Part shown: piece after piece, positions 1 to 64,000 of the stretch
Layout: every line of letters begins with the position of its first letter
Numbering within the stretch: the first letter of the stretch is position 1
Assembly: GCF_055900595.2 (NCBI RefSeq)
Contig: NZ_CM148325.1
Length of the DNA stretch: 64,000 nucleotides
Reading direction: 5' to 3' (one strand)
Translations under genes and position numbers: made by a program
The notes under the pieces: generated by a model
What the model saw: only the letters and a program-made list of their open reading frames with translations
Databases searched by the model: none
Told to the model about the DNA's origin: nothing

Positions 1-1138
1 GAGGGAAGGCGCCCCATAAACGTGGATGCGGCATGGGATCATTGGGCAGGCCGTCAGAGCCAATCATACTGACCGGATAACTCAACACTCTGCGGACGTC
101 GCGCTCGTCCATGTTGTAATAGATAGCCCCGGCAGGCATTAGCAGCTTCGCGGCCTCCAGCATACTCATCTGCCAGTCGATGGCGATTTGTGCCAGTGTT
201 TTCCCGGCCTGCTGCGGATGCGTTTGTGACCAGGTGATCACAATATCGAATTCGTCGGTGACTTGTTTGAGATCCAGCGTTGAAGAGCTGGCTGAGTATG
301 GGTAGACATCGCAGCCAATTTCCTGGTGTTGACGCATTTGGTCAAAAAAGGCCAACGTTTCTTTTGTCCGCCCCCAGTTTTTCGCCCCGGCGCATTTATG
401 GTGGGAAACCACGACAGGCACTTTGCCATGACGCCCAATACGAAACGCCTCATCCAGGGCATCGAGAATCGGTTCAAATTCAGAACGCAGATGGGTGGTA
501 TAAACGCCCTTCTCACCTGCTAATTCTTCCGCCAGCGCCATGACTTCTTCGGTAGTCGCCTGAAATGCCGTTGCATAGGCCAGCCCGGAACTTAACCCCA
601 GCGCCCCCTGACTCAACGCCAGACGTAAGTCGGCACGCATAGCGGCAATTTCATCCACCGTCGCCGGGCGAAACAGGTCGTCCATATGGTTATTACGCAG
701 CGCCGTATGACCAATCAGCGTGCCAACGTTCAGTGACGGCCTTGCTGCTTCCACTGCCTGGGCATAGCTTTCAACGGTAGGATAAATAAAGTGCTCTGCT
801 TCCCCCAACAGATTCATCGGGTCAGGAACTTCACCTTTCATTTTCGCCGACGCCGCACTGATCCCGCAGTTACCGACAATCACCGTAGTGATCCCCTGAC
901 TGATCTTTGGCAGATATTCCGGGATGCGAATAACGTTGATATCGTCATGGGTATGAACGTCGATAAACCCTGGTGCCAGCACCCGCCCTTCCCCGTCAAT
1001 GACCTGCTGCGCCGTAACGTTAAGCGCAGGGGCAATATCGACAATCCGATCACCTGTTATTGCCACGTCACCGCGAAATTCAGGGCCGCCGCTACCGTCG
1101 ATAACGGTCACATTTTTGATTAACCAGTCAACCTGCAT
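1..1138 (-). CDS. N-acyl-D-amino-acid deacylase-like amidohydrolase, partial (3' end lies beyond window start)
   Basis: Absent from the ORF track because it runs off the window edge. My reverse-strand translation from an ATG near 1138 begins MQVDWLIKNVTVIDGSGG... and carries an FIDVHTHDD metal-binding HxH motif typical of the amidohydrolase superfamily; GGAG lies upstream of the start. Start coordinate approximate. Confidence 0.55.
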   Translation of the reverse strand, partial: MQVDWLIKNVTVIDGSGGPEFRGDVAITGDRIVDIAPALNVTAQQVIDGEGRVLAPGFIDVHTHDDINVIRIPEYLPKISQGITTVIVGNCGISAASAKMKGEVPDPMNLLGEAEHFIYPTVESYAQAVEAARPSLNVGTLIGHTALRNNHMDDLFRPATVDEIAAMRADLRLALSQGALGLSSGLAYATAFQATTEEVMALAEELAGEKGVYTTHLRSEFEPILDALDEAFRIGRHGKVPVVVSHHKCAGAKNWGRTKETLAFFDQMRQHQEIGCDVYPYSASSSTLDLKQVTDEFDIVITWSQTHPQQAGKTLAQIAIDWQMSMLEAAKLLMPAGAIYYNMDERDVRRVLSYPVSMIGSDGLPNDPMPHPRLWGAFP

Positions 1139-1338
1139 GTTCGTCACTCCATTTCTGCAATGGTGACAAGTTAACCATTTACAAGGATGAAAAACAGTGG
1201 AAAACTACGCAAAACCCAGATGATTTTATGATACTTTTATTCATAAACTATAAGATAAATAAACTAAATATTTATATTTCATTTAGTTACAAATGATACT
1301 CACATCCGATACGGTGAAAAACTTAAAAGGTAAATGTT

Positions 1339-2559
1339 ATGAAATACCACTCAGAACCTCTGGTTCCCCATAAATCGGCCCTGATGCAAATGCCCGCAAA
1401 TCTCCTTGCCGAAGATGTCTGTTTACCTGCCGCGATCATTAAAAAGCAGGCCCTGGAGAACAACATTGCGTGGATGCAGCGTTATGCTGACGCGCGCGGC
1501 GTTTCGCTGGCACCGCACGGTAAAACCACCATGACGCCGTGGATTTTTCAGGCGCAGCAGGCGGCTGGTGCCTGGGCAATAGGTGTCGGTAGCGCATGGC
1601 AGGCTGGTGCGGCAATGGCGAGCGGTATTCAGCGAGTGCTGATGGTTAACCAGCTGGTCGGCAAGGCGAATATGCAGTTGATTGCCCAGTTGCAACGACA
1701 TTACCCGACGGTCGATTTTATCTGCTGTATCGACAGCATTGAGAACGCCCGCGCTTTGTCTGCCTTTTTTGCCAGTCAGCAACAGACACTGAACGTGATG
1801 ATTGAGTTGGGTGTCCCCGGCGGACGCTGTGGCTGCCGCTCAACGGATGCCGCACTGGCACTGGCTAAACAGGCGGCCCAATTACCAGGGCTACGTCTGC
1901 GCGGGCTTGAGTTATATGAAGGTGTTTTACACGGTGACGATCCACAACCGCAGGTAGAAGCACTGCTGCGGGATGCCGCACAACTGGCCTGTGATATGGC
2001 AAGTCTGGTTGATGGCGAGTTTATTCTCACCGGAGCAGGCACGGTCTGGTATGACGTGGTGTGCAATATCTGGCTGGCGGCAGAAAAGCCTGATAACTGC
2101 CGCATTGTTATTCGCCCTGGCTGCTACATCACTCACGACACCGGGATCTACGACGCGGCACAACAACAGTTGCTTGCCCGTGATCCTGTGGCCTGTGATC
2201 TGGCAGGCGATCTCACATCTGCGCTGGAACTGGTCGCCATGGTGCAATCGGTGCCGGAAGCTGATCGTGCGGTGGTAAATTTTGGTAAGCGTGATTGCGC
2301 CTTCGACGCCGGACTGCCGCAACCAGTCGCCCACTATCGCAACGGCAAATCACTGGCATTTGATCCACAGGCGATTCGCAGTACAGGCATTATGGATCAG
2401 CACTGCATGTTGCAACTGTCAGCTAATAGCGACGTGCAAGTGGGGGATATTCTGGTGTTTGGCACATCGCATCCGTGCCTGACCTTCGACAAATGGAAAA
2501 CGTTGTTATTGGCTGATGACGACTACAACGTACTGGCAGAATTAGACACTCTCTTCTAA
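1339..2559 (+). CDS. PLP-dependent alanine-racemase-fold enzyme, DSD1 family (D-serine deaminase / D-threonine aldolase-like)
   Basis: ORF track 406 aa. N-terminal PHGKTT lysine motif characteristic of alanine-racemase-fold PLP enzymes; C-terminal region resembles the D-serine dehydratase-like domain. Divergent from the amidohydrolase gene across an AT-rich intergenic region. Confidence 0.6.
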   Translation: MKYHSEPLVPHKSALMQMPANLLAEDVCLPAAIIKKQALENNIAWMQRYADARGVSLAPHGKTTMTPWIFQAQQAAGAWAIGVGSAWQAGAAMASGIQRVLMVNQLVGKANMQLIAQLQRHYPTVDFICCIDSIENARALSAFFASQQQTLNVMIELGVPGGRCGCRSTDAALALAKQAAQLPGLRLRGLELYEGVLHGDDPQPQVEALLRDAAQLACDMASLVDGEFILTGAGTVWYDVVCNIWLAAEKPDNCRIVIRPGCYITHDTGIYDAAQQQLLARDPVACDLAGDLTSALELVAMVQSVPEADRAVVNFGKRDCAFDAGLPQPVAHYRNGKSLAFDPQAIRSTGIMDQHCMLQLSANSDVQVGDILVFGTSHPCLTFDKWKTLLLADDDYNVLAELDTLF

Positions 2560-2565
2560 GAATAC

Positions 2566-2598
2566 CCCTTCGGTTAATTATCGAAGGGGCATTTTTAT
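2566..2598 (+). terminator. Rho-independent terminator candidate after the DSD1-like gene
   Basis: Inverted repeat CCCCTTCG...CGAAGGGG followed by a T-run, read directly after the stop codon. Coordinates approximate. Confidence 0.5.
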
Positions 2599-2826
2599 TG
2601 TGATCTCAATCACATATCCACCCGACGAATAATTCTTGCCCAACCGCTCACCGCCATTCCTGACCGCTTACGTCCCAAATATAACCACTCAGTTATTTAC
2701 CTTACTTTACGCGCGCGTAACTCTGGCAACATCACTGCAGGATAGCGGTCAATTTACCTCCTCAAACGCAACGCAAACCTAGAACGGCTTCGGCCAACTA
2801 TTAATCAATACATGCCAGGTTTTACT

Positions 2827-4977
2827 ATGGATACTAAAAAGATATTCAAGCACATACCCTGGGTGATTCTTGGAATCATCGGTGCATTCTGCCTCGCGGT
2901 AGTTGCATTACGTCGGGGGGAGCACGTCAGCGCCCTGTGGATCGTGGTCGCCTCTGTGTCAGTGTATCTGGTGGCTTATCGCTACTACAGTCTGTACATC
3001 GCCCAGAAAGTGATGAAACTCGACCCCACGCGCGCGACGCCTGCGGTTATTAACAACGACGGTCTGAACTATGTTCCGACCAACCGTTACGTGTTGTTTG
3101 GTCACCACTTCGCTGCTATCGCCGGTGCGGGTCCGCTGGTTGGTCCGGTTCTCGCCGCGCAGATGGGCTACCTGCCTGGTACGCTGTGGCTGCTGGCGGG
3201 GGTAGTGCTGGCCGGTGCGGTACAGGACTTTATGGTGCTGTTTATCTCCTCTCGCCGTAACGGCGCATCTCTCGGTGAGATGATCAAAGAAGAGATGGGG
3301 CCAGTACCGGGAACTATCGCGCTGTTTGGCTGTTTCTTAATCATGATCATCATCCTCGCCGTTCTGGCGCTGATTGTGGTTAAAGCCCTGGCCGAAAGTC
3401 CGTGGGGTGTCTTCACCGTTTGCTCAACCGTACCAATTGCGCTGTTTATGGGTATCTACATGCGCTTTATCCGTCCGGGGCGTGTAGGTGAAGTCTCTGT
3501 TATTGGTATCGTGCTGCTGGTTGCCTCTATCTACTTCGGTGGCGTGATTGCTCACGATCCGTACTGGGGTCCGGCACTGACCTTTAAAGACACCACCATT
3601 ACCTTCGCACTGATTGGCTATGCGTTTGTTTCCGCACTGCTGCCGGTGTGGCTGATCCTCGCACCGCGCGACTATCTGGCAACCTTCCTGAAAATCGGCG
3701 TTATCGTCGGCCTGGCGCTGGGTATCGTGGTGCTGAACCCGGAACTGAAAATGCCTGCGATGACCCAGTACATTGACGGTACTGGCCCGCTGTGGAAAGG
3801 CGCTCTGTTCCCGTTCCTGTTCATCACCATCGCCTGTGGTGCGGTATCTGGCTTCCACGCGCTGATCTCTTCCGGTACGACGCCGAAACTGCTGGCTAAC
3901 GAAACCGACGCGCGTTTCATTGGCTACGGCGCAATGCTGATGGAGTCCTTCGTGGCGATTATGGCGCTGGTTGCTGCGTCCATCATCGAACCGGGTCTTT
4001 ACTTCGCGATGAATACCCCGCCTGCGGGCCTTGGCATCACCATGCCTAACCTGCATGAAATGGGTGGCGAGAACGCGCCGATCATCATGGCGCAGCTGAA
4101 AGACGTTACCGCACACGCGGCAGCGACTGTCAGCTCCTGGGGCTTCGTTATTTCGCCAGAGCAGATCCTGCAAACCGCGAAAGACATTGGTGAGCCTTCT
4201 GTCCTGAACCGTGCAGGTGGTGCGCCGACGCTGGCGGTAGGTATCGCTCACGTGTTCCATAAAGTGCTGCCGATGGCTGACATGGGCTTCTGGTATCACT
4301 TCGGCATTCTGTTCGAAGCCCTGTTCATCCTGACCGCGCTGGATGCGGGTACCCGTTCTGGTCGCTTTATGCTGCAAGACCTGCTGGGTAACTTCATCCC
4401 GTTCCTGAAAAAAACCGATTCTCTGGTTGCCGGTATCATCGGTACTGCGGGCTGTGTGGGTCTGTGGGGCTACCTGCTGTATCAGGGCGTGGTCGATCCG
4501 CTGGGCGGCGTTAAGAGCCTGTGGCCGCTGTTCGGTATCTCCAACCAGATGCTGGCAGCCGTAGCGCTGGTACTGGGCACCGTTGTGCTGATTAAGATGA
4601 AGCGCACCCAATACATCTGGGTGACTGTTGTTCCGGCTGTATGGCTGCTTATCTGCACCACCTGGGCGCTGGGCCTGAAACTGTTCAGCACCAACCCGCA
4701 GATGGAAGGCTTCTTCTACATGGCAAGCCAGTACAAAGAGAAGATTGCTAACGGTACTGACCTGACGGCACAGCAGATTGCCAACATGAACCACATCGTT
4801 GTGAACAACTACACCAACGCGGGTCTGAGTATTCTGTTCCTGATTGTGGTGTACAGCATCATCTTCTACGGTTTCAAAACCTGGCTGAAGGTGCGTAACA
4901 GCGACAAACGTACTGACAAAGAAACACCGTACGTTCCAATCCCGGAAGGCGGCGTGAAGATATCTTCGCACCACTAA
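2827..4977 (+). CDS. btsT: CstA-family pyruvate/H+ symporter BtsT (YjiY)
   Basis: ORF track 2812..4977; start moved to the internal in-frame ATG (aa 6, MDTKKIFKHIPWVILG...) giving 716 aa, the length I recall for E. coli BtsT. Multi-pass hydrophobic CstA-like protein. Confidence 0.9.
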   Translation: MDTKKIFKHIPWVILGIIGAFCLAVVALRRGEHVSALWIVVASVSVYLVAYRYYSLYIAQKVMKLDPTRATPAVINNDGLNYVPTNRYVLFGHHFAAIAGAGPLVGPVLAAQMGYLPGTLWLLAGVVLAGAVQDFMVLFISSRRNGASLGEMIKEEMGPVPGTIALFGCFLIMIIILAVLALIVVKALAESPWGVFTVCSTVPIALFMGIYMRFIRPGRVGEVSVIGIVLLVASIYFGGVIAHDPYWGPALTFKDTTITFALIGYAFVSALLPVWLILAPRDYLATFLKIGVIVGLALGIVVLNPELKMPAMTQYIDGTGPLWKGALFPFLFITIACGAVSGFHALISSGTTPKLLANETDARFIGYGAMLMESFVAIMALVAASIIEPGLYFAMNTPPAGLGITMPNLHEMGGENAPIIMAQLKDVTAHAAATVSSWGFVISPEQILQTAKDIGEPSVLNRAGGAPTLAVGIAHVFHKVLPMADMGFWYHFGILFEALFILTALDAGTRSGRFMLQDLLGNFIPFLKKTDSLVAGIIGTAGCVGLWGYLLYQGVVDPLGGVKSLWPLFGISNQMLAAVALVLGTVVLIKMKRTQYIWVTVVPAVWLLICTTWALGLKLFSTNPQMEGFFYMASQYKEKIANGTDLTAQQIANMNHIVVNNYTNAGLSILFLIVVYSIIFYGFKTWLKVRNSDKRTDKETPYVPIPEGGVKISSHH

Positions 4978-5026
4978 CCGTGTTTAGCCCCGCTTCGGCG
5001 GGGCTTTGTTCTTATCAGAGTGAACT

Positions 5027-5230
5027 ATGTTTGGTAACTTAGGACAGGCAAAAAAATATCTCGGCCAGGCGGCGAAGATGTTGATTGGCATTCCAGACTA
5101 CGACAACTACGTCGAGCATATGAAGACCAACCATCCCGACAAGCCGTACATGAGCTATGAAGAATTCTTCCGCGAACGCCAGAACGCACGCTACGGCGGC
5201 GATGGTAAAGGCGGTATGCGCTGTTGTTAA
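5027..5230 (+). CDS. yjiX: small DUF466-family protein YjiX
   Basis: 67-aa ORF immediately downstream of btsT, in the conserved position of yjiX. Confidence 0.8.
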
Positions 5231-5240
5231 TGGAGAGAGC

Positions 5241-6197
5241 ATGAACCCGATTGCAGTTACCCTACTCACCGGTTTTTTAGGCGCAGGCAAAACCACCCTG
5301 CTGCGCCATATTCTTAATGAACAACACGGCTACAAGATTGCCGTGATTGAAAACGAATTCGGCGAAGTCTCCGTTGATGATCAACTGATTGGCGACCGCG
5401 CCACACAGATCAAAACGCTGACCAACGGCTGCATCTGTTGTTCGCGCTCCAACGAGCTGGAGGACGCGCTACTCGACCTGCTGGATAATCTCGACAAGGG
5501 CAATATTCAGTTCGACCGTCTGGTCATTGAATGCACCGGCATGGCCGATCCCGGCCCGATTATTCAGACCTTTTTCTCCCATGAGATTTTATGCCAGCGT
5601 TACCTGCTGGACGGCGTGATTGCGCTGGTGGATGCGGTACATGCCGATGAGCAGATGAACCAGTTCACCATCGCCCAGTCACAGGTTGGCTACGCCGACC
5701 GCATTCTGCTGACCAAAACCGACGTCGCAGGCGAAGCAGAAAAACTGCGTGAACGCCTGGCGCGCATCAACGCCCGCGCACCGGTCTACACCGTCACCCA
5801 CGGCGACATCGATCTGGGCCTGCTGTTCAACACCAACGGTTTTATGCTGGAAGAAAACGTCGTCAGCACCAAACCGCGTTTCCACTTTATCGCGGATAAA
5901 CAAAACGATATTTCGTCGATTGTGGTAGAACTGGATTACCCAGTAGATATCAGCGAAGTTTCCCGCGTGATGGAAAACCTGCTGCTGGAGTCGGCGGATA
6001 AACTGCTGCGTTACAAAGGGATGCTGTGGATTGACGGCGAACCAAATCGCCTGCTGTTCCAGGGCGTCCAGCGCCTCTACAGCGCCGACTGGGACCGCCC
6101 GTGGGGCGATGAAAAACCGCATAGCACAATGGTGTTTATCGGGATCCAGCTGCCGGAGGATGAGATTCGGGCAGCGTTTGCGGGGTTGAGGAAGTAA
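5241..6197 (+). CDS. yjiA: CobW/COG0523-family metal-binding GTPase YjiA
   Basis: ORF track 5157..6197; start set at in-frame MNPIAVTLLTGFLGAGKTTLL (Walker A GxxGxGKT and CxCC metal motif GCICCS) giving 318 aa. GGAG precedes this ATG. Confidence 0.9.
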   Translation: MNPIAVTLLTGFLGAGKTTLLRHILNEQHGYKIAVIENEFGEVSVDDQLIGDRATQIKTLTNGCICCSRSNELEDALLDLLDNLDKGNIQFDRLVIECTGMADPGPIIQTFFSHEILCQRYLLDGVIALVDAVHADEQMNQFTIAQSQVGYADRILLTKTDVAGEAEKLRERLARINARAPVYTVTHGDIDLGLLFNTNGFMLEENVVSTKPRFHFIADKQNDISSIVVELDYPVDISEVSRVMENLLLESADKLLRYKGMLWIDGEPNRLLFQGVQRLYSADWDRPWGDEKPHSTMVFIGIQLPEDEIRAAFAGLRK

Positions 6198-6206
6198 TTT
6201 TAGATG

Positions 6207-6240
6207 ATGGCCGCCATGTGGCGGCCTGAATTATTTTTTA
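6207..6240. terminator. bidirectional terminator candidate between convergent yjiA and brnA
   Basis: GGCCGCCATGTGGCGGCC hairpin flanked by T-runs on both strands. Coordinates approximate. Confidence 0.45.
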
Positions 6241-6533
6241 TTCTGATCGCGCAGCATCGCTTCACGTAAAATTGCGTTCAGGCGAGTTTGATAGCCTTTA
6301 CCTGGTCGCTTCAACCATTCCATCACATCAGCATCAATACGCACCGAAGCCTGAGTTTTCAATGGCCGATAAAACTTACCGCGTTCTGCGTTAGACCATT
6401 GCTCATCGCTGGAAGGTGGGATATCACTGTAATCAATATCTTCGTCGGATTTATTCGCCAGCGCCTTCAGTTCGGCCTCATGCTGCACATCGAGTGTAGA
6501 GGAGGTCCCTCGTTTATGTTTAACCATGCTCAT
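6231..6533 (-). CDS. brnA: BrnA-like antitoxin
   Basis: In-frame start at MSMVKHKRG... (aa 48 of ORF 6231..6674) gives 100 aa. Lies downstream of and overlaps the BrnT-like gene by about 14 nt, the typical brnTA arrangement. Confidence 0.75.
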   Translation of the reverse strand: MSMVKHKRGTSSTLDVQHEAELKALANKSDEDIDYSDIPPSSDEQWSNAERGKFYRPLKTQASVRIDADVMEWLKRPGKGYQTRLNAILREAMLRDQNKK

Positions 6534-6807
6534 AGCGATTCCTCTCTTTACGATCTGCTTTTCGTGCTCTGATGATTCGAATAATTTCATTTCCGCTTTC
6601 GAAACGGATGGTATGCGCAACCAGAATAACCACGATGCCGTAAACCAGGCCGATTGTCTGCCAGCGATACTCACCGTTTTCTATGCGATCTTGCTGTGAC
6701 AAATGTTGTGGATCATCAAACACTAACACCGCATCTTCAAAGCGGATGCCATGTTTCACCCGATTACCTTTGGCCTTGTTTGCATCCCATTTAAACTCCA
6801 TTGGCAT
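6520..6807 (-). CDS. brnT: BrnT-like toxin (DUF497 ribonuclease family)
   Basis: ORF track 6520..6852; product contains MPMEFKWDANKAKGNRVKHGIRFEDAVLVFDDP, the conserved BrnT N-terminus. Start chosen at MPMEF (aa 16); aa 13 or aa 18 are alternatives. Confidence 0.75.
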   Translation of the reverse strand: MPMEFKWDANKAKGNRVKHGIRFEDAVLVFDDPQHLSQQDRIENGEYRWQTIGLVYGIVVILVAHTIRFESGNEIIRIIRARKADRKERNRYEHG

Positions 6808-7003
6808 AGTTGCCATCCCTAATTGTATATACAAAAATGTATCTACAATCATTCTGCAATTATAGCGTTGATGTTGGAAATAGCATCACGTTTTGGATAA
6901 TCAACCATGAAATTGACAATGTGTGAGTTGGACTTGATTCATCCAATAGAATTTCTCGCCTGACATGGCACACTAAGCACCTCGCTGTCGTTAAGGGATT
7001 ACC

Positions 7004-8170
7004 GTGAAAAACTACAAAGTTATTACTCCGCTTTTTCCTACCTATGCGCAAGTTAAGGCTATGATGAAAGCCGTATCAGGCTATTCCCTGAAAGCGGTGC
7101 GCAATATGATTACTGCCATTCACGAGCAAACCGGAACGCCGCAAAAACCCGTTGACTGGTCGGAACCTGACCTGTGGATCAGCGAACGCTTAACGGGTGA
7201 AGATGCCGACATCGCCCGTCGTATTTGGGATACCGATAATCACATATTGAACCCGCGCCACAGCTACGGCTGCTACTTATTCCTTAACTATCCCCAGTTT
7301 GAGCTGATGGAAAGCACGCCAGACGATACCTGGCAGCCCACCTCGCGCGGGCAAAAATTCCTGCAAGATGACGAAAAAACGCTGCGTTCACTGGACGATC
7401 AGGAAGGCATTCTGCAACTTCTTGAACTGTTGGCAGGCCGTGAAATGTCGCGCCGCGCCGATTTATTGCCGGAATGGCAGGCCTTTTTGCATCAACATTC
7501 AAAATTCGCGTCTGCCAGTTCGGTGAAAAGCACACTCTACTCCCGACTCTATAATCTTATCGACCGTGACATGGTTACTCGCGAAGGTATGAGCTATCGC
7601 ATCACCGATACCGGGCGCGCCTGGCTTGGAAAAGCGTTGCCGGCACGAAAAAGCGATCCGCGTAAAGAGCTGCTGGAAGCGGTGAAACGCTACAACGAGC
7701 AGCAAAAAGAGCTGCTGCGCGAGCAAATCAGCACGATGAACCCGTACAAATTTGAGCAACTGGTCGGTCAATTACTGGAAGCAATGGGCTACGAGCAGGT
7801 CGAAGTGACCAAAGCCTCAGGCGATAAAGGCGTGGACGTGATTGGTCAGGTGCAGGTCGGCATCACCACCATTACAGAAGTGGTGCAGGTCAAAAGAATG
7901 CAGAACACTATCACTCGCCCGTATATCGACCAGTTGCGCGGGGCGTTGCCTTACCACAAAGCCATTCGCGGTACGCTCATCACCACCGGGAAATTTGCGG
8001 CGAAATGTGCAGAAGCGGCGCTCTTTCCGGGGGCAGCGCCCATTACGCTTATCGACGGCGATCGCTTACTGGAACTGTTAATCGAAAATAACGTCGGCAT
8101 TCGCCGCAGCAATGCAGTGGAATTGCTGGATGTAGATTTGCAGTTGTTTGATGAGCTGGAGATGGATTAA
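7004..8170 (+). CDS. mrr: Mrr-family Type IV restriction endonuclease (longer than K-12 Mrr)
   Basis: 388 aa; C-terminal Mrr catalytic-domain motifs (GDKGVDVIG ... VVQVKR ... LITTGKF) seen in the translation. The ORF track M corresponds to a GTG start preceded by AAGGGA. N-terminal two-thirds does not match K-12 Mrr as I recall it. Confidence 0.7.
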   Translation: MKNYKVITPLFPTYAQVKAMMKAVSGYSLKAVRNMITAIHEQTGTPQKPVDWSEPDLWISERLTGEDADIARRIWDTDNHILNPRHSYGCYLFLNYPQFELMESTPDDTWQPTSRGQKFLQDDEKTLRSLDDQEGILQLLELLAGREMSRRADLLPEWQAFLHQHSKFASASSVKSTLYSRLYNLIDRDMVTREGMSYRITDTGRAWLGKALPARKSDPRKELLEAVKRYNEQQKELLREQISTMNPYKFEQLVGQLLEAMGYEQVEVTKASGDKGVDVIGQVQVGITTITEVVQVKRMQNTITRPYIDQLRGALPYHKAIRGTLITTGKFAAKCAEAALFPGAAPITLIDGDRLLELLIENNVGIRRSNAVELLDVDLQLFDELEMD

Positions 8171-8233
8171 AGGGCGAAATCTGCCGTCTCTACCATTACA
8201 ATAGCGACCCAATTTATCTGAACAGAGTTCATC

Positions 8234-9853
8234 ATGGCCAAAGCACCAACTAAAAAAGCCAAAGCAAAGAAAGGCTTTGAAGAAACATTATGGGATACCG
8301 CAAACCAACTTCGCGGTAGCGTTGAGTCTTCCGAATACAAGCACGTGGTGTTGAGCCTCGTGTTCCTGAAATTCATCAGCGATAAGTTTGAAGCACGCCG
8401 CAAAAAAATGATTGCCGATGGGCAAGCTGACTTCCTTGAGATGGAAGTGTTCTACCAGCAGGACAACATTTTCTACCTGCCGGAAGAGGCGCGCTGGTCA
8501 TTTATCAAACAAAATGCCAAACAGGACGATATTGCGGTTCGTATTGACACCGCCCTCTCGACCATTGAGAAACGTAACCCAACCCTGAAAGGCGCGCTGC
8601 CAGACAACTACTTCAGCCGTCAGAATCTGGAAACCAAAAAACTGGCGTCACTGATTGATACCATCGACAACATCGAAACGCTGGCACACGAAACTGACGT
8701 TGAAACGTTATCGAAAGAAGACCTGGTCGGACGCGTTTACGAATACTTCCTCGGTAAGTTTGCCGCAACTGAAGGCAAAGGCGGTGGTGAGTTCTACACG
8801 CCAAAATGTGTGGTTACACTGTTAACAGAAATGCTCGAACCCTTCCAGGGCAAAATTTATGACCCGTGCTGCGGCTCGGCGGGGATGTTTGTGCAGTCAG
8901 TGAAGTTTGTCGAGAGCCATCAGGGTAAAAGTCGTGATATCGCGCTGTATGGTCAGGAACTGACAGCCACGACGTATAAACTGGCAAAAATGAACCTCGC
9001 TATTCGCGGTCTTTCAGCTAACCTCGGCGAACGCCCGGCAAACACTTTCTTTAGCGACCAGCACCCGAACCTGAAAGCCGACTACATTCTAGCGAACCCG
9101 CCGTTCAACCTGAAAGACTGGCGTAATGAAGCCGAATTAACCAAAGATCCACGTTTTGCCGGTTATCGTATGCCGCCAACCGGTAACGCCAACTACGGCT
9201 GGATTTTGCATATGCTCTCCAAGCTGTCGGCTAACGGCACAGCAGGTTTTGTGTTGGCAAACGGATCGATGAGTTCTAACACCAGCGGCGAAGGCGAGAT
9301 CCGTGCACAGATGATCGAAAATGATCTGATTGACTGCATGATCGCCCTACCTGGACAGTTGTTTTACACCACGCAGATCCCGGTGTGTTTATGGTTTATG
9401 ACCAAATCGAAGGCTGCCGATCCGGCCAAAGGTTATCGTGATCGTCAGGGCGAGACGCTGTTTATTGATGCGCGTAACCTCGGCACCATGGTTAGCCGCA
9501 CAACTAAAGAGTTAACGACGGAAGATATTGCCACAATCGCCGATACCTACCATGCCTGGCGCAGCACGCCGGAAGAACTGGCTGCGCGGATTGCGCGTGG
9601 TGACAGCAAGCTGGAAAAATATGAAGACCAGGCAGGCTTCTGCAAAGTTGCGACCCTGCAAGATATTAAAGATAACGACTACGTTCTGACACCGGGCCGC
9701 TATGTGGGTGCAGCCGAGCAGGAAGAAGACGGCGTGGCATTTGAGACGAAAATGCATGAATTGTCGAAGACGTTGTTTGAGCAGATGAAGCAGGCGGAAG
9801 AACTGGATCGTGCGATTCGCCAGAATCTGGAGGCGCTGGGTTATGGGGAGTAA
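8234..9853 (+). CDS. hsdM: Type I restriction-modification methyltransferase subunit HsdM
   Basis: 539 aa; N6-adenine methyltransferase motifs GEFYTP (X), DPCCGSAGMF (I) and NPPFN (IV) present in the translation. Confidence 0.9.
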   Translation: MAKAPTKKAKAKKGFEETLWDTANQLRGSVESSEYKHVVLSLVFLKFISDKFEARRKKMIADGQADFLEMEVFYQQDNIFYLPEEARWSFIKQNAKQDDIAVRIDTALSTIEKRNPTLKGALPDNYFSRQNLETKKLASLIDTIDNIETLAHETDVETLSKEDLVGRVYEYFLGKFAATEGKGGGEFYTPKCVVTLLTEMLEPFQGKIYDPCCGSAGMFVQSVKFVESHQGKSRDIALYGQELTATTYKLAKMNLAIRGLSANLGERPANTFFSDQHPNLKADYILANPPFNLKDWRNEAELTKDPRFAGYRMPPTGNANYGWILHMLSKLSANGTAGFVLANGSMSSNTSGEGEIRAQMIENDLIDCMIALPGQLFYTTQIPVCLWFMTKSKAADPAKGYRDRQGETLFIDARNLGTMVSRTTKELTTEDIATIADTYHAWRSTPEELAARIARGDSKLEKYEDQAGFCKVATLQDIKDNDYVLTPGRYVGAAEQEEDGVAFETKMHELSKTLFEQMKQAEELDRAIRQNLEALGYGE

Positions 9854-11207
9854 GTTTCAACTAATTTTATTAGATAATGTGGCCGAGGTAATCGACTCTA
9901 GACATAAAACCCCCAATTACACAGAAACCGGCTACCCAATGGTTCGTGTTGTCGATATTAAAAATGGTGAATTAGATTTAAAGAATACAAAGAGAGTCAC
10001 AAAGGATATATACGAGGACTTTTCAAAAGGACGATCTCCACAGATTGGAGATCTCATTATTTCCCGAGTAGGCTCATATGGGAACATATCCTACGTTTCA
10101 AAAAATGAAAAATTTTGCCTAGGGCAAAACACTGCATTTATTATCCCAAATGAAAAAAATAGCTATCTATATTATGCTTTAATATCTCCTTTTGTACAAC
10201 AACAAATTAACGACATGGCTGTCGGTGCTGTACAAAAAACAATTAGTTTAAAAAGCATTAAAAATTTAAAAATTCCGTACCCAGAGTTAAATATAAGAAA
10301 TATTATTTCTAAAAAATTAAGAGTTATTGATAATAGGATAAGTACTAATGATAAAATAAATCAAACCCTGGAAAAAATGTCCCAAACCCTGTTCAAATCC
10401 TGGTTTGTGGATTTTGATCCGGTGATTGATAACGCTCTGGATGCAGGAAATCCAATCCCGGAAACCCTGCAATCTCGTACCGAATTGCGTCAAAAAGTAC
10501 GTAATAGTACAGATTTTAAACCGCTTCCGGCGGAAATTCGCTCGCTTTTCCCAAGTGAATTTGAAGAAACGGAGTTGGGTTGGGTGCCAAAGGGCTGGAC
10601 GCTGAAGTCTGTAGCAAAATCCATAAATATAAATCCTAGTCTAAAATTACCAAAAAATAAAATCGCAAAGTATGTTGATATGAAATCTTTACCTACTCAA
10701 GGATATTCAATATCAGATATTATTGAAAAGCCATATTCAGGGGGAGCGAAATTCCAAAATAACGATACTTTATTCGCTCGGATAACTCCATGCCTAGAAA
10801 ATGGTAAAACAGGATTTGTTGATTTTTTAGATGAAAAAGAGACTGCGTTTGGCTCTACTGAATTTATAGTGATGCGAGGTACTCCTCAAGTACATTATTT
10901 GTATGTGGCTTGTTTAGCCCGAGAAAGTAATTTCAGGTTACATGCAATACAAAACATGATCGGTTCATCCGGCCGCCAACGGGTACAGAATAGCTGCTTT
11001 GATAGCTTTTATATTGCAATACCAACACCTGCTGTAATGAGCTTATTTTCAGGAAAAGTCAGTAGTTACTTTGATAAAATGTATTTCTGTAATTTGGAAA
11101 ACAAATCCCTGACAGCCCTCCGCGACACCCTGCTCCCGAAACTCATCTCCGGCGAGCTATCCCTGGAAGATCTTCCGGATCTCACCACCGATACAGAAGC
11201 CGCATAA
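9843..11207 (+). CDS. hsdS: Type I restriction-modification specificity subunit HsdS (two TRDs)
   Basis: ORF track 9810..11207; start set at in-frame MGSKFQL (aa 12), overlapping the hsdM stop. Two AT-rich variable regions separated and followed by conserved spacer segments (LFKSWFVDFDP ..., LRDTLLPKLISGEL). Confidence 0.85.
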   Translation: MGSKFQLILLDNVAEVIDSRHKTPNYTETGYPMVRVVDIKNGELDLKNTKRVTKDIYEDFSKGRSPQIGDLIISRVGSYGNISYVSKNEKFCLGQNTAFIIPNEKNSYLYYALISPFVQQQINDMAVGAVQKTISLKSIKNLKIPYPELNIRNIISKKLRVIDNRISTNDKINQTLEKMSQTLFKSWFVDFDPVIDNALDAGNPIPETLQSRTELRQKVRNSTDFKPLPAEIRSLFPSEFEETELGWVPKGWTLKSVAKSININPSLKLPKNKIAKYVDMKSLPTQGYSISDIIEKPYSGGAKFQNNDTLFARITPCLENGKTGFVDFLDEKETAFGSTEFIVMRGTPQVHYLYVACLARESNFRLHAIQNMIGSSGRQRVQNSCFDSFYIAIPTPAVMSLFSGKVSSYFDKMYFCNLENKSLTALRDTLLPKLISGELSLEDLPDLTTDTEAA

Positions 11208-11301
11208 CGCATTTTGCCCCTGTAAAATCAGGGGCTTTCTGGTAAGGTTTTCTACTGATACGGGAATGCTTACCAGAAATTAGCCAGGGTTGGAGCGCGA
11301 T

Positions 11302-14300
11302 ATGAGTCTCTCTTTCAGTGAAGCAAAATTAGAACAAGCGATCATTGAACTGTTACAGGATCAGGGATATCAACACCTGATCGGCGATAATGTCCCACGT
11401 TCAAGTCTCGATCAGGTCATTATCGAAGACGATCTCCGTCATTATTTAGCGGCACGCTACCAGCCTGATGGCATTACTGAAGAAGAGATTCAGCGACTGA
11501 TCAAACAGTTCACCACGCTCCCCGCTTCCGATCTTTATGAAAGCAACAAAACATTTTGTCGCTGGCTGGCAAATGGTTTTCTGTTCAAACGCGACGATCG
11601 GCAACAAAAAGATCTCTATATTGAATTGCTCGACACCCGGCATCTACCTGCCGCACTGCGCCAGATATTTGACGCCGAAGATGTCCCGTTGCAACAGGCG
11701 GCGGAACTCCCGCCCTCCTATATTAATCCGCCGCTTAACCGGATTAAGATTGTTAACCAGCTTAAAATCTCTGGTAAAGATAATCAGACTCGTATTCCTG
11801 ACGGCATTCTCTATATCAACGGTCTGCCACTGGTCGTCTTTGAATTTAAAAGTGCGGTGCGCGAGCAGGATGCCAGTATTGGCGATGCCTGGAAGCAGCT
11901 CTGTAAACGCTATCGCCGGGATATTCCGCAACTGTTTATCTACAACGCGCTCTGCATTATTAGCGATGGCGTTAATAACCGGATGGGCAACCTGTTTGCG
12001 CCCTATGAATATTTTTACTCATGGCGCAAAGTCACCGGTAATGAAAACCGTGAACAGGACGGAATTCCGTCATTGCACTCAATGATTCAGGGGCTGTTTC
12101 ATCCGGTACGTCTGCTGGATGTGATTAAAAACTTTATCTGCTTCCCGGATAAAGCCAAGCACGAAGTAAAAATTTGCTGCCGTTATCCGCAGTACTATGC
12201 CGCCCGCAAACTCTATTACAGCATCAAGCAAGCGCGTAAACCTTTCGGTAGCGGTAAAGGCGGCACCTACTTTGGCGCAACGGGCTGTGGCAAAAGTTAC
12301 ACCATGCAATTTTTAACGCGTCTTTTGATGAAGAGCGTGGAGTTTGCCAGCCCGACCATTGTTTTGATCACCGACCGCACCGATCTGGACGATCAGCTTT
12401 CTGCGCAAATGTGCAATGCCAAAAATTACATTGGCGACGACACCATCGTTCCTGTTACCAGCCGTGAAGATTTGCGTAATCAACTGGCGGGACGCAATAG
12501 TGGCGGTGTATTCCTGACAACGATCCATAAATTCACCGAAGACACCGAACTCCTTTCTGAACGCAGCAATATCATTTGCATCTCGGACGAAGCACATCGC
12601 AGCCAGGTTAACCTCGACCAGAAAGTCATCGTCGATAAAGAAAGCGGAAAAGTGCGCAAAACTTATGGCTTTGCGAAATACCTGCACGATTCACTGCCAA
12701 ACGCCACCTATGTTGGCTTTACCGGAACTCCGATTGACGCAACACTCGATGTCTTCGGTGAGGTGATCGACAGTTACACCATGACCGAATCCGTTCAGGA
12801 TGAAATCACTGTACGCATCGTGTACGAAGGCCGTGCGGCTAAAGTGATCCTGGACTCCAGCAAACTGGAAGAAGTCGAAAAGTATTACGAAGAGTGCGCA
12901 AACGCAGGCACCAATGAGTGGCAAATCGACGAAAGCAAAAAAGCCACCGCAACCATGAATGCGGTACTGGGTGATGAAGATCGGTTAAAAGCCCTCGCGG
13001 AAGATTTTGCTAAACATTATGAAAAACGCGTAGCCGAAGGTTCCACCGTAAAAGGCAAAGCCATGTTTGTTTGTGCCAGCCGTGAAATTGCCTGGGATTT
13101 CTACCGTCAGCTTAAAGCTATTCGCCCTGCCTGGTATGAAGTGAAGCAAGCCCCCGATGGCGTCGTCCTGACAGAACAGGAGCAAAAAGAGTTACCGCCT
13201 TCTGAAATGGTGAAGATGGTCATGACGCGCGGTAAAGATGACGACGAGGCGCTTTATGATTTACTGGGCACAAAAGAATATCGTAAAGAGCTGGATAAGC
13301 AGTTCAAAAACGCTAAATCGAATTTCAAAATTGCCATTGTTGTTGATATGTGGCTGACCGGTTTTGACGTTCCTGAACTGGATACCATCTATATTGATAA
13401 GCCCTTACAAAAACATAACCTTATCCAGACCATTTCTCGCGTTAACCGTAAACTGGAAGGCAAAAGTAAAGGGTTAGTGGTGGACTACATCGGCATTAAA
13501 AGTCAGATGAACCAGGCACTGGCAATGTATTCCCGCATTGATGCCACCAACTTTGAAGATATTCAGCAATCGGTAATCGAAGTTAAAAACCATCTCGATT
13601 TGTTGGGGCAAGTCTTTTACGAATTTGACAGTCGGGATTATTTTAGTGGTGAGCCACAAGCGCAATTATCCTGCCTCAACCGCGCGGCGGAATTCGTTCT
13701 GAGTACCCAGAAAGTTGAACGTCGTTTTATGGGACTGGTTAAACGCATGAAAGCCGCCTACGACGTCTGCTGCGGCAGCGAAGCATTATCACAGACAGAA
13801 CGTGACTATATTCACTATTATCTTGCTGTTCGTTCAATTGTTTTCAAACTGACGAAAGGTGACGCACCGGATGTTACCCAGATGAATGCACGCGTTCGCG
13901 AAATGATTGCAGAAGCGTTAAAAGCTGATGGCGTAGAAGAGATTTATTTTCTTGGCGATAAAAAAGCGGAATCCATCGATATTTTTGACGAAGATTATCT
14001 GGCGCGAATTAACAAGATCAAACTTCCGGCAACGAAGATCCAGTTATTACAAAAATTACTGGAAAAAGCAATCAGCGACTTCAAGAAAGTGAACCAGTTG
14101 CAAGGGATTAACTTCACCCGCCGCTTCCAGGCGATTATAGATCGTTATAATGAGCGGCGAGAAGATGATGTACTCAACGGTGAAGAATTCGATACATTCA
14201 GTCAGGAAATGACCGATATTATCTATGATATTAAAACCGAAATGGGTACCTGGGCCGACTTAGGCATTGATATTGAAGAAAAAGCCTTTTTCGACATTCT

Positions 14301-14565
14301 TGCTCATATGCGCGATAAATATCAGTTCACCTATGACGATGAAAAAATGCTGTCACTGGCAAAAGAGATGAAAAGCGTGGTTGACAACACATCGAAATAT
14401 CCTGACTGGAGTAAACGCGATGATATTAAAGCGAAACTGAAAGTTGAACTTATTCTGCTTCTACACAAGCATAAGTTCCCGCCAGTAGCGAATGATGATG
14501 TTTATATGGGTGTGCTGGCACAGGCAGAGAATTTTAAAGAACACCATATGAGTGCTTTAAATTAA
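11302..14565 (+). CDS. hsdR: Type I restriction enzyme R subunit HsdR
   Basis: ORF track 11290..14565; helicase motifs GATGCGKSYT (Walker A) and ISDEAHRS (DEAH box) seen. Start placed at second in-frame ATG (MSLSF), which has GGAG upstream; 11290 is the alternative. Confidence 0.9.
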   Translation: MSLSFSEAKLEQAIIELLQDQGYQHLIGDNVPRSSLDQVIIEDDLRHYLAARYQPDGITEEEIQRLIKQFTTLPASDLYESNKTFCRWLANGFLFKRDDRQQKDLYIELLDTRHLPAALRQIFDAEDVPLQQAAELPPSYINPPLNRIKIVNQLKISGKDNQTRIPDGILYINGLPLVVFEFKSAVREQDASIGDAWKQLCKRYRRDIPQLFIYNALCIISDGVNNRMGNLFAPYEYFYSWRKVTGNENREQDGIPSLHSMIQGLFHPVRLLDVIKNFICFPDKAKHEVKICCRYPQYYAARKLYYSIKQARKPFGSGKGGTYFGATGCGKSYTMQFLTRLLMKSVEFASPTIVLITDRTDLDDQLSAQMCNAKNYIGDDTIVPVTSREDLRNQLAGRNSGGVFLTTIHKFTEDTELLSERSNIICISDEAHRSQVNLDQKVIVDKESGKVRKTYGFAKYLHDSLPNATYVGFTGTPIDATLDVFGEVIDSYTMTESVQDEITVRIVYEGRAAKVILDSSKLEEVEKYYEECANAGTNEWQIDESKKATATMNAVLGDEDRLKALAEDFAKHYEKRVAEGSTVKGKAMFVCASREIAWDFYRQLKAIRPAWYEVKQAPDGVVLTEQEQKELPPSEMVKMVMTRGKDDDEALYDLLGTKEYRKELDKQFKNAKSNFKIAIVVDMWLTGFDVPELDTIYIDKPLQKHNLIQTISRVNRKLEGKSKGLVVDYIGIKSQMNQALAMYSRIDATNFEDIQQSVIEVKNHLDLLGQVFYEFDSRDYFSGEPQAQLSCLNRAAEFVLSTQKVERRFMGLVKRMKAAYDVCCGSEALSQTERDYIHYYLAVRSIVFKLTKGDAPDVTQMNARVREMIAEALKADGVEEIYFLGDKKAESIDIFDEDYLARINKIKLPATKIQLLQKLLEKAISDFKKVNQLQGINFTRRFQAIIDRYNERREDDVLNGEEFDTFSQEMTDIIYDIKTEMGTWADLGIDIEEKAFFDILAHMRDKYQFTYDDEKMLSLAKEMKSVVDNTSKYPDWSKRDDIKAKLKVELILLLHKHKFPPVANDDVYMGVLAQAENFKEHHMSALN

Positions 14566-14811
14566 TTATGAAGGCCGGATAATTCAATAATTATTCGGCT
14601 TACTCATTTATAAATATGGTAAAAACATCATAACAATATCTATAAATCATAGTTAAAAAAATCACGCTAACTCATTAAAAATATAAGTATTTTCACATTA
14701 TGGGTAAAAATACCATTCTCCTTTTGAGCTTAACAAATACAGACTCTATCCATTCATAACAGATCCGTGCATAATTTCATTTATCGCAGCACAACCAAAA
14801 CACAACACAAC

Positions 14812-14926
14812 CATCACATCACATCACATCACATCACATCACATCACATCACATCACATCACATCACATCACATCACATCGCATCACATCGCATCACATC
14901 ACATCGCATCACATCGCATTACATCA
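14812..14926. repeat. pentanucleotide microsatellite, about 23 units of CATCA with CATCG/CATTA variants
   Basis: Read directly: (CATCA)n runs uninterrupted from about 14812, with CATCG and CATTA variant units toward the 3' end, in the AT-rich intergenic region between hsdR and the downstream S-M module. Confidence 0.9.
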
Positions 14927-15220
14927 ACTTAACTTAAGTTAATAAATTTAAAACATATAACGCACAAAATTGGTCGTCTGATCTTTAGCGGAAAAAATCA
15001 TGACTGTAAAGTCATCATGTATTAACTACTTTTCCAGATATCACACCATTAAAAAAAATAAAAAAAATCAATTAGTTATAAAATTTTCAAACATAACACA
15101 TAACATTAATCTGATGCTCTCCAAAAAAATTAAGCAGTGCAGGGTGACAACCCCATAGCAGTACGCTACCTTACTGAAAAATTACTTAATACGATACTGA
15201 AAGTTAGAAGGAGCCACACC

Positions 15221-15391
15221 ATGAGGAAAAAGAAAGGGTTAAACCGAGTTATTTGCTTGTTTTTGATAACAATTTTATCACATTTAGTGTCTGATGATGA
15301 TATCCTATTATTTCAGTTAGAGGATCTGTCAAAAGCAAATACCTCTATGGGTATTCATCTTTCCGTTGATTTCAAACATGAGACCAAATGA
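15221..15391 (+). CDS. small ORF (56 aa) translationally coupled to the downstream half-S gene; hypothetical
   Basis: In-frame ATG (aa 29 of ORF 15137..15391) preceded by AGAAGGAG at 7-nt spacing; stop overlaps the next start as ATGA. Product MRKKKGLNRVICLFLITILSHLV... has a basic N-terminus and one hydrophobic stretch. No family recognised. Confidence 0.35.
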   Translation: MRKKKGLNRVICLFLITILSHLVSDDDILLFQLEDLSKANTSMGIHLSVDFKHETK

Positions 15392-15969
15392 TTATGAAAA
15401 ATCTATCAGAGATAGCATATGTTTTTGGTGGACACTCATTTCGTACCAAAGCTGAAGCTGCAACAGGTTGCATCAAACTTATTCAGATAAAAGATATACA
15501 GGCAGGCATATTTGGTGATTTCTCGTCACTTCCTTTTGCAGATCTTTCAGAAGAAAAACTAAAATTCAACCTAAAAACAAATGATATTCTTTTACCTTTA
15601 AGAGGCGAAAGGATAGCAGCAATGATGATAGATAACGAAAATAATGTTGCAGTTACTACAACGAATCAAATTGCCATTATAAGAATTAATAGCAATTTGA
15701 TCACTCCAGAGTATTTGTTATATTTTCTAAATGCACCGAAAGGTATTAATCTGATAAATGAACTACAAGGTAACGGATTGGTTACAAACCTTAGCATAAA
15801 AAAACTTACAACATTAACATTACCGATTCCATCATTGGATATTCAATATGAAGTTATTAACCTTCATAACATGTGGACAAAACAAAAAGAGACCTTATGT
15901 AGTTTAATAGAAAATGGTTCTGCATTGTGTCATGCAACAATCAATAAGTTAATCTACAAAGGAGAGTAA
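15388..15969 (+). CDS. half-size (single-TRD) Type I-like specificity subunit (HsdS-like)
   Basis: 193 aa; begins like a target-recognition domain (LSEIAYVFGGHSF) and ends with the conserved TRD-distal segment (ITPEYLLYFLNAPKGINLINELQGNGLVTNLSIKKLTTLTLPIP). AT-rich codon usage. Followed 3 nt later by the MTase gene. Confidence 0.7.
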   Translation: MIMKNLSEIAYVFGGHSFRTKAEAATGCIKLIQIKDIQAGIFGDFSSLPFADLSEEKLKFNLKTNDILLPLRGERIAAMMIDNENNVAVTTTNQIAIIRINSNLITPEYLLYFLNAPKGINLINELQGNGLVTNLSIKKLTTLTLPIPSLDIQYEVINLHNMWTKQKETLCSLIENGSALCHATINKLIYKGE

Positions 15970-15971
15970 AT

Positions 15972-17231
15972 ATGAAAATACAAGAATTTATAAGCATATT
16001 ACAATCTATCCCCTGCAATTCCCTGGATAAATACCAGAAAATGCTTATTTGTTTTGAAGCTACTGTACTAACTTATTTACATAAGGACTCTGCCAAGAAA
16101 ATTATATCAGTAAGTGAAATGGATATTGAACATATTTACAGACACTCGCCGTCATTAAATAAAAACAAAGTAACATGGGATGAGTTTTCTTATATTTTTT
16201 CAGATATAATCTTTCATATAAAGTCCTCTAACATGGATGTCAATAAATATATATCAAATATATTTCAACACCTTTGTTACGATTATCATCACAAAAAATT
16301 CTCTAAAATAGATATTATTAATATAATCACCTCGAATATTGAGCAACTAAGACCTCTATCTCAAAGGCATCATACTCCTAATGAGTTGGTTGAATTAATG
16401 AGTAAAATAGTCAATATCCAAGATGGTGATATTTTTTATGATCCTGCATGTGGTTCAGGTGAGTTCATTTCTGCAATGTTTAATAAAAATGTCATGATAT
16501 ATGGTACTGAAAGCATCATAGAAAGAGCTAAAATATCAAAATTAAAAATGCTCGCAACCGGAAATAATCCTTTAAATATTACGACGCCATATTTTAACGA
16601 TAATAATCTACCTGAAAAATTTGATATTATTTTATCCAACCCCCCTTTCTCTCTAAAAATACCTGAAAATATGCAAAAAAAAATTTGCATTTATGGAGAA
16701 CCACCTGTTTCAAATGCTGATTTTATATTTTTACAATTCTGCATTTACAAACTAAAAAATAATGGATGCGCTGCTATCATCATGCCGGACAGCATTTTAT
16801 TTAGAAGTGGAAAAGAACAAGAAATACGTAAATCATTTATTGAGAAAGGGCATATTTCCACCATTATTTTTTTACCGAAAGGTATTTTTAAAAACACTTA
16901 TGTACCAACAAGCATTTTGCTACTACGCAAGCAAAATGACTATGACGACATCCTATTCATTGATGCAAGAGATAAAACAACCTTCAACAACGATCTTATA
17001 ATTCATTTATTTACTGAACGTGAAAATAATAAGTTATCGAAGATTGTTACAAAATCAGAAATTGCTGATAATGATTATAACTTGTCAGCAGCATTATATT
17101 TTAAAGAAGAAACAGAAATACCAGAAATAGAACAATTAATAGACAATCAAAAATACCTCAGCAGTAAATTACAGGATTTACATTATGATTTCATTCACAC
17201 TATATCCAGATTATCACCAAAAAATGAATAA
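15972..17231 (+). CDS. compact gamma-class N6-adenine DNA methyltransferase (HsdM-like, 419 aa)
   Basis: Motif I DPACGSGEF and motif IV NPPFS in HsdM-like order and spacing; AGGAG precedes the ATG. Strongly AT-rich. About 130 N-terminal residues unassigned. Confidence 0.8.
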   Translation: MKIQEFISILQSIPCNSLDKYQKMLICFEATVLTYLHKDSAKKIISVSEMDIEHIYRHSPSLNKNKVTWDEFSYIFSDIIFHIKSSNMDVNKYISNIFQHLCYDYHHKKFSKIDIINIITSNIEQLRPLSQRHHTPNELVELMSKIVNIQDGDIFYDPACGSGEFISAMFNKNVMIYGTESIIERAKISKLKMLATGNNPLNITTPYFNDNNLPEKFDIILSNPPFSLKIPENMQKKICIYGEPPVSNADFIFLQFCIYKLKNNGCAAIIMPDSILFRSGKEQEIRKSFIEKGHISTIIFLPKGIFKNTYVPTSILLLRKQNDYDDILFIDARDKTTFNNDLIIHLFTERENNKLSKIVTKSEIADNDYNLSAALYFKEETEIPEIEQLIDNQKYLSSKLQDLHYDFIHTISRLSPKNE

Positions 17232-17261
17232 TTTGCTGCAAAACGCCACGCTAAGCTCCCC

Positions 17262-17284
17262 CCTTCCCTGCACGGGAAGGGGAA
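17262..17284. terminator. hairpin between convergent MTase gene and yjiS
   Basis: CCCTTCCC-TGCAC-GGGAAGGG inverted repeat read directly. Coordinates approximate. Confidence 0.4.
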
Positions 17285-17292
17285 TTGCCCCC

Positions 17293-17457
17293 TCACTCCA
17301 CATCCTCCCTGCGTAACCCAATATCTCTCAACCGCTCATCACTCATCTGCTGTAACACGCGTCGGGTCTGCATTTGCCGCCGCCAACGCCTCACCGCCTG
17401 CCAGAGTTGCACCAGGCCGATAAACGGCGGTTTAGCTCTGTTTTCGTGAAATTCCAT
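17293..17457 (-). CDS. yjiS: DUF1127-family small protein YjiS (54 aa)
   Basis: Not in the ORF track (<60 aa). My reverse-complement translation: MEFHENRAKPPFIGLVQLWQAVRRWRRQMQTRRVLQQMSDERLRDIGLRREDVE. Divergent from yjiR. Coordinates approximate. Confidence 0.7.
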   Translation of the reverse strand: MEFHENRAKPPFIGLVQLWQAVRRWRRQMQTRRVLQQMSDERLRDIGLRREDVE

Positions 17458-17633
17458 CTGCTGCCTCCTCATCTTTCAGAGGCTTCATCATCCGCCTTCT
17501 GGCAGTTCACAATACAGATGCAAATATCAGTTTTATTTAACATACAGACAGGTTAAAACAACATCTGCATCCGGTTTTTTAGCCTCATCTGTACCGGTTT
17601 TTCTCTCTGTATGGTCCAAATAAGGAGTACAGC

Positions 17634-19046
17634 ATGACGCGTTATCAACATCTGGCGACTCTGCTTGCCGAACGGATTGAGCAAGGGCTGTATCGTCACG
17701 GGGAGAAATTGCCGTCGGTGCGCAGCTTAAGTCAGGAGCACGGCGTCAGTATCAGCACCGTGCAGCAGGCGTATCAGACGCTGGAGACGATGAAGCTCAT
17801 CACTCCGCAGCCGCGTTCGGGTTATTTTGTCGCACAACGTAAAGCCCAGCCGCCAGTGCCACCAATGACGCGTCCGGTGCAGCGCCCGGTGGAAATTACC
17901 CAGTGGGATCAGGTGCTGGATATGCTGGAAGCGCATAGCGACAGTTCCATTGTTCCGTTAAGCAAAAGCACGCCGGATGTCGAAACGCCCAGCCTGAAAC
18001 CACTCTGGCGGGAGCTAAGCCGGGTGGTACAGCATAATCTGCAAACCGTTCTCGGTTATGACTTGTTAGCCGGTCAGCGAGTATTGCGCGAGCAGATTGC
18101 CCGCCTGATGCTCGACAGCGGCTCGGTGGTCACCGCCGATGACATCATCATCACCAGCGGCTGCCATAATTCGATGTCGATGGCGTTAATGGCGGTGTGT
18201 AAACCGGGCGATATTGTCGCGGTCGAATCCCCCTGTTATTACGGTTCGATGCAGATGCTGCGCGGCATGGGCGTGAAAGTGATTGAAATCCCAACCGATC
18301 CAGAAACTGGCATCAGCGTTGAAGCGCTGGAGCTGGCGCTGGAACAGTGGCCGATTAAAGGCATCATTCTGGTGCCAAACTGTAATAATCCGCTGGGATT
18401 TATTATGCCGGACGCACGCAAACGGGCCGTTCTCTCTCTCGCCCAGCGTCATGATATTGTGATTTTTGAAGATGATGTCTACGGCGAACTGGCGACGGAG
18501 TATCCGCGCCCGCGGACCATTCATTCCTGGGATATCGACGGGCGAGTGCTGTTGTGCAGCTCGTTCAGTAAAAGTATTGCTCCAGGCCTGCGCGTGGGTT
18601 GGGTCGCACCGGGGCGCTATCACGATAAACTGCTGCATATGAAATACGCCATCAGCAGCTTTAATGTGCCGTCCACGCAAATGGCGGCGGCAACGTTTGT
18701 GCTGGAAGGTCACTATCATCGCCATATTCGGCGGATGCGGCAGAATTATCAGCGCAATTTGGCGCTTTATACCTGCTGGATACGGGAATATTTTCCCTGC
18801 GAAATCTGTATTACGCGCCCGAAAGGCGGATTTTTACTGTGGATAGAATTGCCTGAACAGGTCGATATGGTCTGCGTTGCGCGACAGCTGTACCGCATGA
18901 AAATCCAGGTGGCGGCAGGCTCGATTTTCTCGGCTTCCGGCAAATACCGTAATTGTCTACGCATCAACTGCGCTTTACCGCTCAGCGAAACCTATCGCGA
19001 AGCACTGAAGCAAATTGGCGAGGCCGTGTATCGGGCAATGGAATGA
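17634..19046 (+). CDS. yjiR: MocR-family transcriptional regulator (GntR HTH + aminotransferase-like domain) YjiR
   Basis: 470 aa; N-terminal GntR-type HTH (LPSVRSLSQEHGVSISTVQQAYQ) and C-terminal fold-type-I aminotransferase-like domain. AAGGAG before the ATG. Confidence 0.85.
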   Translation: MTRYQHLATLLAERIEQGLYRHGEKLPSVRSLSQEHGVSISTVQQAYQTLETMKLITPQPRSGYFVAQRKAQPPVPPMTRPVQRPVEITQWDQVLDMLEAHSDSSIVPLSKSTPDVETPSLKPLWRELSRVVQHNLQTVLGYDLLAGQRVLREQIARLMLDSGSVVTADDIIITSGCHNSMSMALMAVCKPGDIVAVESPCYYGSMQMLRGMGVKVIEIPTDPETGISVEALELALEQWPIKGIILVPNCNNPLGFIMPDARKRAVLSLAQRHDIVIFEDDVYGELATEYPRPRTIHSWDIDGRVLLCSSFSKSIAPGLRVGWVAPGRYHDKLLHMKYAISSFNVPSTQMAAATFVLEGHYHRHIRRMRQNYQRNLALYTCWIREYFPCEICITRPKGGFLLWIELPEQVDMVCVARQLYRMKIQVAAGSIFSASGKYRNCLRINCALPLSETYREALKQIGEAVYRAME

Positions 19047-19149
19047 ATTCGAAATAGTGGCGAAGCGCCTGATTTCCTCTCACGAATCGCGTGTGACTCG
19101 TTTTATCTTTGCAGGGTCATCGTCACGTTCCAGCCTGAATTAAGCAAAG

Positions 19150-19260
19150 TACGCTTTGTTCATGCCGGATGCGGCGTGAACGCCTTATCCTGCCAACAAA
19201 CCGCGCAAATTCAATAGATTGTAGAGAAAATGTAGGTCTGATAAGCATAGCGCATCAGGC
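19150..19260. repeat. REP (repetitive extragenic palindrome) cluster
   Basis: GCCGGATGCGGCGTGAACGCCTTATCC and GTAGGTCTGATAAGCATAGCGCATCAGGC-type REP units between convergent yjiR and rpnD. Coordinates approximate. Confidence 0.6.
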
Positions 19261-19287
19261 AGCTTTGCGTTTGTCATCCGTCTCTGA

Positions 19288-42079: not shown

Positions 42080-42853
42080 TCAGGCGTCGACTTTATCCAG
42101 CGGCCATGAATCAAACAGATAGCCATCAAAATAAATATCGTCAACGTTCGAGAATTCAAGCAGACGTTGCTTCACGTTTTCCAGATGCTGCCACATTGCC
42201 AGCTTCGCCGCTCGGGCGTCTTTTTTGATTAACGCGGCGAGGATCTGTTTGTGATCGCCCAACCACTCTTTGCGATACAGGCTGTCATCCAGATGGCTGT
42301 GCAATTGGATCCACATTGGATTGTTTTCCCGCCACTGCCAGGACTGACGGAATAACTCCACCAGCATGCTGTTATGCGTTGCTTCGGCAATGGCGAGATG
42401 GAACTGCATATCACCGCTTTCGCTGCTACCCGGCGCGCTGGAAGCCAGTTCACGCTCTTCCAGTTGCAATGCCTGACGCATTTTGACGATATCTTCGCGG
42501 GTAGCCTGCAGGGCGGCAAATTCCGCGATGTTACTTTCCAGTAACTGACGCGCCTGTAACAGCTCAAAAGGACCCGCATCATTGCAAACGTTGGCATCCG
42601 GACCGTCTGTGTTCTGGCTGTCTGAGCTATCAAGAACATAAATACCGGCACCCCGGCGCACTTCCACCAGCCCTTTGATCTCCAGCATGATCAGCGCTTC
42701 ACGTACCACCGTCCGCGTGACATCAAGCATTTCTGCAATTTCACGCTCCGGCGGCAGCCGTTCGCCAGGATTGTACGGCGTCTTTATGATCAGATCGCGG
42801 ATCATCGCCCCGACTTCCTGGTAAGGTCTTTGCGCAGAGGTGGCAGATTTCAT
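42080..42853 (-). CDS. uxuR: GntR/FadR-family repressor UxuR
   Basis: 257 aa; N-terminal GntR HTH and FadR-type C-terminal domain; sits next to uxuB/uxuA. Confidence 0.9.
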   Translation of the reverse strand: MKSATSAQRPYQEVGAMIRDLIIKTPYNPGERLPPEREIAEMLDVTRTVVREALIMLEIKGLVEVRRGAGIYVLDSSDSQNTDGPDANVCNDAGPFELLQARQLLESNIAEFAALQATREDIVKMRQALQLEERELASSAPGSSESGDMQFHLAIAEATHNSMLVELFRQSWQWRENNPMWIQLHSHLDDSLYRKEWLGDHKQILAALIKKDARAAKLAMWQHLENVKQRLLEFSNVDDIYFDGYLFDSWPLDKVDA

Positions 42854-42884
42854 GGTGTTGTGTCCGTTAGGTGCAGTTAATCAA

Positions 42885-42930
42885 ATTTTTGCCGGATGCG
42901 GCGTGAACGCCTTATCCGGCCTACAACGGG
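42885..42930. repeat. REP element
   Basis: GCCGGATGCGGCGTGAACGCCTTATCCGGCCTAC read directly in the uxuB-uxuR intergenic region. Coordinates approximate. Confidence 0.5.
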
Positions 42931-43066
42931 CGATTTTACGGCACCCGTCAATCTCAAACTATACCATTAGCACTGGAAGTTGGCACGTACAGGTGGGCAA
43001 AAAACGAAAACTGGTCAACCAAATATGCGTTTGATTGACCAGTAAGTCTGTAGGGTAATCAGTTAG

Positions 43067-44527
43067 TTACAGCGCAGCCACACACTCGCGCGCACCGCGT
43101 TCACACAGCTGCTGATATGCCGCCGTCACCGCGCCAACAAAGTCGGCATTCTGCGGCAGATCATCGGCAAAAATACCGCTCAGGCCCAGCAGCGCTTTCA
43201 CGCGGTCTGCGCCCTGATACTGCGCGTTGATCTTCTGGAACTCCGCCAGCATCGGGTCGACCACGTCAATGGCATTCCCCTGCTCATCCACCCCCTGGGT
43301 GTAACGCATCCAGCCAGCCACGCCGAGCGCCAGGTGACGCCAGCTACCGCCGTTTTGCAAGTGCAGACGCACCGGGTCCAACAGACGCTGCGGTAACTTC
43401 TGGCTGCCGTCCATCGCAATCTGCCAGGTACGGTGACGCAGAGACGGGTTGCTGAAACGCTCGATCAGCAGCGTCGCATAGGCGTTCAGGTCCGTACCTT
43501 CCGGCATCGACAGCGTTGGCGCTTGTTCCTGCATCATCAGGGCAAAGGCCGCTTTGCGATAATCCGGGTTAGTCATGGTGTCGGCAATAGTTTCATAGCC
43601 GCCGAGGTAACCGAGGTACGCCAGGAAAGAGTGGCTGCCGTTCAGCATACGCAATTTCATCATTTCGAACGGCACAACGTCTGCAACGAACTGTGCGCCC
43701 ACTTTATCCCAGTCCGGGCGACCATTAACGAAGTTATCTTCAATGACCCACTGACGGAATGGTTCGCAGGCAATGGCGCACGGGTCGTAAACGCCCAGCT
43801 GGTCAGCAATTTCCTGCAACGTTTCTGGGGTAGCTGCCGGAACGATGCGGTCAACCATGGTGCACGGGAAGGTGACGTTCTCTTCAATCCATGCCGCCAG
43901 TTGCGGATCGCGCGCCTGAGCCAGCCCCAGAACAGCAACTTTTGCCACGTGACCGTTTTCACGCACGTTGTCGCAGGACATGACAGTAAACGCTTTCAGC
44001 CCTTTTTCACGACGCAGACGCAACGCTTCTACGATGTAACCAATCGCCGACTTCGGCGCAGTCGGGTTTTCCAGATCGTGCTTAATCAGCGGATTATTGA
44101 GATCCAGCTGACCGCTCGCCGCATCGGCGCAGTAACCTTTTTCCGTGACCGTCAGGGAGACAATCGCCGTCTGCGGACGCGCCATCGCGTTGAGAATACC
44201 TTCACAACCGTCGATTTCCGGGTGCAGCGCTTCTTTCATCGAGCCAATAATTTTCAGCTCGGTGCTTTCTGCGCCTTTTTCCGCCACGGTATACAGCAGT
44301 TGCTGTTTTTTCAGGTTTTCGATCAGCACGCGGTCGTTGCCTGGCATCAGGTTAACTTCGCAGATACCCCAGTCGCTGTCGGTGCTTTCCAGCAGATGAT
44401 GGGTGTACAGCGCCTGGTGCGCGCGGTGAAACGCCCCGCAACCGAGATGCACAATGCGTGATTCCAGACGAGAATGATCCCATGACGGGCGGGCAACCGG
44501 CAGATTGCTGTCAACAATAGTAGTCAT
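43067..44527 (-). CDS. uxuB: D-mannonate oxidoreductase UxuB
   Basis: 486 aa; long-chain mannitol-dehydrogenase-family protein; operon position downstream of uxuA. Confidence 0.9.
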   Translation of the reverse strand: MTTIVDSNLPVARPSWDHSRLESRIVHLGCGAFHRAHQALYTHHLLESTDSDWGICEVNLMPGNDRVLIENLKKQQLLYTVAEKGAESTELKIIGSMKEALHPEIDGCEGILNAMARPQTAIVSLTVTEKGYCADAASGQLDLNNPLIKHDLENPTAPKSAIGYIVEALRLRREKGLKAFTVMSCDNVRENGHVAKVAVLGLAQARDPQLAAWIEENVTFPCTMVDRIVPAATPETLQEIADQLGVYDPCAIACEPFRQWVIEDNFVNGRPDWDKVGAQFVADVVPFEMMKLRMLNGSHSFLAYLGYLGGYETIADTMTNPDYRKAAFALMMQEQAPTLSMPEGTDLNAYATLLIERFSNPSLRHRTWQIAMDGSQKLPQRLLDPVRLHLQNGGSWRHLALGVAGWMRYTQGVDEQGNAIDVVDPMLAEFQKINAQYQGADRVKALLGLSGIFADDLPQNADFVGAVTAAYQQLCERGARECVAAL

Positions 44528-44607
44528 CGTAAACTCCAGAATTCGTCTTCAGAGAGTGACGGCAAGGAAGAAGGAACCGGCACGGCGCGCAGCCATGCCG
44601 GTGGATA

Positions 44608-45792
44608 TTAACGGCTAAAGAAAGCGCGCTGGATCGCCATTTCGACACCGCGAACTTCGGCCAGGCCTTTCAGACGACCAATCGCGGAGTAACCTGGGTT
44701 GGTTTTCTTCTTCAGGTCGTCCAGCATCTGATGACCGTGGTCCGGACGCATCGGGATCAGGTCTTCTTTGCCTTCCGCTTTACGACGGTGTTCTTCTTCA
44801 ACAATCGCTTTCACCACTTCGTACATATCAACGTCACCGTTCAGGTGCGCCGCTTCGTGGAAGGTTTTCGGGTTATCTTCACGCATGGTGGAACGCAGAT
44901 GGGTGAAGTAAATACGCGGACCGAACTGCTTGATCATATCAACCAGATCGTTGTCAGCACGCACGCCGTAGGAACCGGTGCACATGGTGAAACCGTTCGC
45001 CATGCTGTTTACGGTATCAACCATCCACTGCATATCTTCAATGGTGGAAACGATACGCGGCAGGCCGAGGATTGGGCGCGGCGGATCGTCCGGGTGAACA
45101 GCCATACGCACGCCAACTTCTTCCGCAACTGGAATGATCGCCTTCAGGAAGACCGCAAAGTTTTCGCGCAGTTTGGCTTTGTCGATATCTTTGTACAGCT
45201 CCAGGTGCTTACGGAACTGGTCAAGGGTGTAGCCTTCTTCCGCGCCCGGCAGACCGGCAATGATGTTACGGGTCAGACGCGCTTTGTCTTCGTCGCTCAT
45301 AGTGGCGAAGCGTTCAGCGGCCTGAGCAATTTCTTCTTCGGTGTAATCCGCTTCCGCGCCTGGACGCTTGAGGATGTGCATTTCAAACGCAGCAAATTCG
45401 ATCTGGTCGAAGCGCAGAGCTTTGGAGCCATCTGGCAGCACGTATTCGAGGTCAGTACGGGTCCAGTCGAGCACCGGCATGAAGTTGTAGCACACGGTGC
45501 GAATGCCGCACTGCGCCAGGTTGCGCAGAGTCTGCTGATAGTTAGCGATCCACTGCTCATAGTTGCCAGTATGAGTTTTGATATCTTCGTGAATTGGCAC
45601 ACTTTCCACAACAGACCACACCAGGCCTGCGTCTTCAACGATCGCCTTGCGTTTGAGGATCTCTTCTACTGACCACACTTCCCCGTTCGGGATATGGTGC
45701 AAAGCGGTAACCACGCCAGTCGCGCCCGCCTGACGGACATCAGCTAAAGTGACCGGATCATTAGGGCCGTACCAGCGCCAGGTCTGTTCCAT
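44608..45792 (-). CDS. uxuA: mannonate dehydratase UxuA
   Basis: ORF track 44608..45828; start at in-frame [14 protein letters not shown] (aa 13) giving 394 aa. Confidence 0.9.
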
Positions 45793-45951
45793 GATTTTTC
45801 CTCTTTCACATAGTGGGTTCCACAGCAAAAAAACGCGGAATCCCGGAGTTGTTTAGGTATCCGGATGAACAACCAGACCGCAGCCGTGGCATTGCATCGG
45901 ATGAGATGGCGTATAAGTTCTACCTTTTGGTAAGACATGTCAACCCGAATT

Positions 45952-45970
45952 CAAAAATTGGTTAACCACA
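45952..45970. promoter_or_regulatory. candidate UxuR/ExuR (FadR-type) operator, AAATTGGTTAACCA
   Basis: Near-palindromic TGGTTAACCA core read in the uxuA-gntP divergent intergenic region; fits the TnGT...ACnA pattern bound by FadR-subfamily GntR regulators. Coordinates approximate. Confidence 0.3.
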
Positions 45971-46131
45971 TCACAAGATTTTCACGCGCACGCTCGTTGC
46001 TGCAAATTGCAGCAACGGGTAATTGATAGTTATTAATCAGAGGGTGTGACATTCATCGCAACAATGGTTGACCAATTTACATAACATGTCGCCCAAAATA
46101 ACAACGGTTCAACCAGGTAAGGTAAAACGTT

Positions 46132-47475
46132 ATGCATGTGCTTAACATTCTTTGGGTAGTATTCGGTATCGGTCTGATGCTGGTACTGAATTTGAAGTTC
46201 AAAATCAATTCAATGGTGGCTTTGCTAGTGGCGGCGCTATCCGTCGGGATGTTGGCGGGCATGGATTTGATGTCGCTGCTGCACACCATGAAAGCGGGCT
46301 TCGGCAACACGCTGGGGGAACTGGCAATCATTGTTGTGTTCGGTGCGGTCATTGGTAAATTGATGGTCGACTCCGGCGCGGCTCATCAGATAGCGCATAC
46401 GCTGCTGGCGCGTCTCGGCCTGCGCTATGTCCAGATATCGGTGATTATCATCGGCCTGATTTTTGGTCTGGCGATGTTCTATGAAGTGGCCTTTATCATG
46501 TTAGCGCCGCTGGTTATCGTCATTGCCGCCGAAGCTAAAATTCCGTTCCTGAAACTGGCTATTCCGGCAGTAGCGGCTGCTACCACCGCACATTCACTTT
46601 TCCCTCCGCAGCCGGGTCCGGTGGCGCTGGTGAATGCTTATGGTGCAGATATGGGGATGGTTTATATCTATGGTGTACTGGTGACAATCCCAAGCGTAAT
46701 CTGCGCAGGCCTGATTCTGCCGAAGTTCCTCGGTAATCTTGAGCGCCCAACGCCATCATTCCTCAAAGCGGATCAACCTTTGGATATGAATAATCTCCCC
46801 TCTTTCGGCGTTTCGATTCTGGTACCGCTGATCCCGGCGATCATTATGATCTCTACCACTATCGCCAATATCTGGCTGGTCAAAGACACCCCTGCGTGGG
46901 AAGTCGTTAACTTTATAGGTTCATCGCCGATTGCAATGTTTATTGCGATGGTGGTTGCATTCGTACTCTTTGGCACCGCGCGTGGTCATGACATGCAGTG
47001 GGTGATGAACGCCTTTGAAAGCGCGGTAAAAAGCATTGCGATGGTGATTCTGATCATTGGTGCGGGCGGCGTGCTGAAGCAGACCATCATCGACACCGGC
47101 ATTGGTGACACCATCGGCATGTTGATGTCCCACGGCAATATCTCGCCGTACATCATGGCGTGGCTGATCACTGTGCTAATTCGTCTGGCGACGGGTCAAG
47201 GTGTGGTTTCAGCGATGACCGCCGCCGGGATTATCAGTGCTGCAATCCTTGATCCAGCAACCGGTCAACTGGTTGGCGTGAATCCGGCGCTGCTGGTACT
47301 GGCGACGGCTGCGGGTTCCAACACCCTCACCCACATTAACGATGCCTCATTCTGGTTGTTCAAAGGTTACTTTGACCTGTCAGTAAAAGACACGTTGAAA
47401 ACATGGGGTCTGCTGGAGCTGGTCAACTCCGTGGTTGGGCTGATTATTGTGTTGATTATTAGCATGGTAGCGTAA
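46132..47475 (+). CDS. gntP: gluconate/fructuronate GntP-family permease
   Basis: 447 aa polytopic transporter; size and position match E. coli GntP. Confidence 0.9.
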
Positions 47476-47519
47476 AAGAACACCAGAGCCTGCCAATGGC
47501 AGGCTCTATTCAGATTCGC

Positions 47520-47610
47520 CTTGTTTATGCCAGATGCGACGCTGCCGCGTCTTATCTGGCCTACAAAGGGCTAACGTGCGGGTTTGTAGGTAGCGTAGCG
47601 CATCAGGCAA
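47520..47610. repeat. REP elements between convergent gntP and fimH
   Basis: CGTCTTATCTGGCCTACAAAGGG and GTAGGTAGCGTAGCGCATCAGGCA-type REP units. Coordinates approximate. Confidence 0.5.
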
Positions 47611-47647
47611 TATTGCGTACCAGCATTAGCAATGTCCTGTGATTTCT

Positions 47648-48550
47648 TTATTGATAAACAAAAGTCACGCCAATAATCGATTGCACATTCCCTGCAGTCA
47701 CCTGCCCTCCGGTACGTGCGTAATTTGCCGTTAATCCCAGACTTACCGCCGAAGTCCCTACTGCTCCTAACGATACCGTGTTATTCGCTGGAATAATCGT
47801 ACCGTTGCGCGTTAACTGTACGCCGACGCCCTGTGCTGGTGAAAACGACGCGGTATTGGTGAAAATCGAGTTGCCCGCATCTGCGGTTGTGCCGGAGAGG
47901 TAATACCCCAGGTTTTGGCTTTTCGCACAATAAACGGTAAGAGGAATAGGTACCGAACCGGGATAGTCCGGCAGAGTCACGGTGACATCACGAGCAGAAA
48001 CATCACAGCCGCCAGTGGGCACCACCACATCATTATTGGCGTAAATATTCCACACAAACTGGAAATCATCGCTGTTATAGTTGTTGGTCTGTCGCAAAAT
48101 AAGCACGGCAATTAATGAGCCAGCTTTAATCGCCACCCCGCCCGCACTGCTCACAGGCGTCAAATAAAGCGCCACCGGCCACGGCTTATCCGTTCTCGAA
48201 TTATAAACAACGCGCGGCGTTTCGCTGGTGGTAGGAAATGGATAGCTACTGCCACTATATTTTACGGTCCCGGAAAAATGAGATAACACGCCGCCATAAG
48301 CCGAACCTCGTTGCAGTGTGACATAGTCTGTAATGGTTTCCGGGTAATCGTTATGGCAAAAGATTTGCGTCGAAAGATCTACGACCAGGTTTTGCCCCAC
48401 ATTCACGGCGGGCGCAAGGTTTACATAAACATTGGCGCTGCCACCGCCAATAGGGATAGCGGTGCCATTGGCGGTTTTACAGGCGAATGACCAGGCATTT
48501 ACCGACCAACCCATCAACAGTACAGCAAACAGGGTAATAACTCTTTTCAT
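47648..48550 (-). CDS. fimH: type 1 fimbrial mannose-binding tip adhesin FimH
   Basis: ORF track 47648..48559; start at in-frame MKRVITLFAVLLMGWSVNAWSFACKTANG (aa 4) giving 300 aa. Confidence 0.9.
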   Translation of the reverse strand: MKRVITLFAVLLMGWSVNAWSFACKTANGTAIPIGGGSANVYVNLAPAVNVGQNLVVDLSTQIFCHNDYPETITDYVTLQRGSAYGGVLSHFSGTVKYSGSSYPFPTTSETPRVVYNSRTDKPWPVALYLTPVSSAGGVAIKAGSLIAVLILRQTNNYNSDDFQFVWNIYANNDVVVPTGGCDVSARDVTVTLPDYPGSVPIPLTVYCAKSQNLGYYLSGTTADAGNSIFTNTASFSPAQGVGVQLTRNGTIIPANNTVSLGAVGTSAVSLGLTANYARTGGQVTAGNVQSIIGVTFVYQ

Positions 48551-48569
48551 TACAATCATCTCTTCGGAT

Positions 48570-49073
48570 TCAGCTGTAGGTATAGGTGATGCTAATCACT
48601 GCCTGAATGGTTCCCTGAGTGGCTCCGCCATTTACCGTCAATGCTCTGACCTGTAACGGGAAGTGCGCTGATTGTGAGGAATCATCCACCTGAACTGTTT
48701 TGGTTGCGCCAGTATTCAATGTGTTGCCACTGTCATCCTGTAGCTCTAACTGGATGTTTTGCGCGGTCCCCTGGTTTTTATAATATCCGGTACTGTCGGC
48801 TGCCCCGCTGAAGCTGGCGGTGACCCTCGACGTTCCCACCGGACAATGAGTCAACTCAAGCGCAACATCATGCCAGGCCGATGCCGCCCCGGCAGACATC
48901 AGACTGAAAGAATAAAGATCGCCGAGATCTACCGTGGCATTGGTGGTGGAAACCGTGCACGGTTTGGCGACGACCTTACCGTTCACCGTGATGGTGACAT
49001 CGGCTGCCTGTATCGTCGCACTTGCGAGCGCCAACATTGTCGCCAATAAATACCCACGTTTGCGCCATTTCAT
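48570..49073 (-). CDS. fimG: type 1 fimbrial minor subunit FimG
   Basis: Start at in-frame MKWRKRG (aa 3) giving 167 aa. Confidence 0.9.
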   Translation of the reverse strand: MKWRKRGYLLATMLALASATIQAADVTITVNGKVVAKPCTVSTTNATVDLGDLYSFSLMSAGAASAWHDVALELTHCPVGTSRVTASFSGAADSTGYYKNQGTAQNIQLELQDDSGNTLNTGATKTVQVDDSSQSAHFPLQVRALTVNGGATQGTIQAVISITYTYS

Positions 49074-49085
49074 GAGCATCTCCAG

Positions 49086-49616
49086 TTACTGATATTCAAG
49101 AGTGAAGGTAGCCGTGGCATTGATATGCCCCGCAGTGACAGGCACCTGTGTCGCCATTAGCCGGGCGTAAAAATTCAGCGTATTTGGTTTACCCGGCGTC
49201 AGGGTCGTCCACGAAATCGCGGAGGATGGCGCATTAAGGGGGATCTGATTTTGTTGCTCATTCAGAAGCTGTATTCCCAGCCCCGCAGCCGCTGACACCG
49301 TATTTTCAAGTGCAAGCAGGTTGGCATTGTGACTATCTGCAACGCCGGTAAACCCAACCTTTACGGCAGAAACGGCATTACCACAGGGTGACAGCAAAAT
49401 ACGAAATGGAACGACAGGAGTCGTCGCGCCAATGTTGTTAAATTGCTTCGCCGCGTTTTCCATCAGATCAACAGTAAAATTGGTTGATTCAGCGGCCACA
49501 CTACAGCCGTTATCTCTGACATAGCCGCGGATAGTAATCGTGCTATCCGCAGCCAAAGCGTGACTTACCGCCAGCCACAAAAAAGCGCACAGAAGATAAA
49601 AAGGTTTGCTTTTCAT
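49086..49616 (-). CDS. fimF: type 1 fimbrial minor subunit FimF
   Basis: Start at second codon of the ORF track (ATG) giving 176 aa. Confidence 0.9.
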
Positions 49617-49625
49617 CACGCCCCC

Positions 49626-52262
49626 TTAACGACATTCAGCTGATAGCTGGGTTAATAACTGCTGCTGACTCTCTGGTGGCAGTTGATAATTGGCGACACA
49701 GTGAGCATTTTCCTCTTCTCCCCATTTCACCTGAACTTTTCCCGCTAAAGGCATCCCGCTGAGATAAACCTGACCATTATCCGCAACAATGCCGCTACTC
49801 TGGCTACTCTCTGATGTGACCATCGCCCCAAACGGCAGCGGCTTATTATTATGGGTTAGCGTCATGAGCAGTTTTATCCCAACACGCGCTTTAAACTCTG
49901 CTCGCACAATTGCCCCACGGGTGGGAACAACGTTAGCGACCGCGTTATCTAAATCGACGTTATCAGCCAGGGTATTGGTATCCAGCGCCACTCTATTTTC
50001 CCGATATTCTGTGGCATAAGGCAGCACGGCATAGCCGCGCCAGTCGGTACGCACCCCCGTCTGGTTTTCAACTTTTGCATCTTTTGCGCCGGGTGCTTTA
50101 ACAAGCACCACCGTATCGTTTAACGGCTGCCCCAGCGTTACGCCATTGGCATGAGCCAATACCCCACCGCTGATTCCGTAATAGAGCTGCTTAATATCAT
50201 CGCTATGGCTGTAACCAATGTTGGCATTGCCGTAGCCACCGCGATAATTCAGCGCGGCGTAGCCTGTACTTCCGCTATTACCATCGCCTCCCCCGGCATA
50301 GCCGGTTTGCACGCTATAGCTGAGGTTATTGTCTTCCAGCAACGTACCGTATACGCCCGCAAGGTTGGTCATCCGACCGTTGAGATCGTGTGACATGCTG
50401 TAGCTGGCACTGGCATGTCGCCACTGAGATTTACTGTCAGAACGCAGCCAGTGGCTGAAAGGAATATTGACGTTAAGAGCCAACATCTGATCCCGTCCTT
50501 TTTGCCACGCGTTTTTCGTCAGGCTATAGCTGAGCGTCCAGTTGATATCTTCGAAAGCAGTATTTAATCCAGCCTGGAATTGCTCATCGACATTACTCGT
50601 TCCCCAATAAGTTTGATGGCTACCACTCAAATACAGTGTTGATGTGCGCCCGAGTTGCTGAGTAACAGTGAGCTGTAATTTCCCGCGTTTGTTATAAGCG
50701 AGATTGTAATAGTCGGTAAATTTCGGCTTAACCTGAATAACACCATCCTGTGTTTCGATGTTGTAGCCATTCATTCGGCTGTATGTTGTATCAGCGAAAT
50801 TAAAATACCCGCTGGTCGAGTAACGGTAACCCACTAACTGAAAATTCGTACCTGACTCATTGAGCGATTTGTTATAGAGAAAACGCACCGATTGCCCGTC
50901 ATGCTGACTGTCATCAGGAAGTGTGGAATTAGCCTGCGTCATATCCACGGACAGAGCGCCCAGTGCCCCCATGTTTTTCCCGATACCGAAATTAAAAGCG
51001 CGATAACGATCCGCCAGTTGCGTTCCACCATATATTGTCCAGCCAGCCGGAAGGCCGTGGAGTAATGTACTCTGGAAAAAACGGGGTTTATCCTGTTGCG
51101 CATTTCCACTACGGTATTCTCCTGCCGTAATGGAATAACGAGTATGCCCTTCACGTTGCAAAAGCGGGACTGACGAATAGGGTACGGTAAAGATCTGCGT
51201 GCTACCGTCAGCCTCTTTAATCGTTACCTGCAAGTCACCACTATTACCTGCGGCATAGATATCGTTGATGGTAAAAGGCCCCGGTGGCACCGTACTATTA
51301 TAAATGTCATACCCATTTTGTTTAATAGTGACCTGTGCAGTACCACGCGCAATACCGTGGATCACCGGGGCAAATCCTCTTTGGCTATCGGGTAACATAT
51401 TGTCATCTGAGGCCAATTGTGCGCCGCGAAAGTTAATACCATCGAAAATATCGCCCTGAGTATAACCATCACCCAGCGTCAGCCGGGAACGTAACGGAAT
51501 TATGTCTCGCTCAAGCCAGGTATTGATATGCTGCCATTTATTTTTGCTACCTGATGAACTGTCGCTACTGTTATAACTCCAGGTGGTATTGTCGCGTAAA
51601 CGCCACGCACCAATATTTAACCCACTCTGTAGGTTTAAATATGCATAATGGCTGTTACCACCAATCCGATTCTGTACACTATTTCCGCTGAAATTATAAT
51701 TGAGCAATCCGGCATTAATACCGGGGTCCCATAACTCTGGAGGAATATAACCACGCGCGCGATTACTCATAAATGCCTGAGGGATCGTCAGATTGAGTCG
51801 CTGCTGACCCACATCCAGTTGCGCAGTAGCGTCCTGGATCATTGAGGTTAATGGCACGCAGGCATCATCCGCCAGCAGATTCATACCGGAGACAGAAGCC
51901 GTATTCAGCCCCATACTGGCAAGTTGCGCGCGTGTCAGGCAGGGAACAATCCCTTGTTCGCTGTCGCCCGTATTAAATGTGACATCACGCGTTGCCATAT
52001 AACCATTATTCAAATAGATATCAACACGATACGTCCCTGGCGGTAATTCTTGCCCATTTTCAAAACGCGATAAATCAGCCACAGCCTGGGGATCATCCGC
52101 TAAAAAACGCGGGTTAAAATAGAGTTCGGCAGATGACAAAGGTGCCTGTGTGGCAAAAACACAGGCAACAGAGAGCCGAACAAAAAAACCAGCCAGACGA
52201 GGCTTACGAATATGCAAGCTTTGTGTGTTTCGCTGGTAAAGTCTTAAATTCAGATATGACAT
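49626..52262 (-). CDS. fimD: type 1 fimbrial outer membrane usher FimD
   Basis: 878 aa usher; matches FimD length and position. Confidence 0.95.
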   Translation of the reverse strand: MSYLNLRLYQRNTQSLHIRKPRLAGFFVRLSVACVFATQAPLSSAELYFNPRFLADDPQAVADLSRFENGQELPPGTYRVDIYLNNGYMATRDVTFNTGDSEQGIVPCLTRAQLASMGLNTASVSGMNLLADDACVPLTSMIQDATAQLDVGQQRLNLTIPQAFMSNRARGYIPPELWDPGINAGLLNYNFSGNSVQNRIGGNSHYAYLNLQSGLNIGAWRLRDNTTWSYNSSDSSSGSKNKWQHINTWLERDIIPLRSRLTLGDGYTQGDIFDGINFRGAQLASDDNMLPDSQRGFAPVIHGIARGTAQVTIKQNGYDIYNSTVPPGPFTINDIYAAGNSGDLQVTIKEADGSTQIFTVPYSSVPLLQREGHTRYSITAGEYRSGNAQQDKPRFFQSTLLHGLPAGWTIYGGTQLADRYRAFNFGIGKNMGALGALSVDMTQANSTLPDDSQHDGQSVRFLYNKSLNESGTNFQLVGYRYSTSGYFNFADTTYSRMNGYNIETQDGVIQVKPKFTDYYNLAYNKRGKLQLTVTQQLGRTSTLYLSGSHQTYWGTSNVDEQFQAGLNTAFEDINWTLSYSLTKNAWQKGRDQMLALNVNIPFSHWLRSDSKSQWRHASASYSMSHDLNGRMTNLAGVYGTLLEDNNLSYSVQTGYAGGGDGNSGSTGYAALNYRGGYGNANIGYSHSDDIKQLYYGISGGVLAHANGVTLGQPLNDTVVLVKAPGAKDAKVENQTGVRTDWRGYAVLPYATEYRENRVALDTNTLADNVDLDNAVANVVPTRGAIVRAEFKARVGIKLLMTLTHNNKPLPFGAMVTSESSQSSGIVADNGQVYLSGMPLAGKVQVKWGEEENAHCVANYQLPPESQQQLLTQLSAECR

Positions 52263-52328
52263 TATTCCTCCGGTTTAAAATTACCCGGCAGTCAATTCTT
52301 TTTATTCAGGCGAAAAATTCCCCCTGCG

Positions 52329-53054
52329 TTATTCCATTACGCCCGTCATTTTTGGGGTAAGTGCGCCATAATCATTTATTGTTCGGTAAGTAATATTGCT
52401 TCCTGCATCAGAAGGCAATTTAACCGTGCTTTCGCCCATTGGAGGCACCAAGGCATTTTCAAGAACCCGAGTTCCGGCATTCAACTCTGTTACCGTCAGG
52501 TAATAGGGTGTCGGGTTAATCAGCGTCAGAGAATTCGCGCTACGACGAAATCTTAACTTTTCTGCGGCCTGATCGGGTGGCAACGCTAATTTAGCCGGGC
52601 GATAGTACAATTTAATGCGGCTGATAATTGCGAGCTGTAGCGTATTCTCAGTCAATTTTGATTTATCCATTGACGGAATCGCTTTAACGTTCATCCAGAA
52701 TAAACTTTCCCGATCCTGTGGCAATTGGTTATTTGTGGCATCAAGAATACGCAAGGTATTCTCTTTTTTCCCCTTCATCGCAAACAGAGGTGGTGTCACG
52801 ATAAAACGACCATCCTTTACACCATCGGCATTTTCTACCCATGATTGAATTAAATAGGTGCTATTTTCATCATTATTTGTCACGGCAAGTTGTACTTGTT
52901 TTTGCCCTGCCGGATAAATAACGCGAGTCGCACCTAAGGCCACTCCTGCTTCCGCGCGTCCGGCAGCCATCATTGCCATGATCATCAGGATACCTGCCAG
53001 CAAGCAGAATGTTATTTCCTGCAATTTCCTTACATTGACGTTTTTATTACTCAC
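52329..53054 (-). CDS. fimC: type 1 fimbrial periplasmic chaperone FimC
   Basis: 241 aa PapD-like chaperone; the ORF track M corresponds to a GTG start. Confidence 0.9.
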   Translation of the reverse strand: MSNKNVNVRKLQEITFCLLAGILMIMAMMAAGRAEAGVALGATRVIYPAGQKQVQLAVTNNDENSTYLIQSWVENADGVKDGRFIVTPPLFAMKGKKENTLRILDATNNQLPQDRESLFWMNVKAIPSMDKSKLTENTLQLAIISRIKLYYRPAKLALPPDQAAEKLRFRRSANSLTLINPTPYYLTVTELNAGTRVLENALVPPMGESTVKLPSDAGSNITYRTINDYGALTPKMTGVME

Positions 53055-53090
53055 TGTCCTGTTCCTGTTATCACATTATCTGCTGAACAA

Positions 53091-53630
53091 TTACTGATAG
53101 GTTAAAGAGAACCAGGCCTGAGCATTGGCGATGCCGCCAGTAACCCGACGCCCGGTAGCACGATATTTGGCGATGAAATGTAACGACGTAGAGCCTGAGT
53201 AAAGCCGTTTCCAGTTTGCTGGAGGACGATTAATCGGTACAAGGTTTCCTTCATCATCAAACAACGCTACGCCAATATTGGTGGCAATCCCTGGCCCCTC
53301 TCCCACGGAAAGCACATCCGGATTTTTACCATCCGCGACACCGTGAAACGCCACACCCACACGTTCACTCACCACCGTGCTACATTCCCGTAAATGAATA
53401 ACAAAAGGCACCGGTGCGCTATCTTCCCCAACCGCATGAAACCGGTTACTGCTGATTTGCCCCATATTGACCGTCATTTGTTTATCACCAGCTTCAATCC
53501 GGCAAGCTTCTGCAATAATGACGCCCTGAAATTGCATATTTCCGCCGGGCAACGTGGTGTTCCATTTATTTCCGGCCAGAGCAAACATTGGCAGCAACGA
53601 CGCTAATAGAAATAATCTCTTCCTTTTCAT
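53091..53630 (-). CDS. fimI: fimbrin-like protein FimI
   Basis: ORF track 53091..53762; start at in-frame [19 protein letters not shown] (aa 45) giving 179 aa. Confidence 0.85.
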
Positions 53631-53694
53631 CGTTATTTTTATCGCACAAGGGTGGGCATCCCTGCCCATAATGACGTCCCTGAACCTGGGTAGG

Positions 53695-54243
53695 TTATTG
53701 ATACTGAACCTTGAAGGTCGCATCCGCATTAGCAGCACCTGGGGTTGCGGCACCGGTTGCAAAGTAACGCGCCTGGAACGGAATGGTGTTAGTACCGTTA
53801 TTCAGGGTTGTTTCTGCACTAAATGTCGCACCGTCCAGCGCCAGCGCAGCACCGGTTCTGTCCAGAATTTGCACACCAACATTTGTTGCGCTACCTGCAG
53901 CAGAACTCTGCAGAGCCAGAACGTTGGTATGAGTCGCATCAATCGCCGTACCTAAAAAGGCAACAGCGGCTTTTGATGCAACATTGGTATCGCAATCATT
54001 CAGCTGAATGTTAAAACCGACAGCAGAACTGGTTGCTCCGTCCTGTGCCAGCGATGCGGTACGAACCTGTCCTAACTGAACGGTTTGATCAACAGAGCCT
54101 GCATCAACTGCGCAAGCGGCGTTAACAACTTCCCCTTTAAAGTGAACGGTCCCACCATTAACCGTCGTGGCAGCGGCCAGAGCCGCTGTAGAACTGAGGG
54201 ACAGAGCCGACAGAACAACGATTGCCAGAGTTTTAATTTTCAT
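53695..54243 (-). CDS. fimA: type 1 fimbrial major subunit FimA
   Basis: ORF track 53695..54393; start at in-frame [23 protein letters not shown] (aa 51) giving 182 aa. Confidence 0.9.
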
Positions 54244-54361
54244 GCTGCTTTCCTTTAAAAAAACTGTTTCTAAATCGACATGGGCAGTCGTTCTGTACAC
54301 TTTGTTTTGAAACGAATTGGACTGCCAACACTGCGCAGTTCTTCCCCAAAAGATGAAACAT

Positions 54362-54675
54362 TTGGGGCCATTTTGACTCATAGAGGAAAGCATTACGCAC
54401 GAACTTTCTTAGTTTATTATTTGGATTTATATTCTATTAATACATTCTTTTATAGATTTTTATATTGAGCGCGGTGGTTTTTGGAGAGGTGAATGAGGAA
54501 GTTGCTTCGAGACACAGAAACGTTAACTTTACCTATAGCGGAGGTGATGTGAAATTAATTCATAAGAGAAACAATTTACATATCAAACAGTTAGTTGCTT
54601 TATATCGTTTTTTTATATTTTTATGCTTGAGAACAAATACAAAACTTTTTTATGATATGGACAGTTTGGCCCCAA
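54362..54675. promoter_or_regulatory. fimS: fimS invertible phase-variation switch (314 bp) bounded by 9-bp inverted repeats TTGGGGCCA / TGGCCCCAA; contains the fimA promoter
   Basis: Both 9-bp inverted repeats read directly; their spacing gives exactly 314 bp, lying between fimE and fimA as expected. Confidence 0.85.
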
Positions 54676-54722
54676 TTGTCTTATATTTCTTTATCTTTTC
54701 ATATTATTATCAATAAGTTACA

Positions 54723-55319
54723 TCAGGCATCTTCTCTTTTTAATTTTTCGTTTATGAGATTATTTCTTTCCCATAATCCGGCAAAACGTGCAGCATTACT
54801 GGCGGTATAACGCACAGTATGGCGAATATTTCGATGCCCGAGATAATCCTGAATTAAACGGGTATCTGCACCACGCTCCGCCAGTTCATAACCGCAAGCA
54901 TGCCTTAACATATGAGGATGAGTCTGCGTCACGGTTCCAGCTTCAATACCGGCATCGCGAATAATGCGATAGGCCTGCTGGCGAGAAAGTCGACTCCCGC
55001 GGCGAGAAATAAATATGGCGTCGGTCTGGTCAGCGCCTTTCCAGTTAGTACGTTCCTGGGTCCAGCGCTCCACAGCTTCACGCTCATCAAAACGTAACGG
55101 GTGAACGGTAGAAAATCCGTTCTTCAGTCGGCGGATATTTATTCGACCTTCGTTAAGGTCAAGATCCTGATAATGCAGATCAAGCAGTTCACTAATACGC
55201 ATCCCATGCCGATATGCCAACAAAATTAGGCAATAATCTCTGGCTCCCGTTGCCCCGTAACAAACCGCCTGCATCATGTCCTGAACTTCTTTACCGGTAA
55301 GATAACGACGTTTACTCAC
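54723..55319 (-). CDS. fimE: tyrosine recombinase FimE (fim switch ON-to-OFF)
   Basis: 198 aa phage-integrase-family recombinase; the ORF track M corresponds to a GTG start; 3' end abuts fimS. Confidence 0.9.
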   Translation of the reverse strand: MSKRRYLTGKEVQDMMQAVCYGATGARDYCLILLAYRHGMRISELLDLHYQDLDLNEGRINIRRLKNGFSTVHPLRFDEREAVERWTQERTNWKGADQTDAIFISRRGSRLSRQQAYRIIRDAGIEAGTVTQTHPHMLRHACGYELAERGADTRLIQDYLGHRNIRHTVRYTASNAARFAGLWERNNLINEKLKREDA

Positions 55320-55796
55320 AATAGTAGTACTCCTGACTGAGATATATTTGAATGAATACCTATAGGAAACCTCGATCGGTTAAAATTAGCCCAATAGATA
55401 AAAAGATAACCACACATGAAGTGATGTGGCTATCAGTCAATTACATTAAATATCATACAAAAATAAAATATCACTGATGTGACAACATCTATTTTCATTG
55501 ATTTGATTCAATATAACAATAGATTGCAGCGGATTAACTTCCAGTTGCTTAAAAAATAAAGAAAAAAGTGCAGAAACAGGAGAACTTGAGTGATGTGTAA
55601 ATTTATGAATGATTTTGTTTATTTATTTTGAAGAACATAAACCATTGTATTTTGTATGGATATGGTTAACTTAATGTTTATTATGATAATTAAGAATCAC
55701 ACTTACAATAACATCAATTAATAAATGGTTAATCATTTTTGATATATCGTAAGAATAATGTATTATTTAACACCATCCCTGGTATCTCATCTATCT

Positions 55797-56399
55797 CTAT
55801 AAAACAGCGTGATGCTGTCGTCCTCTGGCTCTATCCCAGATGCCGTAAAAACGCCCTGCATTGCTGGCGGTATACCAGACAGTATGACGAATATTGCGAT
55901 GTCCAAGATAATCCTGGATAAGTCGTGTATCTATTCCCATATTCGCCAAAGCAAAACCACACGAATGGCGTAACATATGCGGATGAATCTCCAGTGATAA
56001 CCCAGCATTACCACCAGAAGTCGAGATAATATGGTAAAACTGTTGCCGAGAAAGCGGGTTCCCCTTACGTGATAAAAATACCCACTCGCTCTCAGCATGC
56101 GGATAAGAAGTACGTATACTCAACCAGTTTTTTAAAGCCTGAACTTCTTTGTTCAATAGCGGGTGCGTTGTTGAAAAGCCTTTTTTTAATCGATGGATAT
56201 ATATACACTTTGCCTTAAGATCAATATCCGAAATCCTCAATCGACAAATTTCACTCGCCCGGAAACCATGAATAAAACAAAGCAAAGTCAGACAATAATT
56301 ACGTGCTGCATGAGGCCCGGTATTTGCTGCTTTAAGGAGTGACTCGATTTCACTATGGGTCAGGAAGTTCCTTTTTTTGTTATCAGCCTTATTCTTCAT
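55797..56399 (-). CDS. fimB: tyrosine recombinase FimB (bidirectional fim switch recombinase)
   Basis: 200 aa; paralogous to fimE (HPHMLRH ... LIQDYLGHRNIRHTV in both). Confidence 0.9.
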   Translation of the reverse strand: MKNKADNKKRNFLTHSEIESLLKAANTGPHAARNYCLTLLCFIHGFRASEICRLRISDIDLKAKCIYIHRLKKGFSTTHPLLNKEVQALKNWLSIRTSYPHAESEWVFLSRKGNPLSRQQFYHIISTSGGNAGLSLEIHPHMLRHSCGFALANMGIDTRLIQDYLGHRNIRHTVWYTASNAGRFYGIWDRARGRQHHAVL

Positions 56400-57412
56400 C
56401 GTTTTCCCTTATAATTACAGACGCGCACTAGCTGTGCTGGGTTAGCAATAATCCAACATTTTAATCCTGATTATGTTTATAAAAGCGAACGTTTGCTTAA
56501 TAACTAACGTAAGTGGACCAGTTCTTCTGAGTGAACTTAAATGGAGTAGCGATAGTTACTTATAATAACTTTGCCATACAAACGCCATGCTCTTGCATGC
56601 TATGTACCTTTATATATTTATCAATGTGATACGAATCTAATAATAACCCTCATCATTAATGCAACTAATCTTATCTATATATCATGTGATATGTTCTGTA
56701 ACAAGTAAAATCAACATAAAAAATTCAGCAAAATTTAATATTCGTTCAACTAGCCGTCTCACATATGACATTATTAGTCAACTGCATTTGCCACAAAATG
56801 GCTATTTCATGGAACGCAGTAATTTCTTAGCGTCTATTATCATGCTAATTCTTAGGTCCCTAGCGATTATTCCTGTCTGGTTCGTCAACTCACGCCATGA
56901 GATTGTTATATTCCTTTTTATCATGGAGATATGGGGGAAAGCAGGCGACGCTTTTTCATCTACATTCATTGGTAAATATGGCTTTGGTCACTACGTCTTA
57001 AACCTTCTTCAATCACAGCTATTCGCCGGGCGCTACGGCAAACAAACTAAGTGAAGCATCATCCTGAAAACACCATCATCAACAAGCCTCTCCAGATCGA
57101 CTTCAGAAGTGACCAGTTACAAGCCACAAACCTGGAAACATATTTCATGATGAGAATTATGCTCAGCCTGATGGCGGGTAAACACTTATTTTCACCAAGC
57201 TCACTGAGTTAGCTTGCAAAGCTTTCCTTGTTTAGATTCTAAATAAATTATCTATAAAACAGATAGTTAAAAGAAAATCTTTAGTTTTTGAAGACCACCG
57301 CAAGTGTTCGTCTGGCTTCACATGGCATCTTCCTCTTAGAAAAAGATCGACATATTTTGTGACACGAATTGCAAATCTGGTTTTGTTGTATGGATTGCGT
57401 GATTTTTGATCT

Positions 57413-57435
57413 GGTATAACAGGTATAAAGGTGCA
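57413..57435. promoter_or_regulatory. NanR-type operator (tandem GGTATA hexamers: GGTATAACAGGTATAAAGGTGCA)
   Basis: Two exact GGTATA hexamers plus a degenerate third, read directly in the large fimB-nanC intergenic region upstream of nanC. Coordinates approximate. Confidence 0.5.
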
Positions 57436-57851
57436 CCACGATAGTCAATGAGACTGGGCATCTCGAAATCTATGGCAAACATCACTTCAGTTCTTTCACA
57501 TCGGGTGATGAAAATGCACTTCAGTCTGAAAGGAATATGAAAATGAGATCAACAGACACTCTATTTTATGACTCTGGGTAAAATGGATTGAGTAAGTGAT
57601 ATCGCTTACGAACATTCAAATCAATCAAACATCAGAAGAGATTTTATACTCAGGTATTTAATCTGGATCTCTGTTTATTTAAATAATGTGGAAAGAGATT
57701 TTTCACAGGAGACATTATACAAAAAATATAAAATACAGCTATCGGTTGCCAAAGACACTATAAGCCTGGCAAAAAATATTACACAACATAAATGCTAATT
57801 GTTTATGCGGGCTTTGTATTGCTTTCTGTATCCTACAAATGAGTGAAATTT

Positions 57852-58568
57852 ATGAAAAAGGCTAAAATACTTTCTGGCGTATTATTACTGTGCTTTTCGT
57901 CACCATTAATTTCTCAAGCTGCGACACTGGACGTACGTGGTGGATATCGTAGTGGAAGCCACGCCTATGAGACTCGACTCAAAGTCAGTGAGGGATGGCA
58001 AAATGGATGGTGGGCAAGCATGGAAAGTAATACCTGGAATACCATTCATGATAATAAAAAGGAAAATGCCGCACTCAATGATGTTCAGGTTGAAGTTAAT
58101 TACGCGATTAAACTTGATGATCAATGGACGGTGCGCCCGGGAATGTTAACGCATTTTAGCAGCAACGGCACACGCTACGGACCCTACGTAAAACTGTCCT
58201 GGGACGCGACAAAAGATCTTAATTTTGGCATTCGCTATCGTTACGACTGGAAAGCTTACCGACAACAAGACTTATCCGGTGAGATGTCTCGTGATAACGT
58301 TCATCGTTGGGATGGATATGTCACTTACCATATTAATAGTGATTTCACCTTCGCATGGCAAACGACGCTATACAGCAAACAAAACGATTATCGCTATGCA
58401 AACCATAAGAAATGGGCGACGGAAAATGCATTTGTTCTACAATACCATATGACGCCTGATATTACGCCATACATAGAATATGACTACCTTGACCGTCAGG
58501 GTGTTTATAACGGCAGAGATAATTTATCAGAAAACAGTTATCGCATTGGTGTGTCATTTAAACTGTAG
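57852..58568 (+). CDS. nanC: N-acetylneuraminic acid outer membrane channel NanC (KdgM family)
   Basis: ORF track 57843..58568 (GTG); start set at in-frame ATG MKKAKILSGVLLL (aa 4) giving 238 aa. Confidence 0.9.
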   Translation: MKKAKILSGVLLLCFSSPLISQAATLDVRGGYRSGSHAYETRLKVSEGWQNGWWASMESNTWNTIHDNKKENAALNDVQVEVNYAIKLDDQWTVRPGMLTHFSSNGTRYGPYVKLSWDATKDLNFGIRYRYDWKAYRQQDLSGEMSRDNVHRWDGYVTYHINSDFTFAWQTTLYSKQNDYRYANHKKWATENAFVLQYHMTPDITPYIEYDYLDRQGVYNGRDNLSENSYRIGVSFKL

Positions 58569-58587
58569 TAGACAGGAGACAGTCACA

Positions 58588-59694
58588 ATGAATAAAACAA
58601 TAACGGCGCTTGCTATCATGATGGCTTCATTTGCCGCAAACGCGTCTGTATTACCGGAAACTCCGGTGCCATTTAAAAGTGGTACCGGAGCAATTGATAA
58701 CGACACTGTCTACATTGGTTTAGGTAGCGCAGGTACGGCATGGTACAAGCTGGATACACAGGCCAAAGATAAAAAATGGACAGCGTTAGCTGCATTCCCT
58801 GGTGGGGCGAGAGATCAAGCAACCTCTGCATTTATTGATGGCAATCTGTACGTATTTGGCGGCATTGGCAAAAACAGCGAAGGCTTGACTCAGGTATTTA
58901 ATGACGTACACAAATACAACCCCAAAACCAATAGCTGGGTTAAATTGATGTCGCACGCGCCGATGGGCATGGCGGGCCATGTGACTTTTGTACACAACGG
59001 CAAGGCTTATGTTACTGGCGGTGTTAACCAAAATATCTTTAATGGCTATTTTGAAGATCTCAACGAAGCTGGAAAAGATTCAACCGCTATAGAGAAAATC
59101 AACGCCCACTATTTTGACAAAAAAGCAGAAGATTATTTCTTCAATAAGTTTCTGTTGTCTTTTGATCCCTCTACACAGCAATGGAGTTACGCTGGCGAAT
59201 CTCCCTGGTACGGGACGGCTGGTGCAGCGGTTGTGAATAAAGGCGATAAAACCTGGCTTATTAATGGTGAAGCCAAACCAGGACTACGAACGGATGCCGT
59301 ATTTGAACTTGATTTCACCGGTAATAATTTAAAATGGAATAAACTTGCTCCCGTCTCATCACCAGATGGCGTTGCTGGCGGTTTTGCGGGGATAAGCAAT
59401 GACTCACTTATATTTGCCGGAGGGGCCGGATTCAAAGGTTCACGAGAAAATTACCAGAACGGTAAGAACTATGCGCATGAAGGCCTGAAAAAATCATATA
59501 GCACTGATATTCATCTTTGGCATAACGGGAAATGGGATAAATCGGGCGAATTGTCGCAAGGTCGGGCCTACGGAGTATCATTGCCCTGGAATAATAGTCT
59601 ATTGATTATTGGCGGTGAAACTGCAGGCGGCAAAGCGGTAACGGATTCAGTATTGATCTCTGTGAAGGATAATAAAGTCACAGTGCAAAACTAA
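58588..59694 (+). CDS. nanM: N-acetylneuraminate epimerase NanM (Kelch-repeat beta-propeller)
   Basis: ORF track 58480..59694; start at in-frame MNKTITALAIMMASFAANA (aa 37) giving 368 aa. Confidence 0.9.
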   Translation: MNKTITALAIMMASFAANASVLPETPVPFKSGTGAIDNDTVYIGLGSAGTAWYKLDTQAKDKKWTALAAFPGGARDQATSAFIDGNLYVFGGIGKNSEGLTQVFNDVHKYNPKTNSWVKLMSHAPMGMAGHVTFVHNGKAYVTGGVNQNIFNGYFEDLNEAGKDSTAIEKINAHYFDKKAEDYFFNKFLLSFDPSTQQWSYAGESPWYGTAGAAVVNKGDKTWLINGEAKPGLRTDAVFELDFTGNNLKWNKLAPVSSPDGVAGGFAGISNDSLIFAGGAGFKGSRENYQNGKNYAHEGLKKSYSTDIHLWHNGKWDKSGELSQGRAYGVSLPWNNSLLIIGGETAGGKAVTDSVLISVKDNKVTVQN

Positions 59695-59758
59695 CGCTTC
59701 AGGGCCCCAGTAAAGGGGCTCTGCTATCAATTTGCCATTTCAATTACGCGAAAATTAT

Positions 59759-60559
59759 ATGAACGCAATAATATCGCCCGATTATTACTATGTTCTTACC
59801 GTTGCCGGTCAGTCTAATGCCATGGCGTATGGCGAAGGACTGCCATTACCGGACAGGGAAGATGCGCCTCATCCCAAAATTAAACAATTAGCGAGATTCG
59901 CGCATACGCATCCCGGAGGCCCCTCATGTCACTTTAACGACATTATTCCACTAACTCACTGCCCACACGATGTTCAGGATATGCAGGGTTATCACCATCC
60001 TCTGGCAACGAATCATCAAACACAGTACGGCACCGTTGGCCAGGCACTGCATATTGCACGGAAATTACTGCCCTTTATTCCTGATAATGCAGGGGTTCTC
60101 ATCGTTCCGTGTTGCCGTGGCGGATCGGCTTTTACCGCGGGCAGCGAAGGGACATATTCAGAACGGCACGGAGCCAGCCATGATGCTTGTCGTTGGGGAA
60201 CGGATACTCCGCTATACCAGGATTTAGTCAGCAGAACGCGAGCCGCACTGGCAAAAAATCCGCAGAACAAATTCCTCGGCGTATGCTGGATGCAAGGCGA
60301 ATTTGACTTAATGGCCAGTGACTACGCGTTACACCCTCAACACTTTAATCATATGGTTAAAGCCTTTCGTAGGGATCTAAAACAATACCATTCTCAGCTT
60401 AATAAAATTACTGACGCGCCGTGGTTTTGCGGCGATACCACCTGGTACTGGAAAGAAAATTTCCCTCATGCGTATGAAGCTATTTATGGCAATTATCAAA
60501 ATAATGTTTTAGCCAATATTATTTTCGTCGACTTCCAGCAACAAGGTGAAGAGGACTGA
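59759..60559 (+). CDS. nanS: 9-O-acetyl-N-acetylneuraminate esterase NanS, apparently C-terminally truncated by a frameshift (266 aa)
   Basis: Start at in-frame MNAIISPDYYYVLTVAGQSNA (aa 10 of ORF 59732..60559). The frame ends at ...FVDFQQQGEED, while a second frame continues without a start codon (TNAPDEDPDDLSTGY ... ILQFWRER, stop near 60728). Confidence 0.7.
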   Translation: MNAIISPDYYYVLTVAGQSNAMAYGEGLPLPDREDAPHPKIKQLARFAHTHPGGPSCHFNDIIPLTHCPHDVQDMQGYHHPLATNHQTQYGTVGQALHIARKLLPFIPDNAGVLIVPCCRGGSAFTAGSEGTYSERHGASHDACRWGTDTPLYQDLVSRTRAALAKNPQNKFLGVCWMQGEFDLMASDYALHPQHFNHMVKAFRRDLKQYHSQLNKITDAPWFCGDTTWYWKENFPHAYEAIYGNYQNNVLANIIFVDFQQQGEED

Positions 60560-60799
60560 CGAACGCGCCTGATGAAGATCCAGACGATTTAAGCACGGGA
60601 TATTTCGGCTCAGCGTACCGGTCAGCGGAGAACTGGACGACGTCACTGCGAAGCAGTCATTTCAGCGCGGCAGCCCGTCGGGGGATTATTTCTGACAGGT
60701 TTGTAGAAGCAATTTTGCAGTTTTGGCGCGAAAGGTGAGCGTTCATTAATTTGATTTATTCGCATCCATCAACGCTTTTAACTGCTCCGGCGTGCGGCA

Positions 60800-61560
60800 C
60801 TATAATGGTTTTCACAACAAGGAGCCATTTTCTTATACCACTTTCAGAGACCATCCGCTTATGCCACCGCCCTCTACGCAACTGTTTGCAGAGCACCTTC
60901 CCACCGAGTGGATACAGCACCTCCTGACGCTTTCTGCTCATGCGACCATTTGTCGTCTTAACCTGAGCGCGGATGGCGAAGCGGGGATTAGCCTGCTGGC
61001 CCGCAGCGCTGTCACCCAGGAGCGCCAGCGCGTGGGGGCCCCCTGGTGGAATGGCTCTTCCGCCAGACCGCACAGACATGGGGCGCGGAACGTTACCTGA
61101 AGGATGACTGGCACGGCCTGCAACTTTTTGCCATTGATGGCGCACAGTTCAGGACACCTATGAACCTGAGTTGCGTGAATATTATGGCTCTGCCAACACA
61201 TCCACTGAGCGGCAGAGCGCCTACCCGGTCATGCGTCTGGTGGCGTTAATGAATCTGGGAATCACATTCGGCTGAATGCCATGACCGCGGCCTACCGGCG
61301 GAGCGATACAGCGTGAGGCAACTAAAGCGGCGTCAGAAATCAGCTTTAAGTTCGCATTCCTGTTTATCGTGACAGAAATGATAGTGCAGGGAAATACGGC
61401 GTCACCAGGAACCATCCCGAAACGGCTGGAGCATCTGCGGGGTGCTCTGGAAGCGGTGTTCCCACGACTATCAAGGCCGAGGGCTGTTAAGGTATCAAAA
61501 ACCCGTTATCCGGTGAAACACAGTGCTGCCCCGCTTAAGTGACGGCATTGTGTTTCTGAC
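60800..61560 (+). mobile_element. degenerate IS4-family transposase remnant (frameshifted, truncated)
   Basis: Fragmentary frames on the + strand contain IS4-transposase-like segments (VEWLFRQTAQTWGAE ... WHGLQLFAIDGAQFRTP; QSAYPVMRLVALMNLGITF) resembling the N-terminal region of IS4 transposase as I recall it. No intact ORF and no terminal inverted repeats identified. Coordinates approximate. Confidence 0.55.
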
Positions 61561-61712
61561 TGGCCTTAACTTTCCCTGAATCTCTGACGATCCTCACCAT
61601 TGATATTTTCTTCATTCCTCACCAGAGAAATAAAAAATCACTATACTCATCAAAATATGATGATTACCTTTATTCAGGTGATCACCTTACTATTTTATAC
61701 GGAAAATAAATC

Positions 61713-62363
61713 ATGAATATCCGTCAATCATTACATGACCGAATCTATGCAGAATACCCTCAACAGGCTAAAGATATATTACTGTATTTCCCCACTTATG
61801 AAATTATGCCATCGACCATAAAAATGGTTATGATTAATGAGGTGGTAGCTATAACACCGCAAGAAGATTTTTATACACCAGAGTCTGGTTATTTTACGAC
61901 TGTCGCCCGACAGTTAGCGCTGGCTGGATTATCGGCAAGTAGTGGCGAAGTCTTACTCAACCATGGTATCTACCTGACCTCCGCACTGAAACTACCTAAA
62001 ACACAGATCACAGCCACACCCGCGGAGATCATTCTCTGGTCACCTATTGTAGAATGGGAGCTCGAACTCTTTGCCAATATAAAAGTTATTTTCGTTGGCG
62101 GCGATATCGCGCGAAAATGCCTTAACATCATCGCGAAAAAGCAAACACGTAAACATGCCATCCCTTCAACTCCGACGTACAAACTGATGAATAGCGAATT
62201 AGTCTGGAAAGGAATAAGCATACTTCCTGGATATATTCTTACCGGAAAAAACCTGCTCATTGAAAAGTCAAAAATCGAAATGAATGTCGAACAATTAAGA
62301 AAAGGAATTGCGATTTATCGCAATAGTAACAGTAACCATACGAATAATTCAGTTCATGAATAA
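61713..62363 (+). CDS. hypothetical protein (216 aa), AT-rich orphan
   Basis: Complete ORF in an AT-rich segment between the IS remnant and the helicase gene; no recognisable motif. Confidence 0.45.
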   Translation: MNIRQSLHDRIYAEYPQQAKDILLYFPTYEIMPSTIKMVMINEVVAITPQEDFYTPESGYFTTVARQLALAGLSASSGEVLLNHGIYLTSALKLPKTQITATPAEIILWSPIVEWELELFANIKVIFVGGDIARKCLNIIAKKQTRKHAIPSTPTYKLMNSELVWKGISILPGYILTGKNLLIEKSKIEMNVEQLRKGIAIYRNSNSNHTNNSVHE

Positions 62364-62876
62364 GAGATGAATCATTAATAACAAGAAATCACTGACAAAC
62401 CACCTGTAAAAGGTCAATCATTTTAGTTCAATTTCCTTTGTCATGATTATATTTTTATCGTCCTGACGATACTATTAACAATTACAATATTTATACCCTC
62501 CCCTGAACAAACAGAAAAGAACTCATACATTCGTTTATAATTCTGGTAATCCTGGCATCATACGTTTAAAATTTAAGGTGTTTGTTTTATAATCATGGTT
62601 CCAAAGACTATTGGTCACCAGAAAATGCCAGCCTTTTCGTGCCAGCTATATTTGTCCAGTGTGTTACCCCATCCAAAAATCATCCACATCCTGATGTTAC
62701 GTTAGATATAGAGAAAACAGGTTGTACTGTGCAATATGCTAACCGCATAAGCGAATATAATTTCTAAGCTGATATTGTCTGGCTGTTGGGAGCTAAACAA
62801 TATAAATATCGCCAGTTGCCAGAACGGTTATATAGACCAGGAGCGTTTCGGCTCCTGGTCTGTTTCGGACATATTA

Positions 62877-64000: not shown

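Follow-up and report, generated by a model that had tools for sequence, protein, structure and literature searches.

An ong-type gene island between tsr and btsT in a minority of Escherichia coli genomes, probably for catabolism of a C1-oxidised amino sugar

Which compound is broken down by the products of two divergently transcribed genes that lie upstream of btsT in one Escherichia coli genome, where K-12 has tsr as the direct neighbour of btsT? The pair stands at the start of a 64,000-nucleotide stretch of contig NZ_CM148325.1 (assembly GCF_055900595.2), which is the window analysed here. One gene (1-1138, minus strand) encodes an amidohydrolase; its ATG is at 1138 with a GGAG 8 nt upstream, and it crosses the window start, leaving 379 of its 480 codons inside the window. 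The other (1339-2559, plus strand) encodes a PLP enzyme of 406 amino acids and is followed by btsT (2827-4977), yjiX and yjiA. The spacer between the two genes (1139-1338) is exactly 200 bp long and has 29% GC, against 54-55% in both genes. A sequence-only reading had described the pair, the AT-rich region of roughly 200 bp and the position of tsr in K-12 correctly, and the folds that it named were borne out by profile searches: the visible part of the amidohydrolase matches Pfam Amidohydro_3 (E = 2e-21), and the PLP enzyme carries Ala_racemase_N (5e-13) and D-ser_dehydrat (PF14031; 5e-16). It had also proposed a small accessory module for catabolism of a D-amino acid or N-acyl-D-amino acid, placed beside btsT perhaps not by coincidence.

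The answer begins beyond the edge of the window. The visible 379 residues of the amidohydrolase are 100% identical to the 480-amino-acid product of a gene in E. coli EC416, and the annotation of that strain reveals that the pair is the right end, cut off by the window, of an island of five genes that lies between tsr and btsT; its other three genes are beyond position 1. The order is an ongR-like RpiR regulator, then an SSS symporter, a RidA protein and an OngB-like deacetylase on the opposite strand, and finally an OngC-like deaminase; NCBIfam assigns HexR-like RpiR, SSS, Rid and amidohydrolase families. The idea of a module that deacylates and then deaminates thus holds, but two genes are only its end. 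As to its extent, 5,912 bp in EC416 replace 135 bp of K-12 (pairwise blastn), and the right junction falls at 2560-2643, K-12-type genomes aligning only from 2644 onward and hpa-carrying genomes from 2581 onward (megablast). The island is indeed accessory and not conserved core: it is carried by 194 of 5,426 complete E. coli genomes (3.6%), in all cases with at least 80% query coverage and 98.2-99.3% identity. Poultry and livestock were the source of many carriers in the sample seen. The tsr-btsT interval is a hotspot for different catabolic cassettes: other strains have nothing there, or the hpa cluster, or the island followed by a hydroxyproline cluster on its btsT side. This variety speaks against the proposed functional link to btsT, as do a terminator belonging to the deaminase gene itself (2565-2599; predicted by a terminator scan, with a 10-bp stem, six GC pairs and a T-run after it) and a btsT upstream region that, past the junction, is the same as in island-free strains. 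PADLOC models, run because of the adjacent immigration-control region, gave no relevant matches; the RidA protein matched the generic RidA domain in PD-T4-2_B and, marginally (E 7.5e-4), a type I specificity-subunit model.

What, then, does the amidohydrolase act on? It is of the deacetylase type, a subtype-V amidohydrolase with the D-aminoacylase fold, and a search of PDB sequences found 84% identity to KleDacyl (9G5M) and 54% to PpOngB (9KB1), with bit scores falling from PpOngB (559) to AfDam (458) and BbDam (389). In a gap-free alignment the metal ligands C91, H216 and H246 and the catalytic D362 correspond to C97, H222, H252 and D368 of PpOngB, and 17 of 18 PpOngB active-site residues are kept, including the Ser/Gln specificity determinants S286 and Q292, whose counterparts Ser292 and Gln298 were tested by mutagenesis. 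The other sugar-binding residues kept are E220, S284, S285, A187 and A250 (among their PpOngB counterparts Glu226, Ser290, Ala193 and Ala256), and the sole changed residue of the cavity is N342, in place of Gly348. All of 80 genomic homologs carry this OngB signature unchanged. The 60 top-ranking homologs among 1.84 billion representative proteins gave 51 full-length sequences, and only 2 of these have it; it is absent from AfDam. The hydrophobic or basic pocket of the D-aminoacylases (Phe191, Met254, Leu298 and Met346 of AfDam, Arg295 of BbDam, and Thr at the equivalent of Ser292) was not found, as Ala, Ala, Gln, Asn and Ser stand here; similarly, Phe/Met/Gly/Thr/Met of the AfDam pocket become Ala/Ala/Ser/Ser/Asn. 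As judged from these residues, the predicted deacetylase carries the OngB signature and not the D-aminoacylase pocket.

A genuine module for N-acyl-D-amino acids or D-amino acids, converting for example N-acetyl-D-Ser, -Thr or -Met to a keto acid, is in our judgement improbable. KleDacyl has been published as a D-specific acylase active on N-acetyl-D-Met, -Phe and -Trp (PMC12149444), and PpOngC has in vitro deaminase activity on D-Ser and D-Thr (PMC9537276), both of which favour such a module. However, the efficiency of KleDacyl is very low (Km 19-32 mM, kcat/Km 1.5-2.8 min-1 mM-1; PMC12149444); at about 47 M-1 s-1 it is roughly 30-fold below that of PpOngB on GlcNAc1A (1.6 mM-1 s-1) and looks like a side activity. 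The paper on KleDacyl contains no occurrence of GlcNAc1A, "genomic context" or "RidA" (PMC12149444), and the gene has RidA, SSS, DGOK, aldolase, RpiR and OngC genes around it. PpOngB and two homologs are active only on GlcNAc1A, and enzymes of this type have no activity on N-acetyl-D-amino acids (PMC12017989). Also against a D-amino-acid module are the replaced AfDam pocket, the HexR-like regulator with its phosphosugar-binding SIS domain, and the company of the homologs, which includes kinase and aldolase genes for keto-deoxy sugar acids and, in Pseudomonas, a GntP-family transporter. Of the substrate proposed from the sequence, the formally D-amino-acid type of chemistry survives; an amino-sugar acid is most likely to take the place of a proteinogenic D-amino acid, given the OngB signature, the other island genes and the kinase and aldolase of relatives.

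The PLP enzyme fits the same amino-sugar reading. It is 44-47% identical to the deaminases encoded beside OngB in Vibrio ong clusters, a comparison that rests on these OngC homologs, the only characterised OngC being that of P. prydzensis, which is outside it. A deaminase gene adjoins the OngB-type gene in 25 of 80 loci, K62 (in PHGKT) and SHPCLTFDKW are invariant motifs, and H378-P-C380 is invariant in 10 OngC-type proteins. In the C-terminal metal-binding motif, His-x-Cys marks a dehydratase and His-x-Asp an aldolase. The aldolase 4v15 has S-H-V-D in this region, in a weak second stretch of alignment (E 1.6), and for the dehydratases no alignment of the C-terminal domain was obtained. We predict that the enzyme, an OngC-like fold-type III deaminase (ammonia-lyase), converts 2-amino-2-deoxy-hexonate to 2-keto-3-deoxy-hexonate and ammonia. 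Membership in the DSD1 D-serine dehydratase/D-threonine aldolase family was also considered: the domain architecture is shared, but neither close kinship to a characterised dehydratase or aldolase nor a pass of a curated model was found, the NCBIfam BhcC model giving 106 bits against a cutoff of 690.

The pathway to which these proteins are related is known. The ong cluster of marine bacteria catabolises N-acetyl-D-glucosaminate (GlcNAc1A), derived from oxidised chitin; in Pseudoalteromonas prydzensis, ong knock-outs do not grow on this compound, and in enzyme assays GlcN1A was formed first, followed by KDG (PMC9537276). All five island genes are present in Vibrio ong clusters with 44-86% identity (RidA 84-86%, SSS 68-69%, RpiR 51-55%), together with a PfkB-type KdgK, Eda and GH20, and the representative P0001 lies in a canonical ongC-R-B-D-IT-kdgK-ongA cluster. 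The divergent core of OngC and OngB-RidA is kept in 13 Enterobacterales genomes and in K. pneumoniae. Homology thus makes it likely that the island is of the ong type and would import an oxidised amino sugar, GlcNAc1A or its C4 epimer, and convert it to a keto-deoxy sugar acid.

An outline of the proposed process is as follows: initially, the Na+/solute symporter would import the C1-oxidised N-acetyl-hexosamine, GlcNAc1A or the C4 epimer. The Cys/His/His metal amidohydrolase would cleave off the acetyl group to give acetate and 2-amino-2-deoxy-hexonate, formally a D-alpha-amino acid, from which the PLP enzyme would release ammonia by alpha,beta-elimination of the C3 hydroxyl, yielding 2-keto-3-deoxy-hexonate. 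RidA may accelerate hydrolysis of the released enamine/imine; its catalytic Arg aligns with that of E. coli RidA. Neither a kinase nor an aldolase gene, and no KDG kinase in particular, was found in the annotation of the E. coli island, and core genes must therefore complete the route to pyruvate and glyceraldehyde-3-phosphate; these would be chromosomal kdgK/eda for KDG as the product and dgoK/dgoA for KDGal. The core kdgK is present in 5,421 and dgoKA in 5,020 of the 5,426 genomes.

The regulator, a HexR-like RpiR protein with a phosphosugar-binding SIS domain (NCBIfam), probably represses both divergent promoters through conserved boxes in the spacer. When 13 Enterobacterales intergenic regions were aligned, blocks at 1168-1186, 1189-1213, 1229-1244 and 1293-1300 were invariant and the AT-rich DNA around them was variable. 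These blocks are candidate promoter elements or OngR operators of a putative divergent control region (1139-1338), in which a promoter scan gave no signal above chance.

Which epimer would be the substrate? In Klebsiella and Leclercia the same cluster, at the same locus, additionally holds a DgoK-type kinase and a DgoA-type aldolase. Both genes occur in the clusters of K. pneumoniae, Leclercia, Rahnella, Buttiauxella, Cedecea, Enterobacter sp. R1 and isolate RIT691. The kinase belongs to the DGOK family (PF05035, E = 4e-90) and is 51% identical to E. coli DgoK; the aldolase shares 70% identity with E. coli DgoA, scores 302 bits with NF006600 (cutoff 207) and has the DgoA-type motif AVGG, where that of the Vibrio cluster has the Eda-type PTGG. 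Since the deaminase leaves C4 untouched, a route through KDGal implies a galacto-configured substrate, and the presence of DgoK/DgoA-type genes instead of KdgK/Eda speaks against GlcNAc1A being the precise substrate in this branch. It is therefore possible, if doubtful, that the enterobacterial branch uses the C4 epimer (N-acetyl-D-galactosaminate to D-galactosaminate, 2-keto-3-deoxy-galactonate and KDPGal) or both epimers. The branch comprises the E. coli island, the Klebsiella cluster encoding KleDacyl, and the clusters of Leclercia, Rahnella, Buttiauxella and Cedecea; on this reading the E. coli cluster would have been cut down to five genes, and core DgoK/DgoA would complete the route. The one changed cavity residue is in line with this: position 348 of PpOngB is Asn in every Enterobacterales and Burkholderiaceae homolog (N342 in E. 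coli), where the kinase and aldolase, wherever present, are of the DgoK/DgoA type, and Gly or Cys in all clusters of the PfkB/Eda type (Pseudoalteromonas, Vibrio, P. entomophila, Andreprevotia and P0001). That correlation, however, counts just two independent clades against about five. Moreover, the residues through which PpOngB contacts C4-OH to C6-OH (E226, S290 and Q298) are unchanged in E. coli, the E. coli transporter is 68-69% identical to that of the Vibrio ong clusters with their KDG kinase, and the DgoK/DgoA-like genes are absent from the E. coli island itself. D-galactonate is the inducer of the core dgo operon, and KDG that of kdgK/eda; KDGal could thus be stranded. No natural source of GalNAc1A is established. 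In the literature we found no paper on galactosaminate catabolism, and the ong paper is without any mention of galactonate (PMC9537276).

Could the E. coli island instead be a decaying, non-functional remnant of the seven-gene enterobacterial cluster? It is confined to 3.6% of complete genomes, no E. coli copy retains the kinase and aldolase genes of Klebsiella and Leclercia, and most strains have lost the whole island, which is kept at the same locus in those two genera. Nevertheless, all five open reading frames are intact, the 194 carriers are as uniform in coverage and identity as given above, and the lost genes are replaceable by core kdgK/eda and dgoKA. Between E. coli alleles dN/dS is 0.03-0.07, and dS (0.04-0.08) matches that of flanking core genes, which indicates long-term purifying selection. 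We regard decay as very improbable, and a functional ong-type island as the likelier reading.

This is not a new kind of system: a pathway of this type has been described, and the supplement of Jiang et al. already includes E. coli copies. In their Supplementary Data 3, 13 E. coli strains are ong-positive, apparently with these five genes, and the E. coli rows consulted score LPMO, OngOT and OngA as absent (PMC9537276). Likewise, no LPMO, GH20 OngA or TonB-dependent OngOT was found at the E. coli locus, and no published growth, induction or enzyme test of an Escherichia copy was found in the literature. The new point is the DgoK/DgoA-type genes in the Klebsiella and Leclercia clusters, whose sequences point to a galacto-configured substrate. 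If the ong-type reading is true, some E. coli lineages, a minority of the species, could draw both carbon and nitrogen from a C1-oxidised amino sugar, a kind of compound that arises from LPMO action on chitin or from oxidation of free hexosamines. This would be a strain-specific nutrient niche masked by the annotation labels "D-aminoacylase" and "amino acid deaminase". KleDacyl (PDB 9G5M) would then be a probable hexosaminate deacetylase, and PDB 3gwq, deposited as "D-serine deaminase", an OngC ortholog. If the galacto variant is true, the catabolic route would be new, and one candidate for a nutrient in the gut would be the oxidised GalNAc of mucin glycans.

Among known systems, the ong cluster of P. 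prydzensis ACAM 620 (Jiang et al. 2022, PMC9537276; OngB 9KB1/9KB3, PMC12017989) shares five protein types with the island, namely the RpiR repressor OngR, the SSS importer OngIT, the RidA protein OngD, the deacetylase OngB and the deaminase OngC, and the same logic of deacetylation followed by deamination with no prior phosphorylation. It differs in having an LPMO, a TonB-dependent transporter, the GH20 enzyme OngA and an in-cluster KdgK, all missing from E. coli, and in gene order, ongC being divergent from ongB and ongR being at the far end in E. coli; identity is 54% to PpOngB and about 45% among OngC-type proteins. The Salmonella dga pathway for D-glucosaminate also feeds an amino-sugar acid into the keto-deoxy-phosphogluconate aldolase step. 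It consists of a mannose-family PTS, the ammonia-lyase DgaE acting on the 6-phosphate, the aldolase DgaF and the sigma-54 activator DgaR; phosphorylation by the PTS comes first, the enzymes are unrelated, and none of these components, the sigma-54 regulator included, is in the E. coli island.

Closest to the deacetylase is the Klebsiella pneumoniae "D-acylase" KleDacyl (PDB 9G5M/9GV8; PMC12149444), 84% identical with an identical active-site signature and encoded in an orthologous cluster at a syntenic lgo-side locus, which has two genes more than the E. coli island. The Alcaligenes faecalis D-aminoacylase (1M7J) and the Bordetella N-acyl-D-glutamate deacylase (3GIP) have lower bit scores than PpOngB, and the side-chain pocket of AfDam differs. 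On the deaminase side, 3gwq, a structural genomics entry from Burkholderia xenovorans for which the depositors' name "D-serine deaminase" is the sole functional information seen, has 45% identity along its whole length. It is also 94% identical to the deaminase adjoining an OngB-like gene in a Paraburkholderia cluster (clusters of that genus are without the SSS transporter), and is thus an ortholog in the OngC family whose structure has been solved. DSD1-type D-serine dehydratases, D-threonine aldolases and D-3-hydroxyaspartate aldolase/dehydratase (3ANU, 4V15, 7DIB, 6QKB and 3WQC) resemble the E. coli deaminase in both Pfam domains, in the PLP scaffold of fold-type III and in the region of the PLP lysine, with no sequence alignment over the C-terminal domain; they are distant relatives, at 38 bits (chicken DSD) to 131-135 bits (D-threonine aldolases, the best characterised matches) against 646 bits for 3gwq.

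The gene pair at positions 1-2600 belongs to an island of five genes, of which the window shows one end only. The minus-strand ORF begins with ATG at 1138 (GGAG lies 8 nt upstream) and extends beyond the start of the window; the visible part, 379 codons, matches Pfam Amidohydro_3 (2e-21). The plus-strand gene (1339-2559) encodes a PLP-dependent deaminase of 406 aa with the Pfam domains Ala_racemase_N and D-ser_dehydrat, and is followed by a strong terminator (2565-2599). The divergent spacer between them (1139-1338) is exactly 200 bp long and has a GC content of 29%, against 54-55% in both genes. Further downstream lie btsT (2827-4977), yjiX and yjiA. The sequence-only reading had placed a divergent amidohydrolase/PLP-enzyme pair with an AT-rich spacer of roughly 200 bp upstream of btsT, where tsr is the neighbor in K-12; ORFs, domains and spacer are found as described, and tsr and btsT directly adjoin each other in the K-12 locus. 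The longest ORF of btsT starts at ATG 2812 (MPGFTMDTKK...), and the RefSeq start at 2827 (MDTKK...) is an in-frame ATG 15 nt away.

The complete island is seen in EC416, the closest complete genome (99.2-99.3% DNA identity), whose deacetylase is identical to the window copy over all 379 visible residues. Its tsr-btsT interval contains a gene for a MurR/RpiR regulator, on the opposite strand genes for a symporter, RidA and the 480-aa amidohydrolase, and the divergent deaminase gene, so that 135 bp in K-12 are exchanged for 5,912 bp. By NCBIfam, the regulator is nearest to HexR (below the cutoff), the transporter belongs to the SSS superfamily and the small protein to the Rid family; no curated equivalog was found there for deacetylase or deaminase. 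PADLOC does not identify the island as a defence system. The pair is present in only 194 of 5,426 complete E. coli genomes, and non-carriers align solely from window position ~2581 or ~2644 onward, which agrees with the earlier view of it as accessory rather than part of the conserved core beside tsr. Of 60 carriers sampled at even spacing from the 194, 17 originated from chickens or other birds; further hosts were human, pig, cattle, goat, sheep, dog, cat and one pangolin.

The island matches the ong cluster of Pseudoalteromonas prydzensis, which comprises a TonB-dependent transporter (OngOT), an RpiR repressor (OngR), an SSS importer (OngIT), a GH20 enzyme (OngA), a deacetylase (OngB), a PLP deaminase converting GlcN1A to KDG and ammonia (OngC), a RidA protein that is essential in that organism (OngD) and a kinase (KdgK), each enzymatic and transport step being backed by knock-outs and enzyme assays (PMC9537276). 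The top PDB sequence match to the full amidohydrolase is KleDacyl of Klebsiella pneumoniae (9G5M; 84% identity), followed by P. prydzensis OngB (PpOngB, 9KB1; 54% identity, 559 bits); D-aminoacylase of A. faecalis and N-acyl-D-glutamate deacylase of Bordetella score 458 and 389 bits, respectively. In the oxidative chitin pathway, PpOngB deacetylates N-acetyl-D-glucosaminate (GlcNAc1A), the sole substrate on which it and two homologs are active and one on which true D-aminoacylases do not act (PMC12017989). The residues binding the sugar chain have been named, and mutagenesis has revealed that specificity is set by Ser292, replaced by Thr in D-aminoacylases, and by Gln298, for which these enzymes have Leu or Arg (PMC12017989).

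In a gap-free alignment, the E. coli deacetylase keeps 17 of the 18 listed PpOngB residues, including the metal ligands and catalytic Asp, the residues that anchor the carboxylate and acetamido groups, and E220, S284, S285, S286, Q292, A187 and A250; the sole difference is N342 in place of G348. This OngB signature is invariant across 80 genomic homologs. Among the 60 best representatives from a library of 1.84 billion proteins, in which 50% clustering collapsed the OngB family to two representatives, 51 sequences are full-length, and just two of them carry the signature; in the remainder, the residue equivalent to Ser292 is Thr. KleDacyl itself was published as a D-acylase, with a Km of 19-32 mM and a kcat/Km of 1.5-2.8 min-1 mM-1, about 30-fold below that of PpOngB on GlcNAc1A, in a paper that nowhere mentions GlcNAc1A or glucosaminic acid. 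Considering its OngB signature and genomic context, the D-acylase activity is probably a side reaction.

The best solved relative of the deaminase, 3gwq, is a Burkholderia "D-serine deaminase" that is 94% identical to a Paraburkholderia deaminase encoded beside an OngB-like gene, and it is thus a member of the OngC family. Scores are far below this for D-threonine aldolases, hydroxyaspartate enzymes and the D-serine dehydratase of chicken. Lys62 in PHGKT and the SHPCLTFDKW motif are invariant. When the C-terminal domain alone was searched against the PDB to map the His-x-Cys motif, only 3gwq was returned; a profile search through the motif region aligned one aldolase (4v15), weakly, and no dehydratases. 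The catalytic Arg of RidA is conserved in the island protein. The D-amino-acid module proposed from the sequence therefore stands in part: deacylation followed by deamination agrees with the OngB and OngC steps, but the OngB signature makes the proposed substrate class most likely wrong, and the unit has five genes rather than two.

A pathway for E. coli can be outlined by homology throughout, the experimental support coming from the Pseudoalteromonas papers. An N-acetyl-hexosaminate would be imported by the SSS symporter and cleaved by the metal amidohydrolase to acetate and 2-amino-2-deoxy-hexonate. The PLP enzyme would then eliminate the C3 hydroxyl, and RidA would hydrolyse the resulting enamine/imine to ammonia and 2-keto-3-deoxy-hexonate. 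Core kinase and aldolase genes could complete the route; kdgK is present in 5,421 and dgoKA in 5,020 of the 5,426 genomes. The RpiR/SIS regulator probably acts on the 200-bp spacer, in which four blocks are invariant or nearly so among 13 enterobacterial genomes, with conserved boxes at 1168-1213 and 1229-1244, the rest being freely drifting AT-rich DNA. A sigma-70 scan of the spacer gave 2 matches against 2.1 expected, and no promoter is claimed. Rfam has no match across the whole window, which argues against a riboswitch or sRNA in the control regions. The island genes are under strong purifying selection: dN/dS between E. coli alleles is 0.03-0.07, and the window differs from EC416 by 15 synonymous and no non-synonymous changes.

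How did the island come to lie beside btsT? Recent horizontal acquisition was considered and rejected, because the GC content of the island (54-55%) equals that of its core neighbors btsT and yjiA, dS between island alleles (0.04-0.08) is like that of the flanking lgoT (0.07), and Klebsiella and Leclercia have a syntenic locus. The simplest history, and one that fits these data better, is that the island was ancestrally present and has been lost repeatedly. The tsr-btsT intergenic interval (window 2560-2826) is a hotspot at which strains carry different catabolic cassettes: K-12 has none, EC416 has the island alone, other strains have the hpa (4-hydroxyphenylacetate) cluster, and O6:H16 and MB52-type strains have the island together with a hydroxyproline-utilisation cluster, MB52 being a poultry strain. 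The latter cluster encodes a 4-Hyp epimerase, D-Hyp dehydrogenase, a DHDPS-like protein, an aldehyde dehydrogenase, an APC permease and Ldh_2. A functional link with the pyruvate transporter BtsT, suggested from the adjacency, is not upheld, since the neighbors differ between strains; beyond the junction of the island, the btsT upstream region agrees with that of strains lacking the island, so the adjacency looks incidental. Just past this junction, the sequence TGTGATCTCAATCACA (2599-2614) forms a perfect palindrome of CRP type. Two direct repeats follow, ACCGCTCA (2643-2650) and ACCGCTTA (2663-2670), which are similar to the BtsR/YehT site in the promoter of btsT. The variant found in the 135-bp segment of K-12 is TGTGATATGAATCACA.

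Directly after yjiA, at 6231-6810 on the minus strand, lies a BrnT/BrnA-type toxin-antitoxin pair, the annotation given to it in both EC416 and MB52; in K-12 this neighborhood contains mrr. The immigration-control region (~7000-20300) contains a stand-alone restriction endonuclease, a type I R-M system (M, S and an R of ~1,090 aa), a second S-subunit/N6-methylase pair, yjiS, yjiR and an Rpn-family gene. Its best match among the 5,426 genomes, MB52, covers 96% of the query at only 97.7% identity, which makes this particular arrangement an uncommon one. At 30507-35747 there is an intact ORF of 1,746 aa, at the position of the IS3-interrupted inverse autotransporter gene iatD of MB52.

The relatives in other enterobacteria bear on the configuration of the substrate. 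The KleDacyl gene of K. pneumoniae lies in the order OngC / OngB-RidA-SSS-DGOK-aldolase / RpiR, flanked by lgoT, lgoR and lgoD on one side and by a hydroxyproline or hpa cluster on the other, and in Leclercia all seven genes recur, placed between hpa and tsr-lgoT; these flanks make the locus syntenic with that of E. coli. The two alternative neighbors in K. pneumoniae, seen across three loci, are the same as in the tsr-btsT interval of E. coli. The cluster kinase belongs to the 2-keto-3-deoxy-galactonokinase family (PF05035, 4e-90; 51% identical to E. coli DgoK), and the aldolase, 70% identical to E. coli DgoA, passes the KDPGal-aldolase model. It has the DgoA-type motif AVGG, in contrast to the Eda-type PTGG of a Vibrio cluster, at a position with a stereochemical role. 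As the deaminase leaves C4 untouched, a KDGal-type finish would imply a galacto-configured substrate in these relatives. At the PpOngB-348 position, every homolog from Enterobacterales and Burkholderiaceae has Asn, and kinase and aldolase, if present in their clusters, are of DgoK/DgoA type; all PfkB/Eda-type clusters have Gly or Cys there. This correlation, of two clades against about five, is suggestive only; a library search for further clades gave two representatives, one of which, P0002, has no kinase nearby. E. coli retains the Asn and has lost the kinase and aldolase genes in every copy, the seven-gene form being absent from all 5,426 genomes. The Klebsiella aldolase has been termed a KDG-6-P aldolase, and galactonate is never mentioned (PMC9537276). 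A literature search on galactosaminate catabolism returned nothing relevant. The pattern of DgoK/DgoA plus Asn is a concrete lead toward a possible galacto variant. In one K. pneumoniae locus (L090, 17411-21440), a sigma-54 activator with PRD and EIIA-Man domains and mannose-family PTS components lie ~1.5 kb from the cluster, in a way reminiscent of the dga D-glucosaminate PTS system of Salmonella; should they form a dga system, neighboring systems might deal with amino-sugar acids of gluco and galacto type.

An OngB alignment scan, with one genome per species, returned 80 loci, onto which the five E. coli proteins were mapped. All five occur in two Vibrio loci (identities: OngB 61-62%, RidA 84-86%, SSS 68-69%, regulator 51-55%, deaminase 44-46%), which also encode a KDG kinase of the PfkB type and an Eda-type aldolase, together with a lactonase and a GH20 enzyme. 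In 13 Enterobacterales genomes, the divergent core of deaminase / deacetylase-RidA is retained along with the regulator. The cluster of the library representative P0001 has exactly the gene order of P. prydzensis. Shorter modules also exist. In P. fluorescens (L027, 7636-11458) and ~55 other Pseudomonas loci, a GntP-family, gluconate/DsdX-like transporter accompanies an OngR-like regulator and a deacetylase with the full OngB signature; OngC, RidA and SSS were not found within 10 kb, so the de-acetylated product must be handled elsewhere. On a planctomycete-like metagenome contig (L092, 6999-12320), an Asn-type OngB-signature deacetylase lies with RidA and an SSS transporter, beside a GDSL-esterase/BNR (sialidase-like) protein and a TRAP transporter and without OngC or kinase. 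For Escherichia, the supplement of Jiang et al. scores as ong-positive 13 strains of E. coli, together with E. fergusonii and one Escherichia sp., and five of its Escherichia rows give ongC, ongR, ongB, ongD and ongIT as present and lpmo, ongOT, kdgK and ongA as absent (PMC9537276). The identification in E. coli is consequently not new, and novelty and interest are modest, as the island belongs to a published pathway family already tabulated, in those entries, for E. coli; what is new is the complication that DgoK/DgoA plus Asn brings to the published picture. Set against the P. prydzensis ong cluster, the island shares five of its eight component types.

Follow-up and report, generated by a model that had tools for sequence, protein, structure and literature searches.

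A probable type II toxin-antitoxin operon, brnTA, resident beside yjiA at one edge of the enterobacterial immigration control region

Within the window, as we call the whole 64-kb stretch of DNA that was analyzed, two small genes lie between yjiA and a gene for an Mrr-like protein (Table 1). The preliminary description had placed a BrnT-like toxin gene and a BrnA-like antitoxin gene at 6231-6807, overlapping by about 14 nt and opposed in orientation to both flanking genes, and direct reading of the sequence agrees in each respect: two minus-strand genes occupy exactly this span, the end of brnT overlaps the start of brnA by 14 nt, and both yjiA and the Mrr-like gene are carried on the plus strand. 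The same 14-nt overlap is annotated in E. coli RefSeq genomes and in Citrobacter, and its sequence is identical in Salmonella. In the closest complete genome, the NCBI pipeline has the same two genes with the same overlap. Shine-Dalgarno spacing is normal for both genes, and the position of the AGGGA motif favors the ATG at 6807 as the start of brnT over the alternatives at 6816 and 6801. Longer reading frames, namely a 147-aa brnA starting at GTG 6674 and a 110-aa brnT starting at ATG 6852, were rejected on the basis of Shine-Dalgarno spacing, Pfam limits and the RefSeq gene models, and the plus-strand ORFs within the pair (6288-6572 and others) were set aside as shadows of the real genes.

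Table 1 Features of the brnTA locus and its immediate flanks (window coordinates)
Feature	Coordinates	Strand	Remarks
yjiA	5241-6197	+	
Hairpin GGCCGCC-ATGT-GGCGGCC	6209-6226		GC-rich, between convergent yjiA and brnA; likely terminator
brnA	6231-6533	-	100 aa (MSMVKHK...); ATG 6533, stop 6233-6231; second gene
brnT end/brnA start overlap	6520-6533	-	14 nt, ATGAGCATGGTTAA; read from sequence
brnT	6520-6807	-	95 aa (MPMEFKWD...); ATG 6807, TAA 6522-6520; first gene of operon
Shine-Dalgarno GAGAGG for brnA	6541-6546	-	In the 3'-terminal part of brnT; 7 nt ahead of ATG 6533
Shine-Dalgarno AGGGA for brnT	6816-6820	-	Read from sequence; conserved in Salmonella
28-bp palindrome ATTGTATATACA-N4-TGTATCTACAAT	6822-6849		Arms 11/12 complementary; candidate BrnA/BrnTA operator
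-10 hexamer TATAAT	6859-6864	-	Perfect; likely brnTA promoter; read from sequence; conserved in Salmonella
Mrr-like gene	7004-8170	+	

The neighbor beyond brnT had been called mrr-like. The gene is not the mrr of K-12: its product shares 31% identity with K-12 Mrr, confined to the catalytic domain, and the gene is reversed in orientation. The 388-aa protein has a C-terminal Mrr_cat domain and matches the PADLOC candidate system PDC-S02 (E=2.4e-207).

Profile comparisons assign the two proteins to the families, and in the toxin-first order, that had been proposed for them. BrnT matches the Pfam family BrnT_toxin (PF04365, DUF497) along its full length (1-77 of 77 profile positions; E=2e-22, score 79.7 bits, cut-off 34.5), and BrnA matches BrnA_antitoxin (PF14384, DUF4415), again over the complete profile (1-68 of 68; E=2e-17, 63.8 bits, cut-off 26.1), with the match covering BrnA residues 37-93. 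NCBIfam models gave no match to BrnT, BrnA or the Mrr-like protein. RefSeq names the pair "BrnT family toxin" and "BrnA antitoxin family protein". The closest structural relative is PDB entry 7VD7, whose deposition names are simply 'toxin' and 'antitoxin'. Over its whole length, BrnT is 82% identical to chain A (E=5.7e-51), an identity that points to a RelE-like fold, and BrnA residues 14-57 align at 75% identity (E=1.4e-16) with chain B, the piece of antitoxin bound to the toxin, suggesting that this segment of BrnA binds BrnT. Since the 7VD7 chains are 99% (toxin) and 98% (antitoxin) identical to the Salmonella Infantis orthologues of STM4528/STM4529, the entry is evidently a Salmonella complex. 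A literature search by entry name returned no paper describing 7VD7, and STM4528/STM4529 were met only in large-scale Salmonella mutant-screen papers among the literature searched. Similarity to the BrnT of Brucella (3U97) is much more distant (phmmer E=0.01, 33% identity in the alignment).

On the sequence upstream of brnT, a -10 box, the palindrome and the ribosome-binding site follow one another in this order. A consensus promoter scan returned no minus-strand promoter because a good -35 hexamer is absent; the TATAAT hexamer was located by eye, and its conservation in Salmonella backs the choice. The -10 box, the palindrome and the Shine-Dalgarno motif are common to E. coli and Salmonella, and the sequence farther upstream diverges. 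The palindrome gives a single match in the 64-kb window, where none is expected by chance, and its Salmonella counterpart, found at the same place, is perfect and has 14-nt arms. Brucella BrnA binds its own promoter, and the 2:2 complex of toxin and antitoxin is autorepressing (PMC5086665); by analogy, the palindrome is a candidate BrnA operator. At the other end of the operon, the hairpin beyond brnA folds at -17.7 and -16.5 kcal/mol on the two strands and was classed as terminator-like for the plus strand. All aligned E. coli variants have it unchanged, and K-12 lacks it. An Rfam scan of window positions 5000-9000 at E<=1 gave no match. Two strains with truncated brnT also differ in the palindrome: in E. 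coli Z0117EC0032 (5453-5640; window 6838-6849) an 11-bp deletion removes most of one arm, and a second strain carries point changes. Constraint on the operator could have been relaxed in these strains after the toxin was lost.

We consider it very probable that brnTA is a type II toxin-antitoxin operon of the canonical kind, inherited with the chromosome. The observations that carry this assignment were made directly and comprise family membership, gene order, the overlap, the conservation of promoter and palindrome, and the population pattern described below; the RNase activity, its neutralization and autoregulation are carried over from homologous systems. As a plausible mode of operation, the promoter containing the TATAAT hexamer would drive a bicistronic brnT-brnA mRNA, on which translation of brnA may be coupled to that of brnT through the 14-nt overlap. 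BrnT, by homology a small RelE-fold ribonuclease, would stop translation when free. The N-terminal part of BrnA (approximately residues 14-57) is expected from its homologue to wrap around BrnT and neutralize it, and for its C-terminal ribbon-helix-helix part the prediction is binding to the 28-bp palindrome and, thereby, repression of the operon.

Three known systems place the pair in perspective. The Salmonella enterica pair STM4528/STM4529 (7VD7) is orthologous and occupies the same locus; over their full lengths its toxin and antitoxin are 83% and 84% identical, respectively, to the window proteins, and the two loci have the overlap sequence of 14 nt, the palindrome and the -10 box in common. 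It differs in its neighbors, a K-12-type mrr and a type IA hsd system, in the perfection of its palindrome, of which the window version has arms complementary at 11 of 12 positions, and in the toxin, where E6K, S14G and S80R in the window BrnT are among the differences. BrnT/BrnA of Brucella abortus (3U97; Heaton et al. 2012, via PMC5086665) belongs to the same Pfam families, is likewise a toxin-first operon, and is the source of the functional model, i.e., an RNase toxin, a 2:2 complex and autorepression (PMC5086665). However, it is distant in sequence, its catalytic residue E7 is replaced by alanine in the window protein, and its genomic context is another one. The third system, BrnT/BrnA of Acinetobacter plasmids (e.g., beside blaOXA-72 on 8.7-kb plasmids), combines the same two families in the same overlapping gene order, with 57% identity for BrnT and 53% for BrnA, and an inverted repeat with TACAAT/ATTGTA half-sites upstream of brnT that is related to the palindrome of the window and occupies the corresponding position. 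The Acinetobacter pair is plasmid-borne and presumably serves plasmid maintenance, whereas the pair in the window is chromosomal and syntenic across genera.

The preliminary description had regarded the pair as absent from K-12 and inserted between yjiA and the mrr-like gene. Its absence from K-12 holds: in MG1655, which is devoid of brnTA, yjiA and mrr are convergent and just 45 bp apart. The reading as an insertion does not hold. In Salmonella, brnTA (STM4528/STM4529) sits between yjiA (STM4530) and a K-12-type mrr (STM4527); in Citrobacter and Kosakonia it directly adjoins yjiA-yjiX-btsT, with orientation and 14-nt overlap unchanged; and in Enterobacter asburiae it is found beside yjiN, the other anchor of the island. 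Orthologues across the Enterobacteriaceae are 77-86% identical. The occurrence of the pair at the same yjiA border in other genera means that the K-12 junction is better read as a loss, and brnTA most likely goes back to an ancestor that carried it next to yjiA, with later losses in K-12 and roughly 60% of E. coli. A recent horizontal arrival at the yjiA-mrr junction, which would account for the absence from K-12 and could draw on the common occurrence of BrnTA relatives (55-57% identity) on small Acinetobacter plasmids, is most improbable in the face of a position and orientation beside yjiA that are the same in four genera. In addition, neither direct repeats nor mobility genes were found at the flanks of the pair in the window, and the sole E. 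coli 'plasmid' match is an 834-kb record. Similarity between the window and K-12 stops exactly at the yjiA stop codon because the sequence beyond is a different version of the island as a whole, rather than an insertion into a conserved junction. The interval from yjiA to yjiN is the immigration control region, a defense island (PMC12707154), and brnTA would accordingly be an old resident at the yjiA edge of this region in enterobacteria.

Whether the pair has a part in the island was approached through its E. coli context. Among 1993 E. coli genomes with the region upstream of brnT, 880 resemble the window in that the Mrr-like gene follows, and approximately 1113 break at window position 6990 (6990-6993), 10-14 bp before the coding sequence of that gene begins. 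In five of five sampled genomes of the latter class, the break is followed by an IS1 pseudogene, a dienelactone-hydrolase stub, mdtM and yjiN, in this order; these five genomes have lost the restriction island entirely and keep brnTA with its promoter. This class, with its identical IS1-pseudogene junction, is the commonest context of brnTA in E. coli and looks like one old IS1-associated deletion that was inherited widely. In Citrobacter and Kosakonia, the far-side neighbors of brnTA are efflux or aldehyde dehydrogenase genes rather than defense genes. The retention of brnTA where the island is deleted, together with these non-defense neighbors, links the pair to yjiA and not to the defense genes. 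It had also been suggested that the module may stabilize the island, which is contradicted by the roughly 1113 E. coli genomes that keep brnTA although the adjacent restriction island has been deleted: the pair did not prevent the loss of the island beside it. In the genomes sampled, the antitoxin is never the first to be lost (see below), and in this brnTA behaves as a selfish addiction module, not as part of the adjacent restriction systems.

The same data weigh on the proposal that brnTA is a phage-triggered abortive infection module working with the Mrr-like nuclease and the type I restriction system. Its location at the edge of the defense island (PMC12707154), the ability of other RelE-superfamily toxin-antitoxin modules to act in this way (PMC11980606), and the concentration of amino-acid variation in the toxin (see below) would fit such a role. 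However, neither BrnT nor BrnA matches any model in PADLOC-DB 2.0, more than half of the 1993 genomes have no restriction genes left beside brnT, and the Citrobacter and Kosakonia loci adjoin other kinds of genes. A search of a phage collection produced no close relative in a genuine phage record, its one match being a mislabeled Salmonella chromosome contig, and the literature searched held no report of phage defense by BrnTA. On balance, an abortive infection role appears improbable, and we retain the reading of brnTA as a chromosomally inherited addiction operon that happens to border the island.

This reading is in line with the distribution and decay of the pair in E. coli. Of 5426 complete E. 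coli genomes, 2112 (approximately 39%) carry brnTA, with one copy per genome and 2111 of the 2112 copies on the chromosome. It adjoins yjiA at every E. coli locus inspected, and the carriers include ST131, Nissle 1917, E24377A and ATCC 8739. The comparison of this junction across E. coli genomes, which the preliminary description had proposed as a check, thus recovers the pair in a large minority of the species, with a variable context beyond brnT. At a query coverage of at least 80%, brnA is found in 2110 and brnT in 1780 of the 5426 genomes. The approximately 330 defective loci take two forms: either a 158-bp internal deletion reduces brnT to a 33-codon stub, or Fic and GmrSD genes replace brnT, of which the last codons remain. 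One further genome has a frameshifted, otherwise almost full-length brnT. Of the genomes listed in the rankings that were sampled for the two queries, none carried brnT without brnA. If a toxin-antitoxin pair works, the toxin should be lost first and the antitoxin kept, and the order of loss seen here lends indirect support to the view that the BrnT toxin is, or was, active. A similar course is reportedly taken by the chromosomal ccdO157 of E. coli, which, in work by Mine et al. that appeared in Genetics in 2009, is said to occupy a fixed site and, in many strains, to have an inactivated toxin beside a retained antitoxin. The decay of ccdO157 resembles the population pattern of brnTA; the two differ in toxin family (CcdB is a gyrase poison) and in locus.

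Whether the toxin encoded in the window itself is fully active is less certain. RNase activity of Brucella BrnT requires D6, E7, K9, R41 and E78 (reviewed in PMC5086665), and the equivalent positions in the window protein are D8, A9, K11, R48 and E88, i.e., four of the five residues are kept. The exception, Ala9, corresponds to E7 and is the commonest residue at this position in an alignment of 50 BrnT family members that includes Acinetobacter and Brucella sequences (25 of 50). K18 and H19 are kept as well. Against this background, two substitutions stand out: position 6 is Glu in 46 of the 50 sequences, and position 80 is Ser in 48, and the window protein, with K6 (E6K) and R80 (S80R), is the sole member of the alignment with either residue. 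E6 adjoins the catalytic region at W7-D8; S80 belongs to the IISAR motif and is closely followed by R82 and E88. Together with S14G, these changes set the window allele apart from 11 other E. coli alleles, whereas BrnA is identical to the common E. coli allele. Relative to the closest sampled allele, the window brnT has four nucleotide differences, all four of which change an amino acid, and the accompanying BrnA is 100% identical. Because E6K and S80R fall at nearly invariant positions, the toxin of the window could be weakened, and the allele may be attenuated in this lineage.

No brnT at least 99% identical to that of the window occurs in the complete RefSeq genomes searched. Exactly this BrnT is on 362 contigs, where its record name is 'BrnT family toxin [Escherichia coli]', and the window BrnA, 100% identical to RefSeq WP_000063156.1, on at least 1000. 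In all 25 of the contigs read that carry the exact BrnT, the gene neighborhood is the same as in the window, and the allele is accompanied by intact brnA and promoter. In a comparison of 12 E. coli alleles, the variable sites number 11 nonsynonymous and 6 synonymous in brnT and 7 and 14, respectively, in brnA, a trend that hints at relaxed constraint on the toxin and is not statistically significant (Fisher p=0.10).

The extreme interpretation of these changes would be that the locus is a decaying remnant, in which the K6/G14/R80 BrnT is attenuated or inactive, the addiction or stress function is gone, and BrnA alone remains functional. The two substitutions at shared family positions, their proximity to W7-D8 and to R82/E88, and the exclusively amino-acid-changing differences to the closest allele beside an unchanged BrnA all point in this direction, as do the approximately 16% of E. 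coli loci that have lost brnT through deletion and the one frameshift. On the other side, the brnT reading frame is intact, those residues relevant for RNase activity that this clade possesses (D8, K11, K18, H19, R48 and E88) are all present, the exact allele persists with intact brnA and promoter on several hundred contigs, and the nonsynonymous excess falls short of significance. We therefore regard the remnant interpretation as unlikely, if worth bearing in mind, and continue to favor a canonical operon. A more speculative proposal, which we consider quite improbable, is that BrnTA is more than a passive selfish module: it could be a phage- or stress-triggered RNase switch whose toxin is under diversifying selection in E. 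coli, and it could also hold one edge of the immigration control region in place as a barrier to deletions. The former is hinted at by the excess of nonsynonymous over synonymous sites in brnT, not in brnA, and by the E6K/S80R allele, the latter by the common IS1-associated deletion, which ends 14 bp before the start codon of the Mrr-like gene and spares the brnTA promoter.

The brnTA pair is real, ordinary and already annotated; as a discovery it matters little, since its genes bear standard RefSeq names, it occurs in thousands of genomes, and the structure of its Salmonella orthologue has been solved. The useful outcome is a correction of context, with brnTA as an ancestral neighbor of yjiA that is missing in K-12 rather than as cargo of a defense island. 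For the annotation of defense islands, this means that brnTA should not be counted as a defense gene by position alone. E. coli populations display the one-way decay that was to be expected, with the toxin lost and the antitoxin kept.

Several other segments of the window vary between strains. A type I hsdM-hsdS-hsdR set follows the Mrr-like gene at 8234-14565. Relative to the closest genome, hsdM and hsdR are approximately 98% identical, whereas in hsdS (9853-11112) only a 252-bp central stretch matches, at 93%; the target-recognition domains of hsdS are swapped, as is typical of type I systems. Just after hsdR, at 15388-17231 (+), there are a half-size HsdS-like gene (193 aa, Methylase_S) and a gene for a 419-aa N6_Mtase/Eco57I-type methyltransferase, and the segment of approximately 14581-17238 is missing from the otherwise collinear CP104613, which has a symE pseudogene there. 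Farther along, a 685-aa pentapeptide-repeat protein is encoded at 25891-27948 (+), in a segment (approximately 25528-28213) that has no match in CP104613, and the adjoining 28213-30251 (yjiK/yjiJ) is just 81% identical to that genome. At 30507-35747 (+) lies a gene for a 1746-aa inverse autotransporter of the intimin/invasin type, with an IAT_beta domain and many Big_1 and Invasin_D3 repeats, within a 5.7-kb segment that CP104613 lacks. On the other side of brnTA, upstream of btsT, a 406-aa Ala_racemase_N/D-serine-dehydratase-like gene is located at 1339-2559 (+) and is annotated as 'amino acid deaminase' in strain SCU-301; the junction upstream of btsT is variable, being occupied by tsr in K-12 and by hpa genes in CP104613.

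What the first reader, a model, noticed from the sequence alone, without database searches (positions are those of the whole stretch)
7004..14565. Alternative immigration-control-region content: long Mrr-family enzyme plus a non-EcoKI Type I system in M-S-R order
The hsd genes run hsdM-hsdS-hsdR, and the HsdM and HsdR N-termini do not resemble EcoKI as I recall it, suggesting another Type I family resident at the same locus. The adjacent Mrr-family gene encodes 388 aa rather than the 304 aa of K-12 Mrr, with a conserved C-terminal catalytic domain but a different, longer N-terminal region, implying different modified-DNA specificity. Inside hsdS, two AT-rich target-recognition domains are embedded in higher-GC conserved spacers, the signature of TRD shuffling.
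Basis: partly seen in the sequence, partly recalled or inferred. Interest (0 to 1): 0.45.

Follow-up and report, generated by a model that had tools for sequence, protein, structure and literature searches.

The report
Common alternative E. coli restriction gene block
This stretch is a well-known, common alternative version of the E. coli "immigration control region": an intact Type I restriction-modification system of a different family from the K-12 one (almost certainly Type ID), next to a longer Mrr-type nuclease. It is correctly described but ordinary.

Summary
Window 7004-14565 holds four co-directional intact genes:
- a 388-aa Mrr-family nuclease
- hsdM (539 aa)
- hsdS (454 aa, starting at 9843)
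- hsdR (1087 aa, starting at 11302)

They lie between brnT/brnA-yjiA and yjiS-yjiR, which is the E. coli immigration control region (ICR).

HsdM and HsdR are only 24-27% identical to EcoKI (Type IA) and to the CFT073 EcoAI-type system (Type IB). They are only distantly similar to EcoR124 (Type IC). A 2025 review finds only Types IA, IB and ID at this locus. By elimination this is the Type ID family (StySBLI/EcoR9I/KpnAI). I could not obtain a prototype sequence for a direct test.

The block is common. About 16% of 5,426 complete E. coli genomes carry it, including Nissle 1917.

The Mrr homologue shares only its C-terminal catalytic domain (31% identity) with K-12 Mrr. Its N-terminus is modelled as two helical, winged-helix-like domains. 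PADLOC already lists it as candidate PDC-S02.

hsdS shows textbook reassortment of its target-recognition domains (TRDs). The exact TRD pair is in none of the complete genomes.

Verdict: already known, low interest. One side observation lies just downstream: a rarer AT-rich module of a small ORF, a half-size S gene and a methylase gene, preceded by a hypervariable (CACAT)n tract.

The parts
6231..6533 (-). brnA antitoxin gene (context: left edge of the variable block, after yjiA)
   Evidence: RefSeq annotation of the syntenic MB52 and L26 loci, transferred by an offset of +899. ORF.
6520..6807 (-). brnT toxin gene (context)
   Evidence: Review PMC12707154 lists brnAT among the toxin-antitoxin systems that accompany ICR Type I systems.
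7004..8170 (+). Long Mrr-family nuclease gene (388 aa). It has two N-terminal helical/winged-helix-like domains (~aa 14-120 and 124-211), a linker helix (219-244) and an Mrr_cat domain (243-359) with an intact D274/D278...E292-x-x-Q295-x-K297 motif.
   Evidence: Pfam Mrr_cat 3.8e-29. PADLOC PDC-S02 2.4e-207. 31% identity to K-12 Mrr over the C-terminal 173 aa only. AF2 model with pLDDT 84. Foldseek hits to FokI, MspJI, AspBHI and BpuJI. Motif residues invariant in 37 homologues.
8234..9853 (+). hsdM, Type I methyltransferase subunit (539 aa). SAM motif DPCCGSAG at aa 210 and NPPF at aa 288.
   Evidence: TIGR00497 hsdM 7e-51 and PADLOC MTase_I 4e-193. 24% identity to EcoKI M and 27% to the CFT073 IB M. 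Motifs.
9843..11207 (+). hsdS, specificity subunit (454 aa). It overlaps hsdM by 11 nt.
   Evidence: PADLOC Specificity_I 3e-124. Pfam Methylase_S twice. Start taken from the RefSeq annotation of syntenic loci.
9855..10355 (+). hsdS TRD1 (aa ~5-171). AT-rich (19-40% GC). Has no near match in 5,426 complete E. coli genomes.
10356..10604 (+). hsdS central conserved region (aa ~172-254). 42-53% GC. Shared by ~868 E. coli alleles.
10605..11105 (+). hsdS TRD2 (aa ~255-421). 26-42% GC. Near-identical to the TRD2 of strains L26, KE55 and GPEC673, which carry a different TRD1.
11106..11207 (+). hsdS C-terminal conserved region (aa ~422-454). ~59% GC.
11216..11235 (+). GC-rich hairpin (7 bp stem, 6 G-C pairs) followed by TTTCTGG, in the 94-nt hsdS-hsdR gap. 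It is terminator-like, which would suggest hsdR has its own promoter. This is pattern evidence only.
11302..14565 (+). hsdR, Type I restriction/translocase subunit (1087 aa). Nuclease motif PD(166)...E-F-K, Walker A GATGCGKS (325), DEAH (429), TGTP (474), QTISRVNR (709).
   Evidence: TIGR00348 hsdR 1e-139 and PADLOC REase_I score 1716. 25% identity over 219 aa to EcoKI R, and essentially no match to the IB R. Motifs.
14572..14601 (+). Terminator-like hairpin directly after hsdR.
14801..14926 (+). Outside the finding: (CACAT)n microsatellite, ~22-25 units here.
   Evidence: Unit number ranges from 4 to 26 among 13 genomes.
15221..17231 (+). Outside the finding: AT-rich (29-32% GC) three-gene module. 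It comprises a 56-aa ORF (15221-15391), a half-size S subunit (15388-15969, 193 aa) and an N6-adenine methylase without the HsdM_N domain (15972-17231, 419 aa). It occupies the place that symE holds in most strains with this block.

Best explanation
The region is the Type ID version of the E. coli/enterobacterial immigration control region. It holds two independent DNA-level defences.

(1) A complete, apparently functional Type I restriction-modification system in hsdM-hsdS-hsdR order. An M2S1 complex would methylate a bipartite target set by the two TRDs of HsdS. Adding HsdR would give an enzyme that, at unmethylated targets, translocates DNA using ATP and cuts at a distance.

(2) A stand-alone Mrr-family Type IV (modification-dependent) nuclease. 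Its PD-(D/E)xK/QxK catalytic domain is fused to two N-terminal winged-helix-like DNA-binding domains, where K-12 Mrr has one. It would cut incoming DNA that carries foreign modification and so escapes the Type I enzyme.

New Type I specificities arise by recombination within the conserved hsdS spacers, which swaps TRDs.

Shown here: gene content, intact motifs, family-level distances, synteny, population frequency and the TRD mosaic. Inferred: enzymatic activity, the target sequence, the modification dependence of the Mrr homologue, and the label 'ID', which rests on elimination.
For: - Locus identity and synteny with annotated genomes come.
- All four ORFs are intact with their catalytic motifs.
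- Family models match: hsdR TIGR00348 at 1e-139, hsdM, Specificity_I and Mrr_cat.
- The system is not IA or IB: 24-27% identity for M and at most 25% for R.
- It is not IC: only 88 and 135 bits to EcoR124 R and M.
- Review PMC12707154 reports that ICRs of 8,424 enterobacterial genomes carry Type IA (14%), IB (11%) or ID (12%), which sums to about the 36% given for all Type I. It reports no IC, and lists brnAT, symE and rpn toxin-antitoxin systems and Type IV genes as companions.
- The same 90%-identity HsdR cluster includes Salmonella (1088 aa) and Klebsiella members, the genera of StySBLI and KpnAI.
- Staphylococcal hsdMSR operons are reported as closest to StySBLI.
- The Mrr-like gene, hsdM and hsdR occur in 879, 872 and 862 of 5,426 complete E. 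coli genomes, so they travel as one block. Nissle 1917 has the identical layout.
- The TRD mosaic is shown.
Against: - There is no direct sequence comparison with StySBLI, EcoR9I or KpnAI.
- No methylome or restriction data exist for this strain, so activity and target are unknown.
- No experimental evidence was found that the 388-aa Mrr homologue is modification-dependent. PADLOC lists it only as a candidate (PDC-S02).
- The promoter-like sites found are no more numerous than chance, so the transcription units are not established.
Confidence: 0.85

Rival explanations
1. The long Mrr homologue is not an autonomous Type IV enzyme. It would instead be an accessory or latent effector functionally coupled to methylation-based defence systems. 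In this reading it is held in check by the Type I complex, or cooperates with it, and is unleashed when that system is inhibited. The precedent is the anticodon nuclease PrrC embedded in the EcoprrI operon.
For: - In 73 species-representative loci, at least 27 have two or more of hsdM/S/R within 10 kb. These are usually on the same strand with gaps of 0-100 bp, and the Mrr gene often lies between hsdM and hsdR (examples).
- The partner Type I systems belong to different families: EcoEI_R_C-type HsdR in some loci and 787-812-aa HsdM in others.
- Five of ten neighbours sampled from loci without a Type I system matched defence genes. Three of these belong to methylation-based systems: BREX BrxHI, BREX BrxL and Type III Res.
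- In E. coli it is co-directional with hsdM and 63 nt upstream of it, and it co-occurs with hsdM almost 1:1.
- The PrrC precedent is described in PMC3874165.
Against: - About half of the loci show no Type I gene within 10 kb, so the link is not obligate.
- The protein has its own DNA-binding domains plus a complete nuclease domain, like stand-alone Mrr, MspJI and FokI-type enzymes.
- Type IV genes cluster with modification-protected systems in defence islands in general, which explains the linkage without any physical coupling.
- K-12 Mrr, also next to hsdR, acts independently.
Confidence: 0.1
2. The Type I system belongs to a family other than ID, either Type IE (KpnBI) or an unnamed family, and merely occupies the ICR.
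For: - No prototype ID sequence could be compared.
- The best solved-structure match for HsdM is an archaeal protein (3khk, 1e-133). This shows the family is broad and not defined here by a named enterobacterial prototype.
Against: - The survey in PMC12707154 accounts for all ICR Type I systems as IA, IB or ID (14+11+12 against 36%).
- This block's frequency of 16% in E. coli fits one of those three, and IA and IB are excluded by sequence.
- From my own recollection, which I did not check here, KpnBI HsdM is much longer (~870 aa) than this 539-aa protein.
Confidence: 0.05
3. The block is a decayed or silent remnant, with genes present but no restriction or modification activity.
For: No expression or methylation data are available. 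ICR genes are often pseudogenised: CFT073 has a truncated GmrSD-like gene, MB52 a split rpn gene, and L007 a split Mrr-like gene.
Against: - All four ORFs are full length with every catalytic motif intact.
- Identical proteins are found in hundreds of contigs.
- Lengths match the family consensus of 388/539/~450/1087 aa across genera.
Confidence: 0.04

Closest known systems
Type ID restriction-modification systems (StySBLI of Salmonella Blegdam, EcoR9I of E. coli ECOR9, KpnAI of Klebsiella)
   Same: - Chromosomal Type I systems that occupy the ICR as alternatives to IA and IB.
- Found in Escherichia, Salmonella and Klebsiella, and this HsdR's 90% cluster spans all three genera.
- Relatives elsewhere are reported as hsdMSR operons.
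   Different: No difference is demonstrated. The direct identity test could not be run. The hsdS allele here (TRD1 plus TRD2) differs from all alleles in 5,426 complete E. coli genomes, so its target sequence is presumably different from the characterised ones.
EcoKI (Type IA) with EcoKMrr, in the E. coli K-12 ICR
   Same: Same chromosomal slot between yjiA and yjiS/yjiR. Same logic of a Type I system plus an Mrr-family Type IV enzyme. Same subunit architecture and catalytic motifs.
   Different: - Gene order and orientation differ. K-12 has hsdR, then hsdM-hsdS, with mrr divergent from them. Here the order is mrr-like, hsdM, hsdS, hsdR, all co-directional.
- HsdM is 24% identical and HsdR 25% identical over 219 aa.
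- HsdR is 1087 aa here against 1170 aa in K-12.
- Mrr shares only the C-terminal 173 aa (31%). It is 388 aa against 304 aa, with two N-terminal domains instead of one.
- There is no mcrBC here.
ICR of E. coli Nissle 1917 (NZ_CP058217.1) and ~860 other complete E. coli genomes
   Same: Identical layout: yjiA, brnA/brnT, 388-aa restriction endonuclease, hsdM (539 aa), hsdS, hsdR (1087 aa), then yjiS, yjiR and rpn. The Mrr-like gene is 96% identical at the DNA level.
   Different: Nissle and most strains have symE after hsdR. The window has the AT-rich module (56-aa ORF, half-size S, methylase) there instead. The hsdS TRDs differ.
PADLOC candidate defence gene PDC-S02; Mrr/MspJI-type Type IV enzymes
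   Same: Full-length match to PDC-S02 model PDLC04796 (2.4e-207). The Mrr_cat nuclease fold matches the catalytic domains of MspJI and AspBHI.
   Different: MspJI and AspBHI use an SRA-like reader domain and K-12 Mrr uses a single winged helix. This protein has two helical/winged-helix-like N-terminal domains that resemble the tandem recognition domains of FokI and BpuJI. No biochemical data were found.
EcoprrI-PrrC, and BrxU in BREX loci (extra effectors embedded in methylation-based defence operons)
   Same: Homologues of the long Mrr are often embedded inside Type I operons or appended to BREX or Type III loci. This parallels PrrC in EcoprrI and GmrSD/BrxU in BREX.
   Different: There is no evidence here of physical or regulatory coupling. 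PrrC is an RNA (anticodon) nuclease, whereas this protein is a DNA-nuclease-type enzyme with its own DNA-binding domains.

Membership tests
Type I restriction-modification system (generic) | Three subunits: HsdM (HsdM_N plus N6_Mtase with NPPF), HsdS with two TRDs separated by conserved regions, and HsdR with a PD-(D/E)xK nuclease plus an SF2 motor. | tested here: met
   (family models). (motifs). (Pfam domains of the near-identical E. fergusonii proteins: HsdM_N, N6_Mtase, Methylase_S, HSDR_N, ResIII, T1RH-like_C).
Type IA (EcoKI/EcoBI) | HsdM and HsdR highly similar within the family (~70-90% or more, against <~30% between families; PMC10030836, PMC2481252). | tested here: not met
   HsdM is 24% identical. 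HsdR is 25% identical over 219 of 1087 aa.
Type IB (EcoAI/EcoEI) | HsdM and HsdR highly similar to EcoAI-type proteins. The CFT073 system is 99% identical to EcoAI-family members per PMC2481252. | tested here: not met
   HsdM is 27% identical over 364 aa. HsdR gives only a 42-aa match at E 0.02. Sizes are 810/489/589 aa against 1087/539/454 aa.
Type IC (EcoR124I/EcoprrI) | HsdM and HsdR highly similar to EcoR124I. Usually plasmid-borne or at other loci. | tested here: not met
   phmmer gives only 88 bits (R, best stretch residues 148-514) and 135 bits (M) to EcoR124 chains. The review found no IC at the ICR. The M-S-R gene order is shared with what I recall for IC, a recollection I did not check here.
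Type ID (StySBLI/EcoR9I/KpnAI) | High sequence identity of HsdM and HsdR to a prototype member. | not testable with these tools
   Prototype sequences and the defining papers (PMC60208, PMC98998, PMC524312) are not held. Assignment rests on elimination.
Type ID (StySBLI/EcoR9I/KpnAI) | Resides at the enterobacterial ICR as an alternative to IA and IB. | tested here: met
   Lies between yjiA/brnTA and yjiS/yjiR. The review lists ID at 12% of ICRs. This block is in 16% of E. coli genomes.
Type ID (StySBLI/EcoR9I/KpnAI) | Subunit complementation within the family, and target adenines 6 bp apart. | not testable with these tools
   This needs genetics or methylome data. Table 1 of PMC12707154 gives the 6-bp correlate.
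Mrr-family Type IV restriction endonuclease | Mrr_cat (PD-(D/E)xK/QxK) nuclease domain with catalytic residues intact. | tested here: met
   Pfam PF04471 at 3.8e-29, residues 243-359. D274, D278, E292, Q295 and K297 are invariant in 37 homologues. Fold matches to MspJI and AspBHI.
Mrr-family Type IV restriction endonuclease | Orthology with EcoKMrr: same N-terminal winged-helix reader (Mrr_N) and same length. | tested here: not met
   No similarity outside the C-terminal 173 aa. No Mrr_N hit. 388 aa against 304 aa. It is a separate subfamily, conserved over its full length down to ~40% identity across phyla.
Mrr-family Type IV restriction endonuclease | Cleavage depends on DNA modification. 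| not testable with these tools
   Needs restriction assays against differently modified DNA.
PADLOC PDC-S02 (candidate single-gene defence) | Full-length match to the PDC-S02 profile. | tested here: met
   PDLC04796: E 2.4e-207, residues 1-386 against profile positions 1-383 of 390.

The most novel reading that the evidence does not exclude
The long (two-reader-domain) Mrr subfamily may be a dedicated add-on of methylation-based self/non-self systems (Type I, Type III, BREX) rather than a free-standing Type IV enzyme. In this reading, its activity or licensing depends on the partner system. It could act as a second-line nuclease that fires when the Type I complex is blocked by anti-restriction proteins, by analogy with PrrC in EcoprrI. 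The E. coli ICR block would then be a four-gene functional unit.
Probability: 0.1. Interest if true: 0.5.

Novelty: already known. Interest (0 to 1): 0.12.

Why it matters
It matters little as a discovery. The locus, the family alternatives at it and TRD reassortment are textbook, and the block is present in a sixth of complete E. coli genomes, including the probiotic Nissle 1917.

In practice it tells a user of this strain three things:
- The strain will restrict unmodified incoming DNA at a so far unassigned bipartite target.
- It will probably restrict some methylated DNA through a non-K-12 Mrr.
- Its hsdS allele is a TRD combination not seen in the complete-genome set.

Two side observations could merit a small follow-up:
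- The consistent embedding of this Mrr subfamily in Type I, Type III and BREX loci across phyla.
- The orphan S+M module with a hypervariable (CACAT)n tract, which is a candidate for variable methylation.

Tried and rejected
- **Direct Type ID test.** I tried to read Titheradge 2001 (PMC60208), Murray 2000 (PMC98998), Sibley & Raleigh 2004 (PMC373321) and Chin 2004 (PMC524312). None is held. Searches for EcoR9I, KpnAI and the Nissle methylome gave no sequence, gene order or motif to use. Cluster names carry only generic annotations.
- **Mrr homologue by sequence.** NCBIfam has no model for the Mrr homologue or for brnT/brnA. A PDB sequence search found nothing for the Mrr homologue. The fold search was needed to place it.
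- **Non-coding RNAs.** Rfam at gathering thresholds found nothing in 1-24,000. In particular there is no symR, consistent with symE being absent here.
- **Transcription signals.** The promoter scan gave 26 sites against 26.1 expected by chance. I make no claim about promoters. Terminator-like hairpins after hsdS and after hsdR are noted as patterns only.
- **Obligate Type I partner.** I considered and rejected the idea that the long Mrr always partners a Type I system, because about half of the homologue loci lack any detectable hsd gene within 10 kb.
- **Downstream S2/M2 pair sharing HsdR.** I considered that the downstream S2/M2 pair might be a second specificity module using the Type ID HsdR. 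This is unlikely. M2 is only 27% identical to HsdM and lacks HsdM_N. The module also occurs without any hsdR in L007 and L008.
- **PHROGs.** This library gave nothing informative for the 56-aa ORF or for the Mrr N-terminus.

Full report
**1. What is there**

The window is Escherichia chromosome. Around the finding the genes run btsT-yjiX-yjiA, then brnA/brnT on the minus strand. Four co-directional genes follow:
- a 388-aa "restriction endonuclease" (7004-8170)
- hsdM (8234-9853, 539 aa)
- hsdS (9843-11207, 454 aa, overlapping hsdM by 11 nt)
- hsdR (11302-14565, 1087 aa; the open frame begins at TTG 11290)

After these come an AT-rich 2.7-kb segment, then yjiS, yjiR and an rpn gene.

This is the immigration control region (ICR). 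In K-12 the same slot between yjiA and yjiS holds mrr, hsdR, hsdM, hsdS, symE and mcrBC in another orientation.

**2. Are the genes intact?**

- HsdM has the SAM motif DPCCGSAG and NPPF.
- HsdR has a PD...EFK nuclease motif, Walker A GATGCGKS, DEAH, TGTP and QTISRVNR.
- The Mrr homologue has GVD...EVVQVK.
- Family models agree: TIGR00348 hsdR at 1e-139, hsdM and Specificity_I profiles, and Pfam Mrr_cat at 3.8e-29.
- The exact Mrr, HsdM and HsdR proteins are already in public collections, on hundreds of contigs.

**3. Which Type I family?**

| Compared with | HsdM | HsdR |
|---|---|---|
| EcoKI (Type IA) | 24% identical | 25% over only 219 residues |
| CFT073 EcoAI-type system (Type IB) | 27% identical | essentially no match |
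| EcoR124 chains in the PDB (Type IC) | 135 bits | 88 bits |

Published rules put within-family identity at about 70-90% or more, and between-family identity below about 30% (PMC2481252; PMC10030836). So IA, IB and IC are excluded.

The 2025 EcoSal Plus review surveyed 8,424 enterobacterial ICRs. It reports only Type IA (14%), IB (11%) and ID (12%), which together account for the 36% with any Type I system. It reports no IC, and lists brnAT, symE and rpn toxin-antitoxin systems and Type IV genes as companions (PMC12707154).

The block here has brnTA on one side and rpn beyond yjiR. Its HsdR 90%-identity cluster includes Salmonella (1088 aa) and Klebsiella members, the genera of StySBLI and KpnAI. 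Staphylococcal hsdMSR operons are reported as closest to StySBLI.

I therefore assign it to Type ID by elimination. I could not make the direct comparison, because neither the prototype sequences nor the defining papers are available here. That step is inference. I put it at roughly 0.9.

**4. How common is it?**

At >=80% coverage and 95-99% identity, the three genes occur in complete E. coli genomes as follows:

| Gene | Genomes of 5,426 |
|---|---|
| mrr-like | 879 |
| hsdM | 872 |
| hsdR | 862 |

That is about 16%, and the near-equal numbers show they travel as one block. E. coli Nissle 1917 has exactly this layout, with symE after hsdR. The arrangement is therefore ordinary.

**5. hsdS and TRD shuffling**

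Overall hsdS is 37% GC, against 51% for hsdM and 46% for hsdR.

| hsdS region | Residues (approx.) | GC |
|---|---|---|
| TRD1 | 5-171 | 19-40% |
| Central conserved region | 172-254 | 42-53% |
| TRD2 | 255-421 | 26-42% |
| C-terminal conserved region | last ~33 | ~59% |

I aligned the allele with two others of the same family. The conserved regions are near-identical in all three. TRD2 is near-identical to that of strain L26, while TRD1 differs. Strain MB52 differs in both TRDs.

Across the complete-genome set, 868 genomes match only the conserved regions. A few (KE55, GPEC673, L26) also share TRD2. None shares TRD1, and none has the full allele.

The specificity here is a combination not represented among complete genomes.

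**6. The Mrr homologue**

Only residues 216-383 align with K-12 Mrr, at 31% identity. The first ~215 residues have no counterpart, and Pfam finds Mrr_cat but not Mrr_N.

The protein belongs to a tight full-length family of ~385-400 aa. The family is conserved down to about 40% identity in Proteobacteria, Bacteroidota, Chloroflexota, Bacillota, Planctomycetota and others. It has strongly conserved N-terminal motifs (QTGTPQNPVDW, NPRH) as well as the catalytic residues.

An AlphaFold2 model has mean pLDDT 84, and above 90 over most of residues 11-210. It shows two helical domains with beta-hairpins (about 14-120 and 124-211), a long linker helix, and the nuclease domain.

Foldseek finds FokI, MspJI, AspBHI and, more weakly, BpuJI and N.BspD6I. 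These are nucleases built from tandem winged-helix-type recognition domains plus a cleavage domain, or Mrr-like catalytic domains. PADLOC recognises the protein over its full length as the candidate defence gene PDC-S02.

The most likely function is a stand-alone modification-dependent (Type IV) endonuclease whose reader module differs from that of EcoKMrr. That its specificity differs is reasonable but untested.

**7. Linkage of this Mrr subfamily with methylation-based systems**

Four homologue loci sampled outside the window's own Escherichia block all lay inside or next to Type I operons of different families.

I then scanned one genome per species and recovered 73 loci. At least 27 carry two or more of hsdM/S/R within 10 kb. 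These are usually on the same strand with gaps of 0-100 bp, and the Mrr gene often sits between hsdM and hsdR. Six more loci have a single hit. This is a lower bound, because detection used a 20-protein phmmer panel and some contigs are short.

I sampled ten neighbours from loci without Type I genes. Five matched defence models: BREX BrxHI, BREX BrxL, a Type III Res subunit, a PDC-M23B/Hachiman-type helicase and an LmuA-like protein.

The subfamily is thus a frequent add-on of methylation-based defence loci, but not an obligate one. This fits the general pattern that Type IV enzymes accompany modification-protected systems. It also leaves open, at low probability, a PrrC-like functional coupling.

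**8. Downstream of the finding (14566-17231)**

In most strains symE follows hsdR. Here a 29-32% GC segment replaces it. It holds three genes:
- A 56-aa ORF (15221-15391). It has a strong Shine-Dalgarno sequence, and its stop overlaps the next start (ATGA).
- A half-size S subunit (193 aa, one TRD).
- A 419-aa N6-adenine methylase with DPACGSGE and NPPF but no HsdM_N domain.

No restriction gene belongs to the module.

Only 1 of 5,426 complete E. coli genomes has it (MB52). It is nevertheless on hundreds of draft contigs of E. coli, E. fergusonii and cryptic Escherichia.

Versions at 45-49% identity, with the same three genes, occur in other enterobacterial ICRs. These include loci without any hsd genes. 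It is therefore probably an independent orphan methyltransferase of the M2S2 type that recognises a symmetric target.

Upstream lies a (CACAT)n tract. Its unit number is 4, 4, 4, 5, 5, 5, 8, 8, 20, 22 (this window), 23, 24 and 26 in 13 genomes. In the long alleles, the pure run varies while the interrupted 3' end stays the same. This is clear slipped-strand variation. Whether it affects expression is unknown. The tract ends ~295 bp before the small ORF, and no promoter-like site was found in between.

**9. Verdict**

The observation and interpretation are right. The thing described is a known, common ICR haplotype: an intact Type I system of the non-K-12, almost certainly ID, family, plus a PDC-S02-type long Mrr. 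The only strain-specific element inside the finding is the hsdS TRD combination.

Interest is low. The side observations in sections 7 and 8 are the only leads worth a modest follow-up.

Noticed in passing
window 14801-14926: A (CACAT)n microsatellite lies in the AT-rich spacer between hsdR and the downstream S/M module. The unit number is hypervariable among genomes carrying the module: 4, 4, 4, 5, 5, 5, 8, 8, 20, 22 (this window), 23, 24 and 26. The pure run changes while the interrupted 3' end stays the same. It might cause phase-variable expression, but it ends ~295 bp upstream of the first ORF and no promoter was identified.
   Followed up: partly
window 15221-17231: A conserved three-gene, R-less module at 29-32% GC: a 56-aa ORF with an N-terminal basic and hydrophobic segment and a conserved C-terminus G[IV]xLS[VI]DFKxExK, a half-size HsdS-like protein (193 aa), and an N6-adenine methylase without HsdM_N (419 aa). 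The genes show start/stop overlap or tight spacing. It replaces symE. It is present in 1 of 5,426 complete E. coli genomes but on hundreds of draft Escherichia contigs. Versions at 45-49% identity sit in other enterobacterial ICRs, some without any hsd genes. The function of the small ORF is unknown.
   Followed up: partly
loci L016-L088 (species-representative genomes), L011-L015: Homologues of the 388-aa Mrr protein are frequently embedded in Type I operons of several families, often between hsdM and hsdR with gaps of 0-25 bp. Others are appended to BREX (BrxHI, BrxL), Type III, or Hachiman-like/PDC-M23B loci. About half of the loci show no such neighbour within 10 kb.
   Followed up: partly
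window 6231-6807 (- strand): A brnT/brnA toxin-antitoxin pair lies between yjiA and the Mrr-like gene. It is conserved in the same place in MB52, L26, Nissle 1917 and L007. NCBIfam and PADLOC gave no hit for either protein.
   Followed up: no
L007 5851-6972 and L008 1205-2326: In an enterobacterial ICR that has the small-ORF/S/M module but no hsdMSR, the Mrr-like gene is split into 245-aa and 116-aa ORFs and is probably a pseudogene.
   Followed up: no
L011 5520-6482 (Kushneria indalinina): A TIR-domain gene sits between hsdS and hsdM of a Type I operon that ends with the long-Mrr homologue. This is another example of extra effectors inside hsd operons.
   Followed up: no
L006 5151-6998: A NERD plus UvrD-helicase gene (615 aa) lies directly after yjiA in another enterobacterial ICR variant, ahead of the small-ORF/S/M module and the Mrr-like/hsdMSR block.
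   Followed up: no
window 11216-11235 and 14572-14601: Terminator-like hairpins lie in the 94-nt hsdS-hsdR gap and just after hsdR. The first would imply a separate hsdR promoter, as I recall for Type IC systems. I did not test this further.
   Followed up: no

Follow-up and report, generated by a model that had tools for sequence, protein, structure and literature searches.

The window analysed here is a stretch of 64,000 nucleotides from contig NZ_CM148325.1 of NCBI RefSeq assembly GCF_055900595.2. It contains a strongly AT-rich islet, with hsdR on one side and yjiS on the other. The islet encodes a cassette of three genes, a small ORF, S and M in that order, which form a translationally coupled operon. 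The features, in window coordinates, are as follows.

14582-17237, no strand: AT-rich islet of 2656 bp, about 30% GC, delimited by composition and by homology breakpoints against locus L028 and 1085 genomes.
14801-14926, plus strand: pentanucleotide repeat (CACAT/CGCAT)n, identified with TRF, about 220 bp upstream of the predicted -35 element.
15144-15172, plus strand: predicted sigma-70-type promoter, -35 GTGACA (15144-15149), 17-nt spacer, -10 TACCTT (15167-15172).
15159-15176, no strand: inverted repeat CAGTA-N8-TACTG lying across the predicted -10, a candidate for both the operator and the methyltransferase recognition site.
15221-15391, plus strand: small ORF of 56 aa, from the ORF call, kept in every family member examined.
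15388-15969, plus strand: S, half-size HsdS-like specificity subunit of 193 aa with one TRD and one C-terminal helix (Pfam, PADLOC).
15972-17231, plus strand: M, compact HsdM-like gamma-class N6-adenine DNA methyltransferase of 419 aa (Pfam, PDB, hhalign, AF2, Foldseek).

The G+C content is 29-33% over positions 14400-17200, compared with about 45-57% in the flanks. When the window was compared with 1085 complete E. coli genomes that carry the same hsdR allele, homology was lost at about 14581 and regained at about 17238. Composition and breakpoints thus bear out the original prediction, made from the letters of this DNA, of a strongly AT-rich insert of about 2.7 kb between hsdR and yjiS. That prediction also gave the K-12 layout correctly (yjiS-yjiT-yjiV-mcrCB-symE-hsdSMR) and proposed that the insert stands in place of mcrBC and symE. 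This was right for symE but not for mcrBC: the nearest relatives without the cassette hold only symE in the interval, and the islet therefore replaces symE alone. Among 5,426 complete E. coli genomes the islet was found in one, strain MB52, at the identical position. Exact copies of the islet proteins are present in about 100-330 draft contigs of E. coli, E. fergusonii and cryptic Escherichia. The adjacent hsdR is part of the upstream hsdM-hsdS-hsdR unit, which was found without the cassette in the 1085 genomes. The (CACAT/CGCAT)n tract varies between strains, with counts of 21, 18 and 7 units from the window, L029 and L001. It lies outside the ORFs, is confined to the Escherichia islet allele and is absent from all other alleles. 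In a phasevarion, a repeat within the methyltransferase ORF or the core promoter switches expression by its length; the tract here is polymorphic and lies upstream of the predicted -35 element. An Rfam scan of the islet gave nothing credible. A phage origin was considered and rejected, as no relatives were found among viral contigs and the PHROG matches were to generic methyltransferase and S families only. The islet is probably a self-contained cassette gained horizontally, and it encodes a Type I-like DNA adenine methyltransferase without a nuclease.

All three ORFs (56, 193 and 419 aa) were found at the predicted positions. The stop codon of the small ORF overlaps the S start as ATGA, and 2 nt, rather than the 3 nt first counted, separate the S stop from the M start. 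Pfam Methylase_S matches S over residues 4-154 (E 1.2e-7), and the PADLOC profiles matching S are Specificity_I and mad5. A Type I S subunit has two TRDs and two conserved helical regions in about 400-470 aa; the cassette S has a single TRD and a single helix. Its nearest relatives, 33 representative clusters at E<=1e-30, are all 109-208 aa long, and none is full-size. The dN/dS of S is 0.09-0.14 and that of the small ORF 0.23-0.5, values that indicate purifying selection on both genes.

M consists of a divergent all-alpha N-terminal region (residues 1-130), a catalytic domain (133-381) and a C-terminal helix (386-414), which in the structural model could form a coiled coil with S. Pfam N6_Mtase matches residues 133-381 (E 8.5e-52), and HsdM matches in the PDB reach 3e-27. 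As in Type I systems, M is a gamma-class N6-adenine methyltransferase with DPxCGSG and NPPF/Y, present as the DPACGSGEF and NPPFS noted earlier. The catalytic motifs are invariant in nine family members, and enzyme activity is predicted from the sequence. Enteric M proteins lack part of the canonical G..FE....FA...GK..GxFYTP stretch, which distant members retain; this partial loss could reduce activity and counts against the model of an active enzyme. Comparison with canonical HsdM by hhalign gave 100%, limited to residues about 116-416, and identity with the resident HsdM is 27%, in the catalytic domain only. The HsdM_N domain (PF12161) of Type I HsdM was not recognised in M, and residues 1-130 had no match in Pfam. 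A divergent HsdM_N in this region is not supported by hhalign, whose alignment starts at about 116; AF2 gives only low-confidence helices. Neither does the region appear to hide a nuclease: the prediction is all-alpha, with no beta sheet, and no nuclease family was found in Pfam, NCBIfam or PADLOC. Type IIB/IIG enzymes (BcgI-, BsaXI-like) carry an N-terminal PD-(D/E)xK domain that M lacks, and the BsaXI match to M covers the catalytic domain alone. In many E. coli genomes M is entered as 332 aa. This is no truncation lesion, as the DNA is identical to the window and the difference is the annotator's choice of start codon.

A GAAGGAG ribosome-binding site precedes the small ORF by 7 nt. The ORF occupies the same place in every family member examined and encodes 53-63 aa. 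The product has a basic N-terminus (MRKKK), a hydrophobic stretch of about 12-18 residues that shortens to about 12 in distant members, and a conserved C-terminal G..L..DFK.E. No match was found in Pfam, PHROG, PADLOC, NCBIfam or toxin libraries, and AF2 predicted one N-terminal helix with low confidence. The dN/dS and a codon-position pattern of pos2>pos1>pos3 indicate that the ORF is a selected gene and a conserved, family-specific third component. Its product is translated first, coupled to S, and may be membrane-associated or a partner in assembly.

The cassette was compared across about 20 related loci and recurs in Escherichia, Salmonella, Klebsiella, Citrobacter, Pseudomonas and metagenomes. 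In some lineages it stands alone between housekeeping genes, in others beside Type I systems. It follows hsdR-symE in L002, precedes mrr-hsdMSR in L003 and L030, and in Salmonella and L003 lies beside the same mrr-hsdMSR family. Loci L004-L007 and L012 have the cassette without a Type I system. In L021 it is flanked by cobalamin genes, and in L025 by housekeeping genes on both sides with no hsdR within 9 kb. It is also present in Pseudomonas (L013, L015, L016, L018), and in L014 and L017 it adjoins DarTG-like genes. The defence neighbours across the loci are Type I, Mrr, BrnTA, NERD/UvrD helicase and DarTG-like genes. No nuclease gene is conserved with the cassette in the related loci. These loci, together with the profile matches of S to Methylase_S and of M to N6_Mtase, uphold the original view of an orphan Type I-like module in which a half-size S precedes a short M and no nuclease belongs to the unit. 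Although the proteins have diverged by 45-70%, the window and most alleles retain all three ORFs intact. An exception is the common Salmonella allele, in which a 2-nt frameshift interrupts M and the small ORF, S and operator are intact; this M-defective lineage is abundant. In loci that also have a resident Type I system, the cassette S is 66-75% and M 48-55% identical, compared with 93-97% for the resident HsdM and 38-65% for the resident HsdS. The usual conservation of Type I systems is thus reversed, and the S recognition domain is the best conserved part of the cassette.

The position of the predicted promoter, read from the sequence, is conserved in L002, L003, L004 and L012. This conservation is the support for it, as a generic consensus promoter scan did not list it. 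Every enteric allele retains the palindrome over the predicted -10. Of 13 family promoters, 12 contain AGTA-N7/8-TACT, where 0.1 would be expected in total, and the copies always lie on or beside the -35 and -10 elements. A LexA box was rejected, as CAGTA..TACTG is the inverse arrangement of TACTG..CAGTA and CTGT-N8-ACAG is absent. A full-text literature search for a published motif like AGTA-N7/8-TACT or GTAC-N5/6-GTAC returned only RTAYN5RTAY of H. pylori, which is unrelated. Two observations count against the palindrome as a recognition site. The spacer length varies between promoters, N7 or N8, and both are present in a single promoter (L023), which is unusual for a rigid Type I-like ruler; and the L017 promoter lacks a perfect copy. 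Another factor could bind the palindrome instead.

The closest likeness is to M.AhdI of the Type II AhdI restriction-modification system of Aeromonas hydrophila, an M2S2 enzyme that recognises GACN5GTC. Both have a separate M and a half-size, single-TRD S related to HsdM and HsdS (PMC2878638), and the dimer expected of such an S implies a symmetric bipartite target. Both also have a palindrome over the -10 of the M/S promoter; attenuation of the AhdI MS promoter by methylation of the site over its own -10 has been demonstrated (PMC2275141), and in the cassette the palindrome is a candidate site over a predicted -10. They differ in several respects. AhdI has a convergent C-R unit (controller protein and nuclease), and no such ORFs are present in the islet or conserved in the related loci. 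The AhdI order is M then S, that of the cassette S then M. M.AhdI and S.AhdI have 532 and 227 aa, compared with 419 and 193 aa in the cassette, and AhdI has no small upstream ORF. With the Type I core HsdM2HsdS1 (EcoKI, EcoR124I and the resident system at 8234-14565) the cassette shares a methyltransferase domain with DPxCGSG and NPPF, a Methylase_S domain, and C-terminal helices on M and S for coiled-coil assembly. It differs from this core in having one TRD in S instead of two, an M about 120 aa shorter and without a recognisable HsdM_N, no hsdR of its own, an S more conserved than M, and the extra small gene. The half-HsdS enzymes (EcoR124I-NT, EcoDXXI truncations and CC398-1 half-S) resemble it in that a TRD with a conserved helix dimerises and palindromic targets result (PMC6158711, PMC2877798), a half HsdS dimer giving an active methyltransferase (PMC6158711). 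They were derived in the laboratory from complete Type I systems and keep the cognate HsdR and a full-size HsdM, whereas the cassette is a natural, widely dispersed family. There is weak profile similarity to MADS, of M to mad2 and of S to mad5. Membership was rejected at 54.5 bits against a cut-off of 720 (mad2) and 20.1 against 400 (mad5), with no other mad genes in the islet; Mad5 is also full-size, in contrast to the half-size S.

Among the three roles first suggested for the module, an AhdI-like M2S2 enzyme without a nuclease fits best, and the cassette is judged probably to be such an orphan methyltransferase, with a fixed palindromic target and control over its own promoter. By analogy with M.AhdI and the engineered half-HsdS enzymes, two single-TRD S subunits would dimerise via their C-terminal helices and associate with two M subunits, giving an M2S2 enzyme whose target would be symmetric and bipartite. 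The candidate target is (C)AGTA-N8-TACT(G), located across the -10 of the promoter that drives the cassette. If the enzyme binds or methylates this site, negative autoregulation may result, as found experimentally for the AhdI MS promoter. The recurrence of the small-S-M order and of its coupling in independent contexts counts in favour of this model. The small protein is left unexplained by it and counts against it, as does the location of the cassette directly after hsdR in the window and in Pseudomonas, which the model treats as coincidence or clustering in defence islands.

That location is the basis of another of the suggested roles, an accessory specificity module in which the cassette M2S2 recruits the resident HsdR (11290-14565) and so gives the cell a further restriction specificity that needs no additional hsdR. 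In the window and in MB52 the cassette directly follows hsdR, and in L002 it follows hsdR-symE; the Salmonella and L003 cassettes adjoin the same mrr-hsdMSR family. Most telling is the Pseudomonas arrangement, mrr-hsdM-hsdS-(two genes)-hsdR-small-S-M, which is the same, and engineered half-S methyltransferases do restrict once the HsdR of the same system is supplied (PMC6158711). Synteny thus speaks for borrowing, but at least four lineages have no nearby hsdR (L004/L012, L021, L025, L017/L014), so that it cannot be the general mode of the family. The low identity of M to the resident HsdM, limited to the catalytic domain, and an N-terminal region that cannot be aligned with HsdM_N also argue against it. 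Pseudomonas and E. coli HsdR are only 32% identical, hence no conserved partner family is evident, and the enteric association is confounded by the shared yjiA-yjiS defence hotspot. Borrowing of HsdR is considered unlikely. That the cassette is left over from a former Type I or AhdI-like restriction system, decaying or inert and silenced within AT-rich DNA, is highly improbable. It would suit the rarity and AT-richness of the islet, the frameshifted Salmonella M, and S. Enteritidis methylomes in which an unassigned Type I gamma methyltransferase, possibly that of the cassette, lies near an active hsdM with no extra motif (PMC4393132). Set against this are the intact ORFs of most alleles at such protein divergence, dN/dS values of 0.09-0.5, invariant catalytic motifs, and a promoter, operator and translational coupling conserved across genera; the 332-aa M annotations are gene-calling choices, not lesions.

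The small protein can also be placed at the centre, as a membrane-active effector of abortive infection or addiction with M-S as its promoter-bound repressor, a proposal regarded as quite unlikely. That loss or titration of M-S would then de-repress the operon and harm the cell is held to be similarly doubtful; DNA-mimic anti-restriction proteins, SAM depletion or loss of the cassette could be the trigger. The small ORF comes first in the operon in a Hok-like layout (basic N-terminus, hydrophobic helix, short tail), and the cassette is always in defence contexts or an isolated insertion. A recognition domain and operator that are conserved and not diversifying suit a regulator better than a restriction specificity, and in Salmonella the small ORF, S and operator have stayed intact beside the frameshifted M. 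However, the hydrophobic stretch is short, particularly in distant members; a strong ribosome-binding site precedes the small ORF, which shares its transcript with the repressor proposed for it; and no homologues were found in the toxin, PADLOC or Pfam libraries. The abundance of the M-defective Salmonella lineage likewise speaks against a lethal effector restrained by methylation. A specific form of this proposal, which also has little probability, is a decoy that guards Type I restriction: the M2S2 core on its operators would hold off the promoter of the membrane-active effector, and Ocr, ArdA or SAM depletion would strip the core from the DNA and set off abortive infection. A guard of this kind would account for a recognition domain and an operator that stay fixed from genus to genus, for the clustering of the cassette with Type I and other defence genes, and for a function that requires no nuclease.

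Four points go beyond the original prediction, namely the third component, the unusually conserved recognition domain, the promoter palindrome and the replacement of symE alone. Orphan Type I-like M/S pairs are usually dismissed as broken restriction systems, whereas this cassette is a coherent, selected family across genera, with a fixed gene order, an extra small protein, a non-diversifying recognition domain and a palindrome in its own promoter as hallmarks. If the palindrome is the target of the AhdI-like methyltransferase, the cassette would be a natural counterpart of the autoregulated AhdI enzyme, minus the nuclease, and methyltransferase specificity could be predicted from the promoter. 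Should the small protein turn out to act as an effector or as a membrane anchor, the cassette would represent a type of element new to the enterobacterial immigration-control hotspot. In the current RefSeq annotation the small ORF is omitted and the start of M is misplaced.

The interval that carries the cassette has a G+C content of 29-33% (window 14400-17200) against about 45-57% in its flanks, and this profile, together with the ORF map, bears out the original prediction of an AT-rich insert between hsdR and yjiS. The features of the region are as follows.

7004-8170: Mrr-like gene, upstream of the resident hsdM
8234-9853: hsdM of the resident Type I system, upstream of hsdR
9810-11207: resident hsdS, upstream of hsdR
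11290-14565: hsdR (Type I), left neighbour of the islet
15159-15176: palindrome CAGTA-N8-TACTG, overlapping the -10-like element of enteric alleles
15221-15391, plus strand: small ORF, 56 aa, with a GAAGGAG ribosome-binding site; its TGA overlaps the S start as ATGA
15388-15969, plus strand: S, 193 aa (Pfam Methylase_S, residues 4-154)
15972-17231, plus strand: M, 419 aa (Pfam N6_Mtase, residues 133-381)
17293-17472, minus strand: yjiS, right neighbour of the islet, with yjiR beyond

Of 5426 complete E. coli genomes, 1085 carry the resident hsdR allele. Homology of these 1085 to the window stops at about 14581, some 16 nt past the hsdR stop, and picks up again at about 17238; in a representative of them, L028, symE is the sole gene from hsdR up to yjiS. 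From these breakpoints and the content of L028, the islet is placed at 14582-17237, substituting for symE. It had been proposed to stand in place of symE and mcrBC. The K-12 layout at this position is indeed symE-mcrBC-yjiV-yjiT, but K-12 is not the closest comparator, its Type I family differing from that of the window, and replacement of mcrBC does not hold, as the closest genomes contain symE only. The islet is real and rare: among the 5426 complete genomes searched, MB52 alone carries it, at the same site and with 99.4% identity, and all three proteins recur without change in draft E. coli, E. fergusonii and cryptic Escherichia (roughly 100-330 contigs).

The three chained ORFs of 56, 193 and 419 aa and their ATGA overlap were found as predicted; the gap between S and M is 2 nt, not 3, and AAGGAGAG precedes the M start. 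Profile searches with Methylase_S and N6_Mtase confirmed the HsdS-like and HsdM-like assignments, and sequence searches of NCBIfam, PADLOC and PDB all returned generic Type I M and S. Residues 1-130 of M have no Pfam match, and the hhalign match of the family to canonical HsdM begins only at about residue 116 and extends to the C-terminal helix, located at 386-414 in the predicted structure. A fused nuclease of the BcgI/BsaXI kind in residues 1-130 is unlikely, since this part is predicted to be all-helical and matches no nuclease family.

Close homologues of M are scarce (4-5 clusters at 45-53% identity); beyond these, identity falls to about 35%, in the catalytic domain only. Every close homologue shows the same order of 56-aa ORF, S (191-193 aa) and M (417-424 aa) in DNA of 30-34% GC. 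Scanning species-representative genomes and metagenomes with the S alignment added Citrobacter sedlakii, Pseudomonas botevensis with related metagenome contigs, and three more distant variants (S 38-40% and M 29-33% identical). When 1.84 billion representative proteins were searched with an S profile, 33 clusters came up at E<=1e-30, of 109-208 aa and none full-size; the genome context of three of them was once more small ORF-S-M. The cassettes form one coherent family: S-M pairs of Type I-like/AhdI-like kind, with no nuclease, accompanied by a conserved small protein and a conserved promoter palindrome. The basic parts are already familiar; fixed specificity, a putative self-operator and a third gene are unusual, and each is open to direct testing.

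The small ORF measures 53-63 aa across the family. Its product begins with a Lys/Arg-rich segment, continues with a hydrophobic stretch (about 12-18 residues) and ends in a tail of alternating hydrophobic residues. Among enteric alleles, identity is highest at the second codon position and lowest at the third; dN/dS is 0.23-0.5 (S, 0.09-0.14), and an open 56-codon frame would arise by chance in only about 1% of alleles of such composition. On these three grounds the ORF is considered a selected gene. The MB52 RefSeq annotation (NZ_CP073943.1, L001 9001-11655) omits it. No family in Pfam, PHROG, PADLOC or NCBIfam matched the protein, and AF2 gave a moderately confident N-terminal helix and nothing more.

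Between the window and two other loci, L002 and L003, the resident system shows 93-97% identity in HsdM, 92-95% in HsdR and only 38-65% in HsdS. The cassette shows 66-75% in S (recognition domain 68-76%), 48-55% in M (N-terminal part 36-44%) and 30-66% in the small protein. By these identities its pattern is the reverse of that of the Type I family, the DNA-recognition domain being the best-conserved part; the S motifs QIKDI(R/Q)(E/A)G, LPLRG.R and TTNQ(V/I)A are kept even at 38% overall identity.

Enteric promoters have conserved -35-like (GTGACA/ATGACA) and -10-like (TAnCTT) elements. In the Pseudomonas-type, L023, L024 and L025 promoters, one copy of CAGTA(C)-N5/6-(G)TACTG sits directly against the upstream end of a near-consensus TTGACA. 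The Pseudomonas-type loci, L023 and L025 have another copy downstream of the -10 and ahead of the ribosome-binding site; in L024 the first copy alone fits the pattern. In 12 of 13 promoter regions, AGTA-N7/8-TACT lies no more than 180 nt from the start of the small ORF, against a summed shuffle expectation of 0.1.

The cassette joins a half-size S to a Type I-like M that carries a C-terminal helix, and has a palindrome on its promoter; in this it is a close parallel of M.AhdI, a tetrameric M2S2 enzyme whose S subunits are half-size and whose target is GACN5GTC (PMC2878638). Engineered half-HsdS proteins dimerise to give active methyltransferases with palindromic targets (PMC6158711). From this parallel and precedent we infer stoichiometry, target, regulation and activity: S and M would assemble as an M2S2 adenine methyltransferase whose symmetric target would be, or include, AGTA-N8-TACT, and which would repress its own operon through the promoter site. 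Conservation of recognition domain and palindrome together across the family fits this proposal and suggests a specificity that is fixed rather than diversifying. Against it, the spacer is N7 or N8 (both within L023), the L017 site is imperfect, and enteric M proteins have lost part of the canonical pre-motif-I stretch. The 56-aa protein, for which the M2S2 proposal does not account, is a weak point.

In the window, AGTA-N8-TACT has just two further sites: 40581-40596, past an ORF ending at 40446, and 56545-56560, in the gap separating two divergent ORFs, 55797-56399 and 56659-57054; no ORF of at least 90 aa is listed at either. The total of three compares with 0.42 expected and was reached in 2 of 100 shuffles, an excess that may also reflect AT-rich intergenic composition. 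If the cassette methylates this sequence, both are candidate regulatory targets.

In the common Salmonella allele, a cluster of 2190 sequences to which serovar Enteritidis belongs, a deletion of 2 nt shifts the reading frame of M near codon 57 (L030/L031, about 5990-6001), and the M annotated there is a 361-aa product of an internal start codon. The 56-aa ORF, S and the CAGTA-N8-TACTG operator are intact; in L031 the adjoining mrr is broken too. Among the entries of published S. Enteritidis methylomes is an unassigned Type I gamma methyltransferase, encoded within a few genes of the active hsdM, and no extra motif is reported (PMC4393132); if that gene is the cassette, the missing motif carries no information on intact alleles. 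Many E. coli and E. fergusonii records start M at internal Met88 (332 aa) or Met143 (277 aa). The 332-aa form was rejected as a true truncation: it reflects start-codon choice, the DNA being identical to the 419-codon ORF of the window where checked (L029).

The cassette occurs in the following contexts.

After hsdR: window, MB52, L029
After hsdR-symE: L002
After a NERD/UvrD-type helicase and before mrr-hsdMSR: L003, Salmonella L030/L031
After a broken mrr, without a Type I system: L004-L007, Citrobacter L012
After hsdR, Pseudomonas-type loci: L013, L015, L016, L018
Beside DarT/DarG-like genes: L014, L017
Between cobalamin-biosynthesis genes: L021
Between housekeeping genes, with hsdR absent from the 9 kb on each side: L025

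No fourth conserved gene, nuclease included, is shared across these loci, and this, with the lack of a nuclease match in the M N-terminus, upholds the predicted absence of a dedicated restriction subunit. Borrowing of the neighbouring HsdR is a less likely alternative that stays alive for the window through a striking identity of gene order: mrr-hsdM-hsdS-...-hsdR-small-S-M is found both in E. coli and in Pseudomonas. However, several lineages are without any hsdR, the E. coli and Pseudomonas HsdR share just 32% identity, the cassette M lacks an HsdM_N domain and reaches just 27% identity with HsdM of the resident system, and the enteric association is confounded by the common yjiA-yjiS hotspot. 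A toxin or guard module is likewise a less probable reading. In it the small hydrophobic protein would be the effector, and M-S, bound to the promoter, would act as repressor or sensor; the defence-island settings, an operator and recognition domain that stay fixed, and the Salmonella allele with its frameshifted M are compatible with it. Intact ORFs, purifying selection and the conservation of the regulatory architecture all contradict an inert remnant.

Several neighbouring genes were also noted. The NERD-domain/UvrD-type helicase (613-615 aa) directly upstream of the cassette (L003 5151-6998, L030 2801-4642) could be a separate defence gene or a functional neighbour in that lineage. In P. 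botevensis L013 (4354-6377) and in L018, two genes with overlapping stops and starts are wedged between hsdS and hsdR; they encode a 324-aa protein of unknown family and a 350-aa protein that by eye is YhcG/DUF1016-like (PD-(D/E)xK type), and L016 has a different insert at the position of the second. Macro-domain (DarG-like) genes, read by eye, are convergent to the distant cassettes at L017 3448-5755 and L014 2620-3612, with DUF4433 (DarT-like) proteins, likewise by eye, in L017; both surroundings are defence-island-like, with no Type I genes on the contig. Beside yjiR, an Rpn-family (RpnD-like) gene is an intact 318-aa ORF in the window (19288-20244, minus strand), whereas the annotation has it as a pseudogene for K-12 (L022) and as two fragments for MB52 (L001). 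A pentanucleotide repeat of CACAT with some CGCAT units (window 14801-14926) lies downstream of the hsdR terminator and ahead of the cassette promoter. The window has 21 units of it, L029 (2097-2186) has 18 and MB52 (L001 9250-9284) has 7, with otherwise near-identical flanks. Short-read contigs (L008) break within this repeat, which no allele outside Escherichia contains; it could be an expression modulator or just hypermutable filler.

Follow-up and report, generated by a model that had tools for sequence, protein, structure and literature searches.

The CATCA tract at positions 14812-14926 of the window, by which we mean the whole 64,000-nucleotide stretch of DNA analysed here, is probably a hypermutable compound pentanucleotide microsatellite, which lies in the non-coding leader of a genomic islet, is driven by slippage and is most probably neutral. 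The tract differs in length between isolates whose surrounding DNA is near-identical, it lies outside the genes, and it is missing from the relatives of the gene cassette that it precedes. The tract and the pentamers on either side of it are as follows.

14802-14811, + strand: (ACAAC)2, a pentamer in phase with the tract, with 0-5 copies in other isolates as parsed from the alleles
14812-14926, + strand: CATCA tract of 23 units, (CATCA)13 at 14812-14876 and then 10 mixed CATCA/CATCG/CATTA units; 3-28 units elsewhere
14927-14936, + strand: (ACTTA)2, a pentamer in phase with the tract, with 2-6 copies across isolates and six in lineage L074 (L074 9516-9550)

An earlier, sequence-only reading of this DNA had reported a 23-unit CATCA tract here, and both the unit count and the position hold. 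It had also called the array perfect, which is true of the 13 units at 14812-14876 but not of the remaining ten; units 14-23 (CATCG CATCA CATCG CATCA CATCA CATCG CATCA CATCG CATTA CATCA) bear out the decay into CATCG and CATTA variants that it had described at the 3' end. TRF put the period-5 array at 14801-14926 (25.4 copies, 89% matches), a span longer than the tract itself because two in-phase ACAAC units sit before it. Head-to-tail repetition of so short a unit (23 units, 13 of them perfect) goes far beyond chance: a 20-nt probe allowing at most one mismatch matched the window 14 times and 100 dinucleotide-preserving shuffles not once, which excludes a chance origin. An AGTTA pentamer beside the tract keeps the same 5-nt phase, in 1-2 copies across isolates; taken as a whole, 14800-14940 is a compound microsatellite, built from three or more in-phase pentamers.

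E. coli seldom carries long microsatellites, and elsewhere in the 64-kb window there was no other run of at least three perfect copies of a 4-, 5- or 6-nt unit. Stretches of at least six perfect CATCA units numbered only 55 among 100,044 species-representative genomes; these loci, which include Kluyvera ascorbata and Xenorhabdus hominickii, are unrelated to the islet and none shares its sequence. The CATCA/TGATG tract of X. hominickii (L042 10328-10392) is intergenic and has 13 units, and that of K. ascorbata (L058 380-409) is intergenic and has six, neither with flanks similar to those in the islet. Our literature search turned up no description of a CATCA repeat here.

The window is the E. 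coli immigration-control region, as judged from its match to the RefSeq annotation of the poultry strain MB52, with genes in the order btsT, yjiX, yjiA, brnTA, mrr-like endonuclease, hsdM, hsdS, hsdR, yjiS, yjiR, rpn gene and mdtM. The tract lies between hsdR and yjiS, among the following features.

11302-14565, + strand: hsdR, which ends a complete Type I system (mrr-like endonuclease, hsdM, hsdS, hsdR) and lies immediately 5' of the islet
14572-14601, + strand: terminator-like hairpin ACTCATTTAT 3' of hsdR, from the terminator scan, with 13 pairs, only four of them G-C, and a poor T tail
14582-17238, no strand: AT-rich islet of ~2.66 kb between hsdR and yjiS, comprising the repeat region and a three-gene cassette
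15221-15391, + strand: 56-aa ORF, the first cassette gene, with Shine-Dalgarno sequence AAGGAG at 15208-15213 and an ATGA overlap with the S gene
15388-15969, + strand: S gene, a Type I-like specificity subunit of half size (193 aa), for which PF01420 is listed once
15972-17231, + strand: M gene, an HsdM-family N6-adenine methyltransferase of 419 aa, with PF02384 and PF07669 and without HsdM_N

The 1087-aa hsdR product was identified from its Pfam HSDR_N/ResIII domains, the ORF list and the MB52 annotation. The tract starts 247 nt 3' of the hsdR stop codon and ends 294 nt 5' of the first cassette ORF, in agreement with the ~300 bp of the sequence-only reading if the 56-aa ORF is taken as that first ORF. 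Homology to islet-free E. coli stops at 14581, within the hairpin, which sets the left edge of the islet (in megablast, query 1-282, window 14300-14581, was covered in 1,083 other genomes), and restarts near 17238, at yjiS. The islet, with a G+C content of 30% against 47% for the window, is present in just one complete E. coli genome of the 5,426 searched, that of MB52; the same genome gave the only match when 14582-15130 was run as a distant blastn query against all 5,426. Scanning metagenomes with a right-flank pattern, and again with the conserved promoter/operator pattern, gave no match; neither metagenomes nor plasmids nor species representatives yielded a source for the leader DNA, and Rfam gave no meaningful match over 14400-17600. 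A plasmid origin of the cassette was considered and rejected, the nearest plasmid homologues of M being Acinetobacter hsdM genes with ~29% identity. The islet is rare and horizontally acquired. Elsewhere in the window, 9-nt/18-nt tandem repeats lie at 27378-27486 (AACATCTGC, 3.9 copies with 100% matches, and ACCTAAAATACCTGGAAC, 3.4 copies); these may form an in-frame coding VNTR, a pentapeptide-repeat protein gene being placed there by coordinate transfer from MB52.

The genes downstream of the tract had been described as an S-M module, and S and M genes are indeed present, but the module really has three genes, headed by the 56-aa ORF. The product of this ORF has a basic N-terminus followed by a hydrophobic (signal- or transmembrane-like) stretch and a conserved C-terminal motif, G-x-x-L-x-x-DFK-x-E. 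It is encoded by the first gene in every S-M cassette relative, always with 56 aa, 30-41% identity and 12 positions invariant across the relatives; neither NCBIfam nor PADLOC gave a match to it, and no Pfam assignment is on record. From the length of the S subunit we infer that it is half-size, with a single domain. The M gene has no R gene of its own adjacent. Relatives with 45-49% identity in M retain all three genes and lie elsewhere in the same chromosomal region, where those in L007-L012 are found after symE, between a NERD/UvrD helicase gene and mrr, or after an mrr fragment. On these sequence comparisons the 56-aa/S/M family appears to behave as a mobile module, and no recombinase of its own was seen beside the cassette in the flanks shown for L007-L012. 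Among complete E. coli genomes, no relatives of the cassette were found beyond MB52.

In order to follow the tract among isolates, we compared the window with 17 other assemblies recovered by exact-protein look-ups, giving 18 carriers. (In the collection blocks, the longest carrier contig was 2-5 kb in 215 of 413 for the S protein and in 252 of 441 for the 56-aa ORF.) The tract has three units in L083, five in L073 and L074, nine in MB52, 10 in L069 and L082, 13 in L075, 14 in L005, 16 in L003 and, with a different internal pattern, in L072, 17 in L084, 20 in L078, 21 in L002 and, again with a different internal pattern, in L080, 23 in the window, at least 24 in L006, where the contig ends within the tract, and 28 in L004 and L071, some of these counts coming from short-read assemblies, which may mis-size repeats. 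All the length differences among the 18 assemblies are multiples of five. Repeat number is clearly not identical in all isolates, and the hypermutability anticipated by the sequence-only reading is borne out, since tracts of 14, 21, 23 and 28 units occur with 0-2 substitutions in the flanks. L002 has 21 units against the 23 of the window and no flank difference in 8,522 bp; L004 has 28 units and two substitutions in the 8.5-kb flank; and L005 has 14 units, one substitution and one indel. The tract therefore shows the whole-unit copy-number differences between closely related genomes that are typical of a VNTR, and, as the units vary while the flanks are near-invariant, it mutates far faster than the flanks acquire point substitutions. 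Most of the variation lies in the uninterrupted 5' run, which has 5-18 units within the window's clone, although the 10-nt CATCG-CATCA motif, too, is gained and lost between alleles. Among the expanded lineages the 3' end takes three forms, gagta, ata and thtt.

These differences might be artefacts of assembly or sequencing laid over a tract that is actually stable. Many of the carriers are draft assemblies, the L006 contig ends within the tract, and cassette contigs are mostly 2-5 kb long, suggesting that assemblers break at the repeat, as short-read assemblies probably do. We nevertheless consider this explanation very improbable, because the differences are exact multiples of five with coherent patterns of CATCG interruption, because megabase contigs and complete chromosomes also differ (nine units in MB52, 16 in AP025754, 28 in CAXUAK010000001, 21 in CDDJTF010000001 and 17 in CDDILV010000004), and because L004 and L071, which are independent records, both have 28 units in the same pattern.

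Two homopolymer features also vary in and near the cassette.

15051-15067, + strand: A8-T-A8, with run lengths of 8/8 in the window's clone, 8/7 in L005, 7/7 in L073, L074 and L082, and 6/7 in L084
16675-16683, + strand: A9 run inside the M ORF, which is A10 in L078, an isolate of the same clone

The first comprises the two A8 tracts of the sequence-only reading, at 15051-15058 and 15060-15067. At the second, the A10 of L078, assembly GCA_029846055, is the sole difference over the 2-kb cassette and splits M into 249 and 149 aa; in L084, assembly GCA_974481785, the C5 at 16641-16645 has become C4, with M split into 227 and 186 aa. Each split is either a true homopolymer frameshift (an OFF variant) or an error of long-read sequencing. 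The A9 run reaches the nine or more units used as the published in-ORF criterion of phase variation for mononucleotide repeats (PMC7383803), and, if the L078 frameshift is real, it is a better ON/OFF candidate for the methylase than the CATCA tract.

The CATCA tract itself had been proposed to be a contingency switch, or a spacer modulating promoter strength, for the downstream methyltransferase. We found this unsupported, the tract being non-coding, outside the predicted promoter and absent from relatives. The promoter prediction is the following.

15144-15176, + strand: putative cassette promoter, with -35 GTGACA at 15144-15149, a 17-nt spacer and -10 TACCTT at 15167-15172

This candidate has the top forward score of the sigma70 PWM scan over 14560-15235, a scan made independently of any alignment, and it coincides with an upstream block (TGACAAC ... 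CAGTACGCTAnCTTACTG) that is near-invariant across cassettes with 45-49% protein identity, in which the -10 reads TAnCTT. An inverted repeat, CAGTA-N8-TACTG (15159-15176), overlaps the predicted -10 and, on its sequence, may be a candidate operator for a regulator. Between the tract and the 56-aa ORF, a strict consensus scan gave no promoter on the forward strand. A promoter within or upstream of the tract was rejected: the strict scan gave none on the forward strand, the best PWM candidate lies downstream, at 15144, and the PWM scan of 14560-15235 gave no comparable forward promoter 5' of the tract. The 3' end of the tract stays at a constant 217 bp from the predicted -35, so that the number of units leaves the promoter geometry unchanged. 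In core-promoter repeats, such as those of hifA/B, porA and opc, the array is placed between the -35 and -10 elements or runs into them, so that its length sets the spacer; here the promoter is predicted at 15144-15172 and the tract ends at 14926.

Nor does the tract appear to switch a reading frame. The forward strand of CATCA is stop-free in all frames, and a GTG-initiated ORF of 56 aa (14767-14937) spans the tract and would encode a peptide, (HHITS)n, with its length and frame set by the number of units. We find such a peptide scarcely credible, however: the GTG at 14767 has no Shine-Dalgarno sequence, all three forward frames stop at most 15 nt past the tract with nothing downstream fused to them, and the gene callers of the public record list no gene there. 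On the reverse strand, (TGATG)n gives TGA in each frame. A coding potential of the tract was therefore rejected, on account of the stops in all frames just 3' of it. The criterion applied to pentanucleotides in a survey of in-ORF contingency loci is a unit length not divisible by three and at least three units (PMC7383803), and in these respects the tract qualifies, but it is intergenic and not inside an ORF that it could regulate. Moreover, the repeat is not conserved with the gene across relatives or alleles, as would be expected of any contingency locus. No tandem repeat was found upstream of the cassette in the relatives L007, L008 and L009 (by TRF) or L012 (by eye), the conserved DNA of the relatives begins only ~100 nt before the 56-aa ORF, and the islet is found with intact genes at just 3-5 units in L073, L074 and L083.

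Taking these results together with the length variation, we infer that the tract evolves by slippage in a manner poorly corrected by mismatch repair. Replication slippage would add or remove one or more 5-nt units, and the resulting 5-nt loops would exceed the limit of MutS, which recognises insertion/deletion loops of up to four nucleotides (PMC8235422), and so be poorly corrected. A 3-unit proto-repeat, the apparent ancestral state, would have expanded independently in at least three lineages, and A-to-G substitutions (giving CATCG) would have arisen within the array and then themselves been copied by slippage. Since the tract lies outside ORFs, is 217 bp from the probable promoter, is absent in relatives and is dispensable, its length variation is most likely neutral, and the expansions of ACAAC and ACTTA in other lineages point to a slippage-prone, low-complexity spacer rather than a tuned switch. 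Some observations sit less easily with neutrality. Alleles of 13-28 units persist in the clone, and expansions have occurred independently, which could reflect selection for length or mutability; the tract adjoins a DNA methyltransferase module, and in other bacteria no class of gene is controlled by SSRs more often; at the Haemophilus hmw loci, SSRs 70-213 bp upstream of a start codon modulate expression (PMC2651432), so that an upstream position is compatible with an effect; and the cassette promoter is predicted rather than mapped.

The only viable form of the earlier switch model is one in which the tract acts from a distance, as an upstream SSR that grades cassette transcription. It might do so by varying the distance or helical phase (5 bp being about half a turn) between an element to the left of the tract and the promoter at ~15144, or, in the manner of nadA or hmw, by lying within a long 5' UTR transcribed from an as yet unrecognised promoter further upstream. 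The tract is hypervariable and lies upstream of a methyltransferase cassette, and precedents exist outside the core promoter in nadA (PMC4235727) and hmw (PMC2651432, PMC12721329), the hmw repeats, which lie 69-213 bp upstream of the start codon, modulating expression in Haemophilus (PMC2651432). We think this unlikely here. At any length of the tract, its 3' end remains fixed 217 bp from the predicted -35, and odd and even unit numbers are both found, with no sign of a phasing constraint. No good forward promoter is predicted 5' of the tract, and the tract RNA, unlike that of hmw, has no hairpin (mean pairing probability 0.12-0.16; MFE 0 for the pure tract); an hmw-like hairpin was rejected on a predicted fold of 14602-15400, in which the tract is unpaired with a mean pairing probability of 0.16. 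The related cassettes retain the conserved promoter block without any repeat, and the islet is intact at 3-5 units.

A different role would follow if the RNA of the tract were a length-dependent Rho loading (rut) site on read-through from hsdR, with Rho loading on (CAUCA)n and terminating before the cassette promoter, thereby shielding the cassette from transcription of the hsdMSR operon; how efficiently it did so would follow the length of the tract, 15-140 nt depending on the allele, where ~70-80 nt are needed. The composition is apt, in that 14795-14872 contains 32 C and no G, tying for the most C-over-G-skewed 78-nt forward stretch in the 64 kb, and the tract RNA is predicted to have no stable fold (MFE 0 kcal/mol) and to be left unpaired in an 800-nt transcript. 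The tract also starts 247 nt past the hsdR stop, untranslated and behind a hairpin with a poor U tail. It thus offers what is asked of a rut site (PMC6407284), 70-80 nt or more of unstructured, ribosome-free RNA that is rich in C at regular spacing and poor in G, and it has no ORF with a ribosome-binding site. However, the argument is one of composition only, and rut sites are predicted with little specificity, RhoTermPredict calling 23,930 of them in the whole K-12 genome (PMC6407284); hsdR read-through is plausible at most, given the weak U tail of the hairpin; and a long CATCA run is missing from the lineages with 3-5 units. Any such activity could, moreover, be an incidental by-product of expanding a C-rich repeat and not a selected function, and we hold a Rho loading site to be improbable. 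Unlikely, too, is the broader proposal that the tract is, as Rho pad or distal modulator, a rapidly mutable heritable regulator of the orphan Type I-like methyltransferase, which together with the A9 run would make a phase- or rheostat-variable methylase (a 'phasevarion'). E. coli is not known to use SSR contingency loci. Were either minority reading true, the locus would be an uncommon E. coli example of DNA methylation under SSR control, or else the first Rho loading site with a polymorphic length.

As a microsatellite evolving by slippage, the reading that we prefer, the tract has an interest of its own. It could type the carrier clone very finely, separating isolates that are identical over the surrounding 8.5 kb, and its carriers display the stages of a microsatellite life cycle, from a 3-unit proto-repeat through independent expansions to interruptions that are then copied. 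Its expansion in a species proficient in mismatch repair fits the notion that 5-nt loops are larger than the four-nucleotide limit of MutS.

The hsdM gene of H. influenzae carries a GACGA repeat. Like the phase-variable hsdM and hsdS genes of the published survey (PMC7383803), our locus combines a pentanucleotide SSR with a Type I-like methyltransferase module, but their repeats lie in the ORF and shift its frame, whereas the CATCA tract is intergenic; the A9 run inside M fits this class better than the tract does. A heptanucleotide repeat upstream of H. influenzae hmw1A and hmw2A was reportedly described by Dawid in 1999. The hmw heptanucleotide resembles the tract in being an intergenic, strain-variable SSR (13-38 units at hmw) located 5' of the first gene, and its repeat number grades expression without a frame shift (PMC12721329). 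It differs in lying within the 5' UTR and forming a long, RNase III-cleaved hairpin with a G-rich arm; the CATCA tract lies 5' of the likely promoter, with no promoter predicted upstream of it, and its RNA is predicted to be unpaired, so that a transcribed repeat forming a hairpin with a complementary arm was not found here. The repeat of N. meningitidis nadA is flanked by defined NadR and IHF sites near the promoter. As far as the account in PMC4235727 of the work of Metruccio (2009) goes, this TAAA repeat is a distal-promoter SSR, and the tract, being likewise upstream of a core promoter, would need spacing from a distal element to have any effect; however, it ends a fixed 217 bp from the predicted -35, has no known flanking regulator sites, and has no counterpart in the relatives, which lack the repeat. 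With rut sites the tract shares an RNA of more than 78 nt that is C-rich, G-poor, untranslated and predicted to be unstructured, 3' of a stop codon, but we know of no natural rut site that is a simple repeat or is length-polymorphic. Closest to it are the MLVA/VNTR typing loci, which are likewise non-coding, head-to-tail arrays of short units with exact-unit differences between near-identical isolates and no demonstrated function. For E. coli, up to 28 copies of a 5-nt unit are out of the ordinary, the units of its published MLVA loci being mostly of at least 6 nt, and the CATCA locus differs further in being a compound of at least three in-phase pentamers and in lying in a rare islet, so that it types carriers only. 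The CATCA tract is thus a new locus of a known type, the microsatellite.

What the first reader, a model, noticed from the sequence alone, without database searches (positions are those of the whole stretch)
15221..15391. Small ORF translationally coupled to the half-S gene
A 56-aa ORF with a strong AGAAGGAG site ends in an ATGA overlap with the start of the HsdS-like gene. The product has a basic N-terminus and a single hydrophobic helix-like stretch and is not an obvious HTH controller protein. It could be a coupling leader peptide, a small membrane protein or an unrecognised third subunit of the module.
Basis: seen in the sequence. Interest (0 to 1): 0.45.

Follow-up and report, generated by a model that had tools for sequence, protein, structure and literature searches.

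The report
Conserved small gene leading orphan methylase operon
The 56-codon reading frame is a real, evolutionarily conserved but almost never annotated small gene that always sits first in a three-gene DNA-methylase operon; it encodes a membrane-type mini-protein of unknown role and probably also feeds ribosomes onto the next gene.

Summary
ATG 15221 follows AGAAGGAG by 7 nt, the frame runs 56 codons, and its TGA (15389-15391) overlaps the ATG of the half-size S gene (15388).

It is more than chance. In all 12 independent lineages of this S-M module that I could fetch, a 53-70 codon ORF with a strong ribosome-binding site lies just upstream of S, and it abuts or overlaps the S start in 10 of them. 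These lineages cover Escherichia, Salmonella-type and other enterics, Pseudomonas, Halopseudomonas, a Vibrio plasmid, Microbulbifer and soil metagenomes, with S identity down to 32%.

Between enteric lineages pN/pS is 0.26-0.39, the same range as the M gene. There is no indel, and the other five frames are closed.

The products share one architecture: a basic N-terminus, an 11-15 residue hydrophobic core, a variable linker, an amphipathic strand motif and a charged tail. No Pfam, NCBIfam, PHROG, PADLOC or PDB relative exists. PGAP leaves the ORF unannotated in both PGAP-annotated records examined.

S has a weak ribosome-binding site nearly everywhere, so re-initiation coupling is plausible. 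AlphaFold gave no support for docking onto S or M.

Biochemical function is unknown. The best reading is a small envelope protein that is the first cistron of an orphan 'Type 1½' methyltransferase operon. A conserved CAGTA/TACTG element brackets the promoter.

The parts
14572..14601 (+). Terminator-like hairpin just after hsdR; marks the module as a separate transcription unit
   Evidence: 13-pair stem followed by a T-rich tail. hsdR ends at 14565.
15144..15172 (+). Putative promoter of the operon: -35 GTGACA (15144-15149), 17-nt spacer, -10 TACCTT (15167-15172), preceded by an A-tract
   Evidence: This is the best-conserved non-coding block in alignment A3 of five enteric lineages. It is too weak for the consensus scan, so it is inferred, not shown. 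Canonical TTGACA-17-TAnnnT promoters sit at the equivalent place in the Vibrio, soil and Pseudomonas loci.
15159..15176 (+). Interrupted palindrome CAGTA-N8-TACTG overlapping the putative -10; candidate operator or own target site of the methylase
   Evidence: There is one copy in the 64-kb window against 0.01 expected. There is exactly one copy, always upstream of the small ORF, in loci L001-L012, and none in 85 unrelated loci. CAGTA/TACTG half-sites also bracket the promoter in the Pseudomonas, Halopseudomonas and metagenome loci.
15206..15213 (+). Shine-Dalgarno sequence AGAAGGAG of the small ORF
   Evidence: Anti-SD duplex energy is -8.0 kcal/mol. Every lineage has a comparable site, -5.7 to -8.7 kcal/mol.
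15221..15391 (+). Small ORF, 56 codons plus stop; first cistron; new small-protein family with basic N-terminus, hydrophobic core, variable linker, amphipathic strand and charged tail
   Evidence: It has no known family. A profile search of 1.84 billion representatives finds only its own family.
15388..15391 (+). ATGA stop/start overlap between the small ORF and S
   Evidence: The same ATGA or TGATG arrangement occurs in most lineages.
15388..15969 (+). Half-size specificity subunit (one TRD plus one long C-terminal helix), 193 aa
   Evidence: It has the PF01420 domain and matches PADLOC Specificity_I. AlphaFold gives pLDDT above 90, a beta-rich domain and a 44-residue helix. Its SD is weak at -2.7 kcal/mol.
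15972..17231 (+). Gamma-class N6-adenine DNA methyltransferase, 419 aa, with a short non-HsdM_N N-terminal region
   Evidence: Pfam N6_Mtase matches at 8.5e-52 over residues 133-381. The NPPF motif and DPACGSG are seen in A4. The TIGR00497 hsdM score is 93, below the cut-off of 243.

Best explanation
The ORF is a genuine protein-coding gene and the first cistron of a horizontally acquired three-gene operon: small gene, half-size S, then M. The operon encodes an orphan 'Type 1½' DNA methyltransferase, expected to be 2M+2S.

**Shown by sequence.** It has a strong ribosome-binding site at ideal spacing, a frame kept open and at constant length across deep divergence, and purifying selection on the hydrophobic core and on the C-terminal strand motif.

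**Inferred.**
1. Ribosomes load at the small ORF. S has almost no Shine-Dalgarno site of its own and starts on the small ORF's stop, so S is translated largely by termination-reinitiation. The small ORF therefore sets how much S is made, and through the tight S-M junction also how much M.
2. The peptide is not a mere spacer. Its positively charged N-terminus and 11-15 residue hydrophobic core should send it to the inner membrane, either N-in as a signal anchor or as a cleavable signal peptide. That would leave a roughly 30-residue tail with one or two amphipathic strands outside the cytoplasm.

**Not known.** What it does there is unknown. I consider an envelope-side role that complements the cytoplasmic methylase more likely than a stoichiometric subunit of the enzyme. 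Examples are interference with incoming DNA or phage, or membrane placement of the translating operon mRNA.
For: **Anatomy.**

**Synteny.** An ORF of 53-70 codons with an AAGGAG/GGAG site lies directly before S in 12 of 12 lineages:
- Escherichia: the window, L001, L002 and L098-100.
- Salmonella-type: L003, L004 and L006.
- Other enterics: L007/L008 and L009-011.
- Soil: L012.
- Pseudomonas: L101-103.
- Halopseudomonas: L104.
- Vibrio plasmid: L095 and L110.
- Metagenomes: L105, L106 and L107-109.
- Microbulbifer: L005.

**Coding signal.**
- pN/pS is 0.26-0.39 between enteric lineages, against 0.36-0.38 for M and 0.23-0.26 for S, excluding the closest pair L006-L003/L004.
- Third-position changes are in excess.
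- Frame 0 gives the lowest pN/pS, and all five other frames carry 1-8 stops in every lineage.
- There is no indel in 56 codons, while the 5' leader has indels.
- Constraint sits in residues 10-24 and 39-56, and the middle is near neutral.

**Architecture.** It is shared at 7-41% identity.

**Structure prediction.** AlphaFold of the family alone gives a helix with pLDDT 89 over residues 11-20 and a disordered tail.

**Translation signals.** The S Shine-Dalgarno site is weak everywhere except Vibrio and Halopseudomonas (AAGGAG 8 nt upstream). No promoter-like site lies inside the ORF.

**Precedent.** ATGA and TGATG overlaps act through termination-reinitiation (PMC6728339). The EcoKI M-S pair is translationally coupled through a 1-nt overlap (PMC3510504).

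**Gene callers.** They called the ORF in hundreds of Escherichia contigs as a 'hypothetical protein'.
Against: - No expression data exist, and nothing here shows that the protein is made.
- Within Escherichia the ORF shows only non-synonymous changes: 5 N and 0 S against L098, and 2 N and 0 S against L002. Over the same comparison S and M show pS of 0.10-0.16. This fits relaxed constraint in this lineage or a separate recombination history, and it does not fit omega near 0.25 (P about 0.03 by my estimate).
- The hydrophobic core is short for a membrane span. No clean signal-peptidase site or lipobox is conserved, so membrane insertion is a judgement from hydropathy and charge, not a prediction from a trained tool.
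- Coupling is not universal. The junction is a 216-nt gap in L005 and a 17-nt gap in L109. Vibrio and Halopseudomonas S have good Shine-Dalgarno sites of their own.
- No conserved RNA structure masks the S start, so S may also initiate independently.
- The fused AlphaFold model gives no contact with S or M.
Confidence: 0.55

Rival explanations
1. The ORF is a pure cis-acting leader. Only the act of translating it matters, because it delivers ribosomes to the weak S start. The peptide has no function of its own and is degraded.
For: - Stop and start overlap, and S has a weak SD.
- Within Escherichia all changes are non-synonymous.
- The middle third evolves near neutrally.
- No relatives exist outside this operon.
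- AlphaFold shows no docking to S or M.
Against: - A leader would not need a constant architecture at 7-23% identity from enterics to Pseudomonas, Vibrio and Microbulbifer.
- It would not need pN/pS as low as M's, with saturated synonymous sites in the hydrophobic core.
- The ORF persists where the junction is lost (L005 has a 216-nt gap, L109 a 17-nt gap) and where S has its own strong SD (Vibrio, Halopseudomonas).
Confidence: 0.2
2. The ORF encodes a small membrane toxin or effector. It could be a Hok-like membrane-damaging peptide, or the killing or exclusion arm of a restriction-less defence or addiction module in which the S-M enzyme is the sensor or the antidote.
For: - Its size and layout (basic N-terminus, hydrophobic helix, charged tail) resemble type I toxins and small effectors; this comparison is from memory only.
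- The module always lies in defence islands, next to Type I R-M, Mrr, SymE, BrnTA, AbiE or NERD-helicase genes.
- No nuclease gene travels with the module.
Against: - It is the first, best-translated cistron of a constitutive-looking operon, which is awkward for a toxin.
- No antisense RNA or Rfam toxin-antitoxin element is present, and no minus-strand promoter lies nearby.
- No PADLOC or PHROG match was found.
- The toxin and its supposed antidote share one promoter, so loss of the module removes both.
Confidence: 0.12
3. The ORF encodes a module-specific transcription regulator, a functional analogue of a C protein, that binds the conserved CAGTA/TACTG half-sites around the promoter.
For: - Conserved half-sites bracket the promoter in all but the Vibrio lineage, which implies a regulator carried by the module.
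- The small protein has a basic N-terminus.
- C genes are often the first cistron; this point is from memory, and the AhdI C-R unit is described in PMC2275141.
Against: - It has no helix-turn-helix or ribbon-helix-helix signature.
- The core is strongly hydrophobic.
- Only M1 is invariant across the family, while the DNA half-site is identical from enterics to Pseudomonas.
- The S subunit or the unexplained N-terminal region of M are better candidates for the binder.
Confidence: 0.05
4. The ORF is a chance open frame in AT-rich DNA and is not a gene.
For: PGAP does not annotate it in E. coli MB52 or in the Vibrio plasmid. The islet contains other spurious ORFs.
Against: - A frame of this composition stays open with probability about 0.01 per lineage, yet it is open in 12 of 12.
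- Substitutions are codon-structured.
- A strong SD is conserved.
Confidence: 0.03

Closest known systems
'Type 1½' methyltransferases of Type II systems (M.AhdI, M.BsaBI, M.PshAI; 2M+2S), and the AhdI M-S operon
   Same: - It has a separate gamma-class M and a half-size, single-TRD S, which is expected to dimerise and read a symmetric interrupted site (PMC3874165, sections 32-34).
- A short interrupted palindrome lies over the putative -10 of the operon, as in AhdI. There, methylation of an AhdI site over the -10 attenuates the M-S promoter (PMC2275141).
   Different: - No restriction endonuclease gene and no C gene travels with the module in any lineage.
- The gene order is S before M.
- A conserved small hydrophobic protein gene precedes S; none is mentioned for AhdI in the two papers consulted.
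- The stoichiometry, the recognition site and any methylation control are all untested here.
Translationally coupled overlapping gene pairs (ATGA/TGATG; e.g. EcoKI hsdM-hsdS)
   Same: The stop of the upstream gene overlaps the start of the downstream gene, and the downstream start has a poor Shine-Dalgarno site (PMC6728339, PMC3510504).
   Different: In this module the upstream partner is a 56-codon gene with no known function rather than a subunit of the enzyme. The junction is also not strictly conserved.
Controller (C) proteins of R-M systems
   Same: Both are a small first cistron in an R-M-related operon, with a conserved symmetric DNA element at the promoter.
   Different: C proteins are soluble helix-turn-helix dimers that bind C-boxes. 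This product has no HTH and has a membrane-type hydrophobic core. The DNA element is CAGTA/TACTG, not a GACT/AGTC C-box; the C-box consensus is quoted from memory.
Small hydrophobic type I toxins (Hok, Ldr, TisB class) and small membrane proteins of enterobacteria
   Same: The size is about 50-60 residues, with a charged N-terminus, one hydrophobic helix and a polar tail.
   Different: There is no sequence similarity, no antisense RNA and no Rfam element. The ORF is embedded in an operon and coupled to a methylase gene rather than standing alone.
Secretion-monitoring arrest peptides (SecM, MifM, VemP)
   Same: An N-terminal targeting segment and a conserved C-terminal motif that ends right at the next gene's start.
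   Different: The downstream gene is not a secretion factor. No hairpin masks the downstream start. The C-terminal motif is an amphipathic strand with a charged tail, not a known arrest motif. The resemblance is of layout only and is recalled from memory.

Membership tests
Type 1½ methyltransferase (M.AhdI-like, 2M+2S) | Separate S subunit with a single TRD and one dimerisation helix | tested here: met
   The S protein is 193 aa with one PF01420 domain. The AlphaFold model has a beta-rich domain and a 44-residue C-terminal helix at pLDDT above 90. All 77 family members are 109-208 aa, mostly 188-208 aa.
Type 1½ methyltransferase (M.AhdI-like, 2M+2S) | Gamma-class N6-adenine MTase with motif I and NPPF/Y | tested here: met
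   Pfam N6_Mtase matches at 8.5e-52. DPACGSGEF and NPPFS are conserved in A4.
Type 1½ methyltransferase (M.AhdI-like, 2M+2S) | Symmetric interrupted recognition sequence and 2M+2S stoichiometry | not testable with these tools
   There is only a candidate site, CAGTA-N8-TACTG, at the promoter. Methylome sequencing and biochemistry are needed.
Type 1½ methyltransferase (M.AhdI-like, 2M+2S) | Partner Type II endonuclease (and usually a C protein) in the same locus | tested here: not met
   No nuclease or HTH gene is consistently adjacent, and the neighbours differ in every lineage. The module therefore works like a Type 1½ MTase but is an orphan, not a Type II R-M system.
Classical Type I R-M (HsdM/HsdS/HsdR) | HsdM with an HsdM_N domain that reaches the TIGR00497 cut-off, a two-TRD HsdS, and its own HsdR | tested here: not met
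   TIGR00497 scores 93.3 against a cut-off of 242.75 and covers only residues 133-388. There is no HsdM_N hit. S is half-size. The adjacent hsdMSR (up to 14565) is a separate complete system with its own terminator.
Controller (C) protein | Helix-turn-helix DNA-binding fold | tested here: not met
   No Pfam hit appears even at E<=10 for the protein or any of 7 family members. There is no NCBIfam hit. AlphaFold gives a single long helix with a hydrophobic core.
Type I toxin-antitoxin (small membrane toxin plus antisense RNA) | Cognate antisense or overlapping small RNA and a stand-alone toxin locus | tested here: not met
   Rfam gives nothing above chance in 14566-15500, and no minus-strand promoter-like site lies near the ORF. 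The ORF is fused into an operon. The absence of an unknown sRNA cannot be proven.
MADS (methylation-associated defence system) | mad2 and mad5 equivalogs plus the other mad genes | tested here: not met
   MAD2 scores 54.5 bits against a cut-off of 720, and MAD5 scores 20.1 against 400. No other mad genes are nearby.
Bacterial lipoprotein / Sec signal peptide | Lipobox L-[AS]-[GA]-C, or an A-x-A type cleavage site after a 7-15 residue h-region | tested here: inconclusive
   Inspection only. The enteric Cys12 is preceded by I or L and comes too early, and it is absent in the soil, Pseudomonas and Microbulbifer forms. Small residues (S-S, S-P-N, G-S-S) follow the h-region, but no consistent -3/-1 pattern appears. 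No trained predictor was available.

The most novel reading that the evidence does not exclude
The small protein is the envelope-side working part of a previously unrecognised three-gene, nuclease-free immunity or epigenetic module. In this reading a single-pass membrane peptide excludes incoming DNA or phage, or kills the cell on a signal. It is expressed in fixed proportion to, and under the methylation-sensitive promoter of, a self-regulating orphan 2M+2S methyltransferase whose own target (CAGTA-type half-sites) gates the operon.
Probability: 0.12. Interest if true: 0.75.

Novelty: new variant of a known kind. Interest (0 to 1): 0.5.

Why it matters
Half-size-S plus M 'Type 1½' methylases are known, but only as parts of Type II systems with a nuclease and a C protein. 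Here the same enzyme type travels as an orphan through defence islands of several gammaproteobacterial orders. It always travels with a small hydrophobic protein gene that standard annotation misses.

If the peptide is functional, it is a new and easily testable small-protein family of 56-70 residues, and it would be the first envelope-type partner of a Type I-like methylase. If it is only a coupling device, it is a clean natural example of a leader cistron that sets subunit dosage for a 2M+2S enzyme.

Either way, the module gives a compact system for asking how orphan methylases are regulated: a promoter with conserved half-sites, a leader gene, S and M. The practical lesson is that annotation pipelines skip this gene; PGAP does so in E. 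coli MB52 and in the Vibrio gigantis plasmid.

Tried and rejected
1. **Broad synteny scan.** The search for related loci with the M alignment on genome contigs chose generic MTase motifs. It returned only ordinary HsdM genes at 23-32% identity, which were useless for synteny. I later reused them only to deepen the AlphaFold alignment.
2. **Phage origin.** The viral-contig scan with the S profile found no relative, and tblastn of S against phage genomes found no match. The module is not phage-borne in those collections.
3. **E. coli copies.** megablast of the L007 and L009 module variants against complete E. coli genomes gave no match. The window's variant is in 1 of 5426 genomes.
4. **RNA explanations.** Rfam gives only chance-level hits. 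The fold of 15170-15420 is no more stable than shuffles, z = +0.81. The alifold consensus at the junction is -2.6 kcal/mol. I rejected a masking hairpin or a riboswitch-like leader.
5. **Known protein families.** The small protein has no match in NCBIfam, PADLOC, PHROGs, Pfam or PDB sequences. The profile search of 1.84 billion representatives found its own family plus one spurious 97-aa hit on a eukaryote-like contig.
6. **Third-subunit test.** AlphaFold of small+S+M fused by linkers, with a 51-row alignment, showed no ordering of the small part. I treat this as a weak negative, because the paired alignment is shallow and contacts or PAE are not reported.
7. **Acinetobacter and Enterobacter plasmid half-S genes** (27-30% identity) have soluble 96- and 133-aa upstream genes, an extra full S and a nuclease or ATPase. 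They belong to a different system and I did not count them.
8. **Lipoprotein reading.** I rejected it by inspection (see the membership test).
9. **The 84-aa GTG-start extension (15137).** I rejected it because its extra part covers the conserved non-coding promoter block, which contains indels.
10. **Literature.** Searches for a small protein upstream of hsdS found nothing relevant.

Full report
**1. The observation**

- AGAAGGAG lies at 15206-15213, and ATG at 15221 follows a 7-nt spacer.
- The frame has 56 sense codons: MRKKKGLNRVICLFLITILSHLVSDDDILLFQLEDLSKANTSMGIHLSVDFKHETK.
- TGA at 15389-15391 overlaps ATG 15388 of a 193-aa gene with a single Methylase_S (PF01420) domain.
- Two bases after that gene's stop, a 419-aa N6_Mtase gene starts at 15972.

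The three genes form an islet of 30% G+C (about 14500-17250) between flanks of 45-52% G+C. The islet lies in the Escherichia 'immigration control' neighbourhood, in this order: yjiA, brnTA, an Mrr-like gene, hsdM, hsdS, hsdR, the islet, yjiS, yjiR, mdtM. A terminator-like hairpin follows hsdR at 14572-14601, so the islet is its own transcription unit.

Only 1 of 5426 complete E. coli genomes (MB52, poultry, Cuba) carries this islet. NCBI's pipeline annotates S and M there but not the small ORF.

**2. Is it more than chance?**

Taken alone, it is not. A frame of this composition stays open about 1% of the time, and the islet is full of meaningless ORFs. The comparative evidence settles the matter.

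A sequence search with the 56-aa product finds a single cluster in 5.8 billion proteins, all Escherichia and called 'hypothetical'. But relatives of the S gene at 63-68% identity each carry a 56-codon ORF ending on the S start. These relatives are Salmonella-type and other enteric loci L003, L004 and L006-L011.

The same holds for more distant S relatives:

| Lineage and loci | S identity to the window | Small ORF and junction with S |
|---|---|---|
| Soil-metagenome locus L012 | 39% | 63 codons, ATGA overlap |
| Pseudomonas L101-103 | 42% | 63 codons, ATGA overlap |
| Halopseudomonas L104 | 35% | 62 codons, GTG start, 11-nt overlap |
| Vibrio gigantis plasmid L095 and its metagenome twin L110 | 32% | 60 codons, ATGA overlap, unannotated |
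| Metagenome loci L105 and L106 | 38% | 60 and 63 codons; 1-nt (L105) and 4-nt (L106) overlap |
| Metagenome loci L107/108 and L109 | 38-39% | 70 codons with a 35-nt overlap in L107/108; 53 codons with a 17-nt gap in L109 |
| Microbulbifer L005 | 47% | 58 codons, same architecture, 216 nt upstream |

That makes 12 of 12 independent lineages.

Between enteric lineages the 56 codons align without a single indel, while the leader just upstream has indels. The other coding signals agree:
- Substitutions are concentrated at third positions.
- pN/pS is 0.26-0.39. This is the same range as M (0.36-0.38) and a little above S (0.23-0.26); the S and M ranges exclude the closest pair, L006-L003/L004.
- The annotated frame gives the lowest pN/pS of the three forward frames.
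- All five other frames carry 1-8 stops in every lineage.
- Constraint lies in residues 10-24 and 39-56, and residues 25-38 are close to neutral.

One discordant result should be stated plainly. Within Escherichia the ORF differs from its nearest variants only by non-synonymous changes: 5 N and 0 S against L098, and 2 N and 0 S against L002. Over the same comparison S and M show synonymous divergence of 0.10-0.16. The numbers are small. They point either to relaxed constraint in this lineage or to a different recombination history for this segment.

**3. What the product looks like**

All family members share one layout:
- a short, mostly basic N-terminus (MRKKKG, MKRKKG, MKKKRSQK, MKKNKSK);
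- a hydrophobic core of 11-15 residues, with Kyte-Doolittle 11-residue maxima of 1.8-3.0;
- a break made of small or polar residues (S-S-N, S-P-N, G-S-S);
- a variable polar linker;
- an alternating hydrophobic/polar strand-like motif (IGVNLSIDF, NSIQLDV, NSIEVAL, THLTIL);
- a K/E/D-rich tail that runs into the S start.

AlphaFold on the family alone predicts one helix that is confident only over residues 11-20, with a disordered tail.

There is no match to Pfam, NCBIfam, PADLOC, PHROGs or PDB sequences. A profile search of 1.84 billion representatives finds only the family itself. All 77 members of the S family are 109-208 aa (mostly 188-208 aa), so there is no informative fusion of the small protein to S.

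The charge distribution (a positive N-flank in every lineage but the Vibrio one) and the hydrophobic core argue for targeting to the inner membrane. Whether it stays as an N-in anchor or is cleaved like a signal peptide cannot be decided here. No lipobox or consistent signal-peptidase site is conserved.

**4. How it probably works**

The small ORF has a strong Shine-Dalgarno site in every lineage, -5.7 to -8.7 kcal/mol. The S start has almost none, -2.7 to -2.9, except in Vibrio and Halopseudomonas (an AAGGAG 8 nt upstream).

With ATGA or TGATG overlaps in most lineages, the simplest reading is termination-reinitiation. This is documented for such overlaps in general (PMC6728339) and for the EcoKI M-S pair (PMC3510504). 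No conserved RNA structure masks the S start, and no promoter-like site lies inside the ORF. Coupling is therefore a well-founded inference, but it is not shown.

The peptide's architecture is better conserved than the junction. The ORF persists with gaps of 17 and 216 nt and with a 35-nt overlap, and it persists where S has its own good site. I therefore do not think it is only a leader.

A stoichiometric 'third subunit' has no support. In a fused small+S+M AlphaFold model, S folds at pLDDT above 90 and the catalytic part of M mostly above 80, while the small part remains at 31-46. An N-in topology would also put the conserved tail outside the cytoplasm.

My best account has a probability of about 0.55. 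It is a real small envelope protein that is also the ribosome entry cistron of the operon. Its own biochemical role is unknown.

**5.

The best-conserved non-coding block lies 45-110 nt upstream of the ATG. It contains an A-tract, a -35-like GTGACA (15144-15149), 17 nt of spacer and a -10-like TACCTT (15167-15172). It also contains the interrupted palindrome CAGTA-N8-TACTG (15159-15176).

That palindrome occurs once in the 64-kb window against 0.01 expected. It occurs exactly once, upstream of the small ORF, in each of loci L001-L012, and in none of 85 unrelated loci.

In the Pseudomonas, Halopseudomonas and metagenome clade the same 5-mers bracket a canonical promoter. TACTG abuts the -35 (ATACTGCATTGACA), and CAGTA lies about 13 nt after the -10. 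The Vibrio locus has the most divergent S. It lacks these 5-mers and instead has two TACAT-N4-ATGT(A) palindromes flanking a TTGACA-17-TACTAT promoter.

The module moves between distant hosts, so the factor that reads these sites should be encoded by the module. The closest precedent is AhdI, whose 2M+2S methylase attenuates its own M-S promoter by methylating an AhdI site over the -10 (PMC2275141). The enteric arrangement fits that model.

The variable 43-53 nt spacing in the other clade does not fit a single fixed-spacer enzyme. The identity of the binder (S2M2, the unexplained N-terminal 130 residues of M, or something else) is therefore open.

**6. Comparison with what is known**

The S-M pair works like the 'Type 1½' methyltransferases M.AhdI, M.BsaBI and M.PshAI (PMC3874165). 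It has a half-size S and a gamma-class M with NPPF.
- It is not a member of a Type II R-M system, because no nuclease or C gene travels with it.
- It is not a classical Type I system. The hsdM model score is 93 against a cut-off of 243, there is no HsdM_N domain, and it has no HsdR of its own.
- MADS, BREX and other defence models score far below their cut-offs.

The small protein belongs to no described family. It is not a C protein, because it has no HTH. It is not a type I toxin locus, because it has no antisense RNA and is embedded in an operon. It resembles arrest peptides only in layout.

**7. Verdict**

The finding is a new small-protein family that marks a conserved, previously undescribed variant of an orphan Type 1½ methylase operon. 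Interest is moderate at 0.5. The gene is solid and unannotated, its function is open, and direct experiments are easy to design.

Noticed in passing
window 14801-14926: A pentanucleotide tandem repeat (CACAT) of 25.4 copies, with CGCAT variants, lies in the spacer between hsdR and the module, about 220 nt upstream of the putative promoter. The E. coli MB52 copy of the region is 70 nt shorter. The related Escherichia loci L002 and L098 and the Salmonella-type L006 have no such array. It is a copy-number-variable repeat of unknown effect.
   Followed up: partly
window 15159-15176; also L012 660-724, L102 3687-3762, L104 3699-3790, L105 829-880, L106 639-691, L107 2191-2248, L005 5453-5534: CAGTA/TACTG half-sites are conserved around the operon promoter from enterics to Pseudomonas. 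In enterics, L012 and L005 they form CAGTA-N8-TACTG. Elsewhere TACTG abuts the -35 and CAGTA follows the -10. The Vibrio locus L095, with the most divergent S, instead has two TACAT-N4-ATGT(A) palindromes (3682-3695, 3742-3755). This may be an operator or the methylase's own target, as in AhdI.
   Followed up: partly
L001 (E. coli MB52, NZ_CP073943.1) 9586-9756; L095 (Vibrio gigantis plasmid NZ_CP092386.1) 3807-3989: The small ORF is intact but not annotated by PGAP in these finished records. It is called 'hypothetical protein' in only some Escherichia assemblies.
   Followed up: yes
window 15972-17231 and cluster members P0027, P0029, P0030, P0034, P0032; L003 3306-4370: Many Escherichia and Salmonella copies of the M gene are annotated as 332, 277, 149 or 354 aa instead of 417-419 aa. 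The methylase may often be truncated or decaying, while the small ORF and S remain intact in L003/L004.
   Followed up: no
window 9810-14565 plus the module; L007, L095, L104, L101, L102, L006: The module sits directly beside a complete classical Type I R-M system in most lineages: downstream of hsdR in Escherichia, L007, Vibrio and Halopseudomonas, and near hsdR or hsdM in Pseudomonas and L006. The neighbouring systems belong to different Type I families. This may reflect clustering in defence islands or a functional link.
   Followed up: no
window 15221-15388 versus L098 3001-3168 and L002 8001-8168: Within Escherichia the small ORF differs only by non-synonymous changes (5 and 2) with no synonymous change, although the adjacent S and M show pS of 0.10-0.16. 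This is an unusual local pattern. It could reflect relaxed or diversifying selection, or a recombination mosaic.
   Followed up: partly
window 15972-16365 (M residues 1-130): The N-terminal 130 residues of M match no Pfam domain. They replace the roughly 200-residue HsdM_N region and are poorly predicted (pLDDT about 35-65 in the fused model). The motif CNSLDKYTQxMICLExTVL is conserved among enteric lineages. This region is a candidate regulatory or DNA-binding part.
   Followed up: no
L005 5977-6009: In Microbulbifer, where the family ORF lies 216 nt upstream, a 10-codon mini-ORF (MKFIMRYFDG) overlaps the S start. It may be a substitute coupling device or may be chance.
   Followed up: no
PDB 8vsq/8vsr (Esub1, S. 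pyogenes SpyM3_0890): The closest solved structure by sequence to the half-size S is Esub1 (E = 5e-6). Esub1 is a stand-alone S-like protein bound by the phage protein paratox (PMC11754733). I did not explore this further.
   Followed up: no

Follow-up and report, generated by a model that had tools for sequence, protein, structure and literature searches.

The 1,452-bp spacer between fimB and nanC, in the 64,000-nt stretch of DNA analysed here (the window), is very probably the orthologue of the fimB-nanC divergent control region of Escherichia coli K-12, and the imperfect third repeat of its NanR operator, GGTGCA, would be the form that this operator normally has. This control region is already known and well studied, is present here in its standard form, and the degenerate third repeat that an earlier note on this DNA took as possibly weakening NanR binding is not a peculiarity of the strain. 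In this study, orthology, preserved sites and conserved site blocks were read from the sequence, whereas protein binding and regulatory effects are those reported in the literature.

The fimB-nanC spacer and its K-12 counterpart

The earlier note gave the exact position of the spacer, and the length of ~1.45 kb and the AT-rich composition that it stated were confirmed (Table 1); the G+C content of 36.0% compares with 47.3% for the whole window. The wider gene order is canonical (fimH-fimA, fimE, fimB, nanC, nanM, nanS). The spacer is colinear with that of K-12 from end to end, with 95.8% identity and a length of 1,452 bp versus 1,455 bp, and it was found at a coverage of at least 80% in 5,020 of the 5,426 complete E. 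coli genomes, mostly with 95-97% identity.

Table 1. Features of the fimB-nanC region (positions in the window; distances from fimB refer to its predicted transcription start)
Feature	Position	Strand	Remarks
fimB CDS (type 1 fimbrial switch recombinase)	55797-56399	-	Intact, 200 aa; from the ORF list and alignment with annotated fimB of K-12 and other strains
fimB-nanC divergent intergenic regulatory region	56400-57851		1,452 bp, 36.0% GC
fimB 5' leader	56400-56671	-	Predicted transcription start ~56670; block highly conserved among 12 strains
SlyA operator O_SA1 TTAGCATGATAA	56837-56848	-	Exact match to the published operator (PMC3173223)
SlyA operator O_SA2 CTAGGGACCTAA	56852-56863	-	Exact match to the published operator (PMC3173223)
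Candidate NagC operator O_NC2 CATATTTCATGATGAGAATTATG	57139-57161	+	About -469 to -491 from the fimB start; putative assignment
Dam GATC	57345-57348		2 nt from the NagC1 candidate
Candidate NagC operator O_NC1 CATATTTTGTGACACGAATTGCA	57351-57373	+	Overlaps CRP-like TGTGA-N6-TTGCA at 57358-57373; putative assignment
Dam GATC	57408-57411		1 nt 5' of the first NanR hexamer
NanR operator GGTATA-ACA-GGTATA-AA-GGTGCA	57413-57435	+	About -743 to -765 from the fimB start; 417 nt 5' of the nanC ATG
nanC 5' leader	57436-57851	+	Putative, provided that promoter and operator overlap in the manner of nanA; based on resemblance to the promoters of nanA and nanX
nanC (N-acetylneuraminic acid outer-membrane channel)	57852-58568	+	238 aa, ATG at 57852; heads nanCMS
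nanM (N-acetylneuraminate epimerase/mutarotase)	58588-59694	+	From the ORF list and comparison with annotated strains

In K-12, the region lies between the same flanking genes in the same orientation (fimB and nanC, also named yjhA). The NanR operator and the block from 57290 to 57438 are identical in both sequences, the SlyA operators are exact, and both NagC-like sites and both operator-adjacent GATC sites are present here too. The divergence from K-12, ~4% of the nucleotides and three 1-bp indels, is found mainly between the mapped sites, at 56800-57335, and the recognised operators do not differ at all. The sequence gives no hint that the region would work differently from that of K-12. 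The K-12 region, with its operators O_NR, O_NC1 and O_NC2, has reportedly been studied by El-Labany (2003), Sohanpal (2004, 2007) and Condemine (2005). A summary of these operators is given by McVicker 2011 (PMC3173223).

The best match to the 24 kb from 40000 to 64000 among the 5,426 complete E. coli genomes was only 97.6% identical, so the window comes from a poorly sampled E. coli lineage; the spacer alone reached 98.8%. Several observations were made on the neighbouring genes. On the nan side, nanS (59759-60559) is truncated at its C-terminus, with 266 aa compared with 981 nt (326 aa) for the full-length gene of strain SX12, and the same truncation is annotated in EC42405, the best-matching strain. 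Beyond it come two hypothetical ORFs, one frameshifted and one of 216 aa (61713-62363), and then a gene with a UvrD-helicase domain (minus strand, 62877 onward). On the fim side, fimS (54362-54675) has its inverted repeats (TTGGGGCCA) at 54362 (+) and 54667 (-). In orientation it agrees with the MG1655 reference, with which it is colinear, although identity to K-12 over the fimE-fimA interval reaches only 90.5%; exact matches to the IHF consensus occur in this area at 54581 and 54708. Damage to fimB is common in other strains, and fimB of the present window is intact. In SX12, an IS1 element takes the place of fimB and of the fim genes, with a junction inside the spacer at the equivalent of ~56662; fimB is frameshifted in MB50 and truncated in ATCC 25922.

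Operators and conserved blocks in the spacer

The motif that the earlier note placed in the spacer, the 23-mer GGTATAACAGGTATAAAGGTGCA, has a single occurrence in the window (plus strand, 57413-57435), and 100 shuffled sequences contained no copy of it. The core of two hexamers, GGTATANNNGGTATA, likewise occurs only once in the window, where 0.19 occurrences are expected with one mismatch allowed. Lone GGTATA hexamers are present at the chance rate (23 in the window versus 20 expected), and the signal thus lies in the tandem arrangement and not in the hexamer. This arrangement, at least two tandem GGTATA units with a gap of 2-3 nt, is provided by GGTATA-ACA-GGTATA at 57413-57427. The third unit is not the GGTATA that would complete three perfect repeats as at nanA; it reads GGTGCA as in the K-12 nanC operator, and since K-12 has the same unit, its imperfection is no bar to the assignment as a NanR operator. 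The motif is located at the promoter of a sialic-acid operon, upstream of nanC-nanM-nanS, in a promoter module like those of nanA and nanX.

NanR has been reported to bind no more than 5 bp from GATC sites at nanA, nanC and yjhB (PMC5155068), and a GATC is indeed found here 1 nt from the operator; it is retained in all the sequences examined. MEI4B-1023, 1409 and E69 lack the GATC beside the NagC1 candidate, through a G to T change. In K-12, genomic SELEX located NanR in the nanC-fimB spacer (PMC4797297), and in a further genomic SELEX study this spacer was the single NanR target retained (Shimada 2018, PMC5934670).

Both SlyA operators match the published ones exactly, and as these were mapped at -167 to -194 from the fimB transcription start (McVicker 2011, PMC3173223), we place this start at about 56670. 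Counted from there, the NanR operator and the NagC2 candidate fall at the distances listed in Table 1, which agrees with the range of some 760 to 470 bp upstream of fimB that has been published for the NanR and NagC sites (PMC3173223). The alignment with K-12, the distance of the operator from fimB and the published binding of NanR in the K-12 spacer all support the proposal of the earlier note that the motif is the NanR operator, and also its view of the whole spacer as a region responsive to sialic acid and GlcNAc. From the data published for K-12, NanR would be predicted to bind the present operator and to be released from it by Neu5Ac.

For NagC, the two candidate sites have CATATTT-N8-GAATT in common and start 212 bp apart; this pattern has three matches in the window, compared with 0.74 expected. 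We took this pair as the putative NagC operators O_NC1 and O_NC2, with boundaries drawn from secondary statements in the literature and from conservation. The exact limits of the NagC sites, like the nanC start site and the coordinate of the fimB start, are those that we infer. IHF is reported in the literature as needed between the two NagC operators; a search of the interval between the candidates (57162-57350) for the IHF consensus WATCAANNNNTTR with at most one mismatch gave no match, and IHF sites are often degenerate.

The distribution of variable positions follows these assignments. When 12 full-length E. coli spacers were aligned, variation was seen in 212 of the 1,471 columns, concentrated in 56800-57335. 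Only 4 variable columns are found in the 100 bp over the NagC1 candidate, its GATC and the NanR operator, and 3 in the NagC2 block. In the divergent lineage labelled E. coli E69, the block from NagC1 to the NanR operator (57340-57435, 96 nt) is 96.9% identical and the NagC2 block 92.3%, whereas the adjoining spacer is only 55-65% identical. The nanC leader (57500-57851) is also well above this neutral level, with 87% identity. Judged by these alignments, the mapped sites are conserved islands in a fast-evolving spacer.

A CRP-like element (TGTGA-N6-TNNCA) is present in the same register at the nanC, nanA and nanX promoters; at nanC, it lies ~60 bp upstream and overlaps the NagC1 candidate. Moreover, the nanC, nanA and nanXY operators share a 27-nt core, TTGATCTGGTATAACAGGTATAAAGGT. 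At nanA (nanATEK-yhcH), this core is identical, including the GATC, and the CRP-like element is upstream in the same register. However, the third hexamer of nanA is GGTATA instead of GGTGCA, and the distance from operator to ATG is ~38 nt for nanA, compared with 417 nt for nanC, where the operator would have an additional action on fimB at ~750 bp. The NanR operator of nanA was reportedly described by Kalivoda (2003). The nanXY (yjhBC) operator also resembles that of nanC: the nanC and nanX promoters are alike from ~75 nt upstream through the operator, and the leaders are of similar length (~410 nt for nanXY), whereas the third hexamer is GGTATA and there is no fimB partner. The nanXY genes are absent from the window. 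The similarities among the nanC, nanA and nanX promoters suggest that they may represent a duplicated promoter-operator module.

A simple sigma-70 scan yielded fewer sites in the window than in shuffled sequences. It called no promoter for nanC at the operator, as one would expect of a promoter that depends on CRP and has a poor -35 box. An Rfam scan of the whole window, including the nanC leader, detected no family at threshold. The leader contains a 12-codon upstream ORF, MRSTDTLFYDSG, at 57543-57581, 8 nt past an AGGA; it is open in K-12 and in E69, with changes in its residues. Finally, enterobacterial nan operators were also encountered on short contigs filed as a Bacteroides MAG, as Methylobacterium mesophilicum and as a Chryseobacterium isolate. 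Two of these three contigs carry E. coli nanC-type and nanX-type sequences, and this looks like contamination of public assemblies.

The third hexamer and alternative readings of the spacer

The third hexamer is GGTGCA in 11 of 12 other aligned strains and GGTGCG in the remaining one, and the divergent lineage E69 has GGTACA. On a larger scale, a 44-nt segment containing the operator was at least 99% identical in 4,443 of 5,002 genomes, and a 30-nt query made of the GATC and the three hexamers, which is unable to seed on the nanA or nanX operators, gave a 100% match in 4,745 E. coli genomes, ~95% of the carriers. GGTGCA is the species-wide state of the nanC/fimB operator.

We then asked what form the third repeat takes elsewhere. 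In a scan of species-representative genomes with a shared 20-mer, in which the GGT of the third unit was fixed and only its last three bases were free, the first two repeats and the spacers were exact in the nanA operators of ~78 enterobacterial species among the matches listed. The third unit in these matches was GGTATA in 37, GGTATG in 19, GGTACA in 14, GGTCTA in 3 and another variant in 3. Outside E. coli, the matches listed for this 20-mer were almost only nanA operators, and the nanC/fimB arrangement was not traced beyond Escherichia. Among NanR operators, an imperfect third repeat is the common condition.

The near-fixation of GGTGCA in E. coli, within a block that is 97% conserved with respect to E69, could mean that the imperfect repeat has been selected or tuned, such that two NanR dimers are loaded instead of three and the induction threshold or the geometry differs from that of nanA and nanXY. 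Binding data are compatible with this view: an operator with two repeats gave only two NanR-DNA complexes rather than three, this being the sole difference (Horne 2021, PMC8012715). The operator taken for the cryo-EM and binding work on NanR was the nanA (GGTATA)3 (PMC8012715). However, E69 carries GGTACA and one E. coli strain GGTGCG, and shared ancestry could alone produce near-fixation within a single species. Moreover, the third hexamer of nanA drifts freely among the matches listed for the ~78 species, whereas the first two repeats are invariant, which makes relaxed constraint likelier than tuning. We therefore regard tuning as unlikely. A broader proposal would be more speculative still, and we consider it quite improbable: GGTGCA would be adaptive, either because a site for two NanR dimers responds at a sialic-acid threshold of its own or because long-range fimB activation needs this geometry, and the unusually conserved 417-nt nanC leader with its upstream ORF might hold further, as yet undescribed control.

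A second alternative concerns the spacer itself. It contains a 131-aa ORF (56659-57054), and it might be partly coding, either as a gene for a small protein or as the decayed remnant of a sodium:solute symporter, which would explain its unusual length. In favour of this, the stop-free run of 135 codons is longer than in any of 500 shuffled sequences (maximum, 132), the ORF is annotated as 'hypothetical protein' in some genomes, and it gives a weak match to the Pfam SSF family (E = 0.012, 15 bits). However, the ORF is intact in only 6 of the 12 strains, with frameshifts in the other half. The variable sites are distributed as 13/22/20 over the three codon positions, with no excess at the third, and nonsynonymous changes largely exceed synonymous ones (for example, 32 versus 4). 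We rejected a live gene on these grounds. All of the 92 homologues in the database are E. coli copies of the same locus, and they fall to 63% protein identity although the DNA is ~95% identical. The SSF match is below threshold and appears in a single one of the 14 variants; solved structures, searched with a profile up to E = 10, gave no match. The lack of homologues outside E. coli and these two results led us to discard a decayed symporter gene as well. To judge from the pattern of changes, the ORF is clearly not under selection at the protein level; a partly coding spacer is highly improbable, and the description of the spacer as non-coding in the earlier note stands. Over its first ~57 codons, the ORF coincides with the promoter and 5' region of fimB, which are strongly conserved.

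The least credible reading, which we all but discount, is that the third hexamer has degenerated in the present strain, with poorer NanR binding and a weaker coupling of fimB and nanC to sialic acid than in K-12: although GGTGCA has two bases that differ from GGTATA, the third repeat at nanA and nanXY, the same hexamer is found in K-12, in nearly all the aligned strains and in ~95% of the carrier genomes, and a weak site is also argued against by the KD of NanR, 25 nM on a two-repeat and 20 nM on a three-repeat operator (Horne 2021, PMC8012715), and by the rank of this spacer as the single strongest NanR target in the K-12 SELEX (PMC5934670). Thus, of what the earlier note had said of this hexamer, the departure from GGTATA was confirmed, but a weakening of NanR binding specific to the strain was not supported: the K-12 sequence is identical in the alignment, which is the outcome that the note itself had named as refuting it.

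Proposed regulation and significance

With the spacer read as the K-12-type control region, the following scheme can be proposed. NanR, a repressor of the GntR family, would occupy the tandem GGTATA repeats (57413-57435) as dimers that bind cooperatively, as described in the literature. To judge from the similar promoters of nanA and nanX, the operator probably overlaps the -10 and start region of nanC, with a predicted -10 box TATAAC at 57415-57420 and a predicted start near 57427, and because of this overlap NanR would repress nanCMS. From its position ~750 bp upstream of the fimB start, the same NanR is expected from the literature to raise fimB expression, and NagC would likewise raise it from two sites (~57351 and ~57139). 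Sialic acid would free NanR and its catabolite GlcNAc-6-phosphate would free NagC; Neu5Ac was found to lower NanR binding 28-fold (Horne 2021, PMC8012715), and GlcNAc-6-phosphate is described in the literature as inactivating NagC. With NanR binding weakened by Neu5Ac and NagC inactivated by GlcNAc-6-phosphate, nanCMS would therefore be induced and fimB lowered. Less fimB would in turn reduce the OFF-to-ON switching of fimS and lead to fewer fimbriate cells.

The control of this region by sialic acid and GlcNAc has already been established for K-12, and the window adds no functional difference to it. The gain is a modest comparative one: the operator, imperfect third repeat included, is practically invariant in ~4,700 E. 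coli genomes and, across the Enterobacteriaceae, the variable repeat of the NanR operator is the third. In the organism, this region lets E. coli read host sialic acid and GlcNAc, which are signals of inflammation, and respond with a decrease in type 1 fimbriation and an increase in sialic-acid uptake.

Follow-up and report, generated by a model that had tools for sequence, protein, structure and literature searches.

The window (the whole 64,000-nucleotide stretch analysed here, from contig NZ_CM148325.1 of RefSeq assembly GCF_055900595.2) contains nanC, nanM, and nanS next to fim, a gene order shared with annotated E. coli genomes, with nanS as the third gene of the operon. The features of the locus are the following.

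57852-58568, plus strand: nanC, intact, 238 aa; annotated at the same relative position in loci L001 (EC42405), L002, and K-12; Pfam KdgM.
58588-59694, plus strand: nanM, N-acetylneuraminate mutarotase, intact, 368 aa; annotated in relatives; Pfam NANM/Kelch.
59759-60559, plus strand: 5′ part of nanS, encoding a 266-aa truncated product (NanS residues 1-264, then ED as two residues from the shifted frame, up to a premature TGA); Pfam SASA match.
60548-60549, plus strand: site of the 1-nt deletion in nanS, from DNA alignment; in all top matches, the stretch of the genome record exceeds the query by 1 nt.
60550-60738, plus strand: 3′ part of nanS, out of frame, encoding NanS residues 265-326 including the codon for the catalytic His301, without a usable start codon.
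60657-60746, minus strand: ythB-like small ORF, 29 aa, antisense to the 3′ end of nanS; Pfam PF23516 YthB; intact and unaffected by the deletion.

The ythB-like ORF is homologous to K-12 YthB (32 aa, b4802), and its overlap with the out-of-frame nanS tail takes in the region of the His301 codon; ythB overlaps nanS likewise in K-12. No Rfam RNA family was found within 57000-64000.

A one-base deletion in codon 265 of nanS

According to the list of ORFs and its translations, the 5′ frame of nanS extends from the ATG at 59759 to the TGA at 60557-60559 and encodes 266 aa ending in ...FVDFQQQGEED (IIFVDFQQQGEED; also given as ...NIIFVDFQQQGEED), as the first-pass annotation had read it. A second frame, one base behind the first, runs from 60550, free of internal stops, as far as the stop codon at 60736-60738 (translation RGLTNAPDEDPDDLSTGYFGSAYRSAENWTTSLRSSHFSAAARRGIISDRFVEAILQFWRER) and is bounded upstream by the immediately adjacent TGA at 60547-60549. 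This tail frame had initially been described as some 57 codons lacking a start. That it is open and ends in a NanS-like C-terminus holds, but it comprises 59 codons counted from TNAPDEDP, and codon 54 of its 62 is a TTG, the one start-type codon that it contains. The possibility that the tail is translated independently was considered and rejected, this TTG being the only candidate and no usable start being present.

K-12 NanS is 326 aa long. When it was compared with the window by tblastn, frame 2 accounted for residues 1-265 (59759-60553, 96.2% identity) and frame 1 for residues 265-326 (60550-60735, 93.5% identity). Because the two halves of one protein fall in two frames at such identities, the match of the tail is not due to chance. 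At the DNA and translated level, the window nanS is a whole-length homologue of characterized NanS, spread over two frames, and an uninterrupted ORF of ∼326 aa is absent from it.

Alignment of the DNA with K-12 MG1655, EC42405, and Z1323HEC0462 contained a single gap column in 371, so that the window lacks exactly one base, in codon 265, between its positions 60548 and 60549. Where the relatives read GGTG[C/A]AAGAGG, with C in the closest relatives and A in K-12, the window reads GGTGAAGAGG (GGTG-AAGAGG). Set against the closest relatives (GCAAG), the window has thus lost a C that does not belong to a homopolymer; set against K-12, the change is one from AAA to AA, these being the longest homopolymers at the site in K-12 and in the window, respectively. 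The earlier suspicion that a 1-nt indel splits a gene of 326 aa in K-12 is borne out both by this alignment and by the frame switch at residue 265, the indel being a deletion. The GC-rich run that had been suspected near 60550 is not present, GC content being 49% over 60520-60580.

The window copy shares with E. coli NanS (YjhS, b4309; N-acetyl-9-O-acetylneuraminate esterase, 326 aa; Pfam SASA PF03629) the nanC-nanM-nanS locus, ∼96% identity over residues 1-265, and the GQSN serine, Ser19. It differs in that its frame is broken at codon 265, and the 266-aa product lacks His301.

Content and conservation of the lost C-terminal segment

NanS is a single-domain esterase of SGNH type II (PDB 3PT5, which matches K-12 NanS at E=1.8e-231). 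Its catalytically active residues are given in PMC9063846 as Ser19 and His301, without a classical Asp, and PMC10017367 states that the roles of Ser and His were confirmed by mutagenesis and that E. coli cannot grow on Neu5,9Ac2 without NanS. The nucleophile Ser19 is kept in the 266-aa product (TCT at 59813-59815, in the GQSN motif, AGQSNAM), and this serine of the GQSN block is nearly invariant in an alignment of 12 homologous sequences. The codon for His301 (CAT at 60658-60660) lies past the premature stop and in the other frame, so that this residue is not on the polypeptide that carries Ser19.

Because the Pfam SASA model spans residues 78-209 only, Pfam alone is insufficient to decide whether the tail belongs to the domain, and its membership was judged by alignment of homologues instead; no NCBIfam model matches NanS, irrespective of whether it is truncated or full length. 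NanS homologues at 54-68% identity, among them chromosomal copies from Citrobacter, Proteus, and Salmonella (names as given by the sources) and prophage NanS-p, span 94-99% of K-12 NanS, and the tail is, therefore, not a dispensable appendage. It is conserved in homologues at 55-68% identity, the alignment continuing through His301, and the near-invariant positions of the tail in the 12-sequence alignment include N269, P271, D274, D276, Y282, G284, R288, W293, R298, His301, F302, R307, and R308 (K-12 numbering).

From these data, the shift of frame at codon 265 would append two wrong residues (ED) and end translation at the stop at 60557-60559, giving a 266-aa product devoid of the conserved C-terminal 61 residues, that is, of the catalytic base His301 and of a C-terminal segment of the fold. 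As the part bearing His301 is absent, the Ser19-only product is predicted to have no sialate 9-O-acetylesterase activity. The first-pass annotation had regarded the esterase as possibly inactive or altered at its C-terminus. This view is supported and can be sharpened: because the segment lost contains the catalytic histidine, “inactive” rather than “altered” is the prediction. The remaining 3′ sequence of nanS would be an untranslated relic. With nanS at the end of the operon, the deletion should have no polar effect and should leave nanC and nanM unaffected.

At the level of the organism, the strain should be unable to grow on Neu5,9Ac2 via its chromosomal pathway, unless prophage nanS-p esterases encoded elsewhere in the genome compensate. 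The chromosomal nanCMS route is, by the same reasoning, predicted to give the lineage as a whole no access to 9-O-acetylated sialic acid from mucus, and gut colonization could be affected if no prophage nanS-p copy compensates. NanS-p of STEC prophages (DUF1737-SASA-C-terminal lectin-like domain) has a homologous SASA domain (55-58% identity, aligned through the His301 region) and likewise acts on Neu5,9Ac2 (PMC10462455), on which prophage nanS-p confers a growth advantage in STEC EDL933 and LB226692 (PMC10462455). Unlike the window gene, NanS-p is multi-domain and phage-encoded, and it is pertinent here only as a potential back-up elsewhere in the genome; within the 64-kb window, no second SASA gene was detected by tblastn.

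A different reading would be that the Ser19-containing, His301-lacking protein of 266 aa is kept for a residual or new function, for example, as a non-catalytic binder of O-acetylated sialic acid, or that the loss of NanS was itself selected as adaptive. In favor of this reading, the lesion is fixed in all sampled members of the lineage (see below), and no stop has arisen in the 5′ ORF, which retains Ser19. Fixation within a clonal lineage, however, requires no selection, the deletion removes the catalytic histidine together with ∼19% of a fold that consists of one domain and has a conserved tail, and no other member of the family ends at around residue 266. Retention or selected loss is, for these reasons, considered improbable. 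Should one of the two nonetheless be true, the frameshift would mark a shift of niche rather than neutral decay; a selected loss could reflect reliance on phage nanS-p copies, or to a niche in which O-acetylated sialic acids are irrelevant or harmful.

Loss of function by the deletion remains the preferred reading, and it may have occurred recently, with which the stop-free relic tail and the small number of substitutions are compatible. Compared with three references, five substitutions are specific to the window nanS (R40K, T186A, S191L, and two synonymous changes). Relaxed selection is not demonstrable from three non-synonymous and two synonymous changes, which are too few.

Distribution of the allele and integrity of the reading frame

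The exact 266-aa product occurs on 77 public contigs (NCBI, ENA, Logan, and UniRef UPI0026CF9D80), which range from fragments of <2 kb to single contigs of 5.3-5.5 Mb; a contig index holds it in 108 blocks, on contigs from <2 kb to >1 Mb. It has been entered by NCBI and UniRef as sialate O-acetylesterase [Escherichia coli], without a pseudogene flag. Two near-identical loci, from GCA_052815395.1 (235-kb contig) and GCA_964249055.1 (5.35-Mb contig), both share the deletion and differ from the window by two SNPs and one SNP, respectively, over 6,801 bases. The two loci thus stem from separate, independent isolates of the same lineage as the window. All of the differences over the 6.8 kb are at 57420 and 57435, in the fimB-nanC intergenic region upstream of nanC.

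Repaired 326-aa versions of the window allele, with A, E, G, or V at residue 265, were absent from a collection of 15 billion proteins (0 of 4 found). Among RefSeq complete E. coli genomes, 5,001 matched a 71-nt probe across the deletion site, none of them exactly; all were <99% identical over the probe, which corresponds to at least the one-base gap. The closest nanS among these complete genomes, that of EC42405, is 98.9% identical and has an intact ORF of 326 aa, and the best match of the uxu-gntP stretch is 98.6% identical. As many assemblies share the lesion, while the intact allele is absent and no complete genome matches the probe exactly, the deletion is a fixed marker of a lineage without a close representative among RefSeq complete genomes.

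Single-base indels are the commonest assembly error, and the window has AA where K-12 has AAA; the true genome might, accordingly, contain an extra base and an intact 326-aa nanS. This is very unlikely. The identical truncated protein is present on contigs of several sources and of very different length, the deletion is common to independent assemblies that differ by SNPs elsewhere, and the intact form of this particular allele was never found in the protein collection. Moreover, when compared with the closest relatives rather than K-12, the lost base is a non-homopolymer C, in a neighborhood of unremarkable GC content (49%). The recurrence of the lesion in independent assemblies, together with the absence of the intact allele, points to a fixed, lineage-wide pseudogene and not to an artefact.

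Even a genuine deletion would leave NanS functional if programmed −1 ribosomal frameshifting or transcriptional slippage restored the full-length protein, and the perfect preservation of the tail frame (93.5% identity to K-12, no stops) is what such rescue would predict. A recent deletion, however, accounts for this preservation equally well. A productive slip would be confined to 60550-60559, between the TGA at 60547-60549 and the zero-frame TGA; this interval reads AGAGGACTGA and contains neither an X XXY YYZ heptamer nor a homopolymer run. In addition, ∼5,000 other genomes have the gene in one frame. Rescue of this kind is regarded as extremely improbable. Hardly any weight can be given, finally, to the notion that some NanS orthologues naturally end at about residue 266, for which no supporting evidence was found: the listed members of the 90%-identity cluster are 326-328 aa long, shorter ones being fragments only on contigs of <1 kb, and the alignments of the homologues at 54-68% identity extend over 94-99% of the query and through His301. 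None of them ends where the window ORF does, and the frameshift truncation read by the first-pass annotation stands when set against them.

Taken as a genuine 1-nt deletion in codon 265, the window nanS is very probably a lineage-fixed loss-of-function pseudogene. It shares with other lineage-fixed frameshift pseudogenes of E. coli and Shigella the single-base indel, the premature stop, the intact-looking relic, and the presence in all sampled members of a clone. Compared with these, nothing about it is distinctive, except that this allele is in none of ∼5,000 RefSeq complete genomes. It is an ordinary frameshift in a well-characterized gene, and the deletion reveals no new kind of system. The allele has already been deposited in public databases; searching the literature on nanS pseudogenes of E. 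coli returned nothing relevant, and no paper describing the allele was found. As the deletion is absent from ∼5,000 RefSeq complete E. coli genomes, it is useful as a clean single-base marker of the lineage.

Annotation of nanS and the surrounding region

The window nanS should be annotated as a pseudogene disrupted by a frameshift, and the public 266-aa entries named sialate O-acetylesterase are probably non-functional. The opposite error is also encountered: RefSeq/PGAP labels intact 326-aa nanS as a partial pseudogene “missing C-terminus” (EC42405, L001 3033-4040, and many other RefSeq E. coli). The partial nanS CDS of PGAP roughly coincides with the stretch matching Pfam SASA (residues 78-209), and codons 252-275 are without an annotated feature in 11 of the 15 genomes listed. 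RefSeq pseudogene flags, thus, over-call the loss of nanS and are, therefore, unusable for counting nanS pseudogenes.

Among 5,426 RefSeq complete E. coli genomes, none is closely related to the source lineage: identity reaches at most 98.6% for uxuR-uxuB-uxuA-gntP and 98.9% for nanS (the regions compared included 40000-47600 and 59700-60800 of the window). The island that follows nanS differs in this respect from the nanS and uxu stretches, many genomes matching it at 99.7% identity. This difference in identity (99.7% versus 98.6-98.9%) suggests that the fim-nan region is mosaic or recombinant.

Downstream of nanS, at 60790-61550 on the plus strand, several short ORFs form the remnant of an IS4-family transposase N-terminus, which stands in place of the K-12 yjhR-topAI-yjhQP region and is annotated in related genomes as “frameshifted hypothetical protein” or “transposase.” It is followed by an ORF of 216 aa (61713-62363, plus strand) that many E. 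coli genomes share at a DNA identity of 99.7%; this ORF had no match in NCBIfam or PADLOC and is called “uracil-DNA glycosylase family protein” in some RefSeq records. The C-terminal part of a UvrD-like helicase of 704 aa lies on the minus strand from 62877 to 64000 and continues past the end of the window. The helicase matches PADLOC profiles for GajB (Gabija helicase; E=8e-27), and the region may be a helicase-based defence or mobile island. In EC42405, the upstream neighbor of this helicase is a DEAD/DEAH-box helicase of ∼2,100 aa, not GajA.
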